From sequence record PZ445448.1: a DNA stretch of 64,000 bases. One strand, written 5' to 3'. Positions within the stretch are counted from its first letter, which is position 1. The number at the start of each line of letters is the position of its first letter. The notes below the pieces were generated by a model. That model saw nothing but the letters and a program-made list of their open reading frames with translations. It made no database searches and was not told where the DNA came from. This DNA is from a phage. The position numbers and the translations under genes were made by a program. Shown here piece by piece: positions 1-64,000 of the stretch.

Positions 1-98
1 TGTATCCAGCTCCAGACTTTATTCTTGCATTTCCTCCGTGCACGCATTTAGCGGTATCAGGTGCTGCACATTTTAAGAAAAAGCTGGCTAAGGATCCT

Positions 99-539
99 TT
101 GATCCAAATTAATGCTGTAAAGGATGCTCGGGTTGCGGAAGAGTTGGGAGAGATTTACGATTGCCCGTGGCATGTAGAGAATCCTGTAGGGGTTATGTCC
201 ACACTGTGGCGAAAACCTGATTACCGTTTTCATCCTTCGGATTATGGTGGGTATTTACCGGAGGATGATGTAAACCCCTGGTTTCCTGAATTTATAGCTC
301 CACGTGATGCCTATCCAAAAATAACTTGCGGCTGGATAGGCAATGGATTTATAATCCCGGCCACAAAACCTGTCCCGCAAATAGTTGACGCGGTTAGCGG
401 GTATTCCATGCAACACGCCAAGCTGGGTGGAAAGAGTGCAAGAACGAAGATGATCCGAAGCCTCACGCCACGTGGCTGGGCAAAAGCCGTATTCTTAGCA
501 AACGAGCCTGTAGTAAGGAGCAGAATTAATGGGAAGTAA
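99..539 (+). CDS. hypothetical protein
   Basis: 146-aa ORF ending 11 nt into primase-helicase start; no recognisable motif; may extend upstream of window. Confidence 0.35.
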   Translation: MIQINAVKDARVAEELGEIYDCPWHVENPVGVMSTLWRKPDYRFHPSDYGGYLPEDDVNPWFPEFIAPRDAYPKITCGWIGNGFIIPATKPVPQIVDAVSGYSMQHAKLGGKSARTKMIRSLTPRGWAKAVFLANEPVVRSRINGK

Positions 540-2607
540 ATTTATGGCATCTGCATACAACCGTTTCGGTGAGCCAAACCCGAAAGCAACTAAGTATAAA
601 AGTGGGGGAAGTGTGAAACGAGACTATCGTGATGAAAAAGAGGTTGAAACTGTAGAGACTGTTTTAGAAAATACTAAAATTGTCCCTGTCCCACAACAAA
701 ATATCGGTCTGATGGCTGCACAATATTTTGGTGTGCGATCAGCATTGTCACAAGAAGACGGTGTGACAGTCACTGCAACATATTTCCCATATTACGACCG
801 CTACGGAAATCTGTCCGGTTTCAAAAAGCGTGACTGGACTATTCCTAAAGAACAAAGGGGCCACTTCTCCGTTGTTGGCATCGTAAAGGCCAACTCCCAG
901 ATGTTTGGTCAAAAGCTGTGTGCATCTTCCAACAACCGTAAGCAGATTAACGTTTGTGAGGGAGAAGGTGATGTTATTGCAGCATGGCAGGCTGCATATC
1001 AGATACAAGTAAAAGGGATTCTCACCAACGCTAAAGCCCCGGCAAAGGTGAAGCAGTGGGCTAAAGAGGTCCAGGACGGGATCGACGCAGTTATCAACGG
1101 TGGTGATCTGGCAGGAAAACCCTGCCTGCCTTTTGTTGGAATTAACTGTGGATGTGCAAACGCAGTAGATACTTTTGCAAACAATGAGAAGTTTATCCGT
1201 AGCTATGGAACAGTTGTGCTGGCAATGGATAACGATGCAGCTAACGAGGTAGAGAAGCAAAAACACGTCATTAAAGGTGTTGAGGCCACGCACAATATCG
1301 CAGCATTTTTGATGGCTGATAACGTTTACCACGTAGAATACCCTGGTGAAGTAAATGACCCTGACGGGGTAAAAGATATCCGTGACATGCTGAAGGCTAA
1401 AAAGCTGGAAGATATTGTCAACATGTTCCGGCACCCTGTTAAATATGTGCCTGATGCTGTGTCGGATTTAGAAGACTTCTCTATCGAGTCTTTGCGGAAA
1501 AAGACTTCCAACGGGGTAGATATCAGCGCAGAGTTCCCAAAACTGCAAAAAATGCTAAAAGGCTTGCACAAAGGGACACTCGTAATGCTTACAGGGCCAT
1601 CAGGGGGCGGTAAAACAACTGTAGCTAAAAAACTGGAACATTGTATTGCAAGATACCTAATGGACCCGACATGCCCGAAGGCTGATGACTATGAAGAGGA
1701 TGATCGTCTATGTATGATCCATCTTGAGGAGGACCCAGAGGAAGCAATTAACTCCTTGTATGCAAACCAGTTAGGGTTTGATGTTAAAGAGTTTGTTGAA
1801 GATCCTAGCCAGTTTTTAACTGATCAAGAACACGCAGAGATTCACCAATCATGGGCAAAAGCTGGAAAAATCAAAGTGTTCAAACATTTCGGATCTATTC
1901 CGGTGGACGAGTTGATTACCAAGCTTAAGCAAATGGTTTGCCTGTACCATTGCCGTTATATTGTGCTGGATCACCTGTCCATGGTAATTTCAGGGCTTAA
2001 TGTTAAGGATGAGCGAAAAGAACTGGACATGGCTATGACTCAGCTGGCTGCGTTTTGTAAGCAGTTTAACGTGTTTATCTTGGTGATCGCTCACCTCAAA
2101 CGTACAGAGATTGTGCCTCCTAAGGACAAGGATGGTAACCCGTTACCTTTCTGGTATCCTGTGCGAAAAGAGAATTTGCGAGGATCGGCGGGGCTTGAAC
2201 AGTTGAGTTGGGTAGTCATAGGTGTCGAGGCCGAAGAAATGGTGGATCGTTCTCGTGGACGTGTCCGTCTGGTAGGTCTTAAAAACCGTCCAGCAAAAAC
2301 TCTAGGTATTGCTGACACTTTGGTTATGGACCCGCACACAGGTAAGTTCCATGATGCCAGTAATTGGTACTGGGACAAAGAAATGCAAATGTTTACAGAC
2401 GGAGAAGGTGGGGAGGTTGTTTGGAGACCTCAGGCTATGTTTGAGGATCAGGAGCATGCAGTTGTAGAAACACCTATGGGCAAGGTTGTGGCTGATAAGG
2501 TTGTAACTCCTACTGTTAAGCCTGTTGACACGCAGGAAGACCTCCAGTACGATGATCCATCCTCTGACCCGGTCCCTGGTTTTGAGGATGATGAAACGCC
2601 TTTTTAA
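529..2607 (+). CDS. DNA primase-helicase (TOPRIM + DnaB/T7 gp4-like helicase)
   Basis: TOPRIM-like CEGEGD and MDNDAANE; Walker A GPSGGGKTT; Walker B IVLDHLS; acidic C-terminus ending ...EDDETPF. Confidence 0.8.
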   Translation: MGSKFMASAYNRFGEPNPKATKYKSGGSVKRDYRDEKEVETVETVLENTKIVPVPQQNIGLMAAQYFGVRSALSQEDGVTVTATYFPYYDRYGNLSGFKKRDWTIPKEQRGHFSVVGIVKANSQMFGQKLCASSNNRKQINVCEGEGDVIAAWQAAYQIQVKGILTNAKAPAKVKQWAKEVQDGIDAVINGGDLAGKPCLPFVGINCGCANAVDTFANNEKFIRSYGTVVLAMDNDAANEVEKQKHVIKGVEATHNIAAFLMADNVYHVEYPGEVNDPDGVKDIRDMLKAKKLEDIVNMFRHPVKYVPDAVSDLEDFSIESLRKKTSNGVDISAEFPKLQKMLKGLHKGTLVMLTGPSGGGKTTVAKKLEHCIARYLMDPTCPKADDYEEDDRLCMIHLEEDPEEAINSLYANQLGFDVKEFVEDPSQFLTDQEHAEIHQSWAKAGKIKVFKHFGSIPVDELITKLKQMVCLYHCRYIVLDHLSMVISGLNVKDERKELDMAMTQLAAFCKQFNVFILVIAHLKRTEIVPPKDKDGNPLPFWYPVRKENLRGSAGLEQLSWVVIGVEAEEMVDRSRGRVRLVGLKNRPAKTLGIADTLVMDPHTGKFHDASNWYWDKEMQMFTDGEGGEVVWRPQAMFEDQEHAVVETPMGKVVADKVVTPTVKPVDTQEDLQYDDPSSDPVPGFEDDETPF

Positions 2608-2669
2608 TGTTTAACAAAGAGTGGGAGGGGTAGTACAACCGCCTCCCCTTTAAGGAGAACGTTTATACT

Positions 2670-5093
2670 ATGAGTATGTGGAATTTTGACTTTGAGGCCT
2701 CAGGTCTTCTGGACGAGGAAGATCTTTACTACCATTGTGGCCTGTTTAAAGAGTTGAATAAAAATAATTTTATGTTGTTTTTGCCTATCAATGATAGATC
2801 TCATTACAGTGAAGAGGAGGTTGAAAAAGCAAAACAATTTATGCTGGCAAAGCAAGATATCTATCCTAGCTGCTCTGTCCGTATTGCGGATTTCAGCCAG
2901 CTTGAATGGTGGTTAACCGGGAACTCCGATTGGTCACCCACATCATTAAGTTGTCACAACTGTTTTAGTTATGACTTTATCTTGATGGAGAAGCTGTCTG
3001 GTATTCATTTTGATATGTTCCGTGATCCCAAGTGTATGGGGACAATCAATAATCATCAGGTGAACCTGTTCGACACTCTGCCAATGAGTCGTATACTATG
3101 GCCCGACAGACCGTTACCTAAAGGATGCCCTGATTCTGTATACAATCCTGTTACAAAACGTATGCAGCAGGTAGGTCCTCATGGCCTAATGGCGTGGGGG
3201 TACGCTTTAGGAAACCAGAAGGTTAAAATTGATGACTGGAGAAATTTACCTCTGTGGAAGTATGTTGATCGTGTATTCGAGGACGTTATCATCCAGGAGC
3301 TGCTCTGGAAAGAGCTGGTAGCGGAATCAAAAGGTGTATTCTACGGCAAATCTGACATGCAGAACTTTATGTACGATCCAGCCAAAGAGAAGCCGAAAGG
3401 GTTCAAGAAGATTACCTGGAAGAATGCATTACGCCGAGGCATGCTGCAGCATTTCCTGATGGAGCTGCAGGCTCGACAGGGTGTGTATTTCGACATAGAT
3501 GGGGCTATTGCTTTACGTGACCGCTGCGATGCGTGGATGAAAGAGATCGCTGATCGTGTTGAACCACAACTTCCTTTAAAAGAGTTATCAATGTCTCAGC
3601 GGCCTAAGTTCCCTGAAAAGCCGTTTAACCAGGATGGGACAATCTCCAATAATGGTTGGAAATGGTTAAAAGACAAGCTTGGCTACCCTGTGGACATGAG
3701 TGCTTTAGAATTCAAAGCTCCTCCTAAGCGAGCATTTACCTCCACAGGAGATGTCAGTAAGATGGGGATAAAATGGTGTGAAGAGATGGGCTGTAAAGAC
3801 CCTGATAAGATGGCGGATTTCTTGAGGGGCTATATCAAGGGCACCTCCACACCACAACCTTTACCTAAAGAGCTAATGGATCAGGCAATAAGTGATCTAC
3901 AGCAGAAGCGAATGCCTGACTGCAAGATACCTATGAAAATCAGCAATCAGGACGATATTAAGCGATACCTGATCAGTGCTGGTTGGCTTCCGACAATGTG
4001 GAGAACTAAGGATGTAACTAAAGACAGCAAGAAGAAAGCTCTACCTGATGCAGATGTTGATGCACGAGTGTATGCATATATGGACGAGCTTTTAGAGTCA
4101 GAGTATTGTGACCTAATTATCAACTTCTGGAACAAAACTGATGCTAAGTTCCAGACAACCGTGCACAAGTTCCGAAGCTTTCCTAACTCCGAAAGGATTA
4201 AAAAGGAAGTATTCGGGAAAATACGTAGAAAAGCTAGGGCACTTATTACTTCTCCGCAACTGAAAGATACGTTTGGACACCTATGCCCGAATCTTGAAAA
4301 ATTGAACGGAGAGATGGCTAAAGATATCGTCTTGTGGTTATCATTGCGAAACCGCAGATCGGTCCTTGATCCAATCAAGGAGGATAAGGTTGATACTGGT
4401 CTTCTTAATCACCCACGTTTGAAGATTGACCATAAGCTTCCTGCTAAAAGTTCTGGATTAACAAACACTTCCCGACAGAAACATAGTATTTGTGCAAACA
4501 TGCCTAAACCATCTCCTAAAGTGGTTATGGGTAAAGAGATGCGTAGTCTGTGGGGTGTTCCTCCAGGATACTTTGAGATCGGTATTGACGGGTCCAACTT
4601 AGAGCAGCTTATCGGGGCTTGGGGTGCCTTTGAGTTCGACAACGGCCTGTATTACGATGTTGTAAGTAACGGGGACGCACACCAAAACAATGCTGAGGCA
4701 TATACAAAAGTAGCAGGTAGAGAGGTGTCTCGTAACGACGGTAAACCTATCACGTATGGGGTTATGTATGGGGCACAAAAAGATAAAGTTGCAGATATGC
4801 TGGACATCTCTCCAGAGTTGGGACAAAGGGTAATCGATGCACTCTGGGATGCCAACCCTGGTCTTAAGGGGCGTAAAGAAGATCTGGAGAAATTCTGGGA
4901 AGCAACGGGTAAGAAGTTTATCTACTCTTTTGATGGTCATGCTATCTGGACCCGATCTAAACACTCTTTACTTAATGCATACCAACAAAATGGCGGCGCA
5001 TCGTTGTGTGACTTAGTTGGGATACTCATGCACCATCAAATGGTGAAGCGTGGGTGGTACGATGAAGGTGTTCGTCGTATTATCTATTACCAT
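2670..5093 (+). CDS. DNA polymerase, family A, exon 1 (3'-5' exo + polymerase motifs, ends before motif C)
   Basis: N-terminal FDFEASGL (DnaQ-like Exo I); motif B-like KPITYGVMYGAQ; ORF stops one codon after ...RRIIYYH; SD aaggag upstream. Confidence 0.8.
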
Positions 5094-5935
5094 AAATAAC
5101 ATTGTGGCTTCGTGCAGTGATGCACGTCGAAAACCTCTTTAATTGACGGGAAGGCTAAGTTGACTTTTACACCTAAACATGGTAAAAGCTCAATATGCTA
5201 ATCCGCAGCGAAGACTAAAGGGGTGTAGTTAAAATGGCTAGATCAGTTGAGTATCACGGATATACCGTGTTTGATGATGGAACAATACCTTTATCGAAAC
5301 GTGATCATACAACAATGTTTTGTTTTGATAATGGTCGAGGTTACCTTTGCGTAACCATGTTCATCGAGGGGAAGCAGTGCACAAAAGGTGTCCACCACTT
5401 GGTTGCTGAATGCTTTGTATCAAACCCTGATCCTGAAAGGCTCACATGGGTGAACCATAAGGACGGAAACAAATACAACAATGCATACTGGAACCTTGAA
5501 TGGACCACCCCTGGTGGAAATATCAAACACGCTTATGATAATGACCTCAGAGTAAGGCCAGTCGGTGAGTATAATGCCAACGCTGTACTGACCGAGGATG
5601 AGGTAACGGAGATTTGCGAACTGTTACAAAGTGGTTTACGACAATGCGAGATTAGGGATCTTGGGTATCCTTATGAGACGGTCAGAGCCATAAAGCAAAG
5701 AAGACAGTGGAAACATATCTCTAAAAACTACACCTGGTAGTAACGTTCAGAGACTATCGAAAGCATAGCGCCAACATAAATTGGTGCGAAGAAGCGAGTA
5801 GAGTAGACCAGCAAGTGCGGTCGAAATGGGAGGTGCCTTGGTAACAAGGTAGTGAGATAGTCCGATCCATACAGGAAACTGTATGGCTGTGCACGTAATG
5901 GTGCGGGGTAGCTTAACGACCTACCTGAACTATTG
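5094..5935 (+). mobile_element. putative group I intron with HNH homing endonuclease ORF, inserted at polymerase motif C
   Basis: Exon ends in U (5093), insert ends in G (5935); GACUA and UAGUC strings in 3' part; flanking ORFs rejoin in frame as YYH|DEYQ. Confidence 0.6.
5234..5740 (+). CDS. HNH homing endonuclease
   Basis: HHLVAECF...VNHKDGNKYNNAYWNLEW HNH motif; lies inside the insert splitting the polymerase gene. Confidence 0.75.
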   Translation: MARSVEYHGYTVFDDGTIPLSKRDHTTMFCFDNGRGYLCVTMFIEGKQCTKGVHHLVAECFVSNPDPERLTWVNHKDGNKYNNAYWNLEWTTPGGNIKHAYDNDLRVRPVGEYNANAVLTEDEVTEICELLQSGLRQCEIRDLGYPYETVRAIKQRRQWKHISKNYTW

Positions 5936-6289
5936 GATGAGTACCAACTTCAAGTCCCTGACACACCGAAGTATAAGACTGTGTACACCTTCGACACAAT
6001 CGAAGAACTGGAAGCATTTAAGGCAGAGCAGGAGGCCAAACTTCATGTGTTCGACGGTCATAAGTACAAAAAGGCACGCAAGGATGAGGACGGAAACGAA
6101 GTGGTTGACAGAGACGGAAACACGGTGTACGATCCTATCCTGAACGATGACGGAAAGCTTGAACTTATCTGGAGCCCTGTGGGTGAAATGGTGGTGCATT
6201 GCTTCTGGCAAGCTTCTAAAATGATGGGCGTCCCGTTCCAGATCACGGGTGAATACCTGTGTGGTCGTAATTGGGGTGATTGTCACTAA
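5936..6289 (+). CDS. DNA polymerase, family A, exon 2 (motif C to C-terminus)
   Basis: Begins DEYQ (completing HDE motif C after splice), ends ...GRNWGDCH like T7 polymerase C-terminus; no ATG or SD of its own. Confidence 0.65.
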   Translation, partial: DEYQLQVPDTPKYKTVYTFDTIEELEAFKAEQEAKLHVFDGHKYKKARKDEDGNEVVDRDGNTVYDPILNDDGKLELIWSPVGEMVVHCFWQASKMMGVPFQITGEYLCGRNWGDCH

Positions 6290-6338
6290 TGTAAACTATC
6301 AACACATGGAAGTGTTGTTGAGCAAAGAGGAGACTTTT

Positions 6339-6623
6339 ATGGTAGTAGAACCAACAAAAACATTTACATCCATGACTATCCCTGTTATTATGCAGGTGGA
6401 GTGTGTTCAGGTATCTCAAGTGTGGCCAGGCACTAAAATCCCAACAGGGCCTGATTTCTTTCAGGTTGGGAAAGTGTACAATGTCTGGAAGGCACCAGAT
6501 TGTCACCCTTTCATTAAAGATGACCGTGGGATGCTGTGGTATCTTGGAAATGACTTGACACTGCACCTTGGGAATGCTATTATTGCAGTATTCAGACTTA
6601 ACAAGAAGGAGACCGATCAATGA
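6339..6623 (+). CDS. hypothetical protein
   Basis: ATG with SD aaagaggag 6 nt upstream; longer track ORF 6249.. overlaps polymerase exon 2. Confidence 0.4.
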   Translation: MVVEPTKTFTSMTIPVIMQVECVQVSQVWPGTKIPTGPDFFQVGKVYNVWKAPDCHPFIKDDRGMLWYLGNDLTLHLGNAIIAVFRLNKKETDQ

Positions 6624-6847
6624 CGACTTTGGTTAAAGCCACCTTTGTAGAAGAAAAGATGACAGACATGTCATTCTTTAAAGAAGGAAAGACCTACGAG
6701 GTTTATTACGATAAAGCTCGTGCAAACAAAATGATTAAAGACGAGGAAGGGGTTGACTGGTATATCTCTCACCTGGCAAACGGTGAGTATCATATCTACG
6801 GAACCACTTTGCTTGCCAAGTTTGTAGTTGTTGAAGAGGACCTATGA
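6620..6847 (+). CDS. hypothetical protein
   Basis: 75-aa ORF, ATGA start/stop overlap with upstream gene. Confidence 0.5.
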   Translation: MTTLVKATFVEEKMTDMSFFKEGKTYEVYYDKARANKMIKDEEGVDWYISHLANGEYHIYGTTLLAKFVVVEEDL

Positions 6848-7038
6848 AAGTAAAGTATCTTGCTGAAGGTATGAATAGGTATTTTACCCTTGGTGAAGAA
6901 TATTGGCCCTTTACAAACAACGGCGATGTCTACGTGAAAGATAATTTCGGCACGCCGTGGTTTCTGCACTCTAATGGGCTGGGATACTCCATTTACTGCG
7001 GTGCAGTGAACAACACAACTCTTGCAGAGTTCGTTTAG
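6844..7038 (+). CDS. hypothetical protein
   Basis: 64-aa ORF, overlapping-stop coupling. Confidence 0.45.
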   Translation: MKVKYLAEGMNRYFTLGEEYWPFTNNGDVYVKDNFGTPWFLHSNGLGYSIYCGAVNNTTLAEFV

Positions 7039-7048
7039 AGGAGGTAGG

Positions 7049-7420
7049 ATGTTAGTAAAAGGTACCCACACAGTCAAACAACGTATTGAAGTTGAGATTG
7101 ATGATTGTGAGCTGAAGCATATTTTACGGTCATGCTCCAACGTTTTGCTCCTTAGTATTCTTCAGGAGCGAGCGGAGAACGAGTTCTTAAATGCATTGGC
7201 AGGCCGTCCCGGTGACTTCTGTGTGCGTAAGCGTGGTGACAACAAGTCGTGGTTGTGGGAGATCGATGCCGACTGGGATTACCACAAAAATGAGGGTATA
7301 GATGAGCCTATTCGTGAACTGACGGACAAAGAGATTCAGATGTACAATGAAGTTTGTCATTGGGCAACACGCCAACAAATTTACCTAGACCCTGTGTGGC
7401 TGATTGAAAATAGTCGTTGA
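7049..7420 (+). CDS. hypothetical protein
   Basis: Start moved to ATG 7049 preceded by gaggaggtagg SD. Confidence 0.5.
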   Translation: MLVKGTHTVKQRIEVEIDDCELKHILRSCSNVLLLSILQERAENEFLNALAGRPGDFCVRKRGDNKSWLWEIDADWDYHKNEGIDEPIRELTDKEIQMYNEVCHWATRQQIYLDPVWLIENSR

Positions 7421-7445
7421 CAAGAAGTAAGGTTAGATGTAAGAT
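7417..7445 (+). promoter_or_regulatory. sigma70-like promoter
   Basis: TTGACA-17 bp-TAAGAT upstream of gene 7497. Confidence 0.45.
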
Positions 7446-7496
7446 ACTCCTCACAAACAGAGTATTGATTGTTAAATAATTAAGGAGACCTCTAAG

Positions 7497-7751
7497 ATGA
7501 AAATCATGTTGAAACCAGAATGCGTTGCAAACGACCGAGCTTTTAAAGATTGCACACTTGGCGCTACTTATGAAGCAGAGTTTTGTGAGAACCCTTTGGT
7601 AAAAGCCCTTTTGGAAGAAGGGGCCCCTCTATCACAAGAAGAGCTTGATGAGCTGGAAAACTCAGCACAGTGCCTTACCTTTAAAGATGATGAAGGAGAC
7701 TCTGTCTGGTGCACTGTTAACGAAGTAGTTTTTGTAAAAACTGAACATTAA
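7497..7751 (+). CDS. hypothetical protein, paralog of 7815..8075
   Basis: Shares AFKDCT and DDEGD..WCT motifs with the next gene; SD aaggaga. Confidence 0.55.
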   Translation: MKIMLKPECVANDRAFKDCTLGATYEAEFCENPLVKALLEEGAPLSQEELDELENSAQCLTFKDDEGDSVWCTVNEVVFVKTEH

Positions 7752-7754
7752 TAC

Positions 7755-7783
7755 TTGACAACAGCGATAGGACCTAATACAAT
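7755..7783 (+). promoter_or_regulatory. sigma70-like promoter
   Basis: TTGACA-17 bp-TACAAT, overlapping GGACC...GGTCC hairpin. Confidence 0.45.
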
Positions 7784-7814
7784 GGTCCTATCAAAACGAA
7801 AGGGGACCACAGCA

Positions 7815-8075
7815 ATGACCAAACAATATCAACGAATTAAAGCCAAGGTTAAGCCAGACTATCTAGAGAAGGACTCTGCTTTTCGGGACTGCACAGCTGA
7901 CAAAGTTTACACAGGGGCCGTCCTGTTGAACGATAAACTTGAAGTAGATGTGCTGGGTAAAGAGGCCGTTATCGAGGATGACAACGGTGACTGTGTTTTC
8001 TGCACCACACGAGAGCTAGAAGTCTTAGAATATTTCGGTGAAATCTTCAACTCCTTAGACGACGAGGAAGCGTGA
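7815..8075 (+). CDS. hypothetical protein, paralog of 7497..7751
   Basis: Start set at ATG after aaggggacc SD; AFRDCT and DDNGDCVFCT motifs. Confidence 0.5.
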   Translation: MTKQYQRIKAKVKPDYLEKDSAFRDCTADKVYTGAVLLNDKLEVDVLGKEAVIEDDNGDCVFCTTRELEVLEYFGEIFNSLDDEEA

Positions 8076-8464
8076 TGAAAAATATTTGGGATATCGATAT
8101 CTTTGAAGCCTCTAAGCTTGACGGTGCTGATGGAGTGATTATGGTGTCTGATGGCAAGGCAACACTAACTTCCGGAGATATCATCTATGCCTTGGACGAG
8201 CTGGCGCTTCTGAAATCTACCGGTAACACTTTGGAGGAGCGTCTTCAAGGATTCGCTTTCAAAGAAGGTACAAATACAGCCATGATGTGCACCACACGGA
8301 CAGTTCAGGTTGGTAACGGTGTCTATATGATTATTGCTGTGTGTCCTAAATTCAGCAACGTCAACAAAGATGATGCTGACGCGGTCAACGATGTGGTTGT
8401 TCTCTTCGTGGGTGACGCTATGGCAGATCTGATGAATGCAGGAGAAGCAGCAAATGAAGACTGA
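8072..8464 (+). CDS. hypothetical protein
   Basis: 130-aa ORF, ATGA overlap with upstream gene. Confidence 0.5.
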   Translation: MMKNIWDIDIFEASKLDGADGVIMVSDGKATLTSGDIIYALDELALLKSTGNTLEERLQGFAFKEGTNTAMMCTTRTVQVGNGVYMIIAVCPKFSNVNKDDADAVNDVVVLFVGDAMADLMNAGEAANED

Positions 8465-8756
8465 AAACATCACCCCAGCAGGGTTCTTAAAAGTATACCG
8501 TGAACTGCTATATACTACAGAGGACAGTGTTCTAGAGTATCCAGAATATCTTTTGCTGTATAAGTATCTGCAGGAGGCTGGTGAAAATCTGCCAGTTAGT
8601 GCAGAAGGTGGTCCAAACTGGATATACAGCGCATGGAGAAAGGTTGACATTCTCCCAGACCCAGGTAAAGATATGGTAGTTTGGCAGCTTATCAACAACA
8701 TCGGGATTCCAATCTTTGATGAAGCTGTTAAAATCTATTTTGAACTTGACGATTAA
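8454..8756 (+). CDS. hypothetical protein
   Basis: Internal ATG 8454 overlapping previous stop. Confidence 0.45.
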   Translation: MKTENITPAGFLKVYRELLYTTEDSVLEYPEYLLLYKYLQEAGENLPVSAEGGPNWIYSAWRKVDILPDPGKDMVVWQLINNIGIPIFDEAVKIYFELDD

Positions 8757-8773
8757 TATCAGGAGACCTTAAG

Positions 8774-9019
8774 ATGACTGAAGCAGTTGCTCGCGCAGGA
8801 CAGAAAGTACGTTGTGTTGAAGTAGGTTTTGGTGGCAAAGGGTGTCAAAACTTGACTCAAGGCAAGGAATATGCTGTTATCTCTGGTGGTGGCGACGAAA
8901 GTATTGTGTTCGAGGGCCACATCCTGGATGCTGAAAACTTTGAAATCTTTGACGACGATGGGGATCCGATCACCTGCCTGCTGGACGGGAATTGGGGAAC
9001 TTTCGAAGTGATTGGCTAA
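8774..9019 (+). CDS. hypothetical protein
   Basis: 81-aa ORF with SD aggagac; DDDGDPITC motif echoes 7497/7815 family. Confidence 0.5.
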   Translation: MTEAVARAGQKVRCVEVGFGGKGCQNLTQGKEYAVISGGGDESIVFEGHILDAENFEIFDDDGDPITCLLDGNWGTFEVIG

Positions 9020-9102
9020 CAAATACCTATTGTAATTTACAGAAGGGGATGCTAAAATAGTGTCTCCTTCTATGTTGTTCAAATAAAATCGGAGATTCCA
9101 TA

Positions 9103-9471
9103 ATGGAACAAATGAACGATCAAGAGTCGGTTGCGATGAACGAGCAAGAACAACCTCAAGAATTTTTCTTAGGGTTAAGTAAAGATCAAGTGTCTCTTTT
9201 GCTAGTGCTTTCTTCTTTCATGGGAAGACTTCAGGAGCTCACACAACAACCGGAGGCTGAACAATTATTTCAGGCTCTGCGTGAAGAAGAAAAATATCGT
9301 CGTTTGGACTATGCCTTAGGTTGGGTAGCTCAACAACGAGATATGCTGATGGCCCTCTCTGGGACCACAAGTTTTGCAATGGGCCTGTTGGCTCAAGTTC
9401 AGGACAAATTAATTCAAGCAGGGTTTGCACACACGGCAAACACTAACGAAGAACAAGGAGACAAAGAATGA
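9103..9471 (+). CDS. hypothetical protein
   Basis: 122-aa ORF; SD ggagattcc. Confidence 0.5.
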   Translation: MEQMNDQESVAMNEQEQPQEFFLGLSKDQVSLLLVLSSFMGRLQELTQQPEAEQLFQALREEEKYRRLDYALGWVAQQRDMLMALSGTTSFAMGLLAQVQDKLIQAGFAHTANTNEEQGDKE

Positions 9472-10694
9472 GCGTTATTCAACAATTCGCTAACCCGATG
9501 AATCCGCGTGAAACTGTTTTACTGGCTCACGGCATGATTAAACGCGTCAGCATCAAGCCTATCAAAGGTGCTGATCCTACAACAGGTATTAAAACCACTG
9601 TGTGGCAAGGTAAGAAAATTGAATCCAGCCACACCATCTCTTTACTGATTTCTGAACTGGATTCCTCTGATAACCTACTTCAAGGTGGTGAAGAAGTTTG
9701 GATCAGTATGGGCGATAAGCTGCTTAAACCGGGTCATCAAGACTCTGTCTCTGTTAAAATTGATGACAAGTGGGAAACCGTAACGCCAGGATGGATCGTA
9801 AATATCCCTTTGAAGGCAAACGAGCATAACGGTAAGACCTACTACAAAGGCTCACTGGCTAAGATGGTTAAGCTGGGTGCAGGAGAGGCTCCAGCAGCGA
9901 CTCAGCAGCAAAAACAGCAACAAGGTGCACAATCACAAGGCCAGAAGCAGAAACCTCAGCAGAATGCCAATCAGGACGTTTTACGCATCTATGGTGATGT
10001 GACTCAGATTGTTGGCAACGTGGTTACTGTAAATGATCACAAGATTGGCGAAGGTGCTATGGTTGTAACTGATGAGCAGCTTAAAGACCTGGTGGTAGGT
10101 GGTCGTGTTGCAGCCATTGTGGACAAAGACACCGGAAACATTATCAGTGGTTTCAAAGCCTACCCACCTAAGGCAGAGAACGGCACTCAAGGCCCTGGTG
10201 GCAAGCGTAAATCCTCTTACGACCCTATTGGTGTGGAGACGGGGCATAGCATCAATGCGTTGCAGATCATCCTGGATCGTGGGTTTAAGGTAGACGACCC
10301 ACTAGGCGTGGCTAAAACACTGCACGTAGTCACCATCGAGCTTAAGAAAGAGTATGCTCAAGCCACCAACCGAACTGAAGATGAAGTAGGTGCCAGTGTC
10401 GGTAATGCGGTGTTGAACGCTTGTCGCCGTATTGACAAGAAAACGAAAGTTGATGATTTTGCAGCGGCAATTACTGCAGAAGCAAAAGATGTCTTGACTA
10501 ATCTGGCTGAGCCGTTGTACGATTGGATCAAGAACGGTGCTGGGTCAACTGACCATCAAGAACCTCAGGCTGCCAAACAGGAAGCAGCTCCACAGCAAAA
10601 CACTGTAGACGCTCCTCCTGTAAATGATGGGGAAGATGACCCGATGGATCAGAATCCAGCACAGTATGACTTCTGTGATGACATACCGTTTTAA
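9468..10694 (+). CDS. putative ssDNA-binding protein with SSB-like acidic C-terminal tail
   Basis: 408 aa; Q-rich linker (QQQKQQQGAQSQGQKQKPQQ); C-terminus ...YDFCDDIPF resembling E. coli SSB tip DDDIPF. Confidence 0.45.
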   Translation: MSVIQQFANPMNPRETVLLAHGMIKRVSIKPIKGADPTTGIKTTVWQGKKIESSHTISLLISELDSSDNLLQGGEEVWISMGDKLLKPGHQDSVSVKIDDKWETVTPGWIVNIPLKANEHNGKTYYKGSLAKMVKLGAGEAPAATQQQKQQQGAQSQGQKQKPQQNANQDVLRIYGDVTQIVGNVVTVNDHKIGEGAMVVTDEQLKDLVVGGRVAAIVDKDTGNIISGFKAYPPKAENGTQGPGGKRKSSYDPIGVETGHSINALQIILDRGFKVDDPLGVAKTLHVVTIELKKEYAQATNRTEDEVGASVGNAVLNACRRIDKKTKVDDFAAAITAEAKDVLTNLAEPLYDWIKNGAGSTDHQEPQAAKQEAAPQQNTVDAPPVNDGEDDPMDQNPAQYDFCDDIPF

Positions 10695-10705
10695 CAATTA
10701 GTTAA

Positions 10706-10738
10706 CATAGCCCTGCCCGAAAGGGTGGGGCATTTTTG
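10706..10738 (+). terminator. stem-loop plus T-run after SSB-like gene
   Basis: gccctgcccgaaagggtggggc followed by atttttg. Confidence 0.4.
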
Positions 10739-10756
10739 TATAAGGAGATCTGAAAA

Positions 10757-11173
10757 ATGACATTAGAAGATATCATTGTTAAACCTGAGAACTATGACCA
10801 ATACAACCTGTCAACTCAATCTGTAGACCTTGGATGCGCCACAGTTAGTGCGTGGCTGGTTAATGGAAAAGAGCTGGACAAGTGCTTAGAAGCTCACATG
10901 TCTGTTAACAAGTTTCTGGATGAAAATACTCACTGGCTTGAGGGTGCTGGAGTATATGCTTCATGGTTGGAGAGCATGGGCTTTGACTATCAATCTGATG
11001 AAGGGTGGTGGAGCTATCTAGCTATCTGTCCAGAAACACTGCAATGCTTCATGAAATACTCTGAAGATCTTGAGTACCGGGCGGTGGTTGATAGTGCTAT
11101 TGCCCGTTATAGCCGTAAACCTTTTTCCCATGACATTAAAACTGTGGAAGAATTTGTTGAAGTTTTCTGTTGA
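10757..11173 (+). CDS. hypothetical protein
   Basis: 138-aa ORF; SD aaggagatc. Confidence 0.5.
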   Translation: MTLEDIIVKPENYDQYNLSTQSVDLGCATVSAWLVNGKELDKCLEAHMSVNKFLDENTHWLEGAGVYASWLESMGFDYQSDEGWWSYLAICPETLQCFMKYSEDLEYRAVVDSAIARYSRKPFSHDIKTVEEFVEVFC

Positions 11174-11198
11174 CACAGGTTGAAAGGTGTGCAATTAT
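11170..11198 (+). promoter_or_regulatory. sigma70-like promoter
   Basis: TTGACA-17 bp-AATTAT(AA). Confidence 0.4.
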
Positions 11199-11269
11199 AA
11201 CTTCATAAAACGGGAGGACGTGATGAACGAAGAAAACTGGGATGTATAACTAACAGGAGGCCACTGCCC

Positions 11270-11467
11270 ATGATTTATCGAATCCGTGTAAGAGAAGATG
11301 CACCAGGCTGTTACTTTGACTGGCGTGGGTGGTGGTTTCTCCACCCAATGGATGGACTCACAGATAGAATGCTGGATGCTGCCCTTTATACAGATACCGA
11401 CATAGAGTATAATCTTTATCTGAAGGATGGTATAGATAACGGCCTGTTTGAAGCAATTCCTGTGTAA
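11270..11467 (+). CDS. hypothetical protein
   Basis: 65-aa ORF; SD aggaggcc. Confidence 0.4.
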   Translation: MIYRIRVREDAPGCYFDWRGWWFLHPMDGLTDRMLDAALYTDTDIEYNLYLKDGIDNGLFEAIPV

Positions 11468-11592
11468 GAGACTGTGATAGCCATGTTTTATGATCTTCCT
11501 GTAGCACCACCTGTTGAACCTGGAGAACTAAGATGATCTATGAAATGCCAAAATTGATCCGTGACGATGCCTAAAACGCTCACACCATTATT

Positions 11593-11958
11593 ATGGGCAA
11601 ACGCATGGATATTATTTGTCATAAAGATTTCTGGGAAGGAAGTTACTTCACAGAATATTTTGGTAAACTGGACAATGGTCTGCTGATCCAGTTCTACACC
11701 GATGCGGAAAACAACATTCACTGGGAGTTCGAAACTGAAGATATCCATAAACTTTTCACCTTCCTCGGTATTAAGGTTGAGGCCAAGTTTGAAGAAGGTG
11801 AGTGCGACGATTGTGGATTCTATGAGGTAACAGATTTCTATCTCCCGAGTGGTGAGAACCTTTACTATGAGAGTCACTTCGGAAACACCAACATGCCTCA
11901 AAGCTGGGAAGAATTTTTCAGTATCGTAGAAGAGGAGCTGGCATACCGTGATTATTGA
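11593..11958 (+). CDS. hypothetical protein
   Basis: 121-aa acidic ORF. Confidence 0.45.
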   Translation: MGKRMDIICHKDFWEGSYFTEYFGKLDNGLLIQFYTDAENNIHWEFETEDIHKLFTFLGIKVEAKFEEGECDDCGFYEVTDFYLPSGENLYYESHFGNTNMPQSWEEFFSIVEEELAYRDY

Positions 11959-12406
11959 TACTGTAAAGGGAGATTTAATCTCCCTTTTTAAGAGCGGTGC
12001 TGGTCACCTAATCCACGGTTGTAACTGCTTCCACACAATGGGTAAGGGCATAGCAAAACAGATTGCCCGTGAGTTTCCTCAAGCATTGTCAGCCGACAAA
12101 GAGACCAGACACGGTTGCCTAAGTAAACTGGGTGCGTTCTCCCGATGGGAGCACTTATCTCCGAGAGGTATTGTCTACGGAATCAATCTGTATACTCAGT
12201 TCTACCCAGGGCCTAATGCTGAATATTTCTCAATCCTGAAAGGCTTTGAGCTAGTCAATGAGGTATTCGAGGGATCGACTTTACCATTCTACATCCCTAA
12301 GATCGGGTGCGGCATAGGCGGTTTGAAGTGGGAGCACGTAGAGGACGTTATTAACCTCGCCACTTTTGATATAGATATTATCGTGGTGGAGTACAAAGAG
12401 TGTTGA
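11948..12406 (+). CDS. macro-domain-like protein (ADP-ribose binding/processing)
   Basis: GDLISL...HLIHGCNCFHTMGKGIAKQIAREFP resembles macro domain VNAAN...GGGV..AI core. Confidence 0.45.
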   Translation: MIIDTVKGDLISLFKSGAGHLIHGCNCFHTMGKGIAKQIAREFPQALSADKETRHGCLSKLGAFSRWEHLSPRGIVYGINLYTQFYPGPNAEYFSILKGFELVNEVFEGSTLPFYIPKIGCGIGGLKWEHVEDVINLATFDIDIIVVEYKEC

Positions 12407-12431
12407 CAGCCGACTTTTGAGATGGTATAGT
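12403..12431 (+). promoter_or_regulatory. sigma70-like promoter
   Basis: TTGACA-17 bp-TATAGT overlapping macro gene stop. Confidence 0.5.
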
Positions 12432-12462
12432 CACCACAACGATTGAGAGAGGGAGCACCACT

Positions 12463-12663
12463 ATGGAGACTAAAATCTTAATTCTGGCTGTGATAGATAC
12501 GACCGAAGGGGCCGTGTTCGAATCTGCAGGAGGGTATTTCTACCTGCCCTACGGAAAAATAACTTCCGAACCGAGTAAAGATTCAATCCTTAAAGTGTTC
12601 CCTTGTGCTTTCTGGCTGGAGATTCTAGTAGAAGATTGCAGAGGATTGGGGAGAGAATTATGA
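12463..12663 (+). CDS. hypothetical protein
   Basis: 66-aa ORF with SD agagaggg. Confidence 0.35.
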   Translation: METKILILAVIDTTEGAVFESAGGYFYLPYGKITSEPSKDSILKVFPCAFWLEILVEDCRGLGREL

Positions 12664-12854
12664 GAAACAAGAAAGAGCTTTATTCTGGCGAGTGGATCAA
12701 CGATCAACAGGTCGGAGAGGTAACCTGCTTCCGGTGTTTTACTCGGTACAATCTTAAAACTGCACCAAAAAGTGTTCCAAAGACTGACGGTTATTACATA
12801 AAAGAACCTCATTGCCCAAAATGTAAATGCCGATTGTACTGGAGCAATCTATAA
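12660..12854 (+). CDS. small zinc-ribbon protein
   Basis: CFRC ... CPKCKC pairs; SD ggggagag before ATG 12660. Confidence 0.5.
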   Translation: MRNKKELYSGEWINDQQVGEVTCFRCFTRYNLKTAPKSVPKTDGYYIKEPHCPKCKCRLYWSNL

Positions 12855-12858
12855 GAGG

Positions 12859-12886
12859 TTGACATCTGAAAACTGCAGTGTATAGT
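12859..12886 (+). promoter_or_regulatory. sigma70-like promoter
   Basis: TTGACA-16 bp-TATAGT. Confidence 0.5.
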
Positions 12887-12917
12887 ATACGCATAAACTA
12901 ACAGAGAGCGATGTATT

Positions 12918-13109
12918 ATGGTAATTTTTAACCGGGATGGTATCATAGTTAGACAGCACCCGTTCCTTGAATACTATCAAATTGAGCAATGGTGCTACGG
13001 GGATTGCAGTCACTCCTATGGGCAAAGTTGGGGATATCGCACAGTTTTTGAATCAACAGACCTTGACAAAGTAAGACAGAAAGTTTTAGAACTTATTAAC
13101 AACAAGTGA
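12918..13109 (+). CDS. hypothetical protein
   Basis: 63-aa ORF. Confidence 0.45.
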   Translation: MVIFNRDGIIVRQHPFLEYYQIEQWCYGDCSHSYGQSWGYRTVFESTDLDKVRQKVLELINNK

Positions 13110-13118
13110 GTATGATAT

Positions 13119-13451
13119 ATGGTAACATTAGAAAGACGTAAAGCTATCGCCGCCACACTGGCAGACATCTTTTGGGATTGCAACTTAAAAGATACCAGAA
13201 ATTGTGGCGCATCTGTAGATGTATTATTCCCACGGCCCACCATTGTTGCAATGGGAAACCTGTTAAACGTAGTGTACGGAGCATGGGACAAAGAAGGTGG
13301 ATTCTATATCTGGCAACCTGACTACGGAGCCTGGAAAGAGGTAAGGGGTGCGGATGACTTTGGGCCTACAGTTGCTAAGATGGATGGCTGGGAAATTTAT
13401 GTTGGAAACGACATGAAGCTGAAAGGCGAGATTGTTTACTGGTTACCTTAA
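13119..13451 (+). CDS. hypothetical protein
   Basis: 110-aa ORF. Confidence 0.5.
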   Translation: MVTLERRKAIAATLADIFWDCNLKDTRNCGASVDVLFPRPTIVAMGNLLNVVYGAWDKEGGFYIWQPDYGAWKEVRGADDFGPTVAKMDGWEIYVGNDMKLKGEIVYWLP

Positions 13452-13471
13452 GAAAGTGCAGGAGATAAAGT

Positions 13472-13717
13472 ATGAACAAAGGGTGGACATTTGTAGACGG
13501 CGTTAAAAACATGCCTCTAGGAAAGTATATCGTAGCCATGGCTGATGAGGATGGCAATGTAGATTTCGGAGCTTGCGAGGTTGTTCTTGCAGGATCTGGT
13601 AACTATGTGAGTAAAACCGGGATAATTAACGGTCAGTTCTACTTTGATCACAACCCTGTTGTAGCGTATATGGCTATGCCAGAGTTCAAGTTCCCAAAGG
13701 AGGGTGCAGATGTTTAA
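13472..13717 (+). CDS. hypothetical protein
   Basis: 81-aa ORF; SD aggaga. Confidence 0.5.
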   Translation: MNKGWTFVDGVKNMPLGKYIVAMADEDGNVDFGACEVVLAGSGNYVSKTGIINGQFYFDHNPVVAYMAMPEFKFPKEGADV

Positions 13718-13907
13718 GCTTAAATCTGCATGGAACATCGCTGTGGGGGACGAGATCCGTATCCCAGGTGGAAAGACCATTATGAAGATATCTCGTATTG
13801 AGTACGAAGGTGACCGTGTATTCCACATCTTCGCAGAAGATGGTCGAGAAATTTATATACAGGCAGGTTCTCACATTTATATCCGTAAGAAAGGGGACGA
13901 CAAATGA
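13704..13907 (+). CDS. hypothetical protein
   Basis: 67-aa ORF; SD aaggaggg. Confidence 0.45.
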   Translation: MQMFKLKSAWNIAVGDEIRIPGGKTIMKISRIEYEGDRVFHIFAEDGREIYIQAGSHIYIRKKGDDK

Positions 13908-14233
13908 CAGAGATCATCATTTCAACTGCAGGGTATGTGTTCCTGACAATCATTGCACTGACTATTTTGGTGACAGTGTATGGGTTTGTTATCCTTCCTA
14001 TCCTTGAGACATTTAGTTTGTGTCGGTGTTGGAGAAAAGCTTACGGTCCACAACCATGGAAGGACTGGCCCCACCTGGTGCGCTTAGCGTTCTCTTATGC
14101 TTACGATCACTCCAGTAGTGCATGCATAACCGGATACCACGCCCACAACTGGAGCTGGGAAGGATTGAGGAAATGGAATGTTACAAAGACCATACCTCTA
14201 CGCATGTACAAACCTAAAAACAAAGACAGCTGA
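13904..14233 (+). CDS. membrane protein
   Basis: N-terminal hydrophobic stretch IISTAGYVFLTIIALTILVTVYGFVILPIL. Confidence 0.45.
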   Translation: MTEIIISTAGYVFLTIIALTILVTVYGFVILPILETFSLCRCWRKAYGPQPWKDWPHLVRLAFSYAYDHSSSACITGYHAHNWSWEGLRKWNVTKTIPLRMYKPKNKDS

Positions 14234-14269
14234 TACTTGAAAATTCCTGGCATATCAAGTGTAAGGGGG

Positions 14270-14730
14270 ATTTCTAAAATGGATTTCCTCCTTTTGATAT
14301 TTCACCGGGCTGGATATTTTAAAATTCTTAGAAAATCAGAAAATGGATCGAAAACTAAAATGGATTTTTCAGAGTAGGCGCGACAAGCTGAATAACTCAT
14401 CCTATCGTTTGCACCATATTCCAGGCCACCATTATAGATTTCCCACACATGCTAACCTCCCTCTACTAGAACTTCCTCCACTTGCCCTTAACCTTCTATG
14501 GTAACAATCTAACCACTATCTTGAAGTTGCGGTGCAGCTTTCCAAGTACTCGATCTACTTTTCATTTCATGGCTTGGATTTTCTGAAAATTTTTCTCGAT
14601 AAATTTCTCAGTACTCGATCTGTTTTTCGTTTTCTGAATCGGATTTTCTGGAAATCGTTCCGGATCTCGACCTGAAATTTTTGGGGACGAAATCGATTTT
14701 TCGTTTTCAGAAATGGATTTTTAAAATTTC
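14270..14730. repeat. iteron-like direct repeats in AT-rich noncoding region
   Basis: Repeated AAAATGGATTT and two ~50-bp copies AGTACTCGATCT..GGATTTTCTG(A/G)AAAT. Confidence 0.5.
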
Positions 14731-14868
14731 TATATGGGAATATTTTATGGGATACTGTTTTATAGGAAATTGTTACGGAGGGTAATTAGCATGCTAATTA
14801 AATTTATTAAATGCGAGGAGTTCTCATTTAGAATTTTGAATGATAATCATTCTCGTTTGCAGAATAAC

Positions 14869-14914
14869 GGGCAGGCCCGGTGATTGTCTCCCCCGTCACC
14901 GGTGCCTGCCGTCC
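14869..14914 (+). repeat. long palindromic hairpin; inverted-repeat copy A
   Basis: gggcaggcccggtga..tcaccggtgcctgcc; reverse complement of 14870-14894 matches 24494-24518 at 24/25. Confidence 0.6.
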
Positions 14915-15374
14915 TTTCGATAGGTATATTGTGCCACCTGGCGGGGCCGCTGTCAACACTTTTCAAAAAATTTTTCTAACCTGATGCGCTAACCGCTGCA
15001 ACCTGGCGGGGCCAGCCTGGCAGGACCTAACTGACCAGGTAGGAGAGAATGAAGGCTTGTAAACCTGGTGGGCCTATGCTATAGGACAGGTAACAATTGA
15101 AGAGGAGGTACAAAAATGAAAGGTAATGTGATCCCCTGGAAAATGTAGCTATTAATGACGCTGAGGCTATCGCCCTGGTTGAAAAGGCCATGGCGGGAGC
15201 GTTGGAACATAAAGAAGAGTACGAAAAAATGATGGTTAACCTGGTAGGGCGGCGGCAGGTGGATTCTATCATAAAAAATAATTTAAAATAATTGTTGACA
15301 ACCGGGGGAGTCCTGCTATTCTTACCCTACAAGGTGAACAACACCGCACTAACTAGTAAAGAGGATAAAAAATC

Positions 15375-15572
15375 ATGAACGCATACGGAATCAAAGTACG
15401 TCGCAACACTCGCCAGGTGGTCACCGATCAAGTGGTTTGCCTGGTGGATGTAACCATCAACAACGGGCAAGGCCTTTATAAATTTCGTCGCGGTCATAGC
15501 TATACCCTGCAACAGCTTAATCGTTGCGCCCTGACAAAAGGTCAGATCAATCACTGGTTTAATAAAAAATAA
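15375..15572 (+). CDS. hypothetical protein
   Basis: 65 aa; SD agaggataa; weak TTGACA promoter ~15295. Confidence 0.5.
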   Translation: MNAYGIKVRRNTRQVVTDQVVCLVDVTINNGQGLYKFRRGHSYTLQQLNRCALTKGQINHWFNKK

Positions 15573-15575
15573 GTA

Positions 15576-15604
15576 TTGACATACGCCCCGACACAAAATA
15601 TACT
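15576..15604 (+). promoter_or_regulatory. sigma70 promoter
   Basis: TTGACA-17 bp-TATACT. Confidence 0.6.
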
Positions 15605-15636
15605 GAAATCACAAAAGACACTAAGAGGATAAAATC

Positions 15637-16035
15637 ATGAAAACCACAACCTTTAATTTTGACAATGCCGACTTCTCTTTTTCTGATGTCAAGAACTGCC
15701 GCCGTGATCGTGGATTTTACAAGGCTTATAATCTGGTTGGCCTGGACGATGATAATAATTTGCACGAAGTAGCGGAGATCCGGTACTATGCCGCCGCCAG
15801 CGGTAACACTAACTACTGCGTTTTTTGGATACACGACAACAAGAACAATAAGTACGGTTATACTGGCGGCAAGGCGAGCGGTCACGGTTATGATAAAGCT
15901 AACGCAGCACTTGAGAGCGCATTAAATGCTATGGGGATCACTGCCAACGGCTGGATCTATGAAGAAGAGTTTTTGTCAGCACTTGCTGCCCACCTGGGGT
16001 ATAAAAAGCACATTGTGACATGCGCCCACGAATAA
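15637..16035 (+). CDS. hypothetical protein
   Basis: 132 aa; SD agaggataaaatc. Confidence 0.55.
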   Translation: MKTTTFNFDNADFSFSDVKNCRRDRGFYKAYNLVGLDDDNNLHEVAEIRYYAAASGNTNYCVFWIHDNKNNKYGYTGGKASGHGYDKANAALESALNAMGITANGWIYEEEFLSALAAHLGYKKHIVTCAHE

Positions 16036-16050
16036 AAAAAAAAAAAATTA

Positions 16051-16078
16051 TTGACACGCTGCAAAATTCAAGTAAACT
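16051..16078 (+). promoter_or_regulatory. sigma70 promoter with A-tract UP-like element and leader hairpin
   Basis: A14 run, TTGACA-16 bp-TAAACT, then hairpin ggcgggaaTGTttcccgcc (16089-16107). Confidence 0.6.
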
Positions 16079-16127
16079 ATACACAAAAGGCGGGAATGTT
16101 TCCCGCCAACACAAAGGAAAAAAGATC

Positions 16128-16523
16128 ATGAATAAGAACGTACGCCGCATCATGAACGAACTGGCAAACGATGAAAAAATTATTGATATGCATTTGGTCA
16201 ACATTTGCCGCCGTTGTGTAACATATAACAACCGCGCCGCAAAAGCGCGTGAGATGAACGCAAAAGGCACCTTAAAGCCCTTTCAGGTGGTTGTAAAATC
16301 TATAACCAGTGCAGCAGGCCAGGCGCATGACCACAACAACGGGAGCACTAATATTGATCCGTCTTACGTAATGAAACGGATCCGGACTTGCAAGAATAAA
16401 GAGCAGGTGTATAACGTCATAGATTGGCTGGACTCCCTGGGCGATGTGGTTTATAATAGGTTTTCTGCAGCTATCGAGATCCAGCTTGACAGACTGGACG
16501 GGAAAGTACTGAAAACTTACTAA
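16128..16523 (+). CDS. hypothetical protein
   Basis: Start at ATG 16128 after aaaggaaaaaagatc leader; track ORF starts upstream inside promoter. Confidence 0.55.
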   Translation: MNKNVRRIMNELANDEKIIDMHLVNICRRCVTYNNRAAKAREMNAKGTLKPFQVVVKSITSAAGQAHDHNNGSTNIDPSYVMKRIRTCKNKEQVYNVIDWLDSLGDVVYNRFSAAIEIQLDRLDGKVLKTY

Positions 16524-16524
16524 G

Positions 16525-16572
16525 TTTATTTTTAGATGGCCTTGACGCCAGGGCCATCAATAAAGTAAACTA
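16525..16572 (+). repeat. conserved ~45-bp hairpin element, copy 1
   Basis: tttatttttaGATGGCCTTGacgcCAGGGCCATCaataaagtaaact. Confidence 0.6.
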
Positions 16573-16602
16573 ATCCCAGTTAAGCTAAAAGGAGGCTTGA
16601 AG

Positions 16603-16722
16603 ATGAGCACTACACGCCAGCACACAAAGGTAACTATTATCGTTTGCATCATTGGTTATATCCTGGCGCAAATGTTGATGGGTAGCGCCAACGGTGTCGC
16701 AAAATTTTTCTTAAACTTTTAA
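16603..16722 (+). CDS. small hydrophobic peptide (39 aa)
   Basis: SD aaaggagg 7 nt before ATG; TM-like IIVCIIGYILAQMLMG; below ORF-track cutoff. Confidence 0.35.
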   Translation: MSTTRQHTKVTIIVCIIGYILAQMLMGSANGVAKFFLNF

Positions 16723-16750
16723 TTGACAAGCTAACTTAGATCGGTATACT
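16723..16750 (+). promoter_or_regulatory. sigma70 promoter with leader hairpin
   Basis: TTGACA-16 bp-TATACT; leader gggaaaacttccc. Confidence 0.6.
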
Positions 16751-16800
16751 AAACACATCAACGGGAAAACTTCCCAGAACACACAAAAGGAGAAAACACC

Positions 16801-17142
16801 ATGACCACTATGACCGCCGCAGAAAAAGCTATTCAGATCGCTGCCCTGAAAAAACAGATCGCAGACCTTGAGAATAAGATCGATAACTTTGAAATCGACG
16901 AGGACAAGTACGACGAAAACTATGATGAATGGTTAGACGAGATCTACGGCGAAATTATGATCGGAAACATTTCTTTTCTTCCGTCGCGTATCCTCAAGGA
17001 GCTAGATCCTATCGCTTACCGCTGCGGATTTAGCGACTACATCGACAGCCTGGATATTGAGGACGATGAAGAATACCAGGAATTACAGACAGAGTTGGAA
17101 GAAGCAAAAGAAGAGCTTGCGGAGCTGGAAGAAAACGAGTAA
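16801..17142 (+). CDS. highly acidic coiled-coil protein
   Basis: 113 aa, D/E-rich (DIEDDEEYQELQTELEEAKEELAELEENE). Confidence 0.55.
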   Translation: MTTMTAAEKAIQIAALKKQIADLENKIDNFEIDEDKYDENYDEWLDEIYGEIMIGNISFLPSRILKELDPIAYRCGFSDYIDSLDIEDDEEYQELQTELEEAKEELAELEENE

Positions 17143-17143
17143 G

Positions 17144-17190
17144 ATTATTTTTAGATGGCCTTGACTCCAGGGCCATCAATAAAGTAAACT
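17144..17190 (+). repeat. conserved ~45-bp hairpin element, copy 2
   Basis: Same stem GATGGCCTTG/CAGGGCCATC, loop ACTC. Confidence 0.6.
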
Positions 17191-17231
17191 TTATACTGTT
17201 AACACTGAACTAATGCATAGGAGTTAAAACC

Positions 17232-17477
17232 ATGGCAGCACTAATCACTAAATATTACGCCCCTACCAACACCAAAAGCGCCCGTATCATGGTAAAAGGC
17301 TTCGGACGTAAAAAGGTTTACACCTGGGATTATGCCTTAGACACGGAAGACAACTACACCAACGCGATGACAGATTTTATTAATGAGCTGAACACGCGGA
17401 TCTTGACAAATTATAAAATTACCGATATTGCCTATATAGGGGAAGGCGGGATCTGTTTTGTCGGTATCGTCAAATAA
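17232..17477 (+). CDS. hypothetical protein
   Basis: 81 aa; SD aggagttaaaacc. Confidence 0.5.
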   Translation: MAALITKYYAPTNTKSARIMVKGFGRKKVYTWDYALDTEDNYTNAMTDFINELNTRILTNYKITDIAYIGEGGICFVGIVK

Positions 17478-17488
17478 ACTGTTTTTTC

Positions 17489-17512
17489 GGTGGTCCTGGT
17501 AGCAGGGCCATC
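17489..17512 (+). repeat. diverged copy of hairpin element
   Basis: GGTGGTCCTG gtag CAGGGCCATC; stem kept through wobble-compatible changes. Confidence 0.45.
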
Positions 17513-17535
17513 TATAAAGATAGTTTATCAATACA

Positions 17536-17907
17536 ATGAAAGGAGAAAGTAACATGATCAGTGGGGCAAGTTTTATCATTGGCGCTATTGCTACGGCTTT
17601 AATTGTAAATAAGATCCAGGATAAAAAGGAAAGAGGAAGTACCGCCCTTGCAGAATATCCATTTTGGGCATTCAACGATAACGAAGATTATATTATAAAG
17701 TATAAAAATAAAGAAGGTGACCAAGTAACACCACGACCGATCCCGGCTTACAAAATGCAGGAAACACTATACCGCCTGGAGGCGGGTGGCGCAAAAATTG
17801 TAGACTTTTGGGGATACGACCACACAGATCAGGAAGTTATAAAGCGCCGTATCCGGGCTATTCAGGCCAATATTGAAGTTAGCAAGGGGGGAATATATGA
17901 AAATTAA
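17536..17907 (+). CDS. membrane protein
   Basis: N-terminal TM ISGASFIIGAIATALIV; SD aaaggagaaag. Confidence 0.5.
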   Translation: MKGESNMISGASFIIGAIATALIVNKIQDKKERGSTALAEYPFWAFNDNEDYIIKYKNKEGDQVTPRPIPAYKMQETLYRLEAGGAKIVDFWGYDHTDQEVIKRRIRAIQANIEVSKGGIYEN

Positions 17908-18094
17908 TTTCGAGAAAATTGTAAAGCGCCCTCATGATTCCGAAGAGCTGCCAGAACGCCGCCAGCGTAACAATAAACTGAATAAGCCAAAAAGGTTTGG
18001 GAAGATCTGGCGGAATCATTATGATCGTAAATTGCCGGGCCTACTTTTGGAACGTGAACGACAAGCGGAACGATACCGCCACAAAGACAAATAG
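17897..18094 (+). CDS. small basic protein
   Basis: Start at internal ATG after aagggggg SD; R/K-rich. Confidence 0.4.
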   Translation: MKINFEKIVKRPHDSEELPERRQRNNKLNKPKRFGKIWRNHYDRKLPGLLLERERQAERYRHKDK

Positions 18095-18099
18095 CAACC

Positions 18100-18130
18100 A
18101 ACGCCCCGCCATTGTGCGGGGCTTTTTATT
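18100..18130 (+). terminator. rho-independent terminator
   Basis: cgccccgcc attgt gcggggc followed by TTTTTATT. Confidence 0.7.
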
Positions 18131-18251
18131 TCTATCCTACGAATAGCGCCCCTGGTTGGCCCTGTAAGCGCCAAAAAGGCCCCCACCTATGCAATCGCCC
18201 CTTTAACCTGAAAACATCGCCCAGGGCCGTTTTATGGCGTTAAAAATATCA

Positions 18252-18279
18252 TTGACATCGTCAACAGGTTAGCTATACT
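18252..18279 (+). promoter_or_regulatory. sigma70 promoter
   Basis: TTGACA-16 bp-TATACT. Confidence 0.6.
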
Positions 18280-18311
18280 AACCACATCAAAGAGAGAAAG
18301 GAGTAAACGCC

Positions 18312-18572
18312 ATGCGTAAATTAAAAAATTTTGATAAAGTTGATGTTATCCTGAATAATTTTTACTACTGCAACAACAAGGCTATTTGGTGGCGTGATAG
18401 TTCCACCGATAAAGTCAAAGCGCGCTTTCTTCAGGGGCACTGGCAAGGCCGCCCAGTGATTAAAATCATGGGGCAATTGGTAGCGTTTAAAAATTGCCGC
18501 CGTGTTGATGACGTTGAGGAGATTTTAAACATTTTGCGCCACAATAATTTAAAAAATAGTGTTGACAAGTAA
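18312..18572 (+). CDS. hypothetical protein
   Basis: 86 aa; SD aaaggagtaaacgcc. Confidence 0.5.
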   Translation: MRKLKNFDKVDVILNNFYYCNNKAIWWRDSSTDKVKARFLQGHWQGRPVIKIMGQLVAFKNCRRVDDVEEILNILRHNNLKNSVDK

Positions 18573-18589
18573 ATCTCAATAAGTATAAT
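18562..18589 (+). promoter_or_regulatory. sigma70 promoter with leader hairpin
   Basis: TTGACA-16 bp-TATAAT; hairpin ggcgggaaaacttcccgcc. Confidence 0.65.
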
Positions 18590-18646
18590 TAAACACACAG
18601 GCGGGAAAACTTCCCGCCACTAACAAAGAAAACAGGAGAAAATATC

Positions 18647-19270
18647 ATGACCACCGTTAACATTACCACAGGTTACAATTTAGCTTTCGACGTGCTGACC
18701 GACGAACAAAAAGAAAAAGCCGTTGAAATGGTCCGCGAAAGAGAAGAACACAGCGGGGATAACTTTTTTGCAGAAAGTGTAATTGAAGACTATAAAGAAT
18801 ATATCTTTCCAGAGTATGGCCTTGAAGATACCGAAGTACATTGGTCCGGCTTTTGGTGCCAGGGCGACGGCGCATCAATCAGTGCGGAAAACGTGGATTT
18901 AGAAAAATTCTTGCGTAAAGTCAAGTCTCTGACTAAATTCCGCTCAATTCGTCACTTGTTCGGCACAATGCACGATGGCGAGCTATCCGCAAGTGTTGAG
19001 CGCGATCCATATAGCCGTTATAGTCACGAAAACACTGTAAGCGGGTACATCGATACTACATGGCTAGACCTGACCGCCAAACAAGAAAACAAAGTGGAAG
19101 ACCTGGAAGAACTGATCACCGAGACGGTACGGGAGCTATCCCGCAAGGTTTACGTAGACCTGGAGGAGGCCTATCTAGAACAGTTCACCGCAGAAAACCT
19201 GATCGGCCTTATCGAGGCCAATGATTGGCGGTTTGATGTCGATGAATATGGTGAGATGACTTTTTCATAA
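18647..19270 (+). CDS. hypothetical protein
   Basis: 207 aa acidic; SD aacaggagaaaatatc. Confidence 0.55.
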   Translation: MTTVNITTGYNLAFDVLTDEQKEKAVEMVREREEHSGDNFFAESVIEDYKEYIFPEYGLEDTEVHWSGFWCQGDGASISAENVDLEKFLRKVKSLTKFRSIRHLFGTMHDGELSASVERDPYSRYSHENTVSGYIDTTWLDLTAKQENKVEDLEELITETVRELSRKVYVDLEEAYLEQFTAENLIGLIEANDWRFDVDEYGEMTFS

Positions 19271-19278
19271 ATAAAGTG

Positions 19279-19306
19279 TTGCAATAACCTAAAAACCTGC
19301 TATATT
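19279..19306 (+). promoter_or_regulatory. sigma70 promoter with leader hairpin
   Basis: TTGCAA-16 bp-TATATT; hairpin gggggcaagacgtttgccccc. Confidence 0.6.
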
Positions 19307-19360
19307 AAAACTCAAGGGGGCAAGACGTTTGCCCCCACACAAAACAAAGAGGAAAACATC

Positions 19361-19741
19361 ATGAAAAACACTACTAAAGCTATTGACACTGTTATGTTTA
19401 ACCTGGTTACATTCCGTGAAGATATGAAAGATCTTCCACGTGAAACAGTGTGCGATCACATTGAAAACTATCGCAAACTAATCAAAGAGTTGCCTTTAAA
19501 ACGTGACCAGTATGCGGCTAACGCTATGCTTAACGCCATGATCAAAAAGATGATTCAGTGTGATTTAACTCTGGCCTATGATTATGCAGGTGGTCGTTTT
19601 GCAGTATACAATCAGCCCGTGCCTGGTATGAGCACCACCGAAGAATTGCACGCGTTAAATCTGAAACAAGATGTATGGGATAACATGCCCCGCGTGGTGG
19701 TGTGGGCAGAAAGCGGAAAGATTTACGGCGATAATTTTTAA
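19361..19741 (+). CDS. hypothetical protein
   Basis: 126 aa; SD agaggaaaacatc. Confidence 0.55.
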   Translation: MKNTTKAIDTVMFNLVTFREDMKDLPRETVCDHIENYRKLIKELPLKRDQYAANAMLNAMIKKMIQCDLTLAYDYAGGRFAVYNQPVPGMSTTEELHALNLKQDVWDNMPRVVVWAESGKIYGDNF

Positions 19742-19749
19742 TCAGGTAA

Positions 19750-19777
19750 CAGGCGGCATATTTGCCGCCTTATTGTT
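19750..19777 (+). terminator. rho-independent terminator
   Basis: ggcggca tatt tgccgcc then TTATTGTT. Confidence 0.55.
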
Positions 19778-19805
19778 AAACAGAACTGCAAAAGAGGTAC
19801 ATAGA

Positions 19806-20177
19806 ATGGAATTTATTATTTTGGCTGTAGTAGTTGCCTTGTTCAACGCCTGGATCGCTGGCAAGATAGGTAGATCCGCTTTTCTATGGTTTGTTATATC
19901 TATTTTCCTGGGAGTGGTTGCAACTATTGTATTGGTTATCCTTGCAATTGTTGACAAGGGCGATAATAGAAAGGGTAAAGTGTTTTCCGACCTGTATGAC
20001 GCACAAACGTTTGTCAACGCCTATTATAGTGATCTTCCAGTCTCCCTACGCTGCAGCCTGGCACAACAGGTTTTTGATGAGGCTAAAACCAGAGACCAAG
20101 CCCATGAGATATGTTTAACTGAAGCGGATCGCCTATTTGAGAGGAATAGAAAATATGTGGACCAGCCGTTTAAATAA
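19806..20177 (+). CDS. membrane protein
   Basis: Start at ATG 19806 (SD agaggtacatag); two hydrophobic segments. Confidence 0.5.
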   Translation: MEFIILAVVVALFNAWIAGKIGRSAFLWFVISIFLGVVATIVLVILAIVDKGDNRKGKVFSDLYDAQTFVNAYYSDLPVSLRCSLAQQVFDEAKTRDQAHEICLTEADRLFERNRKYVDQPFK

Positions 20178-20396
20178 CGCCACGTTAATTAATCCCTTTA
20201 GTGAAGATTTGAAGCCAGCCGCCTGGCGTGACGGATTCAATAACGAACGCTTTATTTTCAGGCCTGATCTTGAGGAATTTTATAACAATGGATCGAACAA
20301 CAGCGGAGATAATTTTTCTTGTGGTGTGCGTGGTGATAGGACTCCTGGGGGCCATTGTAAACCACGTCACTACTAACAGGAGGGAAGGGGGAGACG

Positions 20397-20516
20397 ATGA
20401 CAACCAAGGATAAGCCATGCGCTGATAAGGTGCGCCGTGTTATGGTATGGCTTGAGATTATCGCCCTTGAAATATTGTTAGGCGTAGGGATGTACTTTAT
20501 CGCTGTAAGTAACTAA
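20397..20516 (+). CDS. small hydrophobic peptide (39 aa)
   Basis: Strong SD aggagggaaggggga; TM-like VMVWLEIIALEILLGVGMYFIAV. Confidence 0.35.
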   Translation: MTTKDKPCADKVRRVMVWLEIIALEILLGVGMYFIAVSN

Positions 20517-20518
20517 GA

Positions 20519-20550
20519 GCGGCCCCCGATCATGGGGGCCTATCTTTTAA
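20519..20550 (+). terminator. rho-independent terminator
   Basis: ggcccccgatcatgggggcc then TATCTTTT. Confidence 0.6.
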
Positions 20551-20570
20551 AAAATTTTTCTTCCGGGGTG

Positions 20571-20598
20571 TTGCAATCCGGTCCGGAATGTGGATAAT
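20571..20598 (+). promoter_or_regulatory. sigma70 promoter with leader hairpin
   Basis: TTGCAA-16 bp-GATAAT; hairpin ggggagctaatcccc. Confidence 0.6.
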
Positions 20599-20654
20599 AA
20601 CAATCAACGGGGAGCTAATCCCCACCACCACAAAAACCAGAAAGGAGAAACAAA

Positions 20655-20855
20655 ATGAGCAACAATATCCGCGTTATTAACTTCAAAAAAGAAGAAAAAA
20701 TTGCCGTGCTGATTGACGGTCAAGAAATCTTCAAGGGCGACTATGAAGATCATCAAACGGCGATTAGTATCACTCGCGTGATTGGTTATCATAATTTCTA
20801 CCCCCAAGGCGCTGAGGCAGCAGTTAAACGAATCAAAGAGATTGTAGGCCTGTAA
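20655..20855 (+). CDS. hypothetical protein
   Basis: 66 aa; SD aaaggagaaacaaa. Confidence 0.55.
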   Translation: MSNNIRVINFKKEEKIAVLIDGQEIFKGDYEDHQTAISITRVIGYHNFYPQGAEAAVKRIKEIVGL

Positions 20856-20856
20856 A

Positions 20857-20905
20857 ATTTATTTTTAGATGGCCTTGACTTCAGGGCCATCGATAAAGTA
20901 AATTT
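20857..20905 (+). repeat. conserved ~45-bp hairpin element, copy 3
   Basis: Same stem GATGGCCTTG/CAGGGCCATC, loop ACTT. Confidence 0.6.
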
Positions 20906-20948
20906 AAACCCTGTTAAAATACCACGCAGTTAACAAGGAGTGATAGAC

Positions 20949-21248
20949 ATGTTTATCCAGGCTAATAATCTTTATTTCTTTGATGGTCAGATCGTAGATG
21001 GTGTGGAAGTGGAGATCACCGGGTGCCCTGGCGGTCAGGCTATGACTTTTCGGAATAATGCCTTTGATGATTCTCATATCGTTATGAGAATGGAAGTTAC
21101 GAAGCTGGACGACAAGAAAACACTTATTGACTATTCTGTGAAAGATCATCCAGACTACCGCATGATCCATGGTGATTTGTGCATTGTTGACCGTGACAAG
21201 GTGGGCGGCATTGTGATCGCTATTGTGAACGATGTTTTCTCAAACTAA
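20949..21248 (+). CDS. hypothetical protein
   Basis: ATG 20949 with SD aaggag 8 nt upstream. Confidence 0.5.
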   Translation: MFIQANNLYFFDGQIVDGVEVEITGCPGGQAMTFRNNAFDDSHIVMRMEVTKLDDKKTLIDYSVKDHPDYRMIHGDLCIVDRDKVGGIVIAIVNDVFSN

Positions 21249-21265
21249 TTTCAGCAGGCGATTTT

Positions 21266-21616
21266 ATGAAAGTCAAACTATATTACCTTAATGAGCTTAA
21301 CCCCCTTGCCCAGGTCCGCGCCCTAGCTAATACCTTGATTTGTGAGAAATCTGTATATTGTGTTGAGCTTAACGCCATGCGTGAACGTCTCAAAGGTGGT
21401 TACTTTGACATCCATGCTGCAATCAACGGCCTGAATATGGAATTTATACGCTTACGTAACAGCCGCCGGAATCTGGCAAGAATGGAACAAGATCCGGCCC
21501 ACCTTCGTAAGCTGGTTATTGAAAATCATCTGATGTTTAATGCCGAGGGTGATTATTACCATTTTCACCGCAAACGCTGGTACCGTGGCGGCAATACAGG
21601 CAAGAATGCAAAATAA
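21266..21616 (+). CDS. hypothetical protein
   Basis: 116 aa basic ORF. Confidence 0.5.
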   Translation: MKVKLYYLNELNPLAQVRALANTLICEKSVYCVELNAMRERLKGGYFDIHAAINGLNMEFIRLRNSRRNLARMEQDPAHLRKLVIENHLMFNAEGDYYHFHRKRWYRGGNTGKNAK

Positions 21617-21650
21617 GGCCCCTAGCAGGGCCTGCAGCAATATAATCACA

Positions 21651-21684
21651 TAAAGGCCATGCGGTTGCATGGCCTTTATTATTT
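21651..21684 (+). terminator. rho-independent terminator
   Basis: aaaggccatgc ggtt gcatggccttt then ATTATTTT. Confidence 0.7.
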
Positions 21685-21733
21685 TGGCGTTACAACGGCA
21701 TACGGGGCGCTTAAAAAATTTTTAAAGAAGTAC

Positions 21734-21761
21734 TTGCATCATTCCCGACAATATGGATAAT
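21734..21761 (+). promoter_or_regulatory. sigma70 promoter with leader hairpin
   Basis: TTGCAT-16 bp-GATAAT; hairpin gggggaggccccc. Confidence 0.6.
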
Positions 21762-21818
21762 AAGAGTTGTCGAGGGGGAGGCCCCCAATCGTTGACCAGA
21801 TAGATAGGAGTTAAAATC

Positions 21819-22103
21819 ATGGCTATTGTTACCGCTGGCGATGTAGTAGAAATGGAAGCAAAATACTTAAAAGCGGGTATGCACATCCTACGGAATGATC
21901 AAGAGTTATTATTAACGATGGTTGACTATAATCACGGCCAGGATTATCCAAGCATCGACTACTTTTTTGAGTATGTTGATGAAGAGTTGAAAGAGGATGA
22001 GGCCTATTGCGGTGAGTTCTGCAACTTCTTTTGTCCTGATGAGGTTGTAAAGGTTATTTATCAACCTGGCGTAGCTTTCCCGCTGCACGCTATCAATAAA
22101 TAA
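21819..22103 (+). CDS. hypothetical protein
   Basis: 94 aa acidic; SD ataggagttaaaatc. Confidence 0.55.
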   Translation: MAIVTAGDVVEMEAKYLKAGMHILRNDQELLLTMVDYNHGQDYPSIDYFFEYVDEELKEDEAYCGEFCNFFCPDEVVKVIYQPGVAFPLHAINK

Positions 22104-22158
22104 ACCTGGCGGGGCCGAAAAGGCCCCCAATTATGAAAATAAAGAGAGGCAAATCATC

Positions 22159-22392
22159 ATGATGGAACAAATTAAACGCGCCGAGGCTATTAATGGCAAC
22201 GTGATCTATTTTGTCAGCAAAAACGAAAAAGGCGTACCATATGCGGCAGTAATAGTACAACCTGACGGCGATTATTGGTTTACTGTGTACGGCGCTTATT
22301 CTTTTGGGCGTCCAGTGCATGATAAAATTTTGAAAGTAGCGAACCCTACCGGGAAGAATATCACAGCAGAAAAATTTTTTGAAAATAGTTGA
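22159..22392 (+). CDS. hypothetical protein
   Basis: 77 aa; SD aagagaggc. Confidence 0.5.
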   Translation: MMEQIKRAEAINGNVIYFVSKNEKGVPYAAVIVQPDGDYWFTVYGAYSFGRPVHDKILKVANPTGKNITAEKFFENS

Positions 22393-22416
22393 CATGACCA
22401 TATAAGACTGTAATAT
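22389..22416 (+). promoter_or_regulatory. sigma70 promoter with leader hairpin
   Basis: TTGACA-16 bp-TAATAT; hairpin gggggcaactaacccc. Confidence 0.6.
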
Positions 22417-22467
22417 ATAAATCAAAGGGGGCAACTAACCCCACCAACTACAAAGAGGATAAAAATC

Positions 22468-22647
22468 ATGGCTATTATTGCAAAGACTGAGATCGTAGGC
22501 TTAGATTCTATTCTCCTCGCATATGAGGAAGCTATAGAAATGTATGTGGTTTCCTATGGTGAGTATATCCGTGAATATAAATCTATTGATCTGGCTTTTG
22601 AATGTTATATCCGCCAGGTTAATAAAGCGTACGATGATTATCGTTAA
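22468..22647 (+). CDS. hypothetical protein (59 aa)
   Basis: SD agaggataaaaatc; below ORF-track cutoff. Confidence 0.4.
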   Translation: MAIIAKTEIVGLDSILLAYEEAIEMYVVSYGEYIREYKSIDLAFECYIRQVNKAYDDYR

Positions 22648-22653
22648 AATAGT

Positions 22654-22682
22654 TTGACAACAGCCATCTTACAAAGCATAAT
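22654..22682 (+). promoter_or_regulatory. sigma70 promoter with leader hairpin
   Basis: TTGACA-17 bp-CATAAT; hairpin ggcggtggaatggtccgcc. Confidence 0.6.
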
Positions 22683-22734
22683 ACATAAGGCGGTGGAATG
22701 GTCCGCCACCTGGAACAAAGAAGAGGTAAACACC

Positions 22735-22980
22735 ATGAAAAGCAATAAAGGTTATAACGGTTACAAAAACAAAACTCATTGGAATGTAAGCCTTTGGATT
22801 AATAACGATGAGTCATTGTACCGGTTGGCCCAAGGCTTTATTAACGCCAATGCTAATCGTAATGATGCGGCGCGGGATATGATGCTTTTTCTGGAGCTAA
22901 CCGGACAAGATAAGACCCCGGACGGCTTCAAGTACAGCACTACGGCGATCCGTGCCGCGATGGTTGGAATGAAACACTAA
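22735..22980 (+). CDS. hypothetical protein
   Basis: Start at ATG 22735 after agaggtaaacacc leader. Confidence 0.5.
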   Translation: MKSNKGYNGYKNKTHWNVSLWINNDESLYRLAQGFINANANRNDAARDMMLFLELTGQDKTPDGFKYSTTAIRAAMVGMKH

Positions 22981-23057
22981 AAGCACATAGCTGCCTTACC
23001 CTGGGGCTGTGGTAGCGGCCCCATGAATAAGGTTACTAACAGAAGAGAATAAACACC

Positions 23058-23162
23058 ATGAAACAGAAATTAATCGATGCAGTGATCTTGGTTATTGCCC
23101 TGGGTATTGGCCTGATTGCAACCATGTCTAATATGATCTTGTCTTCCAACGGTATCGGGTGA
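23058..23162 (+). CDS. small hydrophobic peptide (34 aa)
   Basis: SD agaagagaataaacacc; TM-like AVILVIALGIGLIATM. Confidence 0.35.
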   Translation: MKQKLIDAVILVIALGIGLIATMSNMILSSNGIG

Positions 23163-23171
23163 GGTTGGCAA

Positions 23172-23387
23172 ATGATCACTAACAAAACAGGCAAAACGGA
23201 ATTTTTACGCAACTTACAGATCGGCAAGCCTGAGATCTGGTACTGCACTAAAACACCACGTGACGAAATGAAAGACTTCACCGCCACGCTGCAACGGGTA
23301 AAGATATCTATCACGCAGAAAAAGGCCTTACTAGTGGTGGAAGGGGAGATCCCCCAAACCGTTGTTATAGTTGAGCGTACAGCATAG
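23172..23387 (+). CDS. hypothetical protein
   Basis: 71-aa ORF. Confidence 0.45.
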   Translation: MITNKTGKTEFLRNLQIGKPEIWYCTKTPRDEMKDFTATLQRVKISITQKKALLVVEGEIPQTVVIVERTA

Positions 23388-23478
23388 TTTAATTTATACA
23401 GATACCTGAAAATTAACCAACAAAGCATAAACAGGCGGTTACCGCCGCCTTAAACGTAGCAGAAAGAGGATAGACACA

Positions 23479-23763
23479 ATGAAAAAGATGATCGCAGTGG
23501 TTACCCTGGTTGTTGGACTTAATGCGCCTGTAATGGCTAAAGAGCTGGCAAAAGAGGTTAATCTAACGGATATTCATGCCGTCAATCAAATCGGGGTTAC
23601 TTATCGCTTATGCCTTGCCGCTAAAACTTTTAAGGACGGCACAACAGAGTACTACGGATTCGAGGGTATCCGGTGCGGTGAGCTTGCTCGCGACCTTAAG
23701 GAAGATCCAGACCTGGAGGATCTGCCCATAACCGTGAACGGAAAAACTTACGTGAACCGTTAA
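23479..23763 (+). CDS. secreted/periplasmic protein
   Basis: Signal-peptide-like MKKMIAVVTLVVGLNAPVMA; SD agaggatagacaca. Confidence 0.55.
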   Translation: MKKMIAVVTLVVGLNAPVMAKELAKEVNLTDIHAVNQIGVTYRLCLAAKTFKDGTTEYYGFEGIRCGELARDLKEDPDLEDLPITVNGKTYVNR

Positions 23764-23765
23764 CC

Positions 23766-23900
23766 ATGAGAAAGATAATTATTACCATGGGGATCGTGGC
23801 GGCAATGTTGGCGATCTTTCCCTTTATGGTTAGGTATGTGCTGATTAATGTTGTCCTGGTAGTCAGCGATCTGGTGTTATATATTAACTCATTGTTTTAG
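23766..23900 (+). CDS. small hydrophobic peptide (44 aa)
   Basis: ATG overlaps upstream stop; TM-like ITMGIVAAMLAIFPFMVRYVLINVVLVV. Confidence 0.3.
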   Translation: MRKIIITMGIVAAMLAIFPFMVRYVLINVVLVVSDLVLYINSLF

Positions 23901-23908
23901 GCGCGATA

Positions 23909-24100
23909 ATGACAGCGGAAGAAGTTAAAAAAGTACTGGCGGTACTGCGTTATCATAATCATTGCAAGGTGAAGAATGATCCTGATTATCTTGATTCATC
24001 CCTTGAAGAGGATACACTACAAGCCATAAGCAACATGCAAGAATTGCTTAAGCGTATGACAGAGAAAAACCGACCGGACTACATAGGGGGTAAAATATGA
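23909..24100 (+). CDS. hypothetical protein
   Basis: 63-aa ORF. Confidence 0.45.
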   Translation: MTAEEVKKVLAVLRYHNHCKVKNDPDYLDSSLEEDTLQAISNMQELLKRMTEKNRPDYIGGKI

Positions 24101-24408
24101 TCGCTATTACGCCAACCGTTTTAGATTGGTATCGGCAACGCATAGCGCCTCCGCTGGCTATCTTCAAAGATGCGGAAGCAAAACAACGCCGGATCTCAAT
24201 ACATGAGATCATCAACCTTAACGCTGGAGGCACACCATACCGCCCAGGACCTGGCCGTGAGATGGACAATACATTGGCGATCCTGAAGATACGCCGTAAA
24301 CGGTCCTCCCTTACGCTGGATTCATTACACACAATGCAGTCCCCGTTCCAGGTGACTGGGAAACGGATCGCCAGGTCCTGGACAAAGGCCAATGACCGGA
24401 CCGTATAA
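24097..24408 (+). CDS. hypothetical basic protein
   Basis: 103 aa, R/K-rich, ATGA overlap with upstream gene. Confidence 0.45.
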   Translation: MIAITPTVLDWYRQRIAPPLAIFKDAEAKQRRISIHEIINLNAGGTPYRPGPGREMDNTLAILKIRRKRSSLTLDSLHTMQSPFQVTGKRIARSWTKANDRTV

Positions 24409-24493
24409 ATAAAAAGTGTTTTGGTACTGATTTTGGGGTTGACTTGTTCGGCCCCTTTTGCTATTCTTATTAAACGGGCGGCACTTGGGAACA

Positions 24494-24518
24494 GGGGGAG
24501 ACAATCACCAGGCCTGCC
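24494..24518 (+). repeat. inverted-repeat copy B
   Basis: gggggagacaatcaccaggcctgcc = reverse complement of 14870-14894 with one mismatch. Confidence 0.6.
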
Positions 24519-24543
24519 TGTCATATAAGAACTATAAAAACCG

Positions 24544-24572
24544 TTGACATCTGCCAGGGGGTGGGGTAACAT
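24544..24572 (+). promoter_or_regulatory. sigma70 promoter with leader hairpin
   Basis: TTGACA-17 bp-TAACAT; hairpin ggggcaaaggtgccc. Confidence 0.55.
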
Positions 24573-24626
24573 TTATCTTGAAGGGGCAAAGGTGCCCACA
24601 CAACAACCAGAAGAGAGGAAAACACT

Positions 24627-24899
24627 ATGTCAAGCTGGATTAATCAAGAAGTCGAATCACGTTTTAATGCTATTTGGGATCTCATCGAAAAAGAAGACGG
24701 CACATCAAGCCCCTACCTCAACAATTTGGAATTCCATTTTGTGGAAGCGATGAACGCAGAACATGATCACGAAGGTGGTGCGGACGAGTTCGCTAAAGGG
24801 TATGGCTTCAACAATGCCAACGAAATGATCGAGGCGGTTGTACTCCAGGCTGAGGAAGATTATCAATTAAAAACGCTTGAATTCTGCCGCCGTAAGTAA
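24627..24899 (+). CDS. hypothetical protein
   Basis: 90 aa acidic; SD agagaggaaaacact. Confidence 0.55.
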   Translation: MSSWINQEVESRFNAIWDLIEKEDGTSSPYLNNLEFHFVEAMNAEHDHEGGADEFAKGYGFNNANEMIEAVVLQAEEDYQLKTLEFCRRK

Positions 24900-24959
24900 T
24901 AAGATAATGACACGGGCCGGGAGGCCCACTAATCAGAACCACACAAAGAGGTAAACATC

Positions 24960-25223
24960 ATGAAACGTCTTGATCAGCTTAAACTAGTTCAGTACATGGC
25001 CTACAAAGTTCTTGAAGTCCAAAAAGGTAGCAAAAAAGAGGTTTGCGAGAAAGCATATAAGATCTTTACCCGTAAAAAAGATGATTGGATGTTACGCCAG
25101 ACCAAAAAAGCCGATATCCTGGGATACCTGGAAGAAGAGATCCGACTTGAAGAACAAGAAGAGATCCGCCGTAGTGAGGCAGATTATCAGGCAGCTTGGG
25201 AAAACTGGATGAGCAACAAATAA
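24960..25223 (+). CDS. hypothetical protein
   Basis: 87 aa; SD agaggtaaacatc. Confidence 0.5.
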   Translation: MKRLDQLKLVQYMAYKVLEVQKGSKKEVCEKAYKIFTRKKDDWMLRQTKKADILGYLEEEIRLEEQEEIRRSEADYQAAWENWMSNK

Positions 25224-25289
25224 TACAACAAGTTACATGGTCAGGGGCAATAAAGCCCCTTGATCACATAAAAATTATGCTATCCCTGG

Positions 25290-25318
25290 TTGACAGGGAT
25301 CGGCAGTTTTGCTATATT
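25290..25318 (+). promoter_or_regulatory. sigma70 promoter
   Basis: TTGACA-17 bp-TATATT. Confidence 0.6.
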
Positions 25319-25367
25319 CTTTTTTGAAGGGAAGTTGTAAGAAAATTAACTAAGAGGTAAAAACACC

Positions 25368-25787
25368 ATGAACATTAAATCTAATAATCCGGCATATAGC
25401 TTTGATAACGCTTTTTGTCACGGTCCGGCGGCGAAAGGATTCGAAATCGATGGTAAACTAATTATTGTCAATGTTGACGGGGAAGAGGTTGCAGTATATC
25501 CGGTGGCAGACGTAAAAAGCCGTTTACAATGCCGCATGGATGTTACCGCCTATCAGCTTGATCCGGTCCGCATAGTTGCCCTGGTCCTGGAAGAAGAAAT
25601 TAAAGCCATGCACCATAGCAACAGATTTATTGGTGACGCGCAGGATAATATGAAAGTATGCCGCCATAAAGTTAATGAAGTGCTTAAAGAGTACGGCTAT
25701 AAAGATCTTATGATCAAACGTGAGGAAAAATTCCGCTACCGTAACGACCTGGCAAATCGGATTTTTGAAATATACGAATCATTATAA
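25368..25787 (+). CDS. hypothetical protein
   Basis: 139 aa; SD agaggtaaaaacacc. Confidence 0.55.
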   Translation: MNIKSNNPAYSFDNAFCHGPAAKGFEIDGKLIIVNVDGEEVAVYPVADVKSRLQCRMDVTAYQLDPVRIVALVLEEEIKAMHHSNRFIGDAQDNMKVCRHKVNEVLKEYGYKDLMIKREEKFRYRNDLANRIFEIYESL

Positions 25788-25810
25788 TTTTTTAACTGAA
25801 TTATCAAGGG

Positions 25811-25836
25811 GCTTAGGCCCCTTTCTTTTTGTCTGC
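25811..25836 (+). terminator. rho-independent terminator ending plus-strand block
   Basis: aggggc tta gcccct then TTCTTTTT. Confidence 0.65.
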
Positions 25837-25839
25837 TCT

Positions 25840-28310
25840 TCCTCCTACCACAAACGGCCCAGCCTGGCAAGTGGAATAATTGACTAGCCATCAATCCCAC
25901 ACACTGTACAAATATACATGGAAAATAACTATTGCATAATTTTTCATTGTGTGGTAGCAGGTCCATTTTTACCCGTTTTCTCTCTCAAAATTGCACGTAA
26001 TGCCGCTATTGCACAAAATTTAACCTGATGCACATCTTCAATATCTTGTCAACAACTAAAAATCTTTATAAGTCATACACTTACACACTCACAAAAGCGT
26101 GTTCTACGTGAAAAATCGAGTATAACTATAGCCGCCAGATCTCAGAATTTACGTACGCTCACCATTCTATAGTCTGCTAAGTATTTATTCCAACCATGGA
26201 ATAACGGAATAGTCAATACCTGCATAAAATAATTATTCGTGTAAACTGCATAACATAAATCAGCTCAGGTGTCAACATTTTTCGTAAACAGTCCGAAATT
26301 GTCACGGTGAGTTATCATAAACAGAGAAATATTTAGTCGTCTAATGTTTACTGTACATTACTATACTGACTGGAATCATTAGATGACTAAGAGAAAGATA
26401 AGAAATAATTAACAATACAATTATTTTATCTGTAACAATAAGGCAACTATGCAAACGAATGGCATGGCGCGACGGAGTCGCGACATAATATAAAAGCAGT
26501 AACCATCACCCCCGTGATAGTTTGTCTGCAAACTATTAATCAGATCATAGTTGCCTTGTATTTAGTTAATCATGACATAACAAGCAAGGCAACTATAGAT
26601 CTTCTAATAGTTGCCCTGCTTTTATATTATGTCATAGAAACACCCGAAGGGGTGACCAAAGGTCACCTGGCATGGCCAGTGAAAGATTATTAACTTGTTA
26701 ATTGTTAACTTGCTAATTGTTTTCATGCAAACGAATGTCATGGCTTATCCTATCTGTGTAAACAGTCAAGGTGTAAACTATCCAGGCGTAAACAATCTAT
26801 ACGTGAACAGTGAAACATGAAATAATAACAGTCGTTATTGTGTCGAAAGTGTATAAGGTGTCATAGTATGTCAGACAAGTTTTTCTCCTCTTTGTCAAGT
26901 GCTGCATGAAAAATTTACAAGCTTGTATGGTAGCATTTTTGCTGCCCTGTTTACATTCAGTTGTGTATGTATAACCCTTGTTGTGTGGGCGTTTAGACGT
27001 CTAGACGGTTGGAAGTCCGCAGGTTAATATCTAATCTATTGGCTGCTAACTATATCCCACACAAATAGTAAGAAATATAATTGTTATGTGCGTAAACAGT
27101 AACTCATGTTATCAATCCCTGTATGTATCGCCAGTGGTGCGCATAATGGGTATTATGTTAAATTGCCCGTAATGATAACTATTCTCACAATGATAGGTAT
27201 TCTCATTCACTCCCACAAGATAGGTTGCAAATGTTGTGCCACTGTGTGAACGGCCTCACCTATTAATTTGCCTCACTGCCTCGATATTTGAGAATTGTTA
27301 TAAGAATGAGAAGTATTCCCATTTCGTCCGCCTGGCAGCACTCCAGTCGCTACCGCTCATGACAGGGCAGAACTAGACCCTCTTCAGATATTTCTGGCTG
27401 ACTCTTCAGGCCTGTGTGGGAAAAGCCAACCTCTCCGGCGGCGGGGAGGGGTTTGTCAGGAAAATTGCAGGTCAATTAAAAAATTTACGTGGTATATGAA
27501 GCGCTCTTCAGGTAAGGCATGTATTATGGGATGAAACCCTCTTCAGGCAATGATATTTGTGGGTGTGATATTTGCTGGAAAGCCAGATATGACGGGACTC
27601 CCGGCGGGGCAGGGGTAGTACAGACAGGGGAAATATGGAGGATGTAGTTGGGGGAGTTGATCAAACAGGTAGAGTATGGAATATGTTACAAGTATGTTAA
27701 ATATGGAGGGTGGATATCTGTAGGATTTATGTGTAAAATCAAAGACTTAAGTGGTGTTGTGGTATTTTCTATAAATAATTCAAGTTTAATAGGTAATATT
27801 TGTCTCTATCCGCTTTGTGTGGTAAACAAATTCAGATGGTGTTGGTTTACAAGTGTATACATAATATACAAATTAAAGATACAAGAAACCCCCCTCCCCC
27901 TTCGGCTACCATTCACCTTTTCCTCTGACTGGTACTTAAACACTTATTCAGACTCTTCAGGTTATCACCCATATATCATATGGCAGTGACTGGTGTCCTC
28001 CGGCCCCTCTTTCGTCACCCGTCCGCTTCGCCATGCTAATGCCATAGCCAATGGTTCGGTTGTTCACCCTGTTCACTCAGGTGTATCTCCATACCCCTTC
28101 AAACCGAAGAGAACAGAAAACCCGAATTACTCGGTAAAAGAAAAGAGAAGAACTTAATTTTATCAGGATAGGCAAGAATGTCAAGGCATGACTGCTCACT
28201 AAACAAGCAAACAGTCATGTGTGGGAGGTAAGTGATTGTGGTGGTAGGAAATTTAGTTGAAAGATGTGTTATAGGTGCTCCCAGCACTTTAGCCGGGTAG
28301 CTAATTGTGT
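25840..28310. repeat. 2.5-kb repeat-rich noncoding convergent intergenic region
   Basis: No convincing ORF; GGCAACTAT/ATAGTTGCC inverted repeats, GGTGACCaaaGGTCACC palindrome, GTAAAC clusters, CTCTTCAGG x5-6, G-rich motifs. Confidence 0.6.
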
Positions 28311-28311
28311 G

Positions 28312-28527
28312 TCAGTCCAGTGGTTCATCACCTACTTCACTGAAATCAATGTTCATGGTCTCCTCCCAACCATCAATCTCAGCACCAGAGTAGAGATCTT
28401 TAGGACTTACTCCCAAAGCATCAGCAACAGAGTCCATATTTAACACCTCTGGCAGGTATGATTTATCGAATTCAAGGTAAATCAGGCCACGAGTATTGTC
28501 AGCTCCACCAAATATTTCTATCTTCAT
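28312..28527 (-). CDS. hypothetical acidic protein
   Basis: 71-aa ORF, first gene of minus block. Confidence 0.45.
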   Translation of the reverse strand: MKIEIFGGADNTRGLIYLEFDKSYLPEVLNMDSVADALGVSPKDLYSGAEIDGWEETMNIDFSEVGDEPLD

Positions 28528-28648
28528 GAAATCTCCTCTGGAAATGAGAGTGTGAACAGGGTTTTATACGTTCCGATGCACAGGAATTATGCACGTTTTC
28601 CTCTTCAGGCCATGCTTTAGCATGAGGAACCTGTGTGGGCTCGGTGCT

Positions 28649-29062
28649 TCATAGTCTACCACCCCTGAACTCTTCGTGCTCAGGCATAATAGAGAACCAG
28701 ATATCTACGATGTCTTCCCACGTTAGGTCATCAGCCTCAGGATCTACCTGGAGCAAAGATGGAGAATCTTCAGAATCGAAGTTTTCCTCTTGCACTGGCT
28801 CAGTCAAGGGACATATAGTCACTCCTTTGGATGTCTCTTCAGATGCATGCGTGTTTATCATGTTCCACCCGTGAGTATTCCGGCAACAGCCGCTATGGAC
28901 GTAATGATCATCAGAATAACCACCAAAACCTCTGACAATGTTTTCATTGTGTATCCCATATTCTCCAAACGATGTGTGGATACTATCACTGGAGCGGCAA
29001 TGTGTCAACAGAAACGCCGCGAGGGTTTGGTTAAAATCCGAGCGTATGGTGATTTGGGTCAA
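28649..29062 (-). CDS. hypothetical protein (start uncertain)
   Basis: Acidic C-terminal half; minus promoter TTGACA..TAGTAT near 28960-28995 suggests internal start ~28861. Confidence 0.3.
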   Translation of the reverse strand: MTQITIRSDFNQTLAAFLLTHCRSSDSIHTSFGEYGIHNENIVRGFGGYSDDHYVHSGCCRNTHGWNMINTHASEETSKGVTICPLTEPVQEENFDSEDSPSLLQVDPEADDLTWEDIVDIWFSIMPEHEEFRGGRL

Positions 29063-29221
29063 AACGGACGTGCGTTCTCGCTACGCTCGAAATATAGAGT
29101 TGTTTGTAGGAAGCTCTTAAACGCTCTGTAACGAGATTATCTGTCCAAGGTATGCAATCGTGCACCAGATAAAGAAAAGGACGCCACAGAGCGTCCTAGG
29201 TGTCTTAAATTTGATATTTTG

Positions 29222-29533
29222 TTATACCCATGAGGGTTTATCAAGGTTGGAGTAGCTGAAAGGTGTCAAAAGGTGATTGTCAAAATCTCTCAAACTATCC
29301 AGATCTTTCTCCTCGTCCTGACACCATCTGTGCCTACATTTATTGTTGTAGTGCATAGAATGCATAGCGTTCTGCAACTTAACAGGTACAAGTGATTCAG
29401 GAGTAGATAGTATTGTTGGGTATGCCAGAACCACCTCAAACAGTGGAAACACATCGAAACTAAAGTCTACCTCTGCAGAGGTTGATGGCATGTAAGAGTA
29501 TTTAGCCGCCTTTGTAGACATAATCCACCTCAC
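29222..29533 (-). CDS. hypothetical protein
   Basis: 103-aa ORF, stop/start overlap with neighbour. Confidence 0.45.
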   Translation of the reverse strand: MRWIMSTKAAKYSYMPSTSAEVDFSFDVFPLFEVVLAYPTILSTPESLVPVKLQNAMHSMHYNNKCRHRWCQDEEKDLDSLRDFDNHLLTPFSYSNLDKPSWV

Positions 29534-29856
29534 ACAGGTTTGATAATACCTTTACCGAATAATTCTTCGTATCTAATCTTATCCGGATCCCACTCCTGGA
29601 TAATTTCGAAGACAATATCCAACCCAGGGATAATCACTTCTCCAGTGTCAAGTTTGGCAAGAACAAAACCAGAAGGCTGAATGGTTTCCCAGTTGCGCCG
29701 ATTGGAATAGAAGACCTCGAAAATATCGCCGACCTTTATCTGTTGATCAAGATGTTCAAGATTCTCTTTCATATAGACGCAGCGGATTTTTCGTGCAGGC
29801 CATAGACCACCTGCATCACGTTCATTTAGCTCTTTTACAGTAATCGGTATACCCAT
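29530..29856 (-). CDS. hypothetical protein
   Basis: 108-aa ORF. Confidence 0.5.
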   Translation of the reverse strand: MGIPITVKELNERDAGGLWPARKIRCVYMKENLEHLDQQIKVGDIFEVFYSNRRNWETIQPSGFVLAKLDTGEVIIPGLDIVFEIIQEWDPDKIRYEELFGKGIIKPV

Positions 29857-29911
29857 CTCAAATCTCCTTCATAGATAGTAAAAAGAGGGGCCCAAGCCCC
29901 CCTCTTTGTCA

Positions 29912-30217
29912 TTATTCTACAGAGCGTTTGAACAGAATGTCTGCCTCAGACATGTGCTCAACCTCTTCTTCGATTTTAGCGCGACGTTTTTCAGCCTCAT
30001 AGCGAATATCGAACTCGGTAGCCACCAGAGATTTGATGAATTTAGGAGAATACAGGTGATCCTGCTTCTCAACGAGAATGATATCCTTAATGGCATCTTT
30101 CAGATCTTTAATCTGAAGTTGGAGTTCTACCAGTTCTTCGATTGTTTTGCGAAGGCGATCACGCTCTGCAGTGTCAGAAGGAAGAGAGGTGAACAGTTCA
30201 ACTTTAGATTTAGCCAT
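29912..30217 (-). CDS. hypothetical coiled-coil protein
   Basis: 101 aa, charged heptad-like sequence. Confidence 0.5.
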   Translation of the reverse strand: MAKSKVELFTSLPSDTAERDRLRKTIEELVELQLQIKDLKDAIKDIILVEKQDHLYSPKFIKSLVATEFDIRYEAEKRRAKIEEEVEHMSEADILFKRSVE

Positions 30218-30245
30218 AGTAAGAGTCTCCTTATGTTGTTTTAAA

Positions 30246-30563
30246 TTAACGTTCTACAAAAATACCGTTCAGTTCAATAACCAGGAATTTCTGGTCTTCA
30301 CTATCGTCTCGTGCCAGCACCTCACAGACGTATCGGTCATCCCCATCATCATCGCAGTCAAATACAAGACTGAGGACTTTATCATGGTAAACCTTCGCAA
30401 CTACCGCCTCGTAAGTATTGCCGATTGTGAATCCAAGATAATCTCCGATGCATTTGACAACAACATGGTCTCCAGCATTTAAGTCAATCTTCGTCATTAC
30501 TGCGCTCCTTGGGTAATAATACTGTATGTAAAACTTTAACCAGAGATGTGAATAACGCCCCAA
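30246..30563 (-). CDS. hypothetical protein
   Basis: 105-aa ORF. Confidence 0.45.
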   Translation of the reverse strand: MGRYSHLWLKFYIQYYYPRSAVMTKIDLNAGDHVVVKCIGDYLGFTIGNTYEAVVAKVYHDKVLSLVFDCDDDGDDRYVCEVLARDDSEDQKFLVIELNGIFVER

Positions 30564-30652
30564 AACACACCGATAGCGCTAAAACAGACAAGGCCATCAT
30601 TAAAGCTTCAGTAAAATCAGTCATTCCTCACCTCTTGTTAGTCACTATACTA

Positions 30653-30916
30653 TCATTTATCCTTGTCGTCAAGAACTTTTTTAAATCTTTCAGGGATATC
30701 TCCCGTTCTTAGATAGTTCATGACCTCGCAAGGTTCCCACTTGAATTTCTTACAGAGCAGGGCGGCTGAGATTGTTTCATTGCGAAAAGAAAGGATATTA
30801 ATATCCCACTCTGAGAACCCCAACTTCCGAAGGGTAGCTACAGAAATCCTCACCGCAACCCAGCAGCAAAAACATGCAACAAACGCCACTGCTACAACCC
30901 ACATCAGGATGTTCAT
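30653..30916 (-). CDS. membrane protein
   Basis: N-terminal TM ILMWVVAVAFVACFCCWVAV. Confidence 0.45.
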   Translation of the reverse strand: MNILMWVVAVAFVACFCCWVAVRISVATLRKLGFSEWDINILSFRNETISAALLCKKFKWEPCEVMNYLRTGDIPERFKKVLDDKDK

Positions 30917-31005
30917 ATAAGCACCTTACTGAAATACAAGACACAGTGTTAAGGTTACTGACCAGCAAATAATTAACAGTGCCGTTGCAACCTTGGCAAG
31001 ATTTA

Positions 31006-31293
31006 TCATAGTGCCTCTAAGATTTCATATCCTTCGGGTCGGAATACAAGCCACTCCGTGGCTCCGTTTGGTCGATACGCTTTATACAGAACAACCTGGT
31101 CTCGGCACATGCACATGGCTACATAGTTTTCATCCACACCTGCAGCCTGCATTGCATCTTCTTCTCCGGCAACTGCTTTGCTTACAACTTCCTTGGTAGG
31201 CAGGTGTGCGATCAGCTCGTCACCATCATTAATTCCAAAATGGCTGAGTTCGCCGTTGGTATCTTTAATCTTAATCTTAACCAGATCTTTCAT
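31006..31293 (-). CDS. small acidic protein, MKxK paralog family
   Basis: 95 aa; tandem member of diverged family. Confidence 0.5.
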   Translation of the reverse strand: MKDLVKIKIKDTNGELSHFGINDGDELIAHLPTKEVVSKAVAGEEDAMQAAGVDENYVAMCMCRDQVVLYKAYRPNGATEWLVFRPEGYEILEAL

Positions 31294-31622
31294 TAGTCTT
31301 CCCCCAGGTTCAAAGGTCCTAAGATTTCATATGCCAGATTAGAAGTTACAAGAGGGTCTTCTGCGTCTTTAGTATTATACCACCCGTGAATAACCAGAGT
31401 CCCACTTTGTTTCATGTCCAACTGGAACTCTTCTGCCGTTTCCTCATCCAGCTCCAAGATTTCCATAAGGTATTTGATGTTAGGGAGGTATGCAGCTGTT
31501 ACAGTCCCCTCTACCAGACCTTCAGGCCAACCTACATCTGGATGACAAGTAGGAACCAGATTGGTCAGCTTAATGGTGTACGCTTTTTCTGCACGAGCCT
31601 TCAGTAACGGGTCAATCTTCAT
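31293..31622 (-). CDS. small acidic protein, paralog family
   Basis: 109 aa; shares start/stop nucleotide with neighbours. Confidence 0.5.
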   Translation of the reverse strand: MKIDPLLKARAEKAYTIKLTNLVPTCHPDVGWPEGLVEGTVTAAYLPNIKYLMEILELDEETAEEFQLDMKQSGTLVIHGWYNTKDAEDPLVTSNLAYEILGPLNLGED

Positions 31623-31972
31623 TATTCGTCCTCCTCTTCGGTACCTGCTTCCAGTAATAAGTTAAGAATATCTTCTGCACAAGGCTCATAGAACTCTTGG
31701 CCTTCATTATCGATGATTTTGTAGTCATCTCCGCGAATAATCAGAGGATCACTCTCAAAATTATCGAGACCTTTAACAACGACAACACGATCGATTGCCA
31801 TCATTGTAAGAACTTTATCGACATCTTCCTCTGCTACACCATACTGCAGCAGAATGTCTTTGGTAGGAGGAACAGCATCCACCACAACACCGTTACCAAA
31901 ACCTTCCGGTAAGTTAGCTAAAATATCTTCCGGAACCACACTAACATCAAAACCAGTAATTTCTACTTTCAT
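31622..31972 (-). CDS. small acidic protein, paralog family
   Basis: 116 aa; MKVEITG start, acidic tail. Confidence 0.5.
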   Translation of the reverse strand: MKVEITGFDVSVVPEDILANLPEGFGNGVVVDAVPPTKDILLQYGVAEEDVDKVLTMMAIDRVVVVKGLDNFESDPLIIRGDDYKIIDNEGQEFYEPCAEDILNLLLEAGTEEEDE

Positions 31973-32233
31973 TTACAGCACCTCTTCGTCAACTACTTCA
32001 TAAAAATGGCCTGGGATTGCAATAGCGTTCTCACCTTCACCTACAAACACAGTTCCGTCAAGAATCAACATCATAAGAGTTTCTGGAATATCCTCTTCCT
32101 GAACGTTGCCAAAACCTTTAATCAGCTCGTAGGTTGGAAGATTTACCTCTAAGATGTCACCATCTTTAGAGCGGAAATCAACACCATCCTGAATCTCTGC
32201 CATTTCAAGGTTTTTCAGTTTAATCTTCATCAA
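31973..32233 (-). CDS. small acidic protein, paralog family
   Basis: 86 aa; MMKIKLKNL...VVDEEVL; minus promoter TTGACA..AATAAT ~32262-32291. Confidence 0.5.
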   Translation of the reverse strand: MMKIKLKNLEMAEIQDGVDFRSKDGDILEVNLPTYELIKGFGNVQEEDIPETLMMLILDGTVFVGEGENAIAIPGHFYEVVDEEVL

Positions 32234-32309
32234 TCAGTCTCCCGTCTTGTTAAGATGAAGGTATTATTTCACACAGGGTTGGCGTTGTCAACACCTGTGT
32301 GCAAGAAAA

Positions 32310-32705
32310 TTACTGAAACAGTGCGGATAAATTACCTTCTGGTGGGAACTTATCTGCCAAAAACGGTGTTAGCACAGTAGCCTTCTGAAGATCTGGGGTC
32401 CACTCGTTGTTCAGAACATCCCAGTAGTACGCAATGTTGCTGTGTGGGTGCCGCATTACGAACTTTTTCCCTTCGTAGTCATCTGAAACCTCTACAGAAG
32501 AAATAACAACAGAATCTTCAAGGGTTTCTTCATAGAAAGATCCACCTTCAAATTTCCAACGAGATGCAAGAGCTCCTGCCTTGAACGCTGCAGATAACGG
32601 ACTGTCTGCAAGAACATACATTTCTTGCACTCTGTCGCTGCGATCTTTGCTTCTTACGTTGTATACAGTATCTGAGCTATACTCAACACGGTATAGGCTT
32701 ACCAT
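32310..32705 (-). CDS. hypothetical protein, paralog of 34512..34910
   Basis: Shared HP.S....YW......WTP motif. Confidence 0.5.
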   Translation of the reverse strand: MVSLYRVEYSSDTVYNVRSKDRSDRVQEMYVLADSPLSAAFKAGALASRWKFEGGSFYEETLEDSVVISSVEVSDDYEGKKFVMRHPHSNIAYYWDVLNNEWTPDLQKATVLTPFLADKFPPEGNLSALFQ

Positions 32706-33064
32706 TACCGCACCTCCTCAATAACTTCCACATCTGAGCCCACCACAAATGCAAAAGGACAGGTTTCATGAAAGACATCCGGATCGCCGCCAAGCTTGCT
32801 AACAATCTCTCCACCACTAATAAACACAAGCTCACCGATATTCATCAGATTGCTGAAATAGTACCCATAATGATTAAAGAATGCAGCAGGGTCAGGTAGA
32901 CTAGTAGCCTCAAGCACTACATCAGTTGAGGTTACTTTCTTATCATAACCTCTCGCCTTTTGAGATGCAAGATCTGCAGAATCCTCAGGCGACCGGAGAT
33001 GCACAGGAATTGTTTCACCAATAAAGCGTACTTTCATATTATCACCCAACAACCATAGCTTCAA
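32705..33064 (-). CDS. small acidic protein, paralog family
   Basis: 119 aa; ...DVEVIEEVR ending. Confidence 0.45.
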   Translation of the reverse strand: MKLWLLGDNMKVRFIGETIPVHLRSPEDSADLASQKARGYDKKVTSTDVVLEATSLPDPAAFFNHYGYYFSNLMNIGELVFISGGEIVSKLGGDPDVFHETCPFAFVVGSDVEVIEEVR

Positions 33065-33305
33065 AAGGGGTCATGAACGAATAAACGGCATCATCATCTG
33101 CTTCAGGGAATGCTCCCAAAGACTTCATGTCTGAGCCCTTGACAAATACAAGGTTTTGATCAAAAGCTTCTTGAGGATCAATCCGATACATATTTCGTAG
33201 AATATCGCCTACCTCCTCATCAAGAGGTGAGTATGCTGTGCACGTTTTTCCGATCAAGCTTTGAGAATCAGGGTATCCACCTGAAGTTTTAAAATAAACA
33301 ATCAT
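33042..33305 (-). CDS. hypothetical protein
   Basis: 87-aa ORF. Confidence 0.45.
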   Translation of the reverse strand: MIVYFKTSGGYPDSQSLIGKTCTAYSPLDEEVGDILRNMYRIDPQEAFDQNLVFVKGSDMKSLGAFPEADDDAVYSFMTPFEAMVVG

Positions 33306-33396
33306 ATAGTATCACCTCTGGTAAGAGATTGGGATTCCTTTCCCACAAATAATTACAAACCTTCCTTATCGAGGAAGTATGCTAATCCAAGCAGGA

Positions 33397-33666
33397 TTAT
33401 TCCTCTACAATCTCATACACATCCGGAGTTACAATCAACTCTTCTCCGTTACCCGGTGCAACAAACACCACCATGCCTTCAGGTGTGTGCTTTTTAGCCA
33501 TCTCGATAACATCTTCTCGCAGAGCTGGCTCCATCAGATCAAAACCTTCACCCAGGGCATCACGAACCACCTTCATATAGTCAACTGGTTGTGCTTCGAC
33601 AATCATACCTTCAACCAGTCCACAGTTTTTGTCTGCCAGCTCAGTTTTGAATAATTTAATTTTCAT
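33397..33666 (-). CDS. small acidic protein, paralog family
   Basis: 89 aa; MKIKLFK...YEIVEE. Confidence 0.5.
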   Translation of the reverse strand: MKIKLFKTELADKNCGLVEGMIVEAQPVDYMKVVRDALGEGFDLMEPALREDVIEMAKKHTPEGMVVFVAPGNGEELIVTPDVYEIVEE

Positions 33667-33803
33667 TTAGAGGTCTCCTCAATTATTTGATATTAATAGC
33701 CGTAACCTAACACATTAACTACAACTGCGATTGCAAACATAATTTCAAAGCATGCAATCTCTACATTTGGAACTAATTTCTTGATCACACCCATTGTAGC
33801 ACC

Positions 33804-34121
33804 TCATTCTCTAAAGTCAATCTTTACTTTGCCTTTCCCCTTACCTTTCTTTCCACCGCATTTAGCCAGTTGACGTGCTGCAACATCTACCATACGGTCA
33901 GTTGCCTCGTAAGCATCACTGCCTTTAGCTTTGGCAATAACTTCTTTTCCAGAATTGTCAAAAATGAACGCCATAACTTCCTGGTGATCATTTTCAACTT
34001 TTACACTCACACGTGCATAGTTGGCAGAGGGATGCAAACGCTCCAGCTTAGACATTTTGTGGGAAATGAAAGACACCATACCTTCAGTGATTTCTACGTT
34101 GCCAGTGATTTCAATTTGCAT
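33804..34121 (-). CDS. ribosome hibernation promoting factor (HPF/RaiA)-like protein
   Basis: MQIEITGNVEITEGM...KLERL...VKVE...ARQLAK parallels E. coli HPF MQLNITGNNVEITEAL...KLEQY...LKVE...ARQLTK; minus promoter ~34168-34196. Confidence 0.7.
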   Translation of the reverse strand: MQIEITGNVEITEGMVSFISHKMSKLERLHPSANYARVSVKVENDHQEVMAFIFDNSGKEVIAKAKGSDAYEATDRMVDVAARQLAKCGGKKGKGKGKVKIDFRE

Positions 34122-34203
34122 AACGTGTTCCTTTTAAAGAAGAGGGAACCAAACCCTCTTTGAAAACAATGATACTAAATCTGAAGCGTTGTGTCAACAG
34201 TTT

Positions 34204-34494
34204 TTACAGATTGTTGTCGATAGTTTTTAAAATATCCACAGCAAGATCTGCCATTTTTCGAACATACTCTGCAAACTCAACAGGATCCTTGATCAAAGAA
34301 TTCACAGGGTCGTACCCTAGAGCGTTCAAAATGGCTGCAGCATCTACAACCTTCTCATCATTTGCGAAGATCTCTCCATCAAACTTGTAGGTCCATTTTG
34401 AGTCAATCTTGGCAGGGAATGATTGGTCAACGCTTGTTACACCATCCTTTTTAAACGCTCCGGTGTTATCAGTGTCTAGAACTAAATCCATCAT
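34204..34494 (-). CDS. hypothetical protein
   Basis: 96-aa ORF. Confidence 0.5.
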   Translation of the reverse strand: MMDLVLDTDNTGAFKKDGVTSVDQSFPAKIDSKWTYKFDGEIFANDEKVVDAAAILNALGYDPVNSLIKDPVEFAEYVRKMADLAVDILKTIDNNL

Positions 34495-34511
34495 GTTAGT
34501 ACCTCACCGTT

Positions 34512-34910
34512 TCAGTTTAGCTTTTCTTCAACAACCCCATAGCTCGGGACAGAGTCAAGAGCTTTCTGGTTTAAAAGTGGTGTAGCAGAATCTGCAAACG
34601 GTGTCCAAGTTTTTGTTCTGGCATTCCAGTAATGCTTCACTCTGGAATCTGGATGCACTATAACAAAAACTTTTTCACTTGTCAACACATTAATTTCTTC
34701 TACACCCTTGCTGATAATTTCTCCGTCATAGCCACCAGTCTGGTATCCTTCGTACCAGGTTCTTGCATATGCATAGCCAGCCTGCCAGCATGCAGCCTCC
34801 TCCGAGGTGGAGACTACGTAGAAGTCTTTCTCAAATTCTGGGATACGCCCTTGCTTTACGCTCCAAGCTCCGCGAATTTTCATTGTAACTTTGAACAGTT
34901 TATTTTTCAC
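34512..34910 (-). CDS. hypothetical protein, paralog of 32310..32705
   Basis: VIVHPDSRVKHYWNARTKTWTP matches VMRHPHSNIAYYWDVLNNEWTP. Confidence 0.5.
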   Translation of the reverse strand: MKNKLFKVTMKIRGAWSVKQGRIPEFEKDFYVVSTSEEAACWQAGYAYARTWYEGYQTGGYDGEIISKGVEEINVLTSEKVFVIVHPDSRVKHYWNARTKTWTPFADSATPLLNQKALDSVPSYGVVEEKLN

Positions 34911-34922
34911 AACGGTTACCCA

Positions 34923-35177
34923 TCACAGCTCTACAATCTCTGCATCTGACCCTGCCCCAAAGGCATAATAGGATTCTTCCCCGAAATAATATTCCGGTGC
35001 ACCAGCAGCGATCAGGTCTGATCCCAAGATAAACACCACGTTGTGGCCTACATAACTGTGATGTTGCCGCACAGGATCATCCCACGGCAACCCTTCAAAG
35101 TATACCGCAGGAACGACCTTTCCCTTCAGGAAGGATTGTCCCAAGTAGACGTTAGAATCAAGAATTTTAACCTTCAT
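34923..35177 (-). CDS. small acidic protein, paralog family
   Basis: MKVKILDSNVYLGQ...DLIAAGAPEYYF...AEIVEL. Confidence 0.5.
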   Translation of the reverse strand: MKVKILDSNVYLGQSFLKGKVVPAVYFEGLPWDDPVRQHHSYVGHNVVFILGSDLIAAGAPEYYFGEESYYAFGAGSDAEIVEL

Positions 35178-35394
35178 TCTCGTCCTCCACTATCTCTACA
35201 TCCTCACCAAGGGCAAAGTTGTAGGTCCACTGGCTGTCAAAGCAGTCCTGAGATGCACCAGCGGAAATAAGATCTGCACCTTTTATTTTTAAAAGGTCAG
35301 GATAATCTTCGTTAGGGATAGCGGTAAACACTTTCCCCACTAAGGGCTCCTGACCAATATAGAAGCTTGAATCTAAAACTTTAACTTTCATCAA
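35167..35394 (-). CDS. small acidic protein, paralog family
   Basis: MKVKVLDSSFYIGQ...DLISAGASQDCF...VEIVEDE. Confidence 0.5.
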   Translation of the reverse strand: MMKVKVLDSSFYIGQEPLVGKVFTAIPNEDYPDLLKIKGADLISAGASQDCFDSQWTYNFALGEDVEIVEDENEG

Positions 35395-35678
35395 CGGTCT
35401 CCCTCAGGCGGTTGTGGGACGTAAACACTGTTACGAATATCGTCAGCAGTGTAGTAATAAGTGGTTCCAACCCTATCTCGGGCTGCAATGTACTCTGCTA
35501 TACCAATAAGTGCCATTGATTTGGTGGCGTATCTTCCCCACTCGTTAGCTCCCCAGTAGAATTTAGACCAGTAGGGAATAATACCGAACAAATATACCTT
35601 TTGACGAACTTCCCAGTAAGTGCCTTTTCCGACAAGTTTAAACTCTACTTCACTACTGTTAATCTTTTTCATTATCAA
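35391..35678 (-). CDS. hypothetical protein
   Basis: 95-aa ORF, W/Y-rich. Confidence 0.45.
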   Translation of the reverse strand: MIMKKINSSEVEFKLVGKGTYWEVRQKVYLFGIIPYWSKFYWGANEWGRYATKSMALIGIAEYIAARDRVGTTYYYTADDIRNSVYVPQPPEGDR

Positions 35679-35971
35679 TCTCCCTCTACCGTGGTCGGAT
35701 TGTCAGTAAGAAATTGAGCATTGGCTGGAGGCACGCCTGACATTTTCCACACAACCATAAGTTTGTAACCAGGAACTCTATTAAGTGCAGATCGAGTAGA
35801 GTTTGTGCACGTATACTTTCGCTTTCCAAACCCGTTCTCCATCATAATCCAGTACCCAGTATCTTTGTCACCAGGTATCGGTAGACCACCTTCATCAACC
35901 CACTGAATGGACCACGGCACGATGGCTACAGCTTTATATTTAAACTTTTTAAACCACTCAAAAAGTTTCAT
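35675..35971 (-). CDS. hypothetical protein
   Basis: 98-aa ORF. Confidence 0.45.
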   Translation of the reverse strand: MKLFEWFKKFKYKAVAIVPWSIQWVDEGGLPIPGDKDTGYWIMMENGFGKRKYTCTNSTRSALNRVPGYKLMVVWKMSGVPPANAQFLTDNPTTVEGD

Positions 35972-36066
35972 AATTCAGCCTCGCATAGACATAATCACTA
36001 TAAACAGGCAAACAATGAATCCGAATGCCACGCCACCCATAAACGTTAATATTGATGCAATCATAG

Positions 36067-36252
36067 TCAATCAGCCTCGCTTGGCAACTCTTCTACCTTA
36101 ACATGCCGAAAAGTGTTACCGTAATGGTTGATCCATGACATCAGCTCGCTTTCTTGCTCTTCCTCTGGGATGAACTCTCGAATGCTGACAAGTTTTAAGA
36201 AAACCCAATCACAATCTGCACCCATTCTACCAGACAGGCAATAGTGCTTCAT
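36067..36252 (-). CDS. hypothetical protein
   Basis: Start moved to ATG after ggtggggg SD to avoid overlap with 36269..36463. Confidence 0.35.
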   Translation of the reverse strand: MKHYCLSGRMGADCDWVFLKLVSIREFIPEEEQESELMSWINHYGNTFRHVKVEELPSEAD

Positions 36253-36268
36253 AAAACCCCCACCTGGT

Positions 36269-36463
36269 TTAGAATATTGCTTCTTCCATTGCACCTGAGA
36301 GCAACAAAGAGGTGATCTGGCTAACATTCATCTCAGACTCTACTTCCTCCCCTTTGAAAGGTTCGCGGCAGAATAGGACTGTTTCAGGACTTTTACTTCG
36401 AACAATATAATACAAATCATTCAATGTGTTGTAGTAATAAGTGTTAAAACGTAAGTTTTTCAT
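36269..36463 (-). CDS. hypothetical protein
   Basis: 64-aa ORF. Confidence 0.4.
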   Translation of the reverse strand: MKNLRFNTYYYNTLNDLYYIVRSKSPETVLFCREPFKGEEVESEMNVSQITSLLLSGAMEEAIF

Positions 36464-36747
36464 TTTCTAGTCCCCTTCTTAGATTTTTGTGTAGAAACGC
36501 TTTCTGCAATACGAGACAAACGTTCTTCTGAAGCCTTGCCTATTCCAGGTTTTTTGAGTGGGTTATCTTTATGACCACAATCCAATTGGATATTGGATAC
36601 CTCTCCAACCTTGTAAGTCAATTCTAGCAAAAGGTTGTCGTCCTTGTCAAATGTTCTTACGATAAATTTTTTATCGTTCTCCTGAACTTCGTATCGGGTA
36701 CCCGCAGTATACAGCATGGTGCCATCCGCATAGGATATCCAGATCAT
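36460..36747 (-). CDS. hypothetical protein
   Basis: 95-aa ORF. Confidence 0.45.
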   Translation of the reverse strand: MIWISYADGTMLYTAGTRYEVQENDKKFIVRTFDKDDNLLLELTYKVGEVSNIQLDCGHKDNPLKKPGIGKASEERLSRIAESVSTQKSKKGTRK

Positions 36748-37091
36748 TGAACCTCCTTCTGCTGCAACAGCATTAACTCTTTGTTGGAGATTTTTACTGC
36801 TGTTTTTATTGTTCCATCTTCACGAAACCACGACCAGAACTCTACAGTGTCCCCACTGTCAAGCAAAGCATACCCGTGGTAGAAGTCTTTGTCCTTAGAC
36901 AGTTTCTCATCTATGTCTGCATCGACACATTCGTGATCCATAGCATTTTGCCTGAATGCATCGGTTATACCAATGCACGCCTTGCTCTCAAGACTGGTAT
37001 ATCCGATATCTTTTAATTCAGTTTCCCAAGTCCAGTACCCTATAAAAGCTAAAACAGCTACCCACATTAATAACGTTTTAATCTTTGGCAT
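36744..37091 (-). CDS. membrane-anchored protein
   Basis: N-terminal TM LLMWVAVLAFIGYWTW. Confidence 0.45.
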   Translation of the reverse strand: MPKIKTLLMWVAVLAFIGYWTWETELKDIGYTSLESKACIGITDAFRQNAMDHECVDADIDEKLSKDKDFYHGYALLDSGDTVEFWSWFREDGTIKTAVKISNKELMLLQQKEVQ

Positions 37092-37153
37092 TCTCTCTAC
37101 CTCTTTCTTAGTTTATTTCACTATGGCACATCCTTTGTGCCATATCTCAACCA

Positions 37154-37615
37154 CTACTTAAATAGTAGTCCAAAATAGTGCAAAATTAACAGAAGTTGAA
37201 CTACACCTAGTGCAACGGCGAGTATGTTAATCTTAGAATCGAAAAACTTCTTAACTTTTACTCTAAAAGGTTCCTTAATGTCCTTTACGATCCTATTTAT
37301 AGATGATTTCATATCCCTGATTACCATCCTAAACATTAGAGACGGATCTTCCTTCTCTGTAATAGAATCGAAAACATACTCTCTTCGGTCATAAGGACCT
37401 CCAGATCTGCGTATTAACCTCTCCACAGAGACCTCGTACGACACACCTGTAACGTAATCATCTATGATAAGTAGTGACGGGTCTTTATCGTCCAAGGGTA
37501 TTAAAGTTATCTTTCCAGATTTTGTTAAAATTTCCCCTTTTTCAAGCAAGGTGTACCAATGCTCTCTGCCAAGACTGTTGAGGCACGTTTTTACATATTT
37601 AACAAACATCGTCAC
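37154..37615 (-). CDS. tail-anchored membrane protein
   Basis: C-terminal TM ILAVALGVVQLLLILHYFGLLF. Confidence 0.45.
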   Translation of the reverse strand: MTMFVKYVKTCLNSLGREHWYTLLEKGEILTKSGKITLIPLDDKDPSLLIIDDYVTGVSYEVSVERLIRRSGGPYDRREYVFDSITEKEDPSLMFRMVIRDMKSSINRIVKDIKEPFRVKVKKFFDSKINILAVALGVVQLLLILHYFGLLFK

Positions 37616-37797
37616 CCCTCATCGCACGTCTGATATAACCACTCTATAAAATCTTGATACCATTCGCCCTCTGAGCGCTCCGTAGGCCAATAATCTTCAC
37701 CCTCTCGTGCATTAAAATCTGAGTATTCAACTTTCCACTCCTTTACCAGCTCGTGGAGAAGGTTTTCAGCCTGCTCTAAAGATTTATTTTTTACCAT
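37612..37797 (-). CDS. hypothetical acidic protein
   Basis: Start at ATG (MVKNKS) after aaaaaggagacagca SD; track ORF uses upstream TTG. Confidence 0.4.
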   Translation of the reverse strand: MVKNKSLEQAENLLHELVKEWKVEYSDFNAREGEDYWPTERSEGEWYQDFIEWLYQTCDEG

Positions 37798-37891
37798 TGC
37801 TGTCTCCTTTTTCAAGATAGTTATACATCAGAACTGCACCACCTAAGATGGCTACCAGTAACAATACCCCAGATAGCATCTCAATAAACAT
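37784..37891 (-). CDS. small hydrophobic peptide (35 aa)
   Basis: MFIEMLSGVLLLVAILGGAVLMY; below track cutoff; overlaps neighbours. Confidence 0.25.
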   Translation of the reverse strand: MFIEMLSGVLLLVAILGGAVLMYNYLEKGDSNGKK

Positions 37892-38016
37892 GGCTTGAAA
37901 CACTGGAAGGCCTCCCTAAATTAACGCACCATTTTAAATACATGCTCTTTTCCCATAAAGGTGCCTGGCTAAGATCTGCGTAGAACGCAATCTCTTTAAG
38001 AACAGTATAAACAGTT

Positions 38017-38253
38017 TTAGGTGCGGTCTCCATCCCTACCCTCCTTTTTCTCCTTACGGATATTCTTGTAGTAATCAACCAAGCACATTATCACGATGAA
38101 GATAACAACAGGCCAAAAAGGTGCAGCAGTGATGATGGTGATAAAATCATCAAACTTCACCCTTCGTCTGGACACGATGCATACACCTGTCAAGAATACC
38201 GCTGTTATAACGGACATTACCAGGTAACCTATTAGCACAACATTTATACTCAT
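38017..38253 (-). CDS. two-TM membrane protein (holin-like topology)
   Basis: Two hydrophobic segments then charged tail KNIRKEKKEGRDGDRT; not adjacent to the endolysin. Confidence 0.4.
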   Translation of the reverse strand: MSINVVLIGYLVMSVITAVFLTGVCIVSRRRVKFDDFITIITAAPFWPVVIFIVIMCLVDYYKNIRKEKKEGRDGDRT

Positions 38254-38283
38254 TGGTCCTCCCTTTGTAGGTTAAATTGTATA

Positions 38284-38817
38284 CTACAAATGGTCGCTGA
38301 GGGTGTCAAGAAAATTATCCCGTTCTTTCTCAGAGTTTTCATGTGTGTAGCTGAAAAACATATCGAGAATAACCTTATTGATATATTCCAGCTCCTCTGT
38401 GTTCAGATGCTTAGCAGGATCTACAATGACATCCCAAATATCATACAGACCGCACTCATGATACCCATAACGCCACTCAATTGTCAAGCTGAGCGGCAAA
38501 TCTTTACCTTCACAAACAACCTTCCATCTACATATGTTGGTATCTGGTCGTACCTGTGCACGGTACACCTGCACAAAATCCAATTTGAATTTGAGGTACT
38601 CGTCATACAATTTAAGCACAAAGCTCTCGATTTGTGGAGACACTTTTGCAGCAAACTGTGCGTATTTGTACTTGCACTGGATGATCTTTCTGCGTTTTGC
38701 AGTTAAATTTTTTGCCGCCAGTTGTTCTTCAGTGTATCTCCACCTACGATCAACAAACGCAACAGGGTCTTTGTCCCCATAGAGGTCTTCCCAGTTAATC
38801 AGAAGCATACCTGTCAC
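38284..38817 (-). CDS. hypothetical protein
   Basis: 177-aa ORF. Confidence 0.5.
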   Translation of the reverse strand: MTGMLLINWEDLYGDKDPVAFVDRRWRYTEEQLAAKNLTAKRRKIIQCKYKYAQFAAKVSPQIESFVLKLYDEYLKFKLDFVQVYRAQVRPDTNICRWKVVCEGKDLPLSLTIEWRYGYHECGLYDIWDVIVDPAKHLNTEELEYINKVILDMFFSYTHENSEKERDNFLDTLSDHL

Positions 38818-39047
38818 TCCTCCACAACTTCAAGGCCTTTACCGCCTCGCTCTGGCAGATTACTTAAAGATAGGTAATACATATAATCAGGAGAGATCCT
38901 GCCAGACTCTGCACCTGCAGCTAGTAAATCCTTCCCTTTAACCAGGACAACATTCTCGTTTGCAGATAGCCGTTTTGCTTCCACAATTTTACCAACACAG
39001 TCAACCAAGGAAGGGTACCCTAAATCTGTAAGAAATTTAACTTTCAT
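38814..39047 (-). CDS. small acidic protein, paralog family
   Basis: MKVKFLTDLGY...DLLAAGAES...LEVVEE. Confidence 0.5.
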   Translation of the reverse strand: MKVKFLTDLGYPSLVDCVGKIVEAKRLSANENVVLVKGKDLLAAGAESGRISPDYMYYLSLSNLPERGGKGLEVVEE

Positions 39048-39084
39048 GCTACCTCCTACCTACCGTCCCTGGTAAGATAAATTA

Positions 39085-39483
39085 TTACTGAACAGAGCGC
39101 GGTGCTGGGAAGGATAACTCTTCTAAAGAGAAGATTTCATTTCCTACCACCCAAGTTGCTGGGTCATCTGGATCAACAGGTTGGATAATCATTACCTCAT
39201 CCGCCTCGCACACACGTTTCCCACCCATAGTAGCGTCAGCCACTAACATACGCGGCTCTTCAGAAATGCACAGGTAGCCACCTCGGCCCACTGTTCCTTC
39301 CACGGGATCCTGCCCTTTGACCACAATGAATACCTTCTCTCCTGTGGAGATATTACTTTTCACACTAACAGTTTGACCAACTTTAGATGTACCGATCTTG
39401 GTGGCTTCAAACATTAAATCCCGAATTACTGTTGCATAGTTGCCGGACACTTTCTTACCTTCTTTAGTAATCTCAATCTTCAT
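39085..39483 (-). CDS. hypothetical protein
   Basis: 132 aa; MKIEIT start. Confidence 0.5.
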   Translation of the reverse strand: MKIEITKEGKKVSGNYATVIRDLMFEATKIGTSKVGQTVSVKSNISTGEKVFIVVKGQDPVEGTVGRGGYLCISEEPRMLVADATMGGKRVCEADEVMIIQPVDPDDPATWVVGNEIFSLEELSFPAPRSVQ

Positions 39484-39755
39484 AATCTAGGCTCCTTAAA
39501 TGAATCTATGTAATCAATTAAATCCCAAGCATCGCGATGGGCTGTCAGAGGGTATACTTCTCCGAGAGGGATCATAGCAATAAGTCTATCAAAAACCCAG
39601 TCTGGACGCAACATTTTATGGTGATATTCCCACTCACCTTCCACAGATTTTTTCTGAGTGATCAGGATCTCTGTGTAGTGTTTCGCCTGTCTTGAGTAGA
39701 TTGAAAATGACTTGTACATAAATGACCCCCTCTTGTTGAAAACAACAATACACAA
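39480..39755 (-). CDS. hypothetical protein
   Basis: 91-aa ORF. Confidence 0.45.
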   Translation of the reverse strand: MCIVVFNKRGSFMYKSFSIYSRQAKHYTEILITQKKSVEGEWEYHHKMLRPDWVFDRLIAMIPLGEVYPLTAHRDAWDLIDYIDSFKEPRL

Positions 39756-40040
39756 CTACCAGGTTACTGTCAAGTAGGCAACCGTATTATTTTTCTCTGG
39801 GGAGATGCCAACAACATCTACCTGCAGACCTCCTGCTCTTAAATCTCCAACAATGTGCGGGAAGTAATCTGAGAGATGCGAGGGTAGATTTATCGAAAAT
39901 CCGCACCCCAGAAAGCCTGCTAACGCTTTATTTTGTATCTCCCCTACAATCGCATCATAAATGGAGTTAAGCTCGTCAGGGAGCGTTACAGGGCGTTTTA
40001 GCGCTAGCTGGTGTAATTTGTCCTTAGCACTCATTTTCAT
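39756..40040 (-). CDS. hypothetical protein
   Basis: Start likely internal Met (MKMSAKDK) just after MTase stop. Confidence 0.4.
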   Translation of the reverse strand: MKMSAKDKLHQLALKRPVTLPDELNSIYDAIVGEIQNKALAGFLGCGFSINLPSHLSDYFPHIVGDLRAGGLQVDVVGISPEKNNTVAYLTVTW

Positions 40041-40570
40041 TTCAGGTCTACCTCTGGGGGTGCCAACCACATAAACGGCGGCAAGTCTAAACGGTTTTTC
40101 TTATCCCACACAAAATATGCATATGCTTGCCCGTCAGTTCTGCCGTTTGATTGAAATGATGGACGCTTAGATATTGTGATCACAGTAGTAGGTGCATTAT
40201 CAAGCCACCATTCAAATCTGGCTTTGCTTTCCAGAAAATTAAGACGCAAAAGCATAATAACTACGTCAGCATCTTTCAACGCCTTGTCTACAAACTCACG
40301 AGCCAGGCTGTATGGTGGGTTGGTGATAATACAGTCAACATGGTTGTATTCTGTATTCAGATAGTCAACACCTTCTTGTATTTCTCCCCATGCAGATCCT
40401 AACGGCATACGGGAGTAGAACACACCTGAGGCACTATTCCTGCAAGGCTCTAAGTAGGTCCAGTCTTCTGGGAACGGAATAAGGTCATACAGCCCTTCTG
40501 CACACCACTCCGGTGTCACATACTCATCGTAGGCGTTACGTTGTTCATCAGGTTTTCTAGCACAAGTCAT
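40037..40570 (-). CDS. DNA N6-adenine methyltransferase (phage Dam-like)
   Basis: Catalytic ITNPPYS motif; 177 aa. Confidence 0.6.
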   Translation of the reverse strand: MTCARKPDEQRNAYDEYVTPEWCAEGLYDLIPFPEDWTYLEPCRNSASGVFYSRMPLGSAWGEIQEGVDYLNTEYNHVDCIITNPPYSLAREFVDKALKDADVVIMLLRLNFLESKARFEWWLDNAPTTVITISKRPSFQSNGRTDGQAYAYFVWDKKNRLDLPPFMWLAPPEVDLK

Positions 40571-40621
40571 GCAAATCTCCAGATCATAAAAGCCCTCCGA
40601 AGAGGGCTTTAGAATTAATGT

Positions 40622-41671
40622 TTAAGCTTCTTCGACAATTCCTGCACCCAGGATTTTTTCATTGAGCTCTTTTGCTGTTTTAATAATATTGTCCACCAGA
40701 CGCTTGCGAGTCTTATCTTTCACCTTAACCTCTTCACCGCCGTTCAGAGTAGTCTTCAATTGAGACAGAATATCCTGAAGTTCAACGACAGAGAATCTCT
40801 GCAGATCTTCTGAAGTAATCTCACTCAGGGCAATTCTGACGGTCTCGCCACTTTCCATCTGCAGATTCAGGAACACAGTGTGAACATCACCTTTCGAACC
40901 ACCCGCTTTTGCAGATTCAACAGCATGAACTAACTCATCTAAAGATGTGCACTGGTGAATCTCCGGAAGACCTGCTTCACCTAACACGCCTTCTTCATCA
41001 CCTTTTGCCAGAAGCTTTTTCGGTTTTTGTCCGTTCTGGATGCGTTGTATGTTGCCTTCATCCAGAATAATAGCTCCAGTGCGTGCTGCCAGCTCTTCTC
41101 CGTCCAACCACACTTCGCCACCAGCTGTGATGGATGCGATCTCATCTTCTGTCAGCACCCCACCGTAGTATTTTTCGATCAGGCGTTCAAAACGTTTTTT
41201 CCAGTAGCTGACCTGAGTATTCATGTTCACACCGTTACCATAAGTGCCACCTTGATAGTAGTGGAACATAAACTCTGTGTCCGGAGCCACAGTACGTTCT
41301 TTACAACCAAGCCATAAGATTGTTCCAGCAGAGCAGCACATCCCTTCAGCATGTGCAACAACGCTTGCCTGAGACTCTCGGAATGCCTGCAGATAAGCCA
41401 TTGCAATGTTCACGCAACCCCCAGGGCTATTGATGATCACCCGAATGCTTTCTTCCGGCTGAGCCATACGGATCGTCTGCAGACGAGACATATGATCTTG
41501 TAAGTCTTCCAAATCGTCGATATAAAGAACGTGGTCAACAACAGGTGTTGGGTAGCTGTATGTTTCCATGATACCGCCCGGCATACCAAACATTTTATTA
41601 CTCATAGGTTCGAAACCGTTCTGTTTTTCTTTCATGCCGTGTACCATGGTTCTGCGAGGTGTTAAATTCAT
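40622..41671 (-). CDS. ClpP/S14-family serine protease
   Basis: VIINSPGGCV...CCSAGT...MFH core matching ClpP INSPGG/Ser/His arrangement. Confidence 0.65.
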   Translation of the reverse strand: MNLTPRRTMVHGMKEKQNGFEPMSNKMFGMPGGIMETYSYPTPVVDHVLYIDDLEDLQDHMSRLQTIRMAQPEESIRVIINSPGGCVNIAMAYLQAFRESQASVVAHAEGMCCSAGTILWLGCKERTVAPDTEFMFHYYQGGTYGNGVNMNTQVSYWKKRFERLIEKYYGGVLTEDEIASITAGGEVWLDGEELAARTGAIILDEGNIQRIQNGQKPKKLLAKGDEEGVLGEAGLPEIHQCTSLDELVHAVESAKAGGSKGDVHTVFLNLQMESGETVRIALSEITSEDLQRFSVVELQDILSQLKTTLNGGEEVKVKDKTRKRLVDNIIKTAKELNEKILGAGIVEEA

Positions 41672-41731
41672 GAGAAATCCTTAATATTGGAAGTTGAAAG
41701 CTATTTATTTAAACCTGATTCACATTTACCT

Positions 41732-42043
41732 TTATTTAGCAATCACTATGGAATACTTACGATTGTCAGAAGCATCACAACTCAATGATTGCCAGTCTAC
41801 CACATACCACGTATCATTGTCAACAATTACTTTATCGCCTGTTCTGTAGCAGGTACTGCTTTCAATAATCCGAGACTCGATAAAGAATCTGTGTCGGCGC
41901 TCACGTAGCAACGCTAAGTTGATTATATTACCACCACTGTCCTTGATCCACACATTCTTGGATCCTTTATTTGCCAAAATTGTCTCGCCGTTGTAGACAA
42001 ACAGGCAGTATATTTTATTCAGTTTCTCTTGTATTGTAGCCAT
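41732..42043 (-). CDS. hypothetical protein
   Basis: 103 aa; minus promoter TTGACA-17-TATTAT at ~42072-42100. Confidence 0.45.
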   Translation of the reverse strand: MATIQEKLNKIYCLFVYNGETILANKGSKNVWIKDSGGNIINLALLRERRHRFFIESRIIESSTCYRTGDKVIVDNDTWYVVDWQSLSCDASDNRKYSIVIAK

Positions 42044-42144
42044 ACTGTCCTTCTCTCTGTTTTGTCCGATAATAATATCTAAAGCTTACCTATTTGTCAA
42101 CAACTGTTTTAGATATTTAAGGGTGGAATAACCACCCTTCTGTA

Positions 42145-42933
42145 TTACTCGGAAACAGGGGTCCAAATATGATTTGCACGATCCTCAATAAGATTGAGTG
42201 CGATCTGACGACCCAACCCGGAACGAACGACATCGTCTGGACTATCAAAGCTGATCATTCCAACCTCAGGATCTGGATGACGAGTAAAGAAATCCGTCAC
42301 CCATGCAAGGCCAGATTTACCAGGGATGTCACGTTGGCTATTATCACCCATAATTACAAGGGTGGCCTGATCAGAGATCCTTGTGATAATTGACAACATT
42401 TCTTCAGGGTTAGTTTGCTGTGCCTCGTCAATCAGGACAAAGCATCGCTCATCGAAACTACGACCACGAATGCTTTCAACTTCACAAATCTCGATACGAC
42501 TGTTCTGACCGTCTCCCAGCATTGCGGCAAAAGCACCTTTGCCAACACGACGACAAATCGTGTCCATCATGCTTCGAAGATAGGGCCACAGTTTCTGCAT
42601 TGCATTTCCGGGTTTAAATCCTGAAGTCTTTCCTGTCTGGACGTAAGGACGTGCAACAATGATCTTATCAATCTCGTTCTTACGCAGAAGATCACCTGCA
42701 TATGCAGATGCCATAAATGTCTTACCGGATCCAAACACACCGTTTACAATAATAATCTTACGTGACCCTAGATAATCAAGATACTTTTGCTGCTTCTTAT
42801 TCATTGGTCGGAGAGCTGGAGCGGTGTGCTCTCTTTCGTCAGCAAATTTCTCAGCAGCCTTACGCAGGCGATCAGATTTGCGAGCCTCTCTAGCTTCATC
42901 ACGCATGCGTTTTGTTTCTTTAGCTCGACCCAT
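42145..42933 (-). CDS. phoH: PhoH-like ATPase
   Basis: P-loop GVFGSGKTFMA; VLIDEAQQ; MGDNSQRDIPG. Confidence 0.8.
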   Translation of the reverse strand: MGRAKETKRMRDEAREARKSDRLRKAAEKFADEREHTAPALRPMNKKQQKYLDYLGSRKIIIVNGVFGSGKTFMASAYAGDLLRKNEIDKIIVARPYVQTGKTSGFKPGNAMQKLWPYLRSMMDTICRRVGKGAFAAMLGDGQNSRIEICEVESIRGRSFDERCFVLIDEAQQTNPEEMLSIITRISDQATLVIMGDNSQRDIPGKSGLAWVTDFFTRHPDPEVGMISFDSPDDVVRSGLGRQIALNLIEDRANHIWTPVSE

Positions 42934-42971
42934 GTTGGGACTCCTTTCAGATTGAGATGTGCCAAGTACTT

Positions 42972-43322
42972 TTACTGCAACAGTTTTTCAATAGCCGCTT
43001 CCATGCTGCTTGCAACAGCCTGAACTCGGATATTCATCTCTTCTTGGTGGATCAGCTCCTTAAGCTCTTTAATGGTAAATTCTTTAGAGAAACCTTCCAC
43101 CATAATCTTGTGCAAAGATTCTTGCGTGTCTACTTGCAAGAACTTTTCCAGTTTGTTGGCAGAGGCTTCTAAATCAGCCCGAATACGAGGGTCATCTGTG
43201 CGATTCAGCATTAGGCGTAAGCCATCAAGATTAGTAGAAATAGCATCTGCATGTTGAGTAACTAACCGTGGCAAAATGATGTCTACAAACTTATTAGCCA
43301 AATCGATACGTTCTTGTGTCAC
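42972..43322 (-). CDS. hypothetical protein
   Basis: 116-aa helical ORF (GTG start in track). Confidence 0.45.
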   Translation of the reverse strand: MTQERIDLANKFVDIILPRLVTQHADAISTNLDGLRLMLNRTDDPRIRADLEASANKLEKFLQVDTQESLHKIMVEGFSKEFTIKELKELIHQEEMNIRVQAVASSMEAAIEKLLQ

Positions 43323-43432
43323 TGTTGCACCCCCTCTTCATCTTCATGATGTTTCTTTTCACGCTTGTGTTTTTTCTTAAGCTCAAGCGCAATCTCTTTC
43401 TTGTACGCCTTCTTCAAGGCTTTTTTAGCCAT
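43319..43432 (-). CDS. small lysine-rich protein (37 aa)
   Basis: MAKKALKKAYKKEIALELKKKHKREKK...; SD gaggagg; promoter TTGACA..GTATAAT ~43453-43482. Confidence 0.3.
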   Translation of the reverse strand: MAKKALKKAYKKEIALELKKKHKREKKHHEDEEGVQQ

Positions 43433-43496
43433 TTGGCACCTCCTCTGCTTTCATTTTACGATAATTATACCTATCTAAACAAAGCTTTGTCAACAA

Positions 43497-43970
43497 CTAG
43501 TCTACCTGAACCCAACCGCCTGATACTTTTTTAAACATTCTTTGGTTATCACTGCCTCGGAACGGTTTCTTGGTTGGTAAATCTTTTACATACTTACCGT
43601 CAATGATGATATCAGCCAGTTTAAGAACATCACTAGAGATATGGTCAAATGTGAACCCAGTATATACAAGAATAGTTTTCTTGTCACCAAATTTTTCCTT
43701 AATTTTCTCCATCAGGCTAATAATATCTGGCTCATTATAGTATGCTAAGGGTTCTCCACCCAGCAGAGAGATACCGCACACAGACGGGTTATCTAAATCT
43801 GACAAGATTTTTTGCAAGTCTTCTTCAGTGAACTCCCTCCCCTTATCTTTTGACCAAAATGCCTGATTAAAGCAACCAGGGCAAGCGTGTGGGCACCCAG
43901 ATACCCACAAGGCAGTTCTAATACCTGGCCCTTCGGTGTAAGATATTTCTGTGTATCCGACAATGTTCAT
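43497..43970 (-). CDS. nrdG: anaerobic ribonucleotide reductase activating protein
   Basis: GPGIRTALWVSGCPHACPGCFN radical-SAM cluster motif as in T4 NrdG; 157 aa. Confidence 0.85.
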   Translation of the reverse strand: MNIVGYTEISYTEGPGIRTALWVSGCPHACPGCFNQAFWSKDKGREFTEEDLQKILSDLDNPSVCGISLLGGEPLAYYNEPDIISLMEKIKEKFGDKKTILVYTGFTFDHISSDVLKLADIIIDGKYVKDLPTKKPFRGSDNQRMFKKVSGGWVQVD

Positions 43971-44083
43971 AGATACTCCGCATCACATTTAGGGCAATGC
44001 CAAATAAAATCGTCTAGTGCCTTGCACCAACGAAGATTGCAACTACATCCGCACTTGCAAATTTTATAAATACCTGATGACAT
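43967..44083 (-). CDS. small Cys-rich zinc-ribbon peptide (38 aa)
   Basis: MSSGIYKICKCGCSCNLRWCKALDDFIWHCPKCDAEYL; stop overlaps nrdG start. Confidence 0.3.
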   Translation of the reverse strand: MSSGIYKICKCGCSCNLRWCKALDDFIWHCPKCDAEYL

Positions 44084-44146
44084 ACTGCACCTCCTAGCTC
44101 ACTGTGTGTCAATAATATGCCACATCCTTGTGGCTTTTGTCAAGAA

Positions 44147-45409
44147 TCAGCAACCACAACTTCCGTAGTGCTTAACTCGCTCGATAACTTCCGCTTGCTT
44201 ACCTTTATTGTAAGGACGGGAGTTAGGACTGGAAAGATATCCAGACACTCTTCGGATCACTGAGATATATTGTTCATCGTGGCATCCGCACGCAGGGCAG
44301 CAGAACCCTTTAGCTGTTGCACTGAACTCACCAGAGAAACCACACTTGAGACATTTATCCACAGGTTGGTTAATACCAAAATACATAATGTGTTTATACC
44401 CGAAGTCAACAAGAGCCTCTAAAGCATCCAAGTTGTTTTTCAGGTTAGGTGTCTCTACGTATCCGATGTTGCCACCAGAGGAGATCATAGCAAAACCTTC
44501 CTCATACTCCCACTTATCAAAAGGAGAGCTATTTATCCATACTGGCTGATGGAAACTGTTGGTGAGATATTCATGCTCGTGCTTCAACACTTCCGGATAT
44601 TCACGATCCAGACAGGTTGCAGCTTTATAGCATAGACTCTCAGAAGGAGTGCCGTACAAGCTAAACGCTAGTCTACTTTCCTTCTTGTATCGCTCACAAG
44701 CATCTCTCATGTGCTGAAGGATTCCAAGAGCTAAAGCCTTGTCACCCTCTCTACCCAAAATCTGACAGGTTTCATACACACCAATATACCCAATACTGAT
44801 GGAAGCGTACCCGTCATAGAAGAGTTTATCAATACTCTCTTCAGGATCCAGGCGAGCAAGAGCTCCTTCACACCACATGATTGGGTTCTGCCCTGCCTTT
44901 GTTCCTTTTAGACGGTTAACCCTTACAAGGTGAGCCTCGTATGCAAGATCCAAGTATTCGTCAAGAACTGCAAAGAAATCAACACCTTCCGTCTTAGCTT
45001 TTGCCGCAATCATTGGTAGGTTAAGGCTAACAACGCCTAAGTTAAATCTGCCAAGATATTTCTCCTCGCCTGTTTCCAAGTCACTGTATTTGCTAAGAAA
45101 ACTCCGGCAACCCATGCTCGTTACTTTGCCATCTGTCGAGCCTGTCACTTTTCTATTTAGTGGTACAGATACGAAGTCAGGGTAGATACGTTCTGCACAG
45201 CATTCCAGAGCTAATCGTTTCAAATCATAGTTAGGATCCTCAGGGTTCATGTTGACACCCTCTTCTAGGAAGAACAGCACTTTAGGGAACACAGGTGTGA
45301 TCCGTTCTTCACCAAGACCCATTTTGTGGACTTTCAAGTAATTTTTGGTAATCATTCTACCAAAGACCGAGGTATCCAGTCCTAAACTTAATGTGATAAA
45401 AGGGGTTTG
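44147..45409 (-). CDS. nrdD: anaerobic ribonucleoside-triphosphate reductase, exon 2
   Basis: C-terminal CCPACGC zinc site and glycyl-radical RVSGYL; frame open upstream of track Met to Q codon at 45409. Confidence 0.8.
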   Translation of the reverse strand, partial: QTPFITLSLGLDTSVFGRMITKNYLKVHKMGLGEERITPVFPKVLFFLEEGVNMNPEDPNYDLKRLALECCAERIYPDFVSVPLNRKVTGSTDGKVTSMGCRSFLSKYSDLETGEEKYLGRFNLGVVSLNLPMIAAKAKTEGVDFFAVLDEYLDLAYEAHLVRVNRLKGTKAGQNPIMWCEGALARLDPEESIDKLFYDGYASISIGYIGVYETCQILGREGDKALALGILQHMRDACERYKKESRLAFSLYGTPSESLCYKAATCLDREYPEVLKHEHEYLTNSFHQPVWINSSPFDKWEYEEGFAMISSGGNIGYVETPNLKNNLDALEALVDFGYKHIMYFGINQPVDKCLKCGFSGEFSATAKGFCCPACGCHDEQYISVIRRVSGYLSSPNSRPYNKGKQAEVIERVKHYGSCGC

Positions 45410-45666
45410 CGGTCCCCACCCTTATGTTTCCACAAGGCCAGACTATCTCTTGCCTGAAATCACACCGTGTGATTCTTAATCAGACCCCTGCGTTTCGGAA
45501 TCTTCCATAATCCCTACACCAAAAGGTTAGTCGTTACAACCGCCTCACTCCTTGTGAAGCTAGTCACGGGATTGGCATAGCTTTCGCCTTAGCGTTCCCC
45601 GTTAGCCAGCGATCAGCTGACCCCTCATACTAAGGTTAGCAGAGTTTTAAAACGGCCAGTTTGTTA
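45410..45666 (-). mobile_element. ORF-less group I intron in nrdD
   Basis: Exon 1 ends in U, intron ends in G; ACGGGGAAC...CAAUCCCGUG and GACUA/UAGUC core strings; splice gives ...LTSVNG|QTPF... Confidence 0.75.
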
Positions 45667-46527
45667 ACCGTTTACCGAGGTTAGTGTGTTGATCTGATAA
45701 AGCAACGTCTGCATGCTGTCAAACACGTCTTTATCTGTCATTTGCATTGCAACAGTCTCAGCATCTGGCAACCAATGTTCCTGGCAAAATTTAAGGTTCT
45801 TCTCATAAGTCGCCTCAGCATACTGTGCCAAATAATGGTCAATATGGCTCATAGTCTGACCCCCATATTGAGCACTAGCTACTGCACTAGAGATTTGGCT
45901 AAGGATTGTTGTTGCAACCCCTATTGACTTCGGCTTACTGACATGGGCGTTACCAATGTTGAATCCGTTTTCCAACATATCTGGATAATTTACCAAACAA
46001 CAGTTTGTTAACGGACTGATCAAGTAGTCAAGATCATGCACATGGATGAAGCCTTTATTGTGCTCTTCTGAAACACGGTCTGGCAGGATCTGTGTTGATG
46101 CAAGGTGTTTGCTAAGGATGCCTGCAAGCAGGTCACGATGAGTGTGTACATGATTGGTAGGCTTATTTGCGTTTTCTTTTGTAAATTCATCACAAGTTCG
46201 ATCCAAGAAGCCACTAATATCTGCAAGCAGTTTTCCACCTGCCTCTCTGTTATTATCTCTTGTCTGTCTATACTGGATGTATTCTCTGGCTGCACATTTT
46301 AAACCCATATCCATAAGAGCATCTTCAACAAGGATATGGATATTTTTTACAGAGATCGTGCACTGGTCGGTTGGTAGATTGTTAGCAACAACTTCATTAA
46401 CCGCGCAGGCGATCCGGTAAGCTTCTTCTTCAGTATGTCCAGACTCAAGTAAGGCGGACTCTGCCGCCTTGATCACCTTAATTCCGTTATAGAACTCTTC
46501 TCTACCGTCCCGTTTTACAACTTTCAC
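45667..46527 (-). CDS. nrdD: anaerobic ribonucleoside-triphosphate reductase, exon 1
   Basis: N-terminal ATP-cone-like MKVVKRDGREEFYNGIKV; ORF stop lies 1 codon past proposed 5' splice site. Confidence 0.8.
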
Positions 46528-46802
46528 TTTTTCTCTCCAAAACCATTCTTAACAAAAGAGATGAAATCGTCGGCACCGCCTATATGGACACTGTCAAGAT
46601 CGCTTTCTAAGAAGATCTGCGGCAACGTTCTGGGGACAATTGGACTGCACTTCTCAATAAGCTCTTCTTTTGTGTAGCCCTCGCCAAGTGTCTTATATAC
46701 AAAAGGCAGACCTTTGCTGATTGCAAATTCTTTTGCTCTGACACAATGTGGGCAGTTATCCTTACCGTAAATGATGATGAAAAAAGATTTTTCGCAGCTC
46801 AT
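46524..46802 (-). CDS. glutaredoxin
   Basis: IIIYGKDNCPHCVRAKE ... RTLPQIF ... HIGGADD. Confidence 0.75.
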   Translation of the reverse strand: MSCEKSFFIIIYGKDNCPHCVRAKEFAISKGLPFVYKTLGEGYTKEELIEKCSPIVPRTLPQIFLESDLDSVHIGGADDFISFVKNGFGEKK

Positions 46803-46805
46803 ATA

Positions 46806-47894
46806 TTAAAACTCCCAAATTTCTTCTTCAGCGTCGTTAACAGTTGTGTTGACGCGGTAGTCAGTGTTCGACATTTCTTGGTTCGCCGTCTGTTGTAATG
46901 AAGGTTTCATCCACACCTGCATAAACGGTAGCGGGTCCTTTGTTGGCGGCACAAAGTCTTTGTCGATGTCGTAGTAATCATAAATCGGTGAGCAGTTATA
47001 GTCAACCCACTCTTTAAGCAACGGTGAGTTAAGACCTATAATCGCTCTTCCTTCGCTGAAAATATAGTCACTCCAACCGTACTCTTTGGTTCGTACTTCA
47101 TCAAGAATCTCTTTTAACTCCCCCTTTATCTCAAGGAAGCTTTTCTCCCATGCGGGATCATTAAGCAAGATATCAATGATGGCAAAATCACCTTTCGAAT
47201 GTAGCATTTCGTCAAGCATGATTTTTTGAACAAGCTGCGCCACCTGAACAAAGATACCCTGTTCAGCTACTGCGAAAGTGCATGCAAAACTTGCAATAAA
47301 CTCAATACTTTCCAGAGCTAAAAGCGCAAAAAGCGCTCTAAGAATGCATTTCCGCACAATATCTTCTTCAACACTAGAAGGATCCAGGCGGTATTTTGCA
47401 CCAATAACCTCAAGCTCTTGCATGTATTTGACAATAACGCCGGATCTGCTCAGAACGTTTTGGTTTTCCTGAATCTCTTCTATAATCTCACGGGCATTGG
47501 GGAGGCATTGTCTAACAATCTCTGAGTAAGTTAGTGCGTGAAGAACTTCAATCTCTGACTGTTTCATCAATAGAGTGAAAAGCTCACTATTAGTGATGAA
47601 TGGTGAAAAGAGGCAGATGATCGATCTTGCCGCAACGCTATCAGCCTCCCATTGCCACATCAAGGTCTGCACCATCACGTCATAAGTTGACTTTGAGCAT
47701 GTTACAAAATCTGAAATAGATTGCGACAAATCCACTTCATCCTCTGCCCAATCTTGCTCTTTTTGTTTTTTGTATAGTTCAAACAGTTGTGGATATTTTT
47801 TGTTGATAGAGTCGTACATACCCATTTGCTGTCCCAGAAACAGCGGATAGTCACCAGTTTTATGAGCGGTGTTCTCAGCATTAAATACAGCCAT
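46806..47894 (-). CDS. nrdB: ribonucleotide reductase class Ia beta subunit
   Basis: Paired E..H ligand motifs (EIEVLHALTYSE, LDEMLHSKGD); acidic C-terminus ...EEEIWEF. Confidence 0.75.
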   Translation of the reverse strand: MAVFNAENTAHKTGDYPLFLGQQMGMYDSINKKYPQLFELYKKQKEQDWAEDEVDLSQSISDFVTCSKSTYDVMVQTLMWQWEADSVAARSIICLFSPFITNSELFTLLMKQSEIEVLHALTYSEIVRQCLPNAREIIEEIQENQNVLSRSGVIVKYMQELEVIGAKYRLDPSSVEEDIVRKCILRALFALLALESIEFIASFACTFAVAEQGIFVQVAQLVQKIMLDEMLHSKGDFAIIDILLNDPAWEKSFLEIKGELKEILDEVRTKEYGWSDYIFSEGRAIIGLNSPLLKEWVDYNCSPIYDYYDIDKDFVPPTKDPLPFMQVWMKPSLQQTANQEMSNTDYRVNTTVNDAEEEIWEF

Positions 47895-47933
47895 TATTCT
47901 ACCTCTAAAATGGGGCCGGAAGCCCCTTTAAAA

Positions 47934-50249
47934 TTATAGTGCACAGCTTTCGCAATACGGATCTTCAACTGAACTATCTGCAATCAAAGGATAGTTCTTT
48001 CTGGTTTCATCTTCAGCCTGTTTCTTGGCATGAAGTTCCTCTGCCAAGGAGTCACCAGCACCAACCCTAGAGTTTAAATAATACCATGTCTTCATCCCGA
48101 ATTTAGTGGCACGGATAAGGTACCCTAACTGCTCCTTCATTGAAATTTTACCATCTTTCAACTTGGTGTAGTCTATGTATAAATCCGCGCTGATTGCCTG
48201 ACCTGTGAATTTTTGAATCACGGCATACATATCGATCATGTCGTTAGTATCAACGTCCCAAGCCGAAGTGTAATACTCTTTCAACTCATCATAGTCAGGA
48301 ACGATAAACAGCACCTGCCCTTGTGGCGACTTTTTAAAGATAATGTGCTCACGGACAGGATAAACCCCGTTAGTGGTGTTTGTTGCCAGCGAAGAGCTTT
48401 CATTAGGCATATATGCTTCAAGAACGCTATTACGTAGCCCACCATTTTCAACGATTTCTTTACGTAACCCTTCCCAATCCTGTTTAAGAGAAGGATCTTT
48501 CACCACGCTATCGACCTCTTTGTTATAGGTGTCGATTGGTAACCAACCTTCTGGATATTTTGTTTTATGCATCCACTCGCAGACACCACGCTCTTTTGCC
48601 AACCGTAAACTTGCCTTATGCAAGCTGTAGCTGTGAAGTTCTGCAAGATCGTGAACGAGCTGTTTACTTTCAGGAGATCCGTAAGTAACCTTGTGGCTGG
48701 CAATAAAATGTGCAACATTGGTAAGGCCAACCCCGATGGATCTGCGTTTTTTAACTGTGCTTTCCATATTTTCATACGGATATGTCATGATTTCCATAAC
48801 ATTGTCAATCATAAGCACCGTATAGTATGCAACATCCTCATACTCCTCTGGAGTAACCCTCCCAGCTACAAGAGATGACAGGAAGCACAATGCAACCTCT
48901 CCATCATCAGCATCGTACTTGAAGATATTACGCATATCTGAATAGCCTTTTGTCGGGAGGGCTATTTCTGCACACAGGTTACTTGAATAGATCACATCTT
49001 TAAAAGGTGTATGTCTATTCATCTCATCTGTCCAGTATACATACAGCCTTCCCACCTCAGTACGCTGCGTGATCAGTTCAACAGCAAGATCTCTGGCCCG
49101 GATCCATGTTTTAGGAATACTGTCATCTTTAGCAATACGATCAACCTCTGCATCAAACTCCTCCATAGACATGGTGAAGATACCCTCATGCAGTTGAGGC
49201 GCGTGCTTATAAGAAACAAGCATCCAATCCAAATTCTTAGCCACACGGTTGATAAACGACCTATTAATACCGATGGAGTAGTCCATGGTGTTGATTCTTT
49301 TTGAAGCAACAGTCATAGGGTTTCTCAAACGGATTAGCTCATCAATCTGCGGGTCCAGTGCAAGGAATGATACTGTTGCAGAACCGCCACGTGATTGTTG
49401 TCTGTTCTCCTTAACACCAGCATCAATACCTCGATAATATGGAATCTTACCCATATGTTTAATAGTGTTACCACGAACACCATCGCCTGCAGATCTTGAG
49501 GATAAATAGTAGCCGATACCTGCCTGGTTAACCGTCATTGTGTACGCAACTTCACGTGCCACGCCAATAGATTTTGCTGTATCGTCAGCTTTTATTACAC
49601 AACAAGATGCATACCCTGTCTTACCTGTGCGCAGCCCGTTTAAGTACGGTGTCGGGGCATTGATTTTTAAGTCGGACAGATAAGTGTATAATTTTACAAC
49701 ATCGTTGATACGACGTTCTTTCGGCATATTCTTCATGACAGCCATTGCTATCCCCATAAACATCATCTGGGGAGATTCAAACAAGGTGTCTTTAAGAGTA
49801 TCCTTGATCCCGTATTTGTCGCGAAACTGTTTAAGGACTGCATAGCCATAACCGAGATCTTTACTGTGGTCAATAACAGCGTCTAAAGTGTTTAGCTCGG
49901 TAAAGCTATAACCCATATCCTCCCAATACCCTTTCTCAACCATGGTATTGTAAAATGATGGTAAGGAAGGGATCTTTGTAAACCCTCCAAAAGCCTCTTT
50001 ATAAATCTGACCAATAAGAACACGACCAGCCATACGGGAATGTGCTTCGTCTTTACGGCTAACACATGAGTCTATGATAGCTTGGTTAACTTCTTTGGTT
50101 GTACATCCATCATACAGTCGTTTGTATGCATCCAGTGCAATGTGTGACCAATTGCCGTTACCGTCGTCACCGAAAATAGCTGCCTTATTTAAACGTTCTG
50201 GATCGAATGCCACTTCACATCCGTTGCTTTTAATTACCTTGGTGATCAA
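47934..50249 (-). CDS. nrdA: ribonucleotide reductase class Ia alpha subunit
   Basis: ATP cone at N-terminus; SSNLCAEI active-site loop; C-terminal CESCAL. Confidence 0.85.
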   Translation of the reverse strand: MITKVIKSNGCEVAFDPERLNKAAIFGDDGNGNWSHIALDAYKRLYDGCTTKEVNQAIIDSCVSRKDEAHSRMAGRVLIGQIYKEAFGGFTKIPSLPSFYNTMVEKGYWEDMGYSFTELNTLDAVIDHSKDLGYGYAVLKQFRDKYGIKDTLKDTLFESPQMMFMGIAMAVMKNMPKERRINDVVKLYTYLSDLKINAPTPYLNGLRTGKTGYASCCVIKADDTAKSIGVAREVAYTMTVNQAGIGYYLSSRSAGDGVRGNTIKHMGKIPYYRGIDAGVKENRQQSRGGSATVSFLALDPQIDELIRLRNPMTVASKRINTMDYSIGINRSFINRVAKNLDWMLVSYKHAPQLHEGIFTMSMEEFDAEVDRIAKDDSIPKTWIRARDLAVELITQRTEVGRLYVYWTDEMNRHTPFKDVIYSSNLCAEIALPTKGYSDMRNIFKYDADDGEVALCFLSSLVAGRVTPEEYEDVAYYTVLMIDNVMEIMTYPYENMESTVKKRRSIGVGLTNVAHFIASHKVTYGSPESKQLVHDLAELHSYSLHKASLRLAKERGVCEWMHKTKYPEGWLPIDTYNKEVDSVVKDPSLKQDWEGLRKEIVENGGLRNSVLEAYMPNESSSLATNTTNGVYPVREHIIFKKSPQGQVLFIVPDYDELKEYYTSAWDVDTNDMIDMYAVIQKFTGQAISADLYIDYTKLKDGKISMKEQLGYLIRATKFGMKTWYYLNSRVGAGDSLAEELHAKKQAEDETRKNYPLIADSSVEDPYCESCAL

Positions 50250-50554
50250 TTTGCTTCCTCCACTTCACTAACGTATTTATCAAGGCAGGTATCAGTATCT
50301 TGCTGGATAAAAGTATCCTCTTCTACAGAGATATTTATAATTTTACCTGTATACTCGTCATAATAGACATCATCATACATTTTAATATCGTTTGTCAGGC
50401 CATTGAACCAAAGCCAACCAACATACTCTGCCCGACTTGCAAAACCAAGATCCTTCCACTTGGAGTTATGACTCATCTTCACCACCTTAGCTTTCAATAC
50501 CGAATAATTTTTCCAGGCGATGCAGATCTTCAAAATTGAAAGGTTCATCAACAA
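50246..50554 (-). CDS. hypothetical protein
   Basis: 102-aa ORF; start may be internal. Confidence 0.4.
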   Translation of the reverse strand: MLMNLSILKICIAWKNYSVLKAKVVKMSHNSKWKDLGFASRAEYVGWLWFNGLTNDIKMYDDVYYDEYTGKIINISVEEDTFIQQDTDTCLDKYVSEVEEAN

Positions 50555-50948
50555 TATGAATATCTTCAGCCTTTTCAGATTGTTTTGTATACTTTCTTAC
50601 ATTAACACGATCCTCTACAGGGATATCATACGGGAGATCTTGAACAAGCATTGCCTCACCAGGTGCTTTATCTACATCTAAAATATCTACACCGTTATAC
50701 ATTTGTGGGTATCTAAAGTCTGCACGCATGACACCAGCAAATACATCTGCCTTTCGATAATGTGTTGGCTTATTTTTGCATCGAACGTTTTTTCCACGAA
50801 GAACATCAATACTTTTTAAATCAAACCCTACGGCAAAGAGTGCAGCTCGGAGACCGTTTCGTGTGCGAACGTTAAACCCGGGGACGGTAGATAGAAAATC
50901 TAAAGTAACTGAAATAAATGTCTTTTTAGGAATCATAACATTACTCAT
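50487..50948 (-). CDS. hypothetical protein
   Basis: Start moved to MSNVMIPKK (SD ggagac) because promoter TTGACT-17-TATAAT (~50989-51017) abuts track start. Confidence 0.4.
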   Translation of the reverse strand: MSNVMIPKKTFISVTLDFLSTVPGFNVRTRNGLRAALFAVGFDLKSIDVLRGKNVRCKNKPTHYRKADVFAGVMRADFRYPQMYNGVDILDVDKAPGEAMLVQDLPYDIPVEDRVNVRKYTKQSEKAEDIHIVDEPFNFEDLHRLEKLFGIES

Positions 50949-51046
50949 ATCTGTCTCCATTTCTGGCTCACCAACAAAGTGAGCCATTATTATAGATTAT
51001 CTAATACTATTAGTCAACACAAAAGTTACCTATCGCTGTGATAGGA

Positions 51047-52030
51047 TTAACCTTTCACGAAGTGGTTATTAAGCAGTTGTCTGTGCTGAACCCACCCACA
51101 AAAGTTGGCAGACCAGAATTTACCATCACGGTCTTGATGGGTTACACCTTCCTGCCAAGTACTGATGTCTTGTGTGATTTCACATGAAGACAGGTAGTAG
51201 TTTAAACGTTCCATTGCATTATCGTGATCCATAGGTGTTGCCTGGTGCTCGTAAGGGCTTGCATGAATACGATCCCCACCAATCAATTTTTTAGCAACAC
51301 TATCTGCCTTTTCAAACGTGCTGTCAATATTTCGATAAGATACTTGTGCACAGCAACTAGCACTGATAGACAGAGCTTCTTTAGTATCGAGAATGCAAAG
51401 CTTTCCTTCTGTGTCACGTACAGCGTAGTTAAACTCTCCGTCCAAATAAACGTGCTCTACATATGGGGTGTGCCATTGACCCGGTTTAAGGATTTCAGGA
51501 GTGCTATTCTCAAGAGCCTCCCACATACAATTAGCTAACATCTGAATCGTAGGATCCGCATCGTGCCAGCAACGGAGGTGGAAAAAATTATTCCACTCGG
51601 TGCTTGTTACAACTGTTTTCATGCGCTGGAACGGCTCCACTAAGCGGTTACATACTTGCTTATGGTAACCAGCAAGGGCGAACTTCTCTGCATGCCAAGC
51701 GGCGTTTTTTGCAGCTTCTTTCCAAAACTCTTCAGGAGTTAGCTCCATGTCAGTGTACTCTACACGGATCTTTTGATCGTGTTCCCCACCATCTTCCATT
51801 CCTCGCTTATTTACACCGAAGCGAACTGGCATTGCCGGATTCTCCACAATCTGTTGCAGCATCTTTCCGACAGGCACTGCACGGGAAGACATGGCGTTTC
51901 GGCTGAACACTCGGTGCGTCATAAGCTCTGAGTGAATAATTCGAGGATACTCTAGCTCAAAAGTGGTGATGCGCTTACCTTTCTCGGAAATGCTGTCAGC
52001 AATGATCTTTGCAGTGCACAGTTTTAGCAT
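51047..52030 (-). CDS. putative flavin-dependent thymidylate synthase (ThyX-like)
   Basis: THRVFSRNAMSSR resembles ThyX RHR..S....S.R signature; nucleotide-metabolism context. Confidence 0.4.
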   Translation of the reverse strand: MLKLCTAKIIADSISEKGKRITTFELEYPRIIHSELMTHRVFSRNAMSSRAVPVGKMLQQIVENPAMPVRFGVNKRGMEDGGEHDQKIRVEYTDMELTPEEFWKEAAKNAAWHAEKFALAGYHKQVCNRLVEPFQRMKTVVTSTEWNNFFHLRCWHDADPTIQMLANCMWEALENSTPEILKPGQWHTPYVEHVYLDGEFNYAVRDTEGKLCILDTKEALSISASCCAQVSYRNIDSTFEKADSVAKKLIGGDRIHASPYEHQATPMDHDNAMERLNYYLSSCEITQDISTWQEGVTHQDRDGKFWSANFCGWVQHRQLLNNHFVKG

Positions 52031-52230
52031 TATTTAGCTCTCCTTGTTTTAATTTTGGAAATTTCGTCTGGGTTTATGTTGGCCTTAAATGCAAGGTATC
52101 TGTTGAACATATCGGAGCACATGTCTTGGGTGATCCTGGAGGCATACACCAGCTTACCTCCCAGATCATACACCTCTAGCCAGTCACCGTATCTGACTAC
52201 AGGATCGCCACCTTTAGAACATCTGCCCAT
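52030..52230 (-). CDS. hypothetical protein
   Basis: 66-aa ORF. Confidence 0.4.
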   Translation of the reverse strand: MGRCSKGGDPVVRYGDWLEVYDLGGKLVYASRITQDMCSDMFNRYLAFKANINPDEISKIKTRRAK

Positions 52231-52231
52231 T

Positions 52232-52825
52232 TCAAATACCTTCTAAAAACTTTCCTATTTTATACCAGCTATTAGCGGTATAGTCAACACTGACCTTTAA
52301 CTCCTCAAATTGCTCATAAGGCGTATCTTTTAGGATTTTAATAACTTCAGGGCGTGAAGCGAATTGGTTCAGGTATTCATGCCTGTCGTCAATTATAACA
52401 TCTACAGCCACATTTCCCTTGAAATGCGTGGCGTAGAAGCCGTGACCCTGGGTGTGATCGTCCAGATCCATAAAATCACTAGTCCAACGCTTTAAGAACC
52501 TTGATTTAGATGCAAGGTGACCTTTCTTGCATACCGAGATAAATGCAAGCTTGTGACCACGAGCCACCAAATCTTTCATAACCTCAATAGCCCCCTCTTC
52601 AGGCTTAAGAAAGTCGTAGAGGAACGGGTCACTCCAGAAATCAAAAGGCCCTATGATGTTTTCTTTGGGGCGATCAGGCCAATACTTTGACAGATCGTAA
52701 TACATTAACCCATTAGAAGGTTTAGTGACTGTCTTACTGGCTGGACCATATAAACGCTCCAACCACTCCCACCATGCTGTTCCTGAATCTACCAGTGTCA
52801 AATCTACATCAATACCGATTAACAT
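52232..52825 (-). CDS. HAD-superfamily phosphatase (possible nucleotidase)
   Basis: N-terminal IGIDVDLTLVD (DxDxT motif I). Confidence 0.4.
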   Translation of the reverse strand: MLIGIDVDLTLVDSGTAWWEWLERLYGPASKTVTKPSNGLMYYDLSKYWPDRPKENIIGPFDFWSDPFLYDFLKPEEGAIEVMKDLVARGHKLAFISVCKKGHLASKSRFLKRWTSDFMDLDDHTQGHGFYATHFKGNVAVDVIIDDRHEYLNQFASRPEVIKILKDTPYEQFEELKVSVDYTANSWYKIGKFLEGI

Positions 52826-53436
52826 TCTTCTTGGGCCTCTTTAGCATCAATATACTTGCACACAATCTCCGATGCACATTCCCAAGGTGCACCTTCAGGG
52901 TTTACAACATCGAACTCAATTCCTTTTATTCCGTTCTTTTCCAGACTTAGATAGGTTCTGGAATCATTTCCCCAGTCATATCCGACACGGTGAATACGGA
53001 ACAACAACAGATCTCCACCTGTGCTGTACGCGTACTCGCTAAGGCATGCCAGCTCCTCTTTGAATCCACCATCGGAGTAAACAACAACCCCTTTACCTTT
53101 AGGGAAATCTTTCTTCAAAGATGCGACTGCGGCTTTACCGAAAGCATCTTCACCAAAGATAGGTTTAATCAGATTTTCACTACAATGGATCATCCATTCT
53201 CGCGGAGAAACATGCTTGCCGTCTATCATTAAGAAAGGGCAAGGCTCTTCTTTGTAGTGGCGGTCATAAAGTGCATTCCAGAGTTGAGGAGTTACACCAG
53301 CTGCCTTAATTGCCACACTGAAGAGCATCTCCTTAACCTCACGGTGGTGTGAGTTAGGAATAGCTTCCAACAAGAGATCTGCAATGTGATCCTTACCACT
53401 GCTGGGTGGGGCGTTAAGAACAATAATATCCATCAA
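52819..53436 (-). CDS. deoxynucleoside monophosphate kinase
   Basis: IIVLNAPPSSGKDHIADLL resembles T4 gp1 LIFLSGVKRSGKDTTADFI. Confidence 0.55.
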   Translation of the reverse strand: MMDIIVLNAPPSSGKDHIADLLLEAIPNSHHREVKEMLFSVAIKAAGVTPQLWNALYDRHYKEEPCPFLMIDGKHVSPREWMIHCSENLIKPIFGEDAFGKAAVASLKKDFPKGKGVVVYSDGGFKEELACLSEYAYSTGGDLLLFRIHRVGYDWGNDSRTYLSLEKNGIKGIEFDVVNPEGAPWECASEIVCKYIDAKEAQEEC

Positions 53437-53636
53437 AAACCTCCGTGGTATTCTTCAACTGCATCAATAATACTTTTACACTTATCTACCAGCTCGTTAG
53501 CCACTACAGCATCGTCTTCCCAAACAGCTTCCTCGATCTGATCAAGCAATGATCGCATCTTACCCATCATTTCTGGGATAAAGTCTTCTGAAAAGCTGTC
53601 TGGAATTGTTAACTTTAGTGTCATTGCGTTCTCCAA
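53433..53636 (-). CDS. hypothetical acidic protein
   Basis: 67-aa ORF. Confidence 0.4.
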   Translation of the reverse strand: MENAMTLKLTIPDSFSEDFIPEMMGKMRSLLDQIEEAVWEDDAVVANELVDKCKSIIDAVEEYHGGF

Positions 53637-53651
53637 TCATACTATGCGTTA

Positions 53652-54110
53652 TTAGAAGTTTGTTTTTACACGTCCCTTTTCATCAACCTCGTTGTTGGCT
53701 AGAAGCGTTACAAAGTCTGTGAAACGGACATGAAGAACTCTTTTCTTATCAAGGTATCCTAAAGCCACCCCTGAGAAATTTAGCATCAAAGGGGCTAAAG
53801 AAGCTCTGGCACTGAAATGCTGTTGTTCTACCCTTCCAACACCCTTAGTGTAGGATGGGTTAAGATTGTAAGTTCTGAATCCCAGTTTTGTTGGAGCTTT
53901 AGAATTAAAAACAACTTTATAGCGTTTCTTACTCAACTTATGCTCCAGGATAAGCATTCCCTTATCACCCTTGATAAGTTGAAAATCTGTAAAGTGCTCT
54001 TTTAATACGAAAGGTAATGCCAGTCCCATCGCCTGCCCCCTTTGTACCGCTGTCTCACCAAAAGCTTTTGCATCAGTAAGTTCTTTGGTCAAGTCTATGC
54101 TTTTGATCAT
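53652..54110 (-). CDS. hypothetical protein
   Basis: 152-aa ORF. Confidence 0.45.
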   Translation of the reverse strand: MIKSIDLTKELTDAKAFGETAVQRGQAMGLALPFVLKEHFTDFQLIKGDKGMLILEHKLSKKRYKVVFNSKAPTKLGFRTYNLNPSYTKGVGRVEQQHFSARASLAPLMLNFSGVALGYLDKKRVLHVRFTDFVTLLANNEVDEKGRVKTNF

Positions 54111-54891
54111 ACCTAGTCTCCAAAATGTATTGTAGTTCTTTCTTACCTATACTCTTCATTCCGGCAGTCTTACCTGCTTCTTCTTGAAAAGAAGAATAGC
54201 ATTCAGCAAACACTCTGTCAACACCGTCAACTAAAGATTTTATGAAATATGTTGATTCTTCAGATTTTGGGTCATCCTCCCCCAATACTTTTCCAGCATT
54301 ATACCCAACACGTCTTACACAGAAGTCGTAGTCATCTGGAGTGCTAAAAGAAAATAACTTATTCTCCCCAATCTCTACAGGATCCCTGTTGCACGCCTTT
54401 TTCTCCCAAATTTGGAAAACACACGGCACGTCATAAGGTTTGCCATTAAGTAGAAACGAGTTCTTAGGGCACCTTTCACTGTAGACAAGGTGCATCGACA
54501 TGTCCAGTTTGTTTGCAAAAAATATTTTTTCAAATGTCCGTGGCAAGATGAAGGCTATAGCCCCTCCAAGCTCTAGCAATGATGCACAATGGTTGAAGAA
54601 TTTGCAAGCTAAAGATGAATTCTTGCCAAATGGTGGGTTACCTATGAAGACATCTGCCTTGGGATGAACCTCCAAGAAGTTTGCCTGAATGCACGGTGTT
54701 GGTCCTTCAAATTCAGGATCTGGTACTAAATCGTACGACAGTATCTCTGAAAATAGTTTTGAAAAAGAACCCCTTCCAGCAGAAGGCTCAACGTATGCAC
54801 AATTCCCATACTTATCTTTTACTTTACCAACAAGATATTCTGCATACTCAGGGTTTGTGTAATATTTGTCGTTGGACTCTTTCTTACTCAA
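54073..54891 (-). CDS. DNA N6-adenine methyltransferase (gamma-class-like)
   Basis: YYTNPEYAEYLV, VEPSAGRGSF (AdoMet site), FIGNPPFGKN (motif IV). Confidence 0.55.
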   Translation of the reverse strand: MSKKESNDKYYTNPEYAEYLVGKVKDKYGNCAYVEPSAGRGSFSKLFSEILSYDLVPDPEFEGPTPCIQANFLEVHPKADVFIGNPPFGKNSSLACKFFNHCASLLELGGAIAFILPRTFEKIFFANKLDMSMHLVYSERCPKNSFLLNGKPYDVPCVFQIWEKKACNRDPVEIGENKLFSFSTPDDYDFCVRRVGYNAGKVLGEDDPKSEESTYFIKSLVDGVDRVFAECYSSFQEEAGKTAGMKSIGKKELQYILETRYDQKHRLDQRTY

Positions 54892-54937
54892 AGTGCCTCC
54901 AAAAGGAAAAGGGAGGCTTGCGCCTCCCTATACTTGA

Positions 54938-55921
54938 TTAGATTATCTGAATCAGGGTGTTTTTCATTTCTTCTCTGGTACGGATGTTGTTACGGTCACG
55001 AACAACAGATCCACAACCTTCGCAGCGATATGTTTTAAATGCACTCAGTTGAGTATACGCCAAAGCTTCTTCCTCGTGAAGGTGTTCTCCACCACAGCGT
55101 GGGCAACGAACCTTTGGCTCCTCGTCCTGGTAGTACAATGACATGTTTGGGTGCTGCTTAGCAAACGGGCGAGCCAGCAAATACAGTCCTTCCAGAGACA
55201 GGATATCACCAACATTATACTCCCGCATCTGTTTAAATGCCTCAAGATCGCCATGGACACACTTGATCCACATTTCAAATGTGTGATCAATCAGTTTCTG
55301 TCTGGCCAGTTGGAAGTATTTGCATGCATACTCCAAAGTGTTTGCATTCAAACGGAATGCCTTCTTGATCATTTTAAGGGTGTCAACCTCTTTGTAGGGG
55401 CTTGTTGGAGGCAACCCGTGAAATGCAAATCGTTGGTTGGCCCACCCGCAGTCAAAACCTGAATTGTGGGCTACTGCGACATCGCATTTATCCAGATAAT
55501 ACCACAAATCCTGAATCAATTCGAGATCATTGTGAATATCCTCATCCCACATTTTGTAATCGGGAAGAGCGCAGTCAACCACACTAGGGCTGTCTAACCA
55601 CTTACCTGCGAAAGTTAGCATATAAGGCATAACTTCAATACCACAGGTTTGAATGTTGGTCTTATAGTGCCCAAAGAACCAGCCGTTTGTTGGGGATGTC
55701 TCTGTATCATACACCCAAACTTTAGCGCCTTTGTGCTCTTCAAGGAAGCGCTCCGTTGCTTCTCCTACAATCTCTGACATATTCTCTTGTGCACGTTTAA
55801 GCTGTAGTCGGATCCAGCTCTCACGTGACTCACGGCCTAAAAATTCACGAGCAATTTGTCTATTAGTGTATCCCTGTTGCTTTAGTGTTAAAATTTGCTC
55901 AAGAGTTAACTTTGTCATCAT
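54938..55921 (-). CDS. DEDDh-type 3'-5' exonuclease with HTH N-terminus and C-terminal zinc ribbon
   Basis: VYDTET (Exo I), AHNSGFD (Exo II), H..D (Exo III); CPRCGG...CEGCGS. Confidence 0.5.
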   Translation of the reverse strand: MMTKLTLEQILTLKQQGYTNRQIAREFLGRESRESWIRLQLKRAQENMSEIVGEATERFLEEHKGAKVWVYDTETSPTNGWFFGHYKTNIQTCGIEVMPYMLTFAGKWLDSPSVVDCALPDYKMWDEDIHNDLELIQDLWYYLDKCDVAVAHNSGFDCGWANQRFAFHGLPPTSPYKEVDTLKMIKKAFRLNANTLEYACKYFQLARQKLIDHTFEMWIKCVHGDLEAFKQMREYNVGDILSLEGLYLLARPFAKQHPNMSLYYQDEEPKVRCPRCGGEHLHEEEALAYTQLSAFKTYRCEGCGSVVRDRNNIRTREEMKNTLIQII

Positions 55922-55933
55922 CGTTAAGATTCC

Positions 55934-56155
55934 TTAGTAAAACTGAAGAATGTCTTTTAAAGCGAAGTCACGATATTCGCCCTTGTCTACATCGAAGGCA
56001 CGCATCAACCACTGCTCTTCTTTATGATACTCTGTAGAGCCAAACCATAAATTAGGCTCAGTAACGCAGCGATCTGCAACAACACCTTTCCAGTTACGGT
56101 ATTTCATCCTGATCAGGACTGAGTCGCAAGGATTGAATACCTTTTTCATCCCCAT
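55934..56155 (-). CDS. hypothetical protein
   Basis: 73-aa ORF. Confidence 0.4.
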   Translation of the reverse strand: MGMKKVFNPCDSVLIRMKYRNWKGVVADRCVTEPNLWFGSTEYHKEEQWLMRAFDVDKGEYRDFALKDILQFY

Positions 56156-56699
56156 AGAAATCTCTCTCCTCAGTTTTCTTTATAAACTCTTGCATGTAGA
56201 ACTCAATAGCCTCATGCTTGGTGCACTCCGGATCAATGACAAGATTGAGATCTGATTCTGCTCGTGCAATAATCGTAGCTTTAGAGCATCTCCTCAAGAA
56301 CTTTGTCATATCATCTCTGTAGTTTTTGTGGAGCGGGAAGTCGCTGTAGTCTTTCTCCAAATAGTCAGCCATCCGGCGCAACGCCTCTGATAAACTGCAA
56401 TCTGTATACTCGTTACAGTATTTCATCCAGTATTTAAGCACATACCCCTCAAAGGTATTAGTGCATTGAGACAAAACACCCCTGCAACGACCAGTCAGAT
56501 GATCATGATCTAAACAAGGCTTACGAAGTGGCTCGCACAAGATCGGATCAAGACCATCCTGCTCCTCTGACAATTCTTTTCGAAAGTTGGCTATGTCCTT
56601 AGAATCTTTTAACCACCCGTTATGAACTGGGGCTTTGACAGCTTTCTTTCTTATTTTACGCTTTGCGATAATCCCTCCAGATGAGCCCTGCCTATCCAA
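56094..56699 (-). CDS. endonuclease VII-like junction-resolving nuclease
   Basis: CLDHDHLTGRCRGVLSQCTNTFEG matches T4 endo VII H.DHDH..G..RGLLC..CN..EG. Confidence 0.55.
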   Translation of the reverse strand: MDRQGSSGGIIAKRKIRKKAVKAPVHNGWLKDSKDIANFRKELSEEQDGLDPILCEPLRKPCLDHDHLTGRCRGVLSQCTNTFEGYVLKYWMKYCNEYTDCSLSEALRRMADYLEKDYSDFPLHKNYRDDMTKFLRRCSKATIIARAESDLNLVIDPECTKHEAIEFYMQEFIKKTEERDFYGDEKGIQSLRLSPDQDEIP

Positions 56700-57280
56700 T
56701 AAGCATCTGCGAGATCGGCCTTACCTTGTACCAAATTGATCCCGTCTAGGAACCCAGGTTCAGATACTTCGCAGGCCTTAACCATCAACTTTTTATCCAT
56801 TGTAACAGGTTTCTTCACAGTATGCTCTTTACCTGTCTTTTTGTCAAGCTTTTTCTTCTCCTCAAAAGCAAGTTCTTCAGGAAGATGACTACGAGCAAAC
56901 TTTTTGGCAGTTGTTGGTGTCACTGTGTGGACCTTAAACAGGCCGTCATTTTCACAATCAGCTAAGGCATCCCAAAGCATAATTTCAAGACCGTAAAACA
57001 ACCCAGCCAGTTCACGTGTGGCATCCCCGCGTGATCCAAAGGAAAGCCCTTCCATAACCACGGTGTCAACGTGATGCGTGTGGATATAATATCTGACCTG
57101 TTTGCAGATCCAGTCAATACGCTCAGCAGCTGTTGCAAAAGAAACCGTCCCTGGTTTCTTCTCTTTTGCAGATGAGCTTTGAGTTCGTAACACAACCTTA
57201 TGAACAGGCTTTCCATCGTCCCATACAACGCAAGCTGTGTGTGTCAACGACTGGTCTATGGATAATAGACGCTCTCTCAT
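56651..57280 (-). CDS. RuvC-like Holliday junction resolvase
   Basis: LSIDQSLTHTACVVW, VVMEGLSFGS, GKADLADAYWIGRAH resemble RuvC catalytic motifs. Confidence 0.5.
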   Translation of the reverse strand: MRERLLSIDQSLTHTACVVWDDGKPVHKVVLRTQSSSAKEKKPGTVSFATAAERIDWICKQVRYYIHTHHVDTVVMEGLSFGSRGDATRELAGLFYGLEIMLWDALADCENDGLFKVHTVTPTTAKKFARSHLPEELAFEEKKKLDKKTGKEHTVKKPVTMDKKLMVKACEVSEPGFLDGINLVQGKADLADAYWIGRAHLEGLSQSVK

Positions 57281-57612
57281 GCTTCCTCATCCTCCTCTCC
57301 TTCATCAGGAGCATAAGCCTTATCTTTGAACAAGACGAGAGAGCAAAGCTTAACATCTGTTTCCACACTGGTGAACATGCATAACCGCTCGCCCTCAATC
57401 AACTCACAATCCTCTTTTAAAACAGCAGACCATACACGGTCATCTGCGTAATCATCTGTGTACAGGATGTATGAAATAGTGTCATCTTCATACAACCGCC
57501 ACATACCTGTGGCAACAATAAATGTATTTTTTGTTTTAATGGTCCCTGTTGTATGATCATCCTCAAAAACAGCTTCCATAATTGCACTATCTACAGAATT
57601 TTTAGTCATCAA
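57277..57612 (-). CDS. hypothetical acidic protein
   Basis: 111-aa ORF. Confidence 0.45.
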   Translation of the reverse strand: MMTKNSVDSAIMEAVFEDDHTTGTIKTKNTFIVATGMWRLYEDDTISYILYTDDYADDRVWSAVLKEDCELIEGERLCMFTSVETDVKLCSLVLFKDKAYAPDEGEEDEEA

Positions 57613-58748
57613 ATTGCTCCAACATTTCTAAGAACGTTAACAAGTTTTGTTTGATCATTGAATGTTCGCTTCATATACAAACAGTCAAAAATTATACTCA
57701 TCCATTGACCTACGGAAATTCTACGATCAATACCATTGAAGTCAGTATACTTAACAACACCTTTCGGGAACCACTTCTTGTACTGATCAATAATAGCCAT
57801 CCACATCTCCTTTGGAGTGCTGCACTGAGACAGTAGGTAGAATGCTGAGGCATCTCCGAACTTACCCTTACCGATAAGTCCCTGATACGGCTTGATGTTG
57901 TCAGCAGAGTCACCACACAGCATTTGGTATCCGAAGAACAGCATTCCGTAACCACCAACCTCTCCATTAGGCTTCATGAAGATGTTCCCCATACCGTTAT
58001 CGATCAGCATAGGGGTTTCTCTTACAAAATCTCCCTTATCGTTTCGCATGGGATCGAACACAAGCCCCGGTAGTGTTCTTTGGTCCTTATCAATAGAGAT
58101 AATAAACTTGTTGAACTTACCTGTTTTTTGGTAGTGGTTCCAACCTTCAAATTGCTGGATAGCTAACCAGTCGTCAGCCTCGATACCGTTGATCACTTGA
58201 GCATTATACTGCTTTTGGAGATACTGTCTTGCATCTCCAAGCAGCAGTGGTCGAAGAGTATTGTTACGGTTGGCTTTATATCTTTCCGGCATGGGAAGAT
58301 CTAGTCTGAAATTACCTGTGCCTCCAAGTACCCCCACGCACCGATCTTCCGGAATACCGAGATAATTAAGGACTGCATTAGCTTTACACTTAATTGTGTG
58401 CAAGCAGTTCTCTACAGGATCAGGGGTTTGGATATCTAAGACATCGAAATCTTCTCGTGTCCACGGAATAAACTCCTTGCCAGCCTTTTTACATGCAGCT
58501 TCACGGTTGGTATTCTCAGCTTTTAACCAACCACCAACGGTGTTCTTCTGCCGCCCCCAGAACTCTGTTCGTGTTTTAAACATCTTCTTACGTCCGGAGG
58601 CTTTGTGTGTTACCTCAATTGTCCTTTTTTCACAACTTGCTGCAGCTTGATATGCAACCTGATCGAAGTCATAATAAACTATAGCGTCAGGTTCAAGAAG
58701 ATCAGCCAGACAATCTATGGACTCAATAAGTGGATATTCTCTACTCAA
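57609..58748 (-). CDS. 5'-3' exonuclease / flap endonuclease (FEN family)
   Basis: GIEADDWLA and LCGDSADNIKPYQGLIGKGKFG motifs as in Pol I 5'-nuclease, T5 D15, T4 RNase H. Confidence 0.7.
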   Translation of the reverse strand: MSREYPLIESIDCLADLLEPDAIVYYDFDQVAYQAAASCEKRTIEVTHKASGRKKMFKTRTEFWGRQKNTVGGWLKAENTNREAACKKAGKEFIPWTREDFDVLDIQTPDPVENCLHTIKCKANAVLNYLGIPEDRCVGVLGGTGNFRLDLPMPERYKANRNNTLRPLLLGDARQYLQKQYNAQVINGIEADDWLAIQQFEGWNHYQKTGKFNKFIISIDKDQRTLPGLVFDPMRNDKGDFVRETPMLIDNGMGNIFMKPNGEVGGYGMLFFGYQMLCGDSADNIKPYQGLIGKGKFGDASAFYLLSQCSTPKEMWMAIIDQYKKWFPKGVVKYTDFNGIDRRISVGQWMSIIFDCLYMKRTFNDQTKLVNVLRNVGAI

Positions 58749-59049
58749 AGACCCTCCTGTTAGTTATTCTGCAAGATGGTTGGATGCTGTAATGGAAGGC
58801 ATCATCACTCTCTGCAATAAGTGACTCAACATCCCAATACTTTTCAAAAAGGAACGGATTAGACCCCCAGTGGTGGGTTATTTTCATCAAGGAGTCTGGT
58901 ATCATATAACCACAGATCTTAATTACATCGCCAGGTTGAATTGTGTTTTCATGAAGGTTGCTTGCCTTCTTCAGAATCATACCTTTATGATTCTCGTTTG
59001 CATACAACTGGACAATATCTTTATCTTCAACAATAAAAATTTTAAGCAT
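58741..59049 (-). CDS. hypothetical protein
   Basis: 102 aa; minus promoter TTGACA-18-TATTAT ~59083-59112. Confidence 0.45.
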   Translation of the reverse strand: MLKIFIVEDKDIVQLYANENHKGMILKKASNLHENTIQPGDVIKICGYMIPDSLMKITHHWGSNPFLFEKYWDVESLIAESDDAFHYSIQPSCRITNRRVFE

Positions 59050-59108
59050 ATCTAGTTCTCCTAGTTTATAGATATCTTACCGATAATATCAGATTAATAA
59101 CACTTTTG

Positions 59109-59402
59109 TCAAGACTTTTTAGTCTTTCTTGGAGAGCTTTTTGTTGATCTTTTCCTTTTGTGGTAGATTCCAAGTGCAGCGTTTTCTTGGGCGCACGTTT
59201 TAACAGTTCTCAGACAAGAACTTTCAGCTTTAGGCAGGTTTAACTCCCACCAACCAAGCCAGTAAAGTTCTGATTCAGACAACTGCTCAGATTCAGCCTT
59301 CCGATACAAGGCTTGCATACCTCTGATGATATCGTCCAGAGGTGTATCGAATACAAAAGCTGTCTTATCGAATTTCTCTTTTACAGGTTTCTTATCCATC
59401 AA
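59109..59402 (-). CDS. hypothetical protein
   Basis: 97-aa ORF, basic C-terminus. Confidence 0.4.
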   Translation of the reverse strand: MMDKKPVKEKFDKTAFVFDTPLDDIIRGMQALYRKAESEQLSESELYWLGWWELNLPKAESSCLRTVKTCAQENAALGIYHKRKRSTKSSPRKTKKS

Positions 59403-59856
59403 GGTAACCCTCTATCCACGAAAAGTCAGTCTTCCACTCTGGAACTTTACTAAGCTCACGCCACTCTGCAAAGCAGTCTCGGTAATACTCCTCTGCCATA
59501 CCTTTGGTGATCTTATTCACCTTAGCCAACTGATTAACTGCCTGAGCATACTTTCCACGAATATTTGCTAACCCAGGATGCACCGATGTGTGACAATCTG
59601 GGCACAACGCTATCAGTCCGACAAGCCGGATCACTCCCTCTTCGAAAGTGTAAAGTTCATGACACTCCACTGGGTGTTTGCTGCCTTTACCGCCGCACAC
59701 CTCACAGGTGTAGTTGGCTTCTCTATAGCACTTCTTGCGGATCTTATCCCACTCACTCTTCTTTACAGCGTTTCGGAGGTTATTATACCAAGCTGTTTCT
59801 GGGATCAGTTGCACAATAAGCCTGCGTTCAGACTTCATTAAACGTCCGTCTTCCAC
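59392..59856 (-). CDS. zinc-binding HNH-like protein
   Basis: CEVCGG...HPVECHE...CPDCHTSVH Cys/His pattern. Confidence 0.35.
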   Translation of the reverse strand: MEDGRLMKSERRLIVQLIPETAWYNNLRNAVKKSEWDKIRKKCYREANYTCEVCGGKGSKHPVECHELYTFEEGVIRLVGLIALCPDCHTSVHPGLANIRGKYAQAVNQLAKVNKITKGMAEEYYRDCFAEWRELSKVPEWKTDFSWIEGYLDG

Positions 59857-59865
59857 GTATCCTCC

Positions 59866-60072
59866 TCATTCAAAGAAATGGGTACGAGGGCAGGAACCTG
59901 CCTCTCCTTGTTTCACAAGTTCGTAGAGCTCACCTTGGCTTGTCTCATAAAGGCAAATACGTTTACCATTGTCCCGATATACATCGACAAGATACGCTGT
60001 TTCACCTGCAAACACTACACCACAGGCCAGACATGCTGCCATGAACAAAATTGCCAACAGAAAATCTTTCAT
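59866..60072 (-). CDS. small secreted/lipoprotein (possible spanin-like lysis accessory)
   Basis: Signal-like MKDFLLAILFMAACLACG; immediately downstream of endolysin. Confidence 0.35.
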   Translation of the reverse strand: MKDFLLAILFMAACLACGVVFAGETAYLVDVYRDNGKRICLYETSQGELYELVKQGEAGSCPRTHFFE

Positions 60073-60135
60073 GGTTAAACCCTCCTAAACATTTTATGAG
60101 GCAACAATACCACGTCCGTGTGGTTATGTCAATGA

Positions 60136-60606
60136 TCAATCAAGGACAACACCGCCTGCCTTTTTAAACACCTCGATCAACTTCTCAATCTTCTGTTCAT
60201 GCTGACCATATCCAGCACCAGGTAACGAAGCCCAGCGGGAACGGCATTTATGGATAGCCTCGTGGATACGCCCTTCGTCAATGTCGGCGAGAGCCTTGCA
60301 CTCACGGATCAGTTGCAACGCAATCTTGTCCTGACTGGCAGGGCCAAAATCTGGCAATCCTAACTGTTCCATGTAGTGTTTAGCAAACTTCTCCAAAACC
60401 TGGTAACGCCCAGCAGCGGAGGAGGTAAGTTTAGCATTTAGCTTAACGTACACACCTGGATGCTTGCTGTAATCGCTAAACAGCTTGCCACCAACTATGA
60501 CATCATAGCCCCGATCCTTGGTGGGTTGTCTACCATTATCTGTGCCTTCTGAATATGCGATCATATCCAAGAAAGCTTTTCGTTGAACATTTTTATCAAG
60601 TTTCAT
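60136..60606 (-). CDS. endolysin, lambda R-like lytic transglycosylase
   Basis: NVQRKAFLDMIAYSEGTDNGRQPTKDRGYDVIVGG...WASLPGAGYGQHEQK nearly collinear with lambda R. Confidence 0.9.
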   Translation of the reverse strand: MKLDKNVQRKAFLDMIAYSEGTDNGRQPTKDRGYDVIVGGKLFSDYSKHPGVYVKLNAKLTSSAAGRYQVLEKFAKHYMEQLGLPDFGPASQDKIALQLIRECKALADIDEGRIHEAIHKCRSRWASLPGAGYGQHEQKIEKLIEVFKKAGGVVLD

Positions 60607-60730
60607 TTTTCATACTCTCCAGTTTACTCATAACTAACCAGATCAACAACACTACACAGTGTGGTTATGTAGGTGCCAATTGAAAAACCATCATTCGATT
60701 GGCTACCGTTACCTACTAAACCTTCCTACA

Positions 60731-62014
60731 TCATTCCAGAACCTCCCAAGTGTCTGGGTCAACATTTCGGACGCAGATACCGACAGGGAATTGGTAGTTG
60801 TTGTCTTCTGTCCTTGATTGATATTTGAAGGTGACAAACTTGCCGATCATTTCCTGCATCCTGTCATAGCTACGCTCCTCGTGCGTGCCTTTCATCTTCA
60901 TTTTAACAATAACACCTTCCTTGTCAACACAGATAAGAACACCTTCATCATTCTTATCTTTCTCAACGTCAATAACTTTCACCTCTGCGTCGTTGAACTT
61001 TTTCCATTTCAATGCTTCAGATGTTCGCTGACCGTACTCGTATTTACCGCAGAAATTACGCATGATAGTACCTTCATATCCTTCGGACATGAATATACCA
61101 ACAGATTCTTCGCAATGATCAACTGTGTACGCAAGCTCTGCGTCAACAACCTTGATATGGTCAAGCATCAGAGTGGTAACGGTATCCTCTGCATCCATAA
61201 GATCCTTGCAGCGTCCAGACTCTGTTTCTGGATCCCACCACACCTTGTCGCTAGGAATATCAAAAATGTGATACTCCAGATCGTAGCTACAGTACCCACC
61301 GTAACGCAAATCATCACGAACAGGCTCAACATCGACAGGAATATCTACCTTGTTGAAGTTTTTGTATGTTGATAAGCCTGCCTTAATTGCTGCATGACGG
61401 CGTTTTTTATCTGCCTCATAGTCTTTATCGATCTCGGCCTGAATCTCTTCCTGTGTGCGCCACCGTTTAGCAAGAGACACTATTTTCTGCAAAGGAAGAC
61501 CATGAATGTATAGTTCCCCATCAAGTTGTTTAATCCCAGTGGTAGAATGGAAAGAACGAAGTTGCTCTAAAAGCTTTCCTTGAATAGGGTAGGACTTATT
61601 ACCACGGGAAATAAATTTAGGCTCACCATTTTGGAAAACAACAAGCAGACGAAGGCCATCTAACTTACGCAAGATCCAGCAAGGTAATTTAAGTGCCTTG
61701 CCACGCTTCAGGTAGTCATGCACCAGCATGGGTAAAAGATCAACACCCTGCTCGCAATCTTCCATGTTTTCAACATACCCCAGACGGACTTGTTTTTCCC
61801 ACTTGCTGATAGCCTCAAGCTCGGCCTGTTGCTCAGCTGTAGTCTCGTTGGCACGACCTACGTTCTTAGGTGTGCATACCGTCTCTTTGTACTGCAGTTT
61901 ACCATCAAGCTTGCCAAACTCTACGATAACCTTATCACCATCCGTGAATACTTTCCACTGTTGGTAGCTGCCATCTTTATTCAGTGCGTACAGTGTTGTT
62001 TTGATCTGATGCAT
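60731..62014 (-). CDS. ATP-dependent DNA ligase
   Basis: Adenylation motif KLDGLR (KxDGxR); 427 aa. Confidence 0.7.
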   Translation of the reverse strand: MHQIKTTLYALNKDGSYQQWKVFTDGDKVIVEFGKLDGKLQYKETVCTPKNVGRANETTAEQQAELEAISKWEKQVRLGYVENMEDCEQGVDLLPMLVHDYLKRGKALKLPCWILRKLDGLRLLVVFQNGEPKFISRGNKSYPIQGKLLEQLRSFHSTTGIKQLDGELYIHGLPLQKIVSLAKRWRTQEEIQAEIDKDYEADKKRRHAAIKAGLSTYKNFNKVDIPVDVEPVRDDLRYGGYCSYDLEYHIFDIPSDKVWWDPETESGRCKDLMDAEDTVTTLMLDHIKVVDAELAYTVDHCEESVGIFMSEGYEGTIMRNFCGKYEYGQRTSEALKWKKFNDAEVKVIDVEKDKNDEGVLICVDKEGVIVKMKMKGTHEERSYDRMQEMIGKFVTFKYQSRTEDNNYQFPVGICVRNVDPDTWEVLE

Positions 62015-62283
62015 TACTCGGCCTCTTCCTTAAAAATTTTAAACATCTCTTCTTTACTCATTACCAACCAGTCTCCCATAAAGTCAACTAGCCAATCTCC
62101 CTGGTACAAGACAAGGTTACCAAAAGGCTCGACAAGCTCACACATGCGACGAAGATCTCTGGTCCGAACAGGTGACGATGTAAACACACCTGTATCAATC
62201 CACCGTTGCAGATCAGATACTGATGAAGAGCTTCCGTCAAACTGATGTGCTTCTACAGGTTTAGCAAGATTAAATAACGGCAT
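62014..62283 (-). CDS. hypothetical protein
   Basis: 89-aa ORF, stop/start overlap. Confidence 0.45.
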   Translation of the reverse strand: MPLFNLAKPVEAHQFDGSSSSVSDLQRWIDTGVFTSSPVRTRDLRRMCELVEPFGNLVLYQGDWLVDFMGDWLVMSKEEMFKIFKEEAE

Positions 62284-62578
62284 TGCAGTCCTCCTTCTGT
62301 AGTAGGTCTTTTATAGGATAAACAAGTAAGTGTGGGTCGTAATAACGTATAGTCCTATTCTGCCACACTATGAACTTTATTACAACCAAATTTACAATAT
62401 CTTTATCACCATGTAGCCCAACACACACATTTGTCCATATTTTGTGGTTGAAGACCTTGCTATCGATGTAGATTTTAGTGTCAAACTTATCCTCCATTCT
62501 ACCAATAAGTTTGATCAGCTCCTTCATCTGGTCGCCAAACACAGCATCTTTTTCAAGATCTCTGGAATGCTTGTACAT
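62270..62578 (-). CDS. hypothetical protein
   Basis: 102-aa ORF. Confidence 0.45.
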   Translation of the reverse strand: MYKHSRDLEKDAVFGDQMKELIKLIGRMEDKFDTKIYIDSKVFNHKIWTNVCVGLHGDKDIVNLVVIKFIVWQNRTIRYYDPHLLVYPIKDLLQKEDCNAVI

Positions 62579-62640
62579 AACTGACTACCTCACTGCATAC
62601 TTTCCATAGTAAGTAAAGCCGGGTAATCCCGGCTATGTTG

Positions 62641-63354
62641 TTAAATATACTCTGTTACATCCTTGAAGCTCGAAGGCTTCATAATCTTACCTTTACTGTC
62701 AAGGAATATAATAACTTTATTGCCGTTGTAGAACTCCTCTTTAGCAACGAAACCTTCGTAGCGACCACCAAAACGACGCTCAAGATCTTTAATCTCCAAC
62801 TCGATGAGTTGTTCAGCAGGCATATCTGCACTGGCACCGTGTGAATGCCGTAGATGGTTGATCCGTGCAAACTTACTGTCATTAGATTTTAGAACCTTCC
62901 GCATCATCCCACACACATCCCCGCTAAGCTGGAACAGCAAAGCTGTTGATAACTCCGCTAGTCGGTAAGCTGACGCTCTTTGCTTGGATGTGTTTTTCGC
63001 AGCGATCAGTGTATCATAGAACTCACCGATCTTGAACTTAAGACCTCGCGGATTATCAAACAGGTTTGACCACTTTTCGTGGTTATCATTAACAAGATAA
63101 GCTGCATAACTTGTGACAACGTGAAGATCGCAGGCCTCTTTTAGCAGGTGATCTCCACCATCACCTTTCTCCAGCTCTTCCAAAACCTCATTGAACTCTT
63201 CCTCAATGAAGCTAAGCTGTAATTCGAATGGTGTGTATGATTTTTTCACTTTAGCTGCCACACGGTTCCAGTTTTCCACCCAGTTGGCAGACCAAAGGTA
63301 GTTTTCAGGCTGGGACAGTTTTTCCAGGTTGTCGATCAGTTTAGTATTCAGCAT
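62641..63354 (-). CDS. MazG-like nucleotide pyrophosphohydrolase
   Basis: EEEFNEVLEELEKGD...LLKEACDLHVV resembles MazG E..E....E...DLL core. Confidence 0.4.
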   Translation of the reverse strand: MLNTKLIDNLEKLSQPENYLWSANWVENWNRVAAKVKKSYTPFELQLSFIEEEFNEVLEELEKGDGGDHLLKEACDLHVVTSYAAYLVNDNHEKWSNLFDNPRGLKFKIGEFYDTLIAAKNTSKQRASAYRLAELSTALLFQLSGDVCGMMRKVLKSNDSKFARINHLRHSHGASADMPAEQLIELEIKDLERRFGGRYEGFVAKEEFYNGNKVIIFLDSKGKIMKPSSFKDVTEYI

Positions 63355-63367
63355 TAAAGGTCTCCTT

Positions 63368-64000
63368 TTAAAGTTCCATAAAGTTTTCTACAGTTTCAAT
63401 AAATGCTTTATCAGAGAAAGCGTCAACAGCACCGTTAAACCATACAGGGATCCCGCGATCCTCATATTGATAAAGGTCGCTACGTGAAATGCCACTTCCA
63501 TCTGCACTCTGCGAATCATACTTGTTTACAATCAGCAGTTTTGTGCCTTTACAAGTAGCAGGAAACAATTCCCAGTTAAAATTAATAACTGTGTTAGAAC
63601 AACCTACCAGGATCACCATATCATTGCTTGTGAGAGATGTCAACAGGTCATACATGTCTGTATACTTAGGAGCAACCTCACCGAAGAACACTACATTGGG
63701 CTTAACCCAGGTATACTTGCCTGTATCTACCTCCGTGTATCCGATATTTTTAATTACATCATTACCTTCAGCATCTTCGTAGGTGATTTCAGGCAAATAC
63801 CCGTGGACATGTAAAATATCTTCATGTTTTACACCAGCACGCTCCAGCAAATCATCTACATTGGTAGTAAGGTTGATCACACGACCAGACCAGCGGGAAT
63901 ACCACTCAGCGATCCGAAGATGTGCAAGGTTAGGATCAACACTGCCCAGAGCTACACGACGTGCATTGTAAAAGTCATGCACCTTATAGTAGTTCTTGGC
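63368..64000 (-). CDS. Sir2-family protein (5' end beyond window)
   Basis: LTTNVDDLLERAG, HVHG, PNVVFFGE, VILVGCS match sirtuin motifs; reading frame stays open to window edge. Confidence 0.55.
   Translation of the reverse strand, partial: AKNYYKVHDFYNARRVALGSVDPNLAHLRIAEWYSRWSGRVINLTTNVDDLLERAGVKHEDILHVHGYLPEITYEDAEGNDVIKNIGYTEVDTGKYTWVKPNVVFFGEVAPKYTDMYDLLTSLTSNDMVILVGCSNTVINFNWELFPATCKGTKLLIVNKYDSQSADGSGISRSDLYQYEDRGIPVWFNGAVDAFSDKAFIETVENFMEL

Follow-up and report, generated by a model that had tools for sequence, protein, structure and literature searches.

Group I introns of subgroup IA2 interrupt the td, nrdB and nrdD (sunY) genes of phage T4, where they possess P7.1 and P7.2 helices, carry ORFs looped out from peripheral helices and present an in-frame stop codon soon after the 5′ splice site. 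The subgroup is recognised by the presence of P7.1 and P7.2 between P7 and the 3′ strand of P3, joined by G-U-A (PMC3428280). According to the same paper, the T7-like phages ΦI and W31 have, at Pol I site 881, IA2 introns whose P6a holds an HNH ORF; these introns self-splice both in vitro and in vivo and encode the HNH endonuclease I-TslI (Bonocora & Shub 2004, as cited in PMC3428280). Within the Vequintavirinae, both polymerase introns of the Pectobacterium phage CB7 (genus Certrevirus) splice, as determined by RT-PCR and cDNA (Sanger) sequencing (PMC7344957). As for the rV5-like phages, the rV5 genome paper reports introns in the terminase only and lists the polymerase as a protein of 775 aa, and in the BASEL paper intron boundaries were annotated via comparative genomics.

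The window, by which we mean the whole 64,000-nt stretch of DNA that was analysed (record PZ445448.1), comes from a Vequintavirus (rV5-like) myophage of E. coli, which is the host of the insert described here. Across positions 4000-7000 it shares 98.9% identity with SophiaRose, and dozens of other phages match it at 94-98%. Within this region, the segment at 5094-5935 is very probably a group I intron of IA2 type that is mobile and splices itself, and that separates the codon for His from the codon for Asp in motif C of a family-A DNA polymerase gene (Table 1). Splicing of the PZ445448.1 copy is inferred from sequence comparisons.

A sequence-only reading of this region had described a polymerase ORF that starts at 2670, carries FDFEASGL and motif B, and is followed by a second compatible frame running from DEYQ to GRNWGDCH; both frames are present in the ORF list. 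The unspliced polymerase ORF spans 2670..5099 and codes for 809 aa; it has FDFEASGL close to the N-terminus, contains KPITYGVMYGAQ, and reads ...RRIIYYHK before the stop. It had been taken to stop right after ...RRIIYYH, but the exon-1 frame continues into the insert for two codons, AAA UAA (5094-5099). The downstream frame, read from G5936, begins DEYQLQVP, finishes with ...GRNWGDCH and ends with its stop at 6289. As first described, exon 2 lacks an ATG, and it is not preceded by a purine-rich Shine-Dalgarno sequence. Joining U5093 to G5936, as had been proposed, yields an in-frame coding sequence of 2778 nt and 925 aa, which reads ...IIYYH^DEYQL... (here and below a caret marks the splice junction) and restores HDE. 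The predicted ligated exon sequence is TATTACCAT^GATGAGTAC, and the junction-spanning peptide is IIYYHDEYQLQVPDTPK.

The joined protein aligns with T7 gp5, a check that the same reading had suggested, and the alignment runs uninterrupted through the junction (E 1.6e-13), setting YYH^DEYQL on WVH653^D654-E655-IQV. In this alignment, motifs A (DGSNLE), B (KPITYGVMYGA) and C (YYHDEYQL) are continuous once the insert is removed. Profile searches returned a match of the polymerase to PHROG 17 (E 5.4e-89), together with a PHROG 8888 profile that itself spans the junction, its positions 1-185 falling on the exon-1 tail and 186-295 on exon 2. The Pfam DNA_pol_A match (E 8.3e-7) lay under its cut-off, and an NCBIfam search with the spliced polymerase gave weak Pol I matches only. 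As judged from these alignments, the insert splits motif C (HDE) between His and Asp, just ahead of the residue that aligns with T7 D654, the second catalytic aspartate of the T7 and Klenow polymerases.

The limits of the insert were examined using a synthetic query of ligated exons (400 + 350 nt), which was compared with Vequintavirus genomes. This query found a single unbroken match in many of them, including rV5_ev158, in which 750/750 bases aligned at 99.3% identity. The rV5_ev158 polymerase CDS is 2778 nt long, the length of exon 1 plus exon 2, and its junction reads ...TATTACCAT^GACGAATATCAG...; intron-less Vequintavirus alleles carry TATTACCAT^GAYGAR, which is exactly the predicted ligated junction. 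Both predicted splice sites are placed exactly, as shown by these intron-less alleles, which agree with the proposed U5093-G5936 join. Closely related genomes were found to be polymorphic for the presence or absence of the intron and of the endonuclease ORF.

The codons that flank the junction were CAT^GAT in all of the intron-bearing alleles extracted (14/14); in intron-less relatives the His codon was CAC in 14/24 and the Asp codon was GAC in 6/24. Within the genus, exon 2 starts with GAC GAA TAT CAG in 7/8 intron-less alleles and with GAT GAG TAC CAA in 6/7 intron-bearing alleles, counts that come from sampled alleles that are not independent of one another. The two versions are separated by four synonymous changes in 12 nt, in flanks that are otherwise nearly identical, a pattern compatible with a constraint from P10 acting alongside co-conversion or variation of the target site. 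JohannBauhin is intron-less and starts exon 2 with GAT GAG TAC CAA, apparently representing either a precise loss or an unoccupied susceptible site.

The predicted splice-site arrangement of 5094-5935 is that of a textbook group I intron. A U5093•G5104 wobble in P1 marks the 5′ splice site and is invariant in nine variants, and the internal guide sequence CAUUGUGG occupies 5100-5107, where its CAUU (5100-5103) pairs with the GAUG of exon 2 (P10). In a duplex calculation, ligated exons and guide sequence (P1+P10) formed 8 continuous bp with an energy of -9.1 kcal/mol, whereas a GAC-type exon 2 and the guide sequence formed only six bp at -4.9 kcal/mol.

A covariance-model scan, which had been put forward as a way of checking the group I assignment, gave a full-length match to Rfam RF00028 at 5084-5885 (positions 1-253 of the model, interrupted in P6 by 510 inserted nt), at E 3.7e-8 and a score of 39.1 bits, which is below the curated gathering cut-off of 50 bits for this model. 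ORF-less copies at the same site scored 72.5 (JLBYU08), 64.7 (rV5) and 91.2 bits (19-1-2), and the JLBYU08 intron is ~93% identical over the aligned intron core; the sub-threshold score of the insert's own copy is most likely due to the 510-nt ORF insertion in P6. When the whole 64,000-nt stretch was scanned with Rfam at the gathering threshold there was no match, showing that introns with an ORF inside escape a search at the curated cut-offs. A sensitive Rfam scan of the whole stretch returned the 5094-5935 intron and one more candidate.

We then wrote an explicit P1-P9.2 structure onto an alignment of nine variants from which ORF interiors had been stripped. CB7 and phiTE, in which rearrangement of the P5/P6 region precludes a gap-free alignment, were left out; in the manually entered exon flanks, the final exon base of Mangalyan stands as A where G is correct, at a position that belongs to none of the counted pairs and has no bearing on the pair count. 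Across the nine sequences, which are related and not independent, the 61 pairs in 11 helices were 98.3% paired, compared with 35-44% when partners were slid by 1-3 columns, although the paired fraction is inflated relative to the slid controls by the structure having been drawn from the same sequences. Counts of pairs changed on both sides are less affected by this, and numbered 22 in the nine variants against 0-5 in the slid controls; the observed covariation score was reached by 0/500 shuffles. Compensatory replacements were found in P2, P3 (long-range), P7 (pseudoknot), P7.2, P8, P9, P9.1 and P9.2. P5 and P7.1 align poorly, yet form hairpins of differing sequence in each variant, and all the standard core helices are fully paired in the PZ445448.1 copy. 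The GACUA (5752-5756) and UAGUC (5858-5862) strings that the sequence-only reading had picked out, in an insert correctly seen to end in G, turn out to be the two strands of P7. These comparisons strongly support a group I fold for 5094-5935. In addition, the P7.1 hairpin is followed in all variants by GUA(G/A) and then by P7.2, and by this P7.1/GUA/P7.2 criterion the intron appears IA2-like.

Table 1 Predicted features of the interrupted polymerase gene and its insert (positions in the window; nine-variant alignment for pairing and covariation).
Feature	Positions	Strand	Details and evidence
DNA polymerase exon 1	2670..5093	+	808 codons, end ...IIYYH; ORF list, PHROG 17/8888, Pfam DNA_pol_A, T7 gp5 alignment, intron-less alleles
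P1 hairpin	5090..5107	+	CCAU^AA (5090-5095) with UUGUGG (5102-5107); Rfam alignment, invariant in 9 variants
Group I intron, subgroup IA2-like, 842 nt	5094..5935	+	Begins AAAUAA, ends G5935; Rfam RF00028, intron-less alleles, covariation
P2 hairpin, 6 bp, GUGA (GNRA) loop	5111..5126	+	5/6 pairs changed on both sides, 100% paired
P3 5′ strand CCUCUU, partner 5828-5833	5134..5139	+	3/6 pairs changed on both sides, 100% paired
P4 (5144-5150 with 5202-5207) around extended P5 hairpin (5154-5198)	5144..5207	+	P4 96% paired; P5 hairpin differs in sequence in each variant
P6 5′ strand GCG (5208-5210) and P6a 5′ strand (5214-5228)	5208..5228	+	P6a duplex with 5728-5741, -17.4 kcal/mol
HNH homing endonuclease gene (putative), 168 aa, I-HmuI-like, P6a loop	5234..5740	+	PHROG 59, PDB 1U3E; ORF absent from ORF-less intron alleles
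P6 3′ strand CGU (5744-5746), J6/7, P7 5′ strand GACUAU (5752-5757)	5744..5757	+	P7 covaries: GACUA/UAGUC versus GGCCA/UGGUC
P7.1 (5758-5796), linker AGUAGAGUAG (5797-5806, GUA-containing), P7.2 (5806-5822)	5758..5822	+	P7.2: 2/4 pairs changed on both sides, 100% paired
P3 3′ strand GGGAGG (5828-5833) and P8 hairpin (5835-5850, GUAA loop)	5828..5850	+	P8: 4/6 pairs changed on both sides
P7 3′ strand AUAGUC	5857..5862	+	Structure on the nine-variant alignment, covariation
P9 (5867-5886, GAAA loop), P9.1 (5890-5905), P9.2 (5907-5925)	5867..5925	+	Changed on both sides 4/8, 1/5 and 2/5; all 100% paired
Terminal guanosine (omega-G), last intron base	5935	+	Invariant in 14/14 intron alleles extracted
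DNA polymerase exon 2	5936..6289	+	117 codons + stop, DEYQ...GDCH; ORF list, PHROG 8888, T7 gp5 alignment

The insert also contains a free-standing HNH ORF, as had been seen from the letters alone, and its 168-aa product matches PHROG 59 (E 6.5e-38). Its sole significant relative among solved structures is I-HmuI (1U3E; E 4.4e-6), the match running across vHhLVAecF...vnHKDGNKyNNaywNLeW. The Pfam HNH_3 match (E 0.0027) reached 17.7 bits and lay below the cut-off of 24.8, and an NCBIfam search with the HNH protein gave no useful match. The protein is an I-HmuI-like HNH endonuclease, with a presumed homing activity and target. Its gene lies in the P6a loop: the last codons and the stop of the ORF form the 3′ strand of P6a (5728-5741), and the Shine-Dalgarno-like AAGGGG of the HNH gene falls within the 5′ strand of P6a (5214-5228), where it is paired with the gene's own 3′ end. 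An equivalent closing helix of different sequence can be read in Av-05, A5-4 and GEC_vB_MG, and P6a may limit translation of the endonuclease. A consensus scan of 4800-6400 for a promoter or terminator of the HNH gene found none above shuffle expectation.

Across the Vequintavirinae, the YYH^DE site is filled by several versions of one ribozyme. The window shares with SophiaRose, WalterGehring and Mangalyan an intron of 842-843 nt with an HNH gene in P6a; Av-05 carries a version of 843 nt that is ~71% identical, again with an HNH gene in P6a, and the 771-772-nt introns of GEC_vB_MG, A5-4 and Klebsiella K54_rec carry a different HNH gene. CB7 and phiTE (687 nt) have a third, shorter HNH gene. 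In PVP-SE1 (919 nt) the cargo is a LAGLIDADG gene in the P7.1 region and P6 is an intact hairpin. The introns of rV5, 19-1-2 and JLBYU08 (276, 317 and 329 nt, respectively) are ORF-less. We tentatively raise the possibility that every stage of the homing cycle can be seen in nature at the motif-C site, on a single ribozyme scaffold, on the basis of its empty sites, ORF-less ribozymes of three sizes, cargo consisting of at least two unrelated P6a HNHs plus the shorter HNH of CB7, or of a LAGLIDADG in the P7.1 region, and the JohannBauhin allele. As part of the same tentative proposal, the four exon-2 changes might mark endonuclease-resistant and -susceptible alleles, and the sharing of a site with ΦI and W31 might reflect one lineage that moved between unrelated phage families. 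Separately, the Mangalyan polymerase contains a true intein elsewhere, which is absent from the PZ445448.1 stretch.

In the mechanism that we propose, the polymerase gene would be transcribed into one pre-mRNA in which the P1-P9.2 core would fold and CAUUGUGG (5100-5107) would pair with the CCAU of exon 1, creating the U5093•G5104 wobble. An exogenous guanosine would attack after U5093; the GAUG-CAUU P10 would then form, G5935 would occupy the P7 G-binding site, and exon ligation would give a message for the 925-aa family-A polymerase (...YYHDEYQ...). Ribosomes on unspliced RNA would halt at the UAA, two codons into the insert, giving an 809-aa product without the aspartate that matches T7 gp5 D654, which is presumably inactive. 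In a mixed infection, the HNH protein would cut or nick intron-less polymerase alleles, and repair would copy the intron in.

The main alternative dispenses with splicing, and has polypeptides of 809 aa and ~117 aa assembling non-covalently, with a homing endonuclease gene lying between the two gene halves. There is a precedent in Aeromonas phage Aeh1, in which NrdA is split by mobE, as cited in the CB7 paper, and in CB7 itself one HNH insertion in another gene was found to be unspliced, for which the same precedent was invoked (PMC7344957). Most GenBank records do annotate two separate polymerase CDSs, and the ORF list offers a mechanical in-frame TTG at 5933. However, if the RNA were functionless, it would be unexplained why a complete core with compensatory changes is kept even in alleles that lack the endonuclease. 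A separately translated second half is also at odds with an exon 2 that has neither an ATG nor a purine-rich Shine-Dalgarno sequence, with a break inside HDE, between H and the T7 D654-equivalent aspartate, and with flanking codons, CAU^GAU, that follow splice-site rules; moreover, the same-site CB7 intron splices (PMC7344957). We consider a two-polypeptide enzyme very unlikely. The earlier preference for a self-splicing intron over such an enzyme is supported by the covariation, the intron-less alleles and the splicing in CB7.

It could also be envisaged that the group I intron does not splice autonomously but depends on ongoing translation or on a protein cofactor from phage or host, or that it splices poorly and thereby serves chiefly to hold back or time the expression of the polymerase. 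In the Bastillevirinae, the stage of infection at which splicing takes place is reported to vary between introns, and a GTP-sensing 'molecular switch' has been proposed there; in addition, the long P6a ORF and the sequestered ribosome-binding site could slow folding. Against this, the standard helices of the PZ445448.1 copy are all fully paired, the sequence indicates no missing element, and the ΦI and W31 introns, which belong to the same subgroup and have a reported site of 881 in Pol I, self-splice (PMC3428280). An intron of this kind seems very unlikely, and a group I intron that splices itself is the reading we favour. An intein was considered separately and rejected: the insert has UAA as its second in-frame codon, and its ORF lies in another frame.

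The main value of the self-splicing reading lies in annotation. In the majority of Vequintavirus genomes on deposit, the rV5 reference among them, the polymerase is given as a truncated protein accompanied by 'hypothetical' fragments (in the rV5 record, 'hypothetical' ORFs 225-227 cover the intron and exon 2), where the correct product would be one 925-aa enzyme from a spliced mRNA. The locus also provides a natural series for the gain, loss and replacement of homing endonucleases, in which empty sites occur beside introns that lack an ORF, introns with HNH genes of two lineages and an intron with a LAGLIDADG gene, and could be used for testing whether splicing times polymerase expression. It reveals no new kind of element or mechanism, and represents a fairly ordinary phage mobile element.

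Sister phages already have the element annotated as an intron in GenBank, and descriptions of close analogues date from 2004 and 2020. In WalterGehring (BASEL, MZ501111), the intron is 99.5% identical over all 842 nt and has the endonuclease gene inside, and the annotated polymerase CDS is a join of two pieces over 3620 nt (2778 + 842). The WalterGehring/BASEL case differs in being known from annotation only, a description of the RNA structure or a splicing experiment not having been found. The second polymerase intron of CB7, which carries the HNH gene CB7_50, is alike in its site (...IIYYH^DEYQLEVP...), in a P1/guide sequence that is identical, and in a homologous ribozyme 3′ half. It differs in length (687 nt), in having an unlike and shorter HNH (127 aa), encoded by an ORF that has its start more upstream and extends through P4′, and in a diverged P5 region; CB7 also has another polymerase intron, upstream of this one, that is missing from PZ445448.1.

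Pol I site 881 is the His of HDE (Klenow His881/Asp882). The site of the ΦI and W31 introns is probably the same codon boundary as 5093^5936, an identification that rests partly on Klenow numbering. According to PMC3428280, these introns resemble the present one in interrupting a family-A phage polymerase, in subgroup (IA2), in having an HNH ORF in P6a and in the enterobacterial hosts of their phages; they differ in belonging to podoviral T7-like phages rather than the myoviral Vequintavirinae. The T7 gp5-type and rV5-like polymerases themselves have only distant similarity. The T4 introns in td, nrdB and nrdD differ in residing in other host genes and in having endonucleases of GIY-YIG or other types, not I-HmuI-like HNH enzymes. 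Lastly, the introns of SPO1, SP82 and Bastille (with I-HmuI, I-HmuII and I-BasI) are likewise of IA2 type, lie in phage genes for family-A polymerases and encode nicking endonucleases with an N-terminal HNH, but occupy site 674 (Pol I numbering, in the fingers) as opposed to 881 in motif C, in phages of Gram-positive hosts (PMC3428280).

Salmonella phage PVP-SE1 carries the same motif-C ribozyme at the same polymerase site as the window, but its endonuclease gene is of the LAGLIDADG type and lies in the P7.1 region, whereas that of the window is an HNH gene in P6a. One lineage of introns has thus been invaded at different loops by endonucleases of different families. We also spotted by eye, immediately upstream of the HNH ORF in the motif-C intron of phage CB7, a sigma-70-like site (TTGACA-(16 nt)-TATGAT), the counterpart of which is absent from the window's intron.

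Escherichia phage JohannBauhin (L044, MZ501083) lacks the intron and begins exon 2 with the synonymous codons of the ‘intron-type’ (GAT GAG TAC CAA), the only such start among the intron-less Vequintavirus alleles sampled. Its flanks match those of the intron-bearing WalterGehring, and both phages come from one sewage plant. The JohannBauhin allele represents either a precise intron loss or a susceptible site that is unoccupied.

The same polymerase gene harbours further insertions in related phages. In other genera of the Vequintavirinae, an extra group I intron (37-52 bits) lies about 111 codons upstream; exon 1 of the window (2670-5093) shows no interruption at this site. Some sister phages (Mangalyan, 241Ecol014PP) possess a 323-aa intein, which in terms of the window would follow polymerase residue 671 (GDAH|QNN). 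This intein starts with CYSGD, closes with VCGN followed by Cys, and its N-terminus matches Pfam Hint_2 (E 7e-5). The window polymerase lacks it, and has Gln as the +1 residue at the equivalent site.

Group I introns and inteins in Vequintavirinae and related sites. L-numbers denote sequence segments of related phages, with positions counted within each segment.
Feature	Phage	Position	Strand	Remark
Upstream polymerase intron	CB7	L013 1895-2565		
Upstream polymerase intron	Av-05	L017 114-317		
Upstream polymerase intron	19-1-2	L015 114-317		
Upstream polymerase intron	GEC_vB_MG	L016 95-317		
Upstream polymerase intron	phiTE	L011 2257-2927	minus	
Motif-C intron	PVP-SE1	L012 701-1619		Ribozyme and site as in window
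Sigma-70-like site	CB7	L013 about 3052-3085		Intron positions about 103-136
Polymerase intein	Mangalyan	L002 about 2184-3152		Corresponds to about 4683 in the window
ORF-less group I intron candidate no. 2	Window	45356-45663	minus	Rfam RF00028 match 45420-45676

In the rV5 reference record (DQ832317; L004 1001-1630), hypothetical ORFs 225-227 cover a 276-nt ORF-less intron together with exon 2. The rV5 paper lists the polymerase at 775 aa, a length that fits exon 1 alone, and the reference annotation therefore looks truncated. Separately, when window positions 4000-7000 were compared with the phage collection, 16 unannotated ‘Campylobacter phage’ records (MG0656xx) showed 95-97% identity to E. 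coli Vequintaviruses; their host labels look doubtful.

The window contains a second group I intron candidate, which scores 29.8 bits against RF00028 (E 0.0011 over the whole window, 9.9e-6 locally). It is flanked by two minus-strand ORFs corresponding to two parts of the anaerobic ribonucleotide reductase NrdD: an N-terminal ORF with an ATP-cone and NRDD profile positions 1-154, and a C-terminal ORF with NRDD profile positions 180-562 and the glycyl-radical domain. This ORF-less candidate is similar to the nrdD (sunY) intron of phage T4.

Follow-up and report, generated by a model that had tools for sequence, protein, structure and literature searches.

A candidate single-stranded DNA-binding protein of the PHROG 4477 family, with a host-type C-terminal tip, in an rV5-like phage

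Gene Organization at the Locus

We analyzed a 64,000-nucleotide stretch of phage DNA (sequence record PZ445448.1, the whole of which is called the window below). It comes from a Vequintavirus (rV5-like phage), and the window region was 96–98% identical to many genomes of this genus. An open reading frame on the plus strand (positions 9468–10694) codes for 408 residues followed by a stop codon, and its product matched the phrog_4477 profile over the full length (residues 1–408, E = 5e-173). PHROG 4477, of which this protein is a member, is listed as 'unknown function'. Translation of the frame reproduced exactly what the earlier note had read from the letters, namely a 408-residue protein with a Q-rich linker and the end DFCDDIPF; the C-terminus is ...NPAQYDFCDDIPF*, in which the final residues are YDFCDDIPF. 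Orthologs of this SSB-like gene are Bas52_0087, isim_41 and FFH2 ORF193.

The gene is preceded by a 122-residue ORF (9103–9471, plus strand; phrog_7310), the stop codon of which overlaps the start codon of the SSB-like gene in an ATGA sequence, so that the two genes are probably translationally coupled. A homologous C-terminal region of the upstream ORF was co-conserved in two other lineages (L008 and L009). ORFs flanking the SSB-like gene matched PHROGs listed as unknown function. A clear intrinsic terminator (10710–10741, or 10710–10731 as more narrowly delimited, plus strand) lies directly 3' of the gene; because it directly follows the stop codon, a hidden read-through extension of the protein in the window phage was ruled out. 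Promoter-like sites were no more frequent in the window than in shuffled sequences.

Upstream, and in the same direction, lie genes of a T7-type replication module. One encodes a primase-helicase (529–2607, plus strand) composed of Toprim and DnaB-like domains (phrog_239, 6e-160), which ends in an acidic tail, ...FEDDETPF (nucleotides 2581–2604, plus strand). The earlier note had described this gene as adjacent to the SSB-like gene and as ending in ...EDDETPF. The ending was correct, but the genes are not adjacent because 6.9 kb and more than 10 ORFs separate them. The other gene encodes a family-A DNA polymerase (2670–6289, plus strand) that is divided into two ORFs (2670–5099 and 5933–6289), with an HNH endonuclease gene (5234–5740) in the gap between them; this split polymerase is the replisome partner module. 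The arrangement was also found in four further lineages, down to ~30% identity, in which the SSB-like gene was located 0.1–10 kb downstream of Toprim-DnaB and/or DNA_pol_A genes. When all ORFs of the window and of ~127 kb of isim were searched with E. coli SSB in phmmer, a single-sequence query of limited sensitivity, only the tips of the family were detected. A second SSB was also not annotated elsewhere in isim or JLBYU08, where most annotations read 'hypothetical'. The absence of another SSB from these searches fits the window protein being the replicative SSB of the phage. The acidic tail of the primase-helicase was present in the ortholog from Seunavirus KE23, which ends ...EDMDDDTPF, and was not conserved in the distant lineages L006 and L007, which keep the tip of the SSB-like protein.

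Domain Architecture and the SSB-Ct-Like Tip

The structure of the window protein was predicted with AlphaFold2 in two independent runs, based on alignments of 23 and 111 sequences, and the same elements were observed in both. With 111 sequences, pLDDT values were 93–98 in the folded domains and 85.7 on average. The prediction, which the earlier note had named as a check on its reading, gave an OB fold of the nucleic-acid-binding class. This all-beta domain (residues 1–138; 9468–9881, plus strand) is the presumed ssDNA-binding domain. In the family alignment it contained conserved aromatic positions (55, 78, 102, 120, 125 and 126) and conserved basic positions (K97 and K123), a pattern that an ssDNA-binding surface would be expected to have. 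It is followed by a Q-rich, intrinsically disordered linker (approximately residues 139–170; 9882–9977, plus strand) with pLDDT values from below 50 to about 50; 13 of the 38 residues at 139–176 were Q, this segment was disordered in both models, and the length of the linker varied across the PHROG 4477 family. A small second beta domain (residues 171–232; 9978–10163, plus strand) has the order b1-b2-b3-helix-b4-b5 and is OB-like; the same segment was designated 'OB-fold-2' in a recent preprint (bioRxiv 10.64898/2026.04.29.721553). It was missing from the short family members of about 270–300 residues; P0051-54 and most representatives lacked it.

The next element is a four-helix bundle (residues 250–355; 10215–10532, plus strand; helices at 253–270, 278–300, 304–321 and 328–355 in the AlphaFold2 model), which we regard as a putative oligomerization domain. 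No other module of the family was as conserved as the bundle, which also provided the best profile stretch in most matches. Within the 111-sequence alignment G312 was invariant, and G259, G308 and D252 were kept in at least 84% of the sequences. Two positions of the bundle, D252 (codon 10221–10223, plus strand) and Y351 (codon 10518–10520, plus strand), are those at which escape mutations arose in phage Bas52 (see below); D252 was Asp in 93 of the 111 family sequences, and Y351 was variable. The protein ends with an acidic disordered tail (residues 356–400; 10533–10667, plus strand) and the SSB-Ct-like tip DFCDDIPF (residues 401–408; 10668–10691, plus strand), with a net charge of -11 over the last 53 residues, tip included. 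Foldseek searches with the model returned weak matches to DUF2815/gp2.5-like proteins, RPA and the phage p2 SSB.

Full-length chains of E. coli SSB (1eqq/4mz9, 178 residues), checked against PDB, end ...SNEPPMDFDDDIPF. The similarity to this tip pointed out in the earlier note was borne out: the last eight residues differ from those of E. coli SSB (...MDFDDDIPF) at a single position, where Cys403 replaces Asp, and agree at the other seven. Cys403 is a minority variant, since position 403 was Asp in 87 of 109 family sequences; that the window allele carries Cys for the first Asp of the DDD triad is a point against the SSB reading of the protein. P407 was kept in 108 and F408 in 110 of 111 sequences of the family alignment, in which mean column identity was 18%. 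Acidic residues followed by PF ended only 2 of 864 stop-to-stop segments of at least 60 residues in the window and ~100 kb of a sister genome. The near-invariance of P407 and F408, the tip statistics of the family given below and the rarity of acidic-PF ends indicate at the sequence level that the tip is not a chance match.

A word-indexed search identified 54 relatives of the window protein, and an exhaustive profile search raised the number to 231 representatives at 50% identity, most of which had 250–300 residues and consisted of the OB domain and the helical bundle without the middle domain. Among the 150 representatives listed of these 231 (no more than 50% identity), 111 ended in [ILVMA]-P-[FW] and 10 more had the same motif followed by a specific extension or by one or two residues; the remainder were mostly fragments. 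An acidic-[ILV]-P-F end was present in about 80% of the family among the representatives listed. The 116 sequences ending in P-[FW] had a terminal F in 111 cases, I, L or V at position -2 in 107, and mostly Asp at positions -3, -4 and -5. On average, 4.8 of the last 12 residues were acidic and 0.1 were basic. Several distant members ended ...(N)EPPMDFDDDIPF, which is identical to the host SSB terminus, and in several family members the last 11–13 residues were the same as in E. coli SSB. The window protein has the complete order of OB, second OB, four-helix bundle, acidic tail and [ILV]PF tip, the second OB being the element that other members may lack.

Like canonical SSBs, the window protein carries a disordered linker followed by an acidic tip ending in I-P-F. 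However, searches of Pfam, NCBIfam and PDB sequences, and hhalign comparisons with the E. coli SSB OB domain and a short phage SSB, matched the tail alone. Pfam gave no matches, PF00436 included, for the window protein or any of the 111 family members; in NCBIfam only the last ~25 residues of some members touched SSB models, far below cutoff; the probability in hhalign between the family profile and the E. coli SSB OB domain was 0.2%; and among PDB sequences the family profile matched nothing but the E. coli-type SSB tip. A local 'EYNGKxY' motif that is also present in the SSB of morffagbaw was dropped, as its probability was just 5%. Because Pfam, NCBIfam and hhalign revealed no homology in the OB domain, we place the window protein, on sequence grounds, outside the canonical SSB family (PF00436/TIGR00621), as an SSB-like protein built on a different scaffold. 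It shares with E. coli SSB (PF00436) the OB fold, the disordered low-complexity linker and the acidic tip (...DFDDDIPF in E. coli), and differs in its size (408 versus 178 residues), in the additional OB-like barrel and four-helix bundle, and in oligomerization, which presumably occurs via the helical bundle rather than by OB-OB tetramerization.

Two phage proteins offer further comparisons. The gp4 helicase of T7 has an acidic tail ending in Phe that is comparable to the tail of gp2.5. T7 gp2.5 is a non-canonical OB-fold SSB of a phage, as the window protein is proposed to be, and both proteins have an acidic tail ending in Phe. Each phage also combines a primase-helicase fusion with a polymerase of family A, and the helicase likewise carries an acidic tail with a terminal Phe. 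In contrast to gp2.5, the window protein had no Pfam DUF2815 match and showed weak Foldseek similarity (4klk, E = 0.028; BFVD DUF2815, E = 5e-3), possesses additional domains, and has the host-type IPF motif where gp2.5 ends ...DGDF. The product of T4 gene 32 is also a modular phage SSB, in which one module is devoted to self-association and an acidic C-terminal domain makes contacts with other proteins; however, the OB domain of gp32 contains Zn, its core fold is unrelated in detail, it has no SSB-Ct motif, and its cooperativity comes from an N-terminal peptide, whereas we propose the helical bundle for this role in the window protein. The dependence of gp2.5 on its C-terminal Phe, which the earlier note had mentioned, agrees with a preprint in which this residue was required for polymerase binding (10.64898/2026.02.22.705581).

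An Endonuclease Cassette at the Tip

Many relatives of the window protein have 423 rather than 408 residues, and the 15 extra residues are APVGLQYGKSRIHAL. This extension was encoded by the 5' end of a ~640 bp cassette, annotated as 'endonuclease VII' or 'homing endonuclease', which is inserted exactly after the Phe codon, so that it lies between this codon and the terminator, and whose own ATG is located inside the extension. The cassette is missing from the window phage. It was found in 52 phage records compared with about 115 that have the gene (about 45%), and carriers include rV5 itself and several BASEL phages. That 52 of about 115 Vequintavirus records encode residues after the Phe is a further point against the SSB reading. 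Homologous endonucleases, which have in common an N-terminal module with the pattern CxKCG...EFYKH...DGHLNKCKEC, overlapped the 3' ends of two other genes: the canonical 163-residue ssb of morffagbaw (...PPMDFDDDIPF+ASVGLQYGKHRIYAL) and the primase-helicase gene of Seunavirus KE23 (...DDDTPF+APIGLQYANHAIYVL). Since such endonucleases are present at SSB-like, canonical ssb and primase-helicase genes, the element appears to target tip-coding DNA whatever the gene. In T4, the homing endonuclease gene segG adjoins gene 32.

In canonical SSB-Ct pockets the side chain of the Phe is buried, and its alpha-carboxylate is anchored at a 'basic lip' (PMC10164576). Docking of a capped tip is therefore expected to be poor, and the 15-residue extension should prevent canonical SSB-Ct docking; phages with capped tips are nevertheless viable. 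In lineage L009 the extension persisted without the endonuclease, whose start codon had been lost through changes that leave the residues of the SSB frame unaltered. In a comparison of four alleles, 3–7 of 9 residues of the extension were conserved in the SSB frame versus 2–3 of 9 in the endonuclease frame. Although the alleles are very few, this suggests selection on the extension peptide itself. A broader, tentative idea, which we consider possible but on the doubtful side, is that the SSB-Ct tip serves as both target and currency of mobile DNA, free-standing homing endonucleases homing on 'acidic-[IT]PF-stop' DNA and each insertion adding a conserved 15-residue capping peptide of the form A[PS]xGLQYxxHxIYxL that appears to be selected in the SSB frame. 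If this is true, capped and free tips would be alternative functional states that alter the docking of host SSB partners and sensing of the DRT10 type, and co-conversion during homing could explain the spread of identical host-type tips among unrelated phage replisome proteins.

Proposed Function and Relation to Antiphage Defense

An ortholog of the window protein has already been described. Bas52_0087 (QXV84166.1) of phage RudolfGeigy (MZ501102) is encoded at the same locus and is identical at 403 of 408 positions, the five substitutions being P243S, A369T, G388E, D401S and C403D; the tip reads SFDDDIPF in Bas52_0087 and DFCDDIPF in the window protein. The two proteins have the same predicted architecture, and D252 and Y351 are present in both. 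On the basis of Phold and AlphaFold2, a preprint dated 30 April 2026 designated Bas52_0087 SSB-like; in its description, a pair of OB folds and a bundle of four helices are followed by a disordered C-terminal region and by an FDDDIPF 'C-tip' (bioRxiv 10.64898/2026.04.29.721553). In the same study, Bas52 escape mutants D252V and Y351C evaded the reverse-transcriptase defense DRT10 (UG17), expression of wild-type Bas52_0087 during infection enhanced this defense, and overexpression of SbcB (ExoI) attenuated it (bioRxiv 10.64898/2026.04.29.721553). Expressed alone, Bas52_0087 was neither toxic to the cells nor sufficient to trigger DRT10, a further observation that counts against the SSB reading (bioRxiv 10.64898/2026.04.29.721553). 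The papers on ApeA, retron Eco2 and DARNA, in the literature on Vequintavirinae and SSB, did not concern the SSB-like protein. Because a 99%-identical ortholog with a conserved C-tip has been described, the SSB-like interpretation of the window protein is already known and matches the published inference. What we add here are the size of the family and the conservation statistics of the tip, the conserved synteny, the failure of canonical SSB membership, the Cys403 variant, and the endonuclease that targets the tip together with its capping extension.

We consider it likely that the gene encodes the replicative ssDNA-binding protein of this rV5-like phage, a member of the non-canonical SSB family PHROG 4477. 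The earlier note had proposed a phage SSB or a mimic that recruits or titrates host partners of SSB, and this reading is supported by the sequence features, by conservation across the family, by synteny and the predicted fold, and by the DRT10 genetics of the ortholog. In the mechanism that we propose, ssDNA would be bound by the N-terminal OB fold, probably with help from the second, smaller OB-like barrel. The conserved bundle of four helices would provide self-association, and the long acidic disordered tail would present DFCDDIPF, a copy of the docking tip (SSB-Ct) of E. coli SSB. While bound to ssDNA, the protein could use this tip to draw in proteins that have an SSB-Ct pocket, or to compete for them. 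Candidate clients are proteins of the host that interact with SSB, exonuclease I (SbcB) among them, and possibly also the phage's own T7-like replisome, because its primase-helicase carries a similar tail. Changed coating or processing of ssDNA in the infected cell would then be the signal that sets off DRT10.

Several of these observations could also be accommodated by other functions. The exact match of some members to host SSB over up to 13 terminal residues, the genetic link to SbcB dosage seen in the DRT10 study and the just moderate similarity of the OB domain to SSBs would all suit a decoy, that is, a non-replicative host-takeover or anti-defense factor that displays SSB-Ct tips and titrates ExoI, RecQ, PriA, RecG and others from host SSB, with OB domains serving just localization or assembly. 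We regard this as quite improbable, because the gene keeps its position in the replication module across distant lineages and an alternative SSB is not evident, and because the conserved aromatic and basic OB positions are typical of nucleic-acid binding. In addition, capping of the tip in 45% of relatives would be hard to reconcile with pure tip display, and a protein that efficiently titrates essential SSB partners would be expected to harm E. coli when overexpressed, yet overexpression alone was not toxic. Generic OB similarity could likewise suggest a recombination mediator or single-strand-annealing protein (RecO-like or gp2.5-like) instead of a general SSB. To this we give very little credence: RecO matched no better than dozens of other OB folds, a zinc finger or RecO-type C-terminal domain is missing and the protein does not classify as RecO, RecO binds SSB tips rather than carrying one, and a disordered linker with an SSB-Ct tail is a hallmark of SSBs. 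Annealing activity could moreover coexist with SSB function, as in T7 gp2.5.

The remaining question concerns the partners of the tip. As the tails of the helicase and the SSB-like protein recall the T7 pairing, a phage-internal role of the tip is a live alternative or addition. In its strict form, in which the tip would be a handle for PolA and the primase-helicase, host SSB partners would be irrelevant, and the identity to the host tip would be a secondary matter, explained either by convergence or by gene conversion in which the endonuclease brought the tip in. The T7-type replisome with its fused primase-helicase and family-A polymerase, the similar acidic-TPF tail of the primase-helicase in Vequintavirinae and the need of T7 gp2.5 for its C-terminal Phe in contacting the polymerase (10.64898/2026.02.22.705581) are consistent with such a role, and the same endonuclease cassette after the tips of canonical ssb, PHROG 4477 and primase-helicase genes offers an exchange route for tip-coding DNA. 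However, distant lineages keep the SSB-like tip without the tail of the primase-helicase, the tip agrees with the host consensus, even in the upstream PPMDF, to a degree well beyond what a generic acidic-Phe tail would call for, and SbcB dosage affects a phenotype linked to the SSB-like protein. We therefore consider the strict form unlikely, and an internal handle is in any case compatible with the SSB reading and does not exclude host docking.

With the window protein read as an SSB, the missing component of the T7-like replisome in rV5-like phages is filled. These phages are common candidates for therapy and biocontrol, and most of their genes are unannotated. Phage SSBs are also emerging as frequent triggers of bacterial immunity, as for retron Eco8, DARNA and DRT9, and DRT10 in the case of the Bas52_0087-type protein. 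The natural variants of the tip (free, Cys-containing and endonuclease-capped) should therefore be useful as a ready-made allelic series for host-SSB mimicry, bearing on replication, the hijacking of host repair enzymes and immune sensing. With 231 representatives at 50% identity, the SSB-like family defined by the analysis is also sizeable, and it still counts as unknown in Pfam and PHROGs. The SSB-like gene was annotated as 'hypothetical' in nearly all Vequintavirus records. Phage JLBYU08 is the exception: there the gene is labeled 'putative single-stranded DNA-binding protein', and the 122-residue ORF is labeled 'putative SSB', a label for which we found no support here. Homologs in several phages of other genera already carry an SSB label.

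Endonuclease cassettes at tip-coding sequences

A free-standing endonuclease cassette was found at the SSB-like gene in 52 of approximately 115 Vequintavirus records, including rV5, and its insertion point was located exactly 3' of the Phe codon that ends the SSB-like C-terminal tip (for example, L005:2700-3335, the locus of phage 10C2). The cassette appends 15 residues (APVGLQYGKSRIHAL) to the SSB-like protein. The window had no such cassette at this gene, where the equivalent site is 10691/10692. Homologous cassettes were detected at two loci of other phages (L014:1244-1684 and L015:1253-1705). One homolog overlapped the 3' end of the canonical ssb of phage morffagbaw, and another overlapped the 3' end of a Seunavirus primase-helicase gene whose product ends in DDDTPF. 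Since cassettes occur at the SSB-like gene, canonical ssb and primase-helicase, the tip-coding DNA itself appears to be the homing target of the endonuclease element, regardless of the host gene.

Variation of the tip and fate of the extension

Comparison of the window tip (10668-10691, +) with close relatives of the SSB-like protein (P0001-P0050) showed that the acidic portion differs even where the rest of the protein is 96-99% identical (DFCDDIPF, AFDDDIPF, SFDDDIPF, EFDDSIPF, WDFEDVPF and WDWDESIPF), and that [IV]PF is invariant. This variation could reflect co-conversion tracts left by endonuclease homing, immunity of the target site, or selection imposed by host partners or defences.

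In the P0047 lineage (L009:11174-11221), a 15-residue extension (SPVGLQYGKHRVYIL) was retained, the endonuclease gene was absent behind it, and a terminator followed directly 3' of the extension. The endonuclease ATG has been lost, and the changes responsible are silent in the SSB reading frame. In a comparison of four alleles, the extension peptide showed higher conservation when read in the SSB frame than when read in that of the endonuclease. Retention without the endonuclease, together with this conservation, hints that the extension is functional in its own right.

Neighboring genes

A 122-aa ORF (window 9103-9471, +; PHROG 7310) lies upstream of the SSB-like gene, and its stop overlaps the start of the latter (ATGA). 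Homologs were present directly 5' of the SSB-like gene in two other lineages (L008 and L009), and were absent from this position in L006 and L007. This ORF, which is called 'putative SSB' in phage JLBYU08 without evident basis, may encode a partner protein.

The family-A DNA polymerase of the window is split into an 809-aa ORF (2670-5099, +) and a 118-aa C-terminal fragment (5933-6289, +), and an HNH endonuclease gene (5234-5740, +) lies between the two. In JLBYU08 the polymerase is split in the same way, but the HNH gene is absent. A distant relative (L007) has a contiguous polymerase of 854 aa ending in ...GNSWASCH, as in the window.

Other acidic tails and doubtful host labels

An acidic primase-helicase tail is shared within Vequintavirinae (...FEDDETPF, window 2581-2604, +; ...EDMDDDTPF in phage KE23, L015:1093-1272). 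Distant lineages in which the SSB-like tip is kept lack it, and their primase-helicases end in ...PNKDF (L006) and ...PEGSY (L007). The only other long ORF matched in a search for Phe-terminal acidic tails encodes a ribonucleotide reductase beta subunit (window ~46806-47927, - strand; ...NDAEEEIWEF), and this is probably the ordinary tail through which RNR beta binds alpha.

Searches with window 8000-13000 and 9468-10694 also identified 16 GenBank records titled 'Campylobacter phage' (MG0656xx; stated host C. jejuni), which match E. coli Vequintaviruses with 96-97% identity across that region. The host assignment of these records looks doubtful.

Follow-up and report, generated by a model that had tools for sequence, protein, structure and literature searches.

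The 64,000-nucleotide stretch of phage DNA analysed here (record PZ445448.1; 'the window' below) comes from a Vequintavirus, an rV5-like myovirus of E. coli, and it raises the question of what a small macrodomain-like protein encoded in it does for the phage. An earlier note, made from the letters alone, had described this product as a macro-domain-like protein among early genes and as a possible counter-defence enzyme. A phage macrodomain family directed against the DarTG2 system is already known; what is new is that the V5-like protein, judged by its sequence, is most likely a further member of it.

The gene and the fold of its product

The ORF listing places a reading frame of 152 aa plus stop at 11948..12406 (+), exactly the span for which the note had made its claim (Table 1); the peptide HLIHGCNCFHTMGKGIAKQIAREFP corresponds to residues 20-44 of its product. 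The start of the ORF overlaps the upstream ORF (11593..11958; stop 11956-11958) by 11 nt, which suggests that translation of the macrodomain gene may be coupled to that of its neighbour. The GTG start is correct, since the N-terminus it yields, MIIDTVKGD, aligns with MIVKYIKGD of T4 Tk.4. By residue count, the protein is net acidic.

Table 1. Coordinates of the macrodomain gene, its signals and its pocket codons; residue counts refer to 249 family members.
Feature	Position	Strand	Description
Candidate sigma-70 promoter	11170..11198	+	TTGACA-17-AATTAT, extended -10 TG; consensus scan only
Shine-Dalgarno-like AGAGGAG	11931..11937	+	10 nt 5' of GTG 11948; read from sequence
Macrodomain CDS	11948..12406	+	GTG start, TGA stop; entire 152-aa product a single macro fold
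H23-G24-C25-N26 codons	12014..12025	+	N26 249/249, H23 243/249, G24 247/249
Loop 1 (GxG), G32-K33-G34-I35-A36 codons	12041..12055	+	G34 248/249, A36 246/249, G32 219/249
NxYTQ signature, N80-L81-Y82-T83-Q84 codons	12185..12199	+	Q84 247/249, N80 248/249, Y82 247/249
Loop 2 (Gly-rich, diphosphate-binding), P117-K-I-G120-C-G122-I-G124-G125 codons	12296..12322	+	G120 248/249, G122 244/249, P117 246/249
Near-consensus sigma-70 promoter	12403..12431	+	TTGACA-17-TATAGT with TG; overlaps macrodomain stop codon, starts next unit

The search with the Macro profile that the note had proposed as a check gave a match of 28.5 bits to Pfam PF01661 (gathering threshold 22; E 1.6e-6) over residues 22-53, and the same precomputed annotation is found on most homologs of the protein. 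PHROG 335 matches with an E-value of 2.9e-60, and a phmmer search against the PDB retrieved DarG, Poa1p, BT1257, SCO6735 and OARD1. The AlphaFold2 model (pLDDT 96.6, pTM 0.91), used as a Foldseek query, matched TARG1, Poa1p and DarG with probability 1.00. Of the 168 PDB chains retrieved at E <= 1e-3, 50 were listed, nearly all of them macrodomains, and the best matches reach TM 0.75-0.82. The note had named the lack of a macro-domain profile hit or fold as what would speak against it, and both profile and fold were found. The ORF is thus real, and its description as macro-domain-like can be sharpened: profile, conserved pocket residues and predicted structure together confirm the product as a genuine macrodomain, modelled with the three-layer alpha/beta/alpha macro fold.

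The nearest fold relatives of the model are TARG1, Poa1p, DarG, BT1257 and SCO6735, which points to the TARG1/ALC1-like class. A MacroD/YmdB type was rejected, as the sequence reads N26-CFHTM-GKGIA and has no Asp after the Gly loop (compared with the motifs Nx6GG[VLI]D and G[VIA][YF]G), and the top 25 Foldseek matches contained no MacroD-type structures, the nearest all being ALC1/TARG1-like. Database labels on relatives of the protein include 'phosphatase', 'O-acetyl-ADP-ribose deacetylase' and 'RNase III inhibitor'; these are transferred names and not tests.

Active-site residues and relatives

The 249 family members in which conservation was counted carry a near-invariant signature, H-G-C-N-C ... 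N-x-Y-T-Q ... P-x-I-G-x-G. The elements of an ADP-ribose pocket are present as N26 together with the near-invariant G32-x-G34 and G120-x-G122-x-x-G125. The full first loop of this pocket runs M31-G32-K33-G34-I35-A36, and the motif 'N...GGG...AI' sketched earlier was loosely right in recognizing a macro pocket, but loop 1 reads G-K-G and not GGG. When aligned with SCO6735, BT1257 and DarG, the H23-G24-C25-N26 region is equivalent to SCO6735 H24/V25/N27 and to DarG N22, and loop 2 G120/G122 corresponds to SCO6735 G126/G128. The invariant Asn of the first region would hold both the catalytic-site residue and the distal ribose in position. The column of Q84 holds the catalytic Lys of TARG1 (K84) and DarG (K80), the essential Gln85 of SCO6735 and the Gln of BT1257. 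The catalytic Asp is absent, G124 occupying the position of TARG1 D125. Substitutions in SCO6735 indicate the weight of these positions, as N27S is almost inactive and Q85A and Q85E are inactive (PMC9411070). The macrodomain gene is intact in ~119 V5-like genomes and has a dN/dS of ~0.3 with all changes falling outside the motifs, indicating purifying selection.

The macrodomain protein is 40% identical to T4 Tk.4 over residues 1-150, that is, over its full length (E 8e-42). The two proteins have in common Gln at the catalytic position and the motifs HGCNCFHTMG.G, NLYTQF.PGPN and P.IG.GIG, and the signature HG[CA]NC ... NxYTQ ... PxIG[CA]G is found in both alike. Both are standalone phage macrodomains of ~150 aa that fall into PHROG 335 and weakly match the macrodomain part of DarG models. 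They differ in phage lineage (Straboviridae versus Vequintavirinae) and in 60% of their residues, and synteny is not shared, T4 tk.4 lying between tk.3 and vs whereas the genes in the array around the V5-type gene are unknown and V5-specific. The Gln-type phage macrodomain family to which both belong was found in >2,700 phage genomes. A closer ortholog, bas54_0092 of Bas54 (82% identity), tolerated insertions at every one of its TA sites (31/31) and was scored 'Non-essential' on E. coli K-12 in a saturated HIDEN-SEQ transposon library from the literature, and T4 tk.4 is dispensable on E. coli K-12 as well (10.1101/2025.11.20.689424).

In the single-sequence search of the PDB, the best match is the macrodomain of DarG (M. 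tuberculosis 5M3I; T. aquaticus 5M31/5M3E; E 8e-8), which has the same fold (TM 0.73-0.76), the conserved Asn, both Gly loops and the substrate class proposed here for the V5-type protein. However, DarG has Lys80 within FPTK, a C-terminal DarT-binding domain and a total length of ~330-340 aa, and its gene adjoins DarT. Membership in DarG was rejected on the grounds that Gln84 stands in place of T. aquaticus K80 and that the 152 aa are all macro fold, without a C-terminal DarT-binding domain; no Pfam ART match that could indicate a DarT neighbour was found in the five genes on either side. The best NCBIfam match is antitoxin_DarG (NF048014), with 48.5 bits against a cut-off of 250 over profile positions 2-143 of 338, and the sole PADLOC match is DarG (PDLC02990; E 3.3e-14, 51 bits; T4 Tk.4 scores 36 bits).

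PhiKZ gp104, a chimallivirus DarG2-like antitoxin, resembles the V5-type protein in being a phage-encoded standalone macrodomain that counters DarTG2. It removes DarT2-made ADP-ribose from ssDNA in vitro, with N23 being essential, and, as a late-expressed protein, undergoes import into the phage nucleus (PMC13309987). Nevertheless, gp104 is only 20-22% identical to the V5-type protein (E 7e-5) and is of the Lys type (MFPTK, K78), with a PADLOC DarG score of 133 bits versus 51. Membership in the PhiKZ type of AdfM was rejected on the replacement of Lys by Gln, the low identity and the lower PADLOC DarG score. The name 'AdfM' therefore appears, from these sequences, to span two distinct subfamilies, a Lys-type that is DarG-like (PhiKZ) and a Gln-type that is SCO6735-like (T4, V5), and these two solutions matter for mechanism studies and for attempts at inhibition.

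The relatives that share the Gln are SCO6735 of Streptomyces coelicolor (5E3B) and BT1257 of Bacteroides (2FG1), TARG1/ALC1-class proteins in which Gln likewise replaces the catalytic Lys and in which the His-x-x-Asn and IGCG elements are present; SCO6735 H24/N27/Q85/G126/G128 pair with H23/N26/Q84/G120/G122 of the V5-type protein. They are bacterial chromosomal genes whose products are 25-26% identical to it and read N-M-I-G-Q versus N-L-Y-T-Q, and in the alignment the V5-type protein has, behind the Gln, a loop that is 6-7 residues shorter than the mobile loop of SCO6735 and is without its K89 Lys. SCO6735 removes T-ADPr from ssDNA at a high turnover and protects against DarT although it lies outside any DarTG operon (PMC9411070). 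By analogy, the V5-type protein may follow the same 'orphan' logic, in which DarT is neutralised without a DarTG operon.

Human TARG1/OARD1 and yeast Poa1p are the top Foldseek matches (E 2e-10 and 3e-9, TM up to 0.82) and share the compact ALC1-like macro fold of ~150 aa, and Poa1p also shares the N-terminal HxCNC...G.GIA. TARG1 differs in its Lys84/Asp125 dyad and in a Ser replacing the Asn, where the V5-type protein has Q84, G124 and N26, and the missing dyad (Q84, G124) led us to reject TARG1 proper as its identity. The family profile scores all five relatives similarly (BT1257 72 bits, DarG 65.5, SCO6735 64.5, TARG1 63.9 and Poa1p 62.6), with pairwise identities of 25-28% to the macrodomain protein. 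Since the profile is about equally distant from each of them, the substrate cannot be read from homology alone.

Gene neighbourhood and transcription

The DNA polymerase gene lies ~7 kb upstream of the macrodomain gene, which is one of a series of small genes with unknown functions. The search for an operon partner by Pfam and PHROG among the five genes on each side returned lineage-specific unknown families and one Phage_zn_bind_2, and no ART, NADAR or NAD-salvage gene was found in the same ten genes. Pfam scans of 40 larger window ORFs gave no ART or NADAR, a Sir2 domain being the only ADPr-related match, and Rfam at the gathering threshold gave no RNA elements in the window. The neighbourhoods of divergent homologs hold replication or repair genes with no recurring partner, and one divergent family member has AlkB, a kinase and a T4-type RNA ligase in its vicinity.

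The candidate promoter upstream of the gene is preceded by a terminator-like hairpin (10710-10731) and could drive a three-gene unit, 11270..12406. Promoters of the form TTGACA-N16-18-TAnnnT occur 17 times per strand in the window versus 1.4 expected, and on each arm of the window the orientation of these promoters follows that of the genes. Because of this window-wide enrichment and the sigma-70 promoter at the end of the macrodomain gene, the region is most likely transcribed by host RNA polymerase in an early-type manner, and the earlier placement of the gene among early genes is plausible.

Proposed function and its alternatives

The suggestion of a counter-defence enzyme gains backing from homology, through the full-length identity to T4 Tk.4/AdfM. 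On a DarTG2 host, tk.4 was the single HIDEN-SEQ hit, and its clean knockout sensitises T4 (10.1101/2025.11.20.689424). T4 lacking tk.4 is specifically DarTG2-sensitive, hence the renaming of the gene to adfM, anti-DarT factor Macrodomain (bioRxiv 10.1101/2025.11.20.689424). This evidence is genetic, with removal of T-ADPr by the enzyme being assumed in the preprint (10.1101/2025.11.20.689424), and the DarTG2 phenotype has been demonstrated for T4 alone. T5 is DarTG2-sensitive, in contrast to T4, which is resistant through its macrodomain (10.1101/2025.11.20.689424; PMC11825919), and T5 has no family macrodomain (best E of the family HMM 0.046, versus 9.7e-61 in the window). T5.105, labelled 'Sir2', was considered as a hidden macrodomain and rejected, as it has a motif of the HAD type, DxDGV, and gives no family HMM match. 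DarT systems probably exert pressure on Vequintavirinae, because other members of this group carry the NADAR AdfN against DarTG1 (PMC11825919). An anti-DarTG2 role within a known counter-defence family is most likely for the V5-type protein because it is a relative of T4 Tk.4/AdfM at this level of identity.

In its specific form, we regard it as probable that the macrodomain protein is a catalytically competent, early-transcribed anti-DarTG2 enzyme of the Tk.4 family that removes DarT2-installed ADP-ribose from phage DNA. The macrodomain protein would act as an 'orphan antitoxin' that binds the ADP-ribose placed by the host toxin DarT2 on thymidines of single-stranded phage DNA and hydrolyses the base-ribose bond, so that normal thymidine is restored and replication can proceed in DarTG2 hosts. 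The chemistry would run along the SCO6735 route rather than the DarG/TARG1 lysine route, with Gln84, held by Asn26, orienting both the distal ribose and the transition state so that water can attack, and with the diphosphate clamped by loop 1 (G32-K-G34) and loop 2 (G120-C-G122-I-G-G125). If this assignment holds, rV5-like phages come equipped with an enzyme that clears their own DNA of DarT2 damage. Cocktails directed at E. coli in phage therapy and biocontrol make use of such phages, and the assignment, if true, would help to predict host range on DarTG-carrying strains, with some relatives adding a NADAR against DarTG1.

Several points weigh against this role. Substrate specificity can shift at 40% identity to T4 Tk.4, PhiKZ gp104, the phage AdfM with proven biochemistry, is of the other, Lys-type subfamily, the loop behind the Gln is short and without the SCO6735 Lys, and a net acidic protein does not look obviously suited to DNA binding. 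The phage sirtuin could, moreover, generate other macrodomain substrates. In a wider reading, which we hold to be unlikely, the Gln-type phage family is more than a tailless DarG and forms a mechanistically separate lineage with a water-activating, Lys-independent site like that of SCO6735 and with substrates beyond DarT2-modified DNA, such as U-ADPr RNA or ADPr-1''-phosphate from the V5/T5-type sirtuin module. If it were true, this Vequintavirus gene would connect counter-defence to the NAD-consuming chemistry of the phage itself.

There is also a small chance that the protein is a Poa1p-like ADPr-1''-phosphate phosphatase or soluble ADPr processor, cleaning up ADPr>P or ADPr-1''P from an NAD-dependent RNA-repair module of the phage that centres on its sirtuin. 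Poa1p, which acts on ADPr-1''-phosphate, ranks high among the matches by both sequence and fold, and the N-terminal third aligns residue for residue. Of the Poa1p residues probed in deposited structures, whose roles are taken from the PDB entry titles, H23 (mutant H23A) is conserved and S30 (mutant S30A) corresponds to T30 in the alignment, and F152 corresponds to G124 in a hand alignment of the loop-2 segments. At the position of the family's invariant Gln, however, Poa1p presumably has Ser, and this difference, as we take it to be, speaks against a phosphatase. Many macrodomains show a weak Appr1p phosphatase activity in vitro that is without physiological meaning, which weakens the same reading further.

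The genomic support for a phosphatase would come from a Sir2-family gene at the end of the window (63368..>64000), since the V5 sirtuin has been named in a predicted KptA-like RNA-repair system that releases ADPr>P (Iyer et al., PMC9503650); the divergent family member near RNA ligase noted above would fit such a repair role. Against this, the sirtuin gene lies ~51 kb from the macrodomain gene on the opposite transcription arm, and no neighbouring Macro gene is coupled to the V5 sirtuin (Iyer et al., PMC9503650). The phyletic patterns also disagree, as T5 carries a V5-type sirtuin yet no family macrodomain, and T4-like genomes (165-171 kb) made up 12 of the 40 matches taken at spread positions in the macrodomain search and none of the 30 so taken in the sirtuin search. 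A coupling of sirtuin and macrodomain was thus weakened by distance, opposite arms, discordant distributions and the T5 case, and the sole known phenotype of the T4 ortholog is DarTG2-specific (10.1101/2025.11.20.689424).

Equally improbable, in our assessment, is that the protein reverses ADP-ribosylation of protein or RNA or deacetylates O-acetyl-ADP-ribose, the source being another host ART defence or toxin, or the phage sirtuin acting as deacylase or ADP-ribosyltransferase. The top structural match, TARG1/OARD1, acts on Glu-linked protein ADPr and OAADPr, and the substrates of SCO6735 include auto-modified PARP1 and RNA with uracil-linked ADPr (PMC9411070). A sirtuin is present in the same genome, and relatives are annotated as 'O-acetyl-ADP-ribose deacetylase', but the latter names were transferred, the Lys84/Asp125 dyad of TARG1 is absent (Q84, G124), and no ART turned up in scans of the ten flanking genes and of 40 larger ORFs in the window. 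SCO6735 shows no activity towards 2'-OH RNA ADPr or, in a direct assay, towards 5'-phosphate-linked ADPr, and T4, despite Tk.4, is strongly restricted by the mRNA ADP-ribosyltransferase CmdTAC, whose modification has been described as irreversible.

Thoeris II ThsA macrodomains bind His-ADPR, and the V5-type protein could by the same token bind or degrade NAD-derived immune signals (e.g. Thoeris gcADPR, His-ADPR) as a sponge or hydrolase rather than in nucleic-acid repair, a reading that we consider very unlikely. A prediction to this effect has been contradicted in both phage cases tested, where the NADAR AdfN and the macro AdfM counter DNA ADP-ribosylation (10.1101/2025.11.20.689424; PMC13309987; PMC11825919); no homology to known anti-Thoeris proteins was seen, and the catalytic-type N26 and Q84 match the proven DNA-ADPr hydrolase SCO6735 (PMC9411070). 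The slightest chance falls to a protein that reads ADP-ribose without catalysis, or to a gene in decay that has no function at present: the textbook catalytic Lys of the closest enzyme relatives is indeed missing and the gene is dispensable in the laboratory, but the Gln at that site is essential in SCO6735 (PMC9411070), the pocket is near-invariant across the 249 members, the low dN/dS and the intact ORF in ~119 genomes argue against decay, and the T4 homolog has a clear phenotype (10.1101/2025.11.20.689424).

A Tk.4-type macrodomain

The macrodomain gene is an unbroken open reading frame (ORF) in the ORF listing of the window; it begins with GTG, with AGAGGAG 10 bases 5′ of the start, and its first 11 nt overlap the end of the upstream ORF, stop codon included. 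An earlier note had called its product macro-domain-like, quoting a peptide that corresponds to residues 20–44, and this observation is confirmed because the ORF, the profile matches and the structural model agree. The protein matches Pfam Macro (28.5 bits, E 1.6e-6, gathering score 22) and PHROG 335 (E 2.9e-60), and its AlphaFold2 model, built with 62 homologs as input, is a very confident macro fold (pLDDT 96.6, pTM 0.91), so that both profile match and fold are present. Foldseek places TARG1, Poa1p, DarG, BT1257 and SCO6735 at the top (probability 1.00, TM ≤0.82). By sequence, the best match among solved structures is the M. tuberculosis DarG macrodomain (E 8e-8), followed by Poa1p (yeast), BT1257 (Bacteroides), SCO6735 (Streptomyces), T. 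aquaticus DarG and human OARD1/TARG1. Deposited relatives bear the labels ‘macro domain protein’, ‘phosphatase’ or ‘hypothetical’.

Related proteins are present in 2,726 phage records and in 4,587 clusters at 50% identity (E ≤ 1e-3), many being the Tk.4 gene that adjoins vs in T4-like phages. T4 Tk.4 and the macro protein share 40% identity along their full length (E 8e-42), and judged by this homology, the signature and the PHROG, the two belong together. Across 249 family members, N26 is invariant, while N80, G34 and G120 are kept in 248, Q84 and Y82 in 247, G122 in 244 and H23 in 243. In profile-to-structure and multiple alignments, the Q84 column holds the catalytic Lys84 of TARG1 and Lys80 of DarG, and Gln in BT1257 and SCO6735; G124 is the counterpart of TARG1 Asp125. 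Residues important in SCO6735 (H24, N27, Q85, G126 and G128) correspond to H23, N26, Q84, G120 and G122, all conserved here. SCO6735 and BT1257 thus share a Gln/Asn/His core with the macro protein, but have a longer loop after the Gln that it lacks, and in sequence it does not stand nearer to them than to DarG, TARG1 or Poa1p.

Two other identities were rejected. As a DarG, the protein scores 48.5 bits against the NCBIfam antitoxin_DarG cut-off of 250, matches the macro half of that model only, and lacks the Lys, the C-terminal DarT-binding domain and a DarT neighbour. As a PhiKZ-type AdfM, it shows 20% identity to the Lys-type PhiKZ gp104, with a PADLOC DarG score of 51 bits versus 133 for gp104. 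Because Q84 stands against a DarG-like Lys in gp104, the T4/V5-type AdfM represents another subfamily; the name AdfM now covers two distinct macrodomain subfamilies, and the macro gene is of the T4 (Gln) kind. A SCO6735-like Gln, rather than the DarG Lys, in the active site of the T4/V5-type family goes slightly beyond the published literature that we found.

Proposed removal of DarT2 marks from phage DNA

The earlier note also suggested a possible counter-defence enzyme. Such a role for the family was published in 2025–2026, and the macro protein is a further putative member. In a 2025 preprint on T4, tk.4 was the sole gene that became essential on a host with DarTG2, the defence that pairs the toxin DarT2 with the antitoxin DarG; a clean knockout confirmed the effect and the gene was renamed adfM (anti-DarT factor Macrodomain), enzymatic removal of ADP-ribose from DNA being a proposal from genetic evidence (10.1101/2025.11.20.689424). 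PhiKZ gp104, independently named AdfM in a 2026 paper, removes thymidine-linked ADP-ribose (T-ADPr) from ssDNA in vitro in an N23-dependent manner, and its deletion abolishes DarTG2 resistance (PMC13309987). The Gln-type SCO6735 cleaves T-ADPr DNA with high turnover by a proposed water-mediated, Lys-independent mechanism; the Q85A and Q85E variants have no activity and N27S has almost none, and the enzyme guards against DarT yet lies outside any DarTG operon (PMC9411070).

We consider it reasonably probable that the macro protein is an early enzyme hydrolysing DarT2-made ADP-ribose off thymidines of phage ssDNA by a Gln84/Asn26 mechanism. Produced early in infection, it would bind the ADP-ribose that host DarT2 places on single-stranded phage DNA; two Gly loops would hold the diphosphate, while Gln84, fixed by Asn26, would set the distal ribose for water attack. 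The base–ribose bond would be hydrolysed, and phage replication could then go on.

This role is supported by the distribution of the family, since T5 is DarTG2-sensitive and T4 is resistant via tk.4 (10.1101/2025.11.20.689424; PMC11825919), and T5 has no macrodomain of this family (best HMM E 0.046 in six frames of 121,750 bp, versus 9.7e-61 in the window). It is further supported by a dN/dS of ~0.3 against the related phage JES2013, from only ~7 synonymous and 8 non-synonymous changes, all outside the motifs. The ortholog in the relative Bas54 (bas54_0092, 82% identity) tolerates insertions at 31/31 TA sites on K-12, the library hosts being K-12 and two clinical strains only; this is as expected of a conditionally needed gene, and is counted in support. 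Other Vequintavirinae carry the NADAR AdfN against DarTG1 (PMC11825919).

Alternative substrates and the phage sirtuin

The most concrete rival is a Poa1p-like action on ADPr>P or ADPr-1''P from a sirtuin RNA-repair module. The window encodes a Sir2-family protein at its far end (profile positions 48–178/180 matched, N-terminus past the window end), and what this protein makes might in principle serve a macrodomain as substrate. Iyer et al. (2022) single out the sirtuin of phage V5 as central to an NAD-dependent RNA-repair module, a prediction in which ADPr>P or ADPr-1''P, the Poa1p substrate, would be released (PMC9503650). H23 and S30 of Poa1p match H23 and T30 here. However, the sirtuin and macro genes lie on opposite arms, 51 kb apart, and their distributions differ: the sirtuin family (973 records) is mostly T5-like and V5-like, with no T4-like genomes among the matches listed, whereas T4-like phages form a large share of the macrodomain family among the matches listed, and T5 has the sirtuin alone.

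The enzyme might instead undo ADP-ribosylation on protein or RNA, or deacetylate O-acetyl-ADP-ribose, but this is less probable: the TARG1 dyad is absent, SCO6735 shows no activity towards several RNA-linked forms, and the mRNA ADP-ribosyltransferase CmdTAC restricts T4 even though this phage bears Tk.4. Least likely are a role in destroying immune signals and one as a non-catalytic reader.

As a side observation, T5.105 begins with DIDGVLN, a HAD phosphatase-type motif, and is the second gene after the true Sir2, T5.102; its ‘Sir2’ label was probably mis-transferred. This arrangement agrees with the sirtuin and HAD neighbourhood of Iyer et al. (PMC9503650).

Genome setting and neighbouring genes

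The window comes from an rV5-like myovirus of E. coli, a Vequintavirus with 98.6% identity to phage isim, and the same 2.8-kb stretch is found in ~119 related genomes. The DNA polymerase gene lies ~7 kb upstream of the macro gene, which belongs to a long series of small genes read in the same direction, all in lineage-specific PHROGs without known function. Neither its neighbours nor the 40 larger window ORFs scanned included an ADP-ribosyltransferase or a NADAR. A scan of both strands (1..64000) for TTGACA-N16-18-TAnnnT gave 17 near-consensus sigma-70-like promoters per strand against 1.4 expected (~12-fold enrichment). They lie at 2.5–25 kb on the + strand (outlier 56.6 kb) and 28–64 kb on the − strand (outlier 1.4 kb), co-oriented with the genes of each arm except one per strand; the window therefore spans two divergent arms, predicted to be transcribed by host RNA polymerase. 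One promoter overlaps the macro gene's stop codon. The gene, which the earlier note had placed among early genes, is thus putatively early-type and transcribed by the host polymerase.

Features of the window and of related phages
Feature	Position	Strand	Remark
Macro gene	11948..12406	+	152 aa
ORF directly 5′ of macro gene	11593..11958	+	121 aa
408-aa protein	9468..10694	+	PHROG 4477 (unknown function)
Anaerobic ribonucleotide reductase NrdD	44147..46527	−	two ORFs
Gap between NrdD ORFs	45356..45663		308 nt
Rfam RF00028 (group I intron) match	45420..45676	−	full-length; 29.8 bits, below gathering 50; E 9.5e-6
Sir2-family (sirtuin) gene	63368..64000, continues past window end	−	Pfam SIR2 E 8.7e-15
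T5.105	phage T5 7588..8094		annotated ‘Sir2 (NAD-dependent deacetylase)’
HNH gene before DNA polymerase	JES2013 3425..4159		absent at window 2607..2670
Endonuclease VII / ‘putative homing endonuclease’ gene after 408-aa gene	JES2013 11367..11990; Bas54 5015..5638		absent at window 10694..10757

Several neighbouring features were observed. The 408-aa protein, without a Pfam match, has a Gln/Lys-rich, low-complexity middle and an acidic tail, and is a possible replication or ssDNA-binding factor; in Bas54 the ortholog, bas54_0087, falls in the HIDEN-SEQ class ‘Essential’. For the ORF directly 5′ of the macro gene, the N-terminus is either shorter or begins differently, because its PHROG 8157 match starts at profile position 21/141 and its JES2013 and Bas54 counterparts are annotated as 141 aa. 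Homing-endonuclease-type genes present in relatives are absent here, which indicates presence/absence polymorphism of mobile endonucleases. Between 16 and 25 unannotated GenBank records labelled ‘Campylobacter phage’ (MG0656xx, host C. jejuni) are 92–99% identical to this Vequintavirus in the regions compared (10700..13500 and 63371..64000), and their host label looks doubtful. One NrdD ORF covers the ATP-cone and NRDD positions 1–154 and the other NRDD positions 180–562; with the RF00028 match, nrdD is probably split by a group I intron. The nrdD gene of T4 also has a group I intron.

Follow-up and report, generated by a model that had tools for sequence, protein, structure and literature searches.

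A three-unit direct-repeat array conserved across the Vequintavirinae: a candidate replication origin or control region of rV5-like phages

Three spaced direct copies of a ~38-bp core, at positions 14546-14582, 14611-14647 and 14685-14721 (65 and 74 bp apart), form an array in the early region of an rV5-like phage of E. coli. The array is subfamily-wide, is previously undescribed in the literature searched and is a candidate origin or control region. It is the best-conserved non-coding element of the early region. Its sequence properties suggest that it is most likely a cis-acting site bound by protein at the DNA level, because it is non-coding, forms no stable RNA, is single-copy in the window (the whole 64-kb stretch of DNA that was analysed) and is absent from host chromosomes. 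The function of the site is assigned with more caution. A role as replication origin, or as the control region of one, is given a probability of roughly 0.38, and the choice of replication initiation over transcription control as the outcome of binding is speculative. The first-pass annotation of this DNA had proposed a 'possible origin or binding array'. The binding array is borne out by conservation, by the non-coding character of the repeats and by their fixed span, while the origin is neither supported nor refuted.

The phage belongs to the genus Vequintavirus, and the region is 98% identical to that of the Escherichia phages MaxTheCat, FFH2 and APECc02 and of more than 100 further rV5-like myoviruses (Vequintavirus, ~136 kb). 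The array sits in a gene-free gap of ~880 bp (14234-15116). The stop of a membrane-type ORF of 109 amino acids (13904-14233, plus strand) is the left border of the gap, and a small plus-strand ORF that starts at 15117 is the right border. All genes around the gap are plus-strand genes of the early region, small and of unknown function. A primase-helicase (DnaB-type, the replisome being T7-type) lies at 529-2607 and a family-A DNA polymerase (DNA polymerase A) at 2670-5099. The gap had been described as lying between the replication genes and a small-gene cassette, which is only loosely true, as the replication genes are located 9-14 kb upstream with many small genes in between. In the public records of relatives the array is unannotated or overlaid with inconsistent small ORFs, which differ from record to record. 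At the right border, the ~60-aa plus-strand ORF of relatives (for example bas57_0100 of MaxTheCat; 15117-15300 here) carries a 1-nt deletion in the present phage (GATCCCCTGG versus GATCCCCCTGG), and its 3' end also diverges from the relatives' version; it is possible that this ORF is a pseudogene or reflects a sequencing error.

The three units are 74-76% identical to one another over 47 nt, and all lie on the plus strand. Unit 1 has the core GTACTCGATCTACTTTTCATTTCATGGCTTGGATTTT (14546-14582) and a homologous unit 1 in six genera, unit 2 has the core GTACTCGATCTGTTTTTCGTTTTCTGAATCGGATTTT (14611-14647), and unit 3 has the core GGACGAAATCGATTTTTCGTTTTCAGAAATGGATTTT (14685-14721) with a degenerate head and was aligned with unit 3 of the other genera. 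The unit head GTACTCGATCT occurs exactly twice in the 64-kb window, at 14546 and 14611, 65 bp apart. When 38-mers are compared with the sequence itself at lags of 55-85 bp, the best pair agrees at 30/38 positions, and dinucleotide shuffles (n=500) reach at most 26/38. Repeats of this quality are far outside what chance would give, and their conservation across genera removes any doubt that they are real. Tandem Repeats Finder did not report the units because they are spaced repeats and not head-to-tail ones. No further copies of the core motifs were found anywhere in the window. Two tandem units of ~50 bp had been described initially. Both heads are where they had been placed, but the count has to be raised to three, the conserved core is ~38 bp and not ~50 bp, and the copies are spaced. 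The recurrence of a short motif was also noted correctly, with copies of the AAAATGGATTT type at 14276-14287, 14340-14349 (AAAATGGATC), 14357-14368 and 14710-14721. With at most one mismatch, the AAATGGATTTT-type motif has eight matches in the window, half of them inside these 450 bp. The short motif AAAATGGATTTT (AAAAT-GG-ATTTT) is itself near-palindromic.

Conservation in related phages had been named as a check on the repeats, and the repeats are present in six genera. Within the genus, 11 divergent Vequintavirus members with identities down to 83% were aligned, and the block that contains the three units (14546-14730) is nearly invariant among them. Other genera were located by using a widely conserved downstream element as an anchor. 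The loci compared came from the Seunavirus members PVP-SE1, GAP31, LNA4 and 4MG, the Mydovirus members Ro1, KNP2 and BIS47, the Avunavirus Av-05, the Henunavirus members pEp_SNUABM_01 and Hena1, and, for Certrevirus, P7_Pc and an uncultivated contig. The same layout is found at the same position in all six genera (Vequinta-, Seuna-, Mydo-, Avuna-, Henuna- and Certrevirus). It consists of two or three short AAAT(G/C)G(T/A)TTT motifs, a spacer of ~175-190 bp, exactly three units with the consensus core GGTaCTCGATCgnnTTTTCa.ttTc.aaAtCGtATTT, and an element TTGAATGA(T/G)AATCATTCTC located 112-155 bp beyond unit 3. Unit spacing is 65/74 bp in Vequintavirus, 74-76/67 bp in Seuna-, Mydo- and Avunavirus, 78/63 bp in Certrevirus, and 74/72 and 76/70 bp in Henunavirus. 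Despite these differing single spacings, units 1 and 3 are always 139-146 bp apart. In Seuna- and Mydovirus the module is bordered by genes that lack a homologue in the 64-kb window; thus the non-coding module is better conserved than its neighbours, which are not shared between genera. Units at the same position in different genera are only marginally more alike than units at different positions (identity 0.67 versus 0.64; 104/5000 permutations), and no inference is drawn from this difference.

Several other kinds of element were considered and set aside. A coding function is contradicted by stops in every frame of the window, by the lack of any frame open in all lineages and by spacer indels that are not multiples of three. 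A motif dispersed among promoters or operators does not fit, since the motifs are unique to the locus in 64 kb and a sigma-70 consensus scan gave no match within the units. A CRISPR-like array is ruled out because the repeats are only 74-76% alike and the 'spacers' are conserved among relatives. The array is also not a motif derived from the host: no Enterobacteriaceae chromosome has two unit heads at such a spacing. A search of a genome collection for the two-head pattern gave 31 matches, in arrays from Planctomycetes and other phyla that have no relation to this one, and the single 'plasmid' match is a 137.5-kb record, as long as a Vequintavirus genome. Planctomycetes contigs (Thermoguttaceae and Planctomycetales; loci L045, L055, L059 and L060) contain many regularly spaced CTCGATCNNNTTTTC matches, which are probably CRISPR arrays that fit by chance and are unrelated to the phage element.

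A role at the RNA level was weighed as well, in which the units would be transcribed and would act as weak tandem terminators, as antitermination sites or as a small RNA. The region of unit 3 in Vequintavirus overlaps a G-U-rich hairpin (14677-14714) that is followed by a T run, and its pairing is kept despite single substitutions in relatives. The unit tails in most genera have the form ATTTTTTC-N8-10-GAAAAAAT and are followed by T runs. However, these tail hairpins are missing in Certrevirus, their loops are shrunk to 1-3 nt in Vequintavirus, and the part that is conserved is the unstructured core. The array as a whole folds like its shuffles (z = -0.4 on both strands). Neither the window nor six loci gave an Rfam match, with none at E values up to 1 in the locus, and no tRNA was found. 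The array of PVP-SE1 gave z = -1.3 on the plus strand and z = -3.1 on the minus strand, the latter being attributed to its inverted repeats. Signals of this kind are therefore an unlikely explanation for the array.

Upstream of the units, a hairpin with the arms AAGGGGGA...TCCTCCTT and a T-rich tail TTTGATATTT was identified at 14263-14301 (plus strand) by folding and alignment. Folding energies of -14 to -17 kcal/mol were obtained for it in four lineages. Changes on both arms preserve the stem (GGGGGA/TCCTCC, GGAGGA/TCCTCC, GAGGGAAAA/TTTTCCCTT and CAGGGGAA/TTCTCCTG), and the compensatory changes are seen in FV3, SYGMH1 and Mangalyan. The hairpin thus has what is expected of an intrinsic terminator, that is, a G+C-containing stem, a T run and compensatory changes across four lineages. 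A consensus terminator scan missed it because its loop is longer than 8 nt. On these grounds it is best read as a putative intrinsic terminator that closes the upstream early operon. The copy of AAAATGGATTT at 14276-14286, which had been counted as the first iteron, falls within this hairpin, in its loop and the upper part of its stem, and is better explained by it.

The hairpin is followed by an AT-rich segment, block A (14313-14371), which was defined by alignment and in which the palindrome GATATTTTAAAATTC occurs together with two copies of AAAATGGAT (14340 and 14357). Block A is identical in 11 Vequintaviruses and is unchanged even in SYGMH1, in which the upstream gene is a ClpP-like replacement. 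In Seuna-, Mydo- and Henunavirus there are two or three analogous short tandem motifs, GAAATGGTTTT, with a period of ~12, at the same relative position. From block A to unit 1 runs a spacer (14372-14545), also defined by alignment, that shows many substitutions among relatives and indels of +1, -2 and -1; it is not coding, because these indels are not multiples of three. The length of the spacer, ~175-190 bp, is kept across genera. It is C-rich on the plus strand in Vequintavirus (GC skew -0.37), which in a transcription-activated origin could help a transcript to stay in place as a primer or R-loop (G-rich RNA on a C-rich template). The skew is not kept elsewhere, with values of -0.09 to +0.15 in Seuna- and Mydovirus, and an R-loop-prone spacer would thus be peculiar to Vequintavirus. 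In the same spacer a motif (T)TATCTCAAA occurs in 1-4 copies, always on the plus strand, in Mydo-, Henuna- and Seunavirus (L015 2107-2225, L030 1014-1135, L031 973-1095 and L014 2122); it was not found in the Vequintavirus, Avunavirus or Certrevirus spacers.

Downstream, unit 3 abuts the most AT-rich 100 bp of the window (14711-14810, 24% G+C, tied), which were found by a composition scan. By reading and without figures, the stretch after unit 3 looks less extreme in the other genera, a point against an origin. Within 14711-14810 there are a 15-bp tandem repeat (14743-14774, 2.1 copies) and a perfect 18-bp palindrome, TAATTAGCATGCTAATTA (14783-14800), which lies ~35 bp upstream of a Fur-like promoter element; the palindrome is largely kept within Vequintavirus and was not seen in the other genera. 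Other extreme AT-rich stretches of the window are located at ~26000-26400, 27680 and 58900-59030. Those at ~26000-26400 and 27680 are near a sign change of the GC skew (~28 kb) and may be a boundary of convergent transcription or a terminal-repeat region as reported for KPP-1. A strong leftward promoter of the sigma-70 type, TTGACA-17-(TGg)CACAAT, is predicted on the minus strand from 14956 to 14928 by a consensus scan (10/12 matches, with a TG extension). It points at the AT-rich stretch, located 120-250 bp downstream of it, and at the array, to which its transcript would be antisense. The promoter is embedded in repeats rich in G+C, ACCTGGCGGGGCC, at 14932 and, 65 bp further on, at 14997, and equivalent minus-strand promoters are found in PVP-SE1, Ro1 and the Certrevirus-like contig L019.

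The reading preferred here, a replication origin or its control region, could work as follows. The three 38-bp cores and the short motifs of block A would form one single-copy cis-acting DNA site, and a sequence-specific protein, probably encoded by the phage, would bind three phased sites over ~140 bp. The bound factor, together with transcription from the conserved leftward promoter, would open the adjacent AT-rich DNA, at which the T7-type primase-helicase and the family-A polymerase would then be loaded. In favour of an origin are the position of the lowest-GC 100 bp (tied) next to unit 3, the conserved predicted promoter that points into the lowest-GC stretch, replisome genes of the T7 type, and the lack of any mapped origin in the group, for which the skew analysis of rV5 found none (PMC3606486). 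Other findings speak against it. Neither the DnaA box TTATNCACA (with at most one mismatch) nor the IHF consensus WATCAANNNNTTR occurs in 13862-16047, and no initiator-like gene was recognised nearby by Pfam or PHROGs. The GC skew at the locus steps from ~+0.13 to ~+0.05 with no change of sign. The 38-bp cores at a spacing of 63-78 bp are unlike classical iterons of 17-22 bp. A-tract phasing is unremarkable, as AA/TT periodicity reaches only the 87th percentile and is inconsistent across genera, and phased, bent A-tract DNA was rejected for this reason. The linkage, at 112-155 bp, to a conserved promoter element that resembles a Fur box fits transcription control equally well. In rV5 coordinates the locus is at about 117 kb. 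The rV5 genome map carries a 'non-coding' box (PMC3606486), which may be the present locus. Our literature search found no transcriptome, origin mapping or description of the array, and there is none in the record annotations that were inspected.

Comparison with known origins gives a mixed result. The array shares with the iteron origins (lambda ori, P1 oriR and the plasmid oriV of pSC101 and RK2) direct, asymmetric repeats in a single-copy, non-coding site, unusually AT-rich DNA adjoining them, conservation among relatives and at least three direct repeats (here three cores, 74-76% identical). However, the repeats of iteron origins are 17-22 bp long and spaced at ~22 bp, whereas the array has only three copies of 38 bp at 63-78 bp. 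Iteron origins also have sites for host factors and an initiator gene in cis, while DnaA sites, IHF sites and an initiator were not found here. A second comparison is with origins that are activated by transcription. The primary origin of T7 consists of promoters followed by AT-rich DNA, and oriF and oriG of T4 combine a middle promoter with an unwinding element. The present locus has in common with these a T7-type replisome encoded upstream and a predicted promoter aimed at the window's lowest-GC stretch (tied). In contrast, the T7 and T4 origins have no repeat array, and the promoter at this locus is of the host sigma-70 type. A further difference is a strong hairpin (14870-14910), which lies between the promoter and the AT-rich DNA and results from a deletion in this phage. 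The deletion itself comprises 135 bp that are found in all listed relatives, with a junction at ~14884. It lies between two copies of CCCGGTG(A/G)TTGTCTCCC, removes a second Fur-like box and joins two halves into the hairpin, which has a folding energy of -32 kcal/mol and z of ~-4.4 on both strands.

The first rival reading is transcription control, according to which the cores and block A would be operator or upstream sites for a phage or host regulator that sets the activity of the promoters at 14836-14865 and/or 14956-14928. It is regarded as possible although somewhat doubtful. Such a site could serve as a timing switch within the early programme or could couple the programme to the iron status of the host. 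The evidence centres on the plus-strand element at 14836-14865, found by consensus match, in which a promoter-like TTGAAT-N18-CAGAAT is combined with a Fur-box-like palindrome (TTGAATGATAATCATTCTC, 15/19). This is the most conserved non-coding stretch across the six genera and is always linked to the array, and the distance between the two is near-constant in all six (112-155 bp from unit 3 to TTGAATGA). The conserved terminator bounds the region upstream, and further palindromes lie nearby (14783-14800 and AAAAT-NN-ATTTT). The box was scored against the Fur consensus GATAATGATAATCATTATC (PMC4506495) with its overlapping hexamer register, and a 64-kb sequence is expected to hold about 0.2 sites that match as well. 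The match is 15/19 in the window, rises to 16/19 in the second copy that relatives have, and is 14/19 in Seuna-, Henuna- and Certrevirus. The element is duplicated in most Vequintaviruses, and in Certrevirus as many as four copies stand in tandem (for example L001 5937 and 6073, and L032 1271-1385). As in Fur-regulated promoters of Enterobacteriaceae, the 19-bp box (14836-14854) has a 13-bp centre, AATGATAATCATT, that is identical to the Fur consensus, and it overlaps the -35 element and the spacer. It departs from the consensus in half of the phage genera, which have GAGAAT in place of GATAAT (14/19). The match suggests iron- or Fur-responsive control in a virulent phage, but the palindrome could be suited equally to a phage protein. 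In Seuna-, Mydo-, Avuna- and Certrevirus the Fur-like element is followed downstream by TCTTTACAAATCTTTACAAAT (TTTAC-N5-TTTAC; L013 2610-2640, L015 2645-2675 and L032 1480-1505), which is absent in Vequintavirus. Read on the opposite strand, TTTAC-N5-TTTAC corresponds to the CpxR box, GTAAA-N5-GTAAA.

Other features of the array are less easily reconciled with transcription control. With 110-290 bp between the sites and the promoter, the distance is large for a simple operator. The cores are direct and asymmetric, while dimeric regulators typically use palindromes. No second promoter in the 64-kb window carries the motif. None of the neighbouring genes could be recognised as encoding a DNA-binding protein; for their ORFs, Pfam and PHROGs gave either no match or families of unknown function. 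The operator triplets OR and OL of lambda are a useful comparison. Like the array, they comprise three sites, keep a constant place with respect to a conserved promoter and are surrounded by a terminator and promoters. They are unlike it in that the array consists of direct repeats 65-75 bp apart, is more than 110 bp from the promoter and has a motif that is not reused.

Two further possibilities start from short motifs in the array. The sequence TCGATAAATT at 14596-14605 (plus strand), between units 1 and 2, is an exact match to the high-affinity H-NS motif (PMC2094087) and is its sole exact copy in the 64-kb window. It is invariant in Vequintavirus, and the region around it ranks with the most AT-rich parts of the window. 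It was considered whether H-NS or another nucleoid protein is recruited via TCGATAAATT and then spreads, so that the locus would be a silencing site or a decoy. This is a weak lead, as the other genera have arrays that lack the motif and the unit tails of Certrevirus are G+C-rich. In addition, a generic AT-rich target would not be expected to keep a 38-bp core and a fixed span of three units, and nucleation by H-NS is accordingly considered very unlikely. The second possibility arises from GATC, which is present in each unit head in five genera. The pac site of P1 has direct repeats with GATC sites, and the array might be imagined to be a site for DNA packaging or for recognition of the genome end. 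However, GATC is absent from the heads of Henunavirus (GGGACTYGARRGG) and is not enriched (4 in 700 bp versus 5.7 per kb overall), which also argues against a Dam/SeqA cluster. The genome of Certrevirus CB7 is circularly permuted and without a specific end (PMC7344957), and the 514-bp terminal repeat of Mydovirus KPP-1, at 116,316-116,829 (PMC9862379), lies 8.4 kb from its array (125,256-125,469). A packaging or end-recognition site is thus extremely improbable.

A bolder form of the origin reading is that the array is the origin of the whole Vequintavirinae, with three 38-bp sites that wrap ~140 bp around a phage initiator and are coupled to the Fur-like promoter. This version is thought rather unlikely. 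If it were true, the start of phage DNA synthesis, or an early decision, would follow the iron status of the host. The combination of the array with a promoter that resembles a Fur box would make sensing of host iron by a virulent phage testable, and EdH4 is a relative that can be edited with Cas13a selection (PMC9712115). rV5-like phages are widely used in biocontrol and therapy against E. coli O157, Salmonella, Klebsiella and Cronobacter. Once the role of the array is known, it could serve as a cis-element for engineering, for example in origin-based vectors or in the choice of safe sites for insertion and deletion, and spurious ORFs could be removed from more than 100 records. Among the public records, 16 'Campylobacter phage' entries in the range GenBank MG065635-MG065690, with Campylobacter jejuni given as host, are 94-98% identical to rV5-like coliphages at this locus, and the name or the host attribution of these records looks doubtful.
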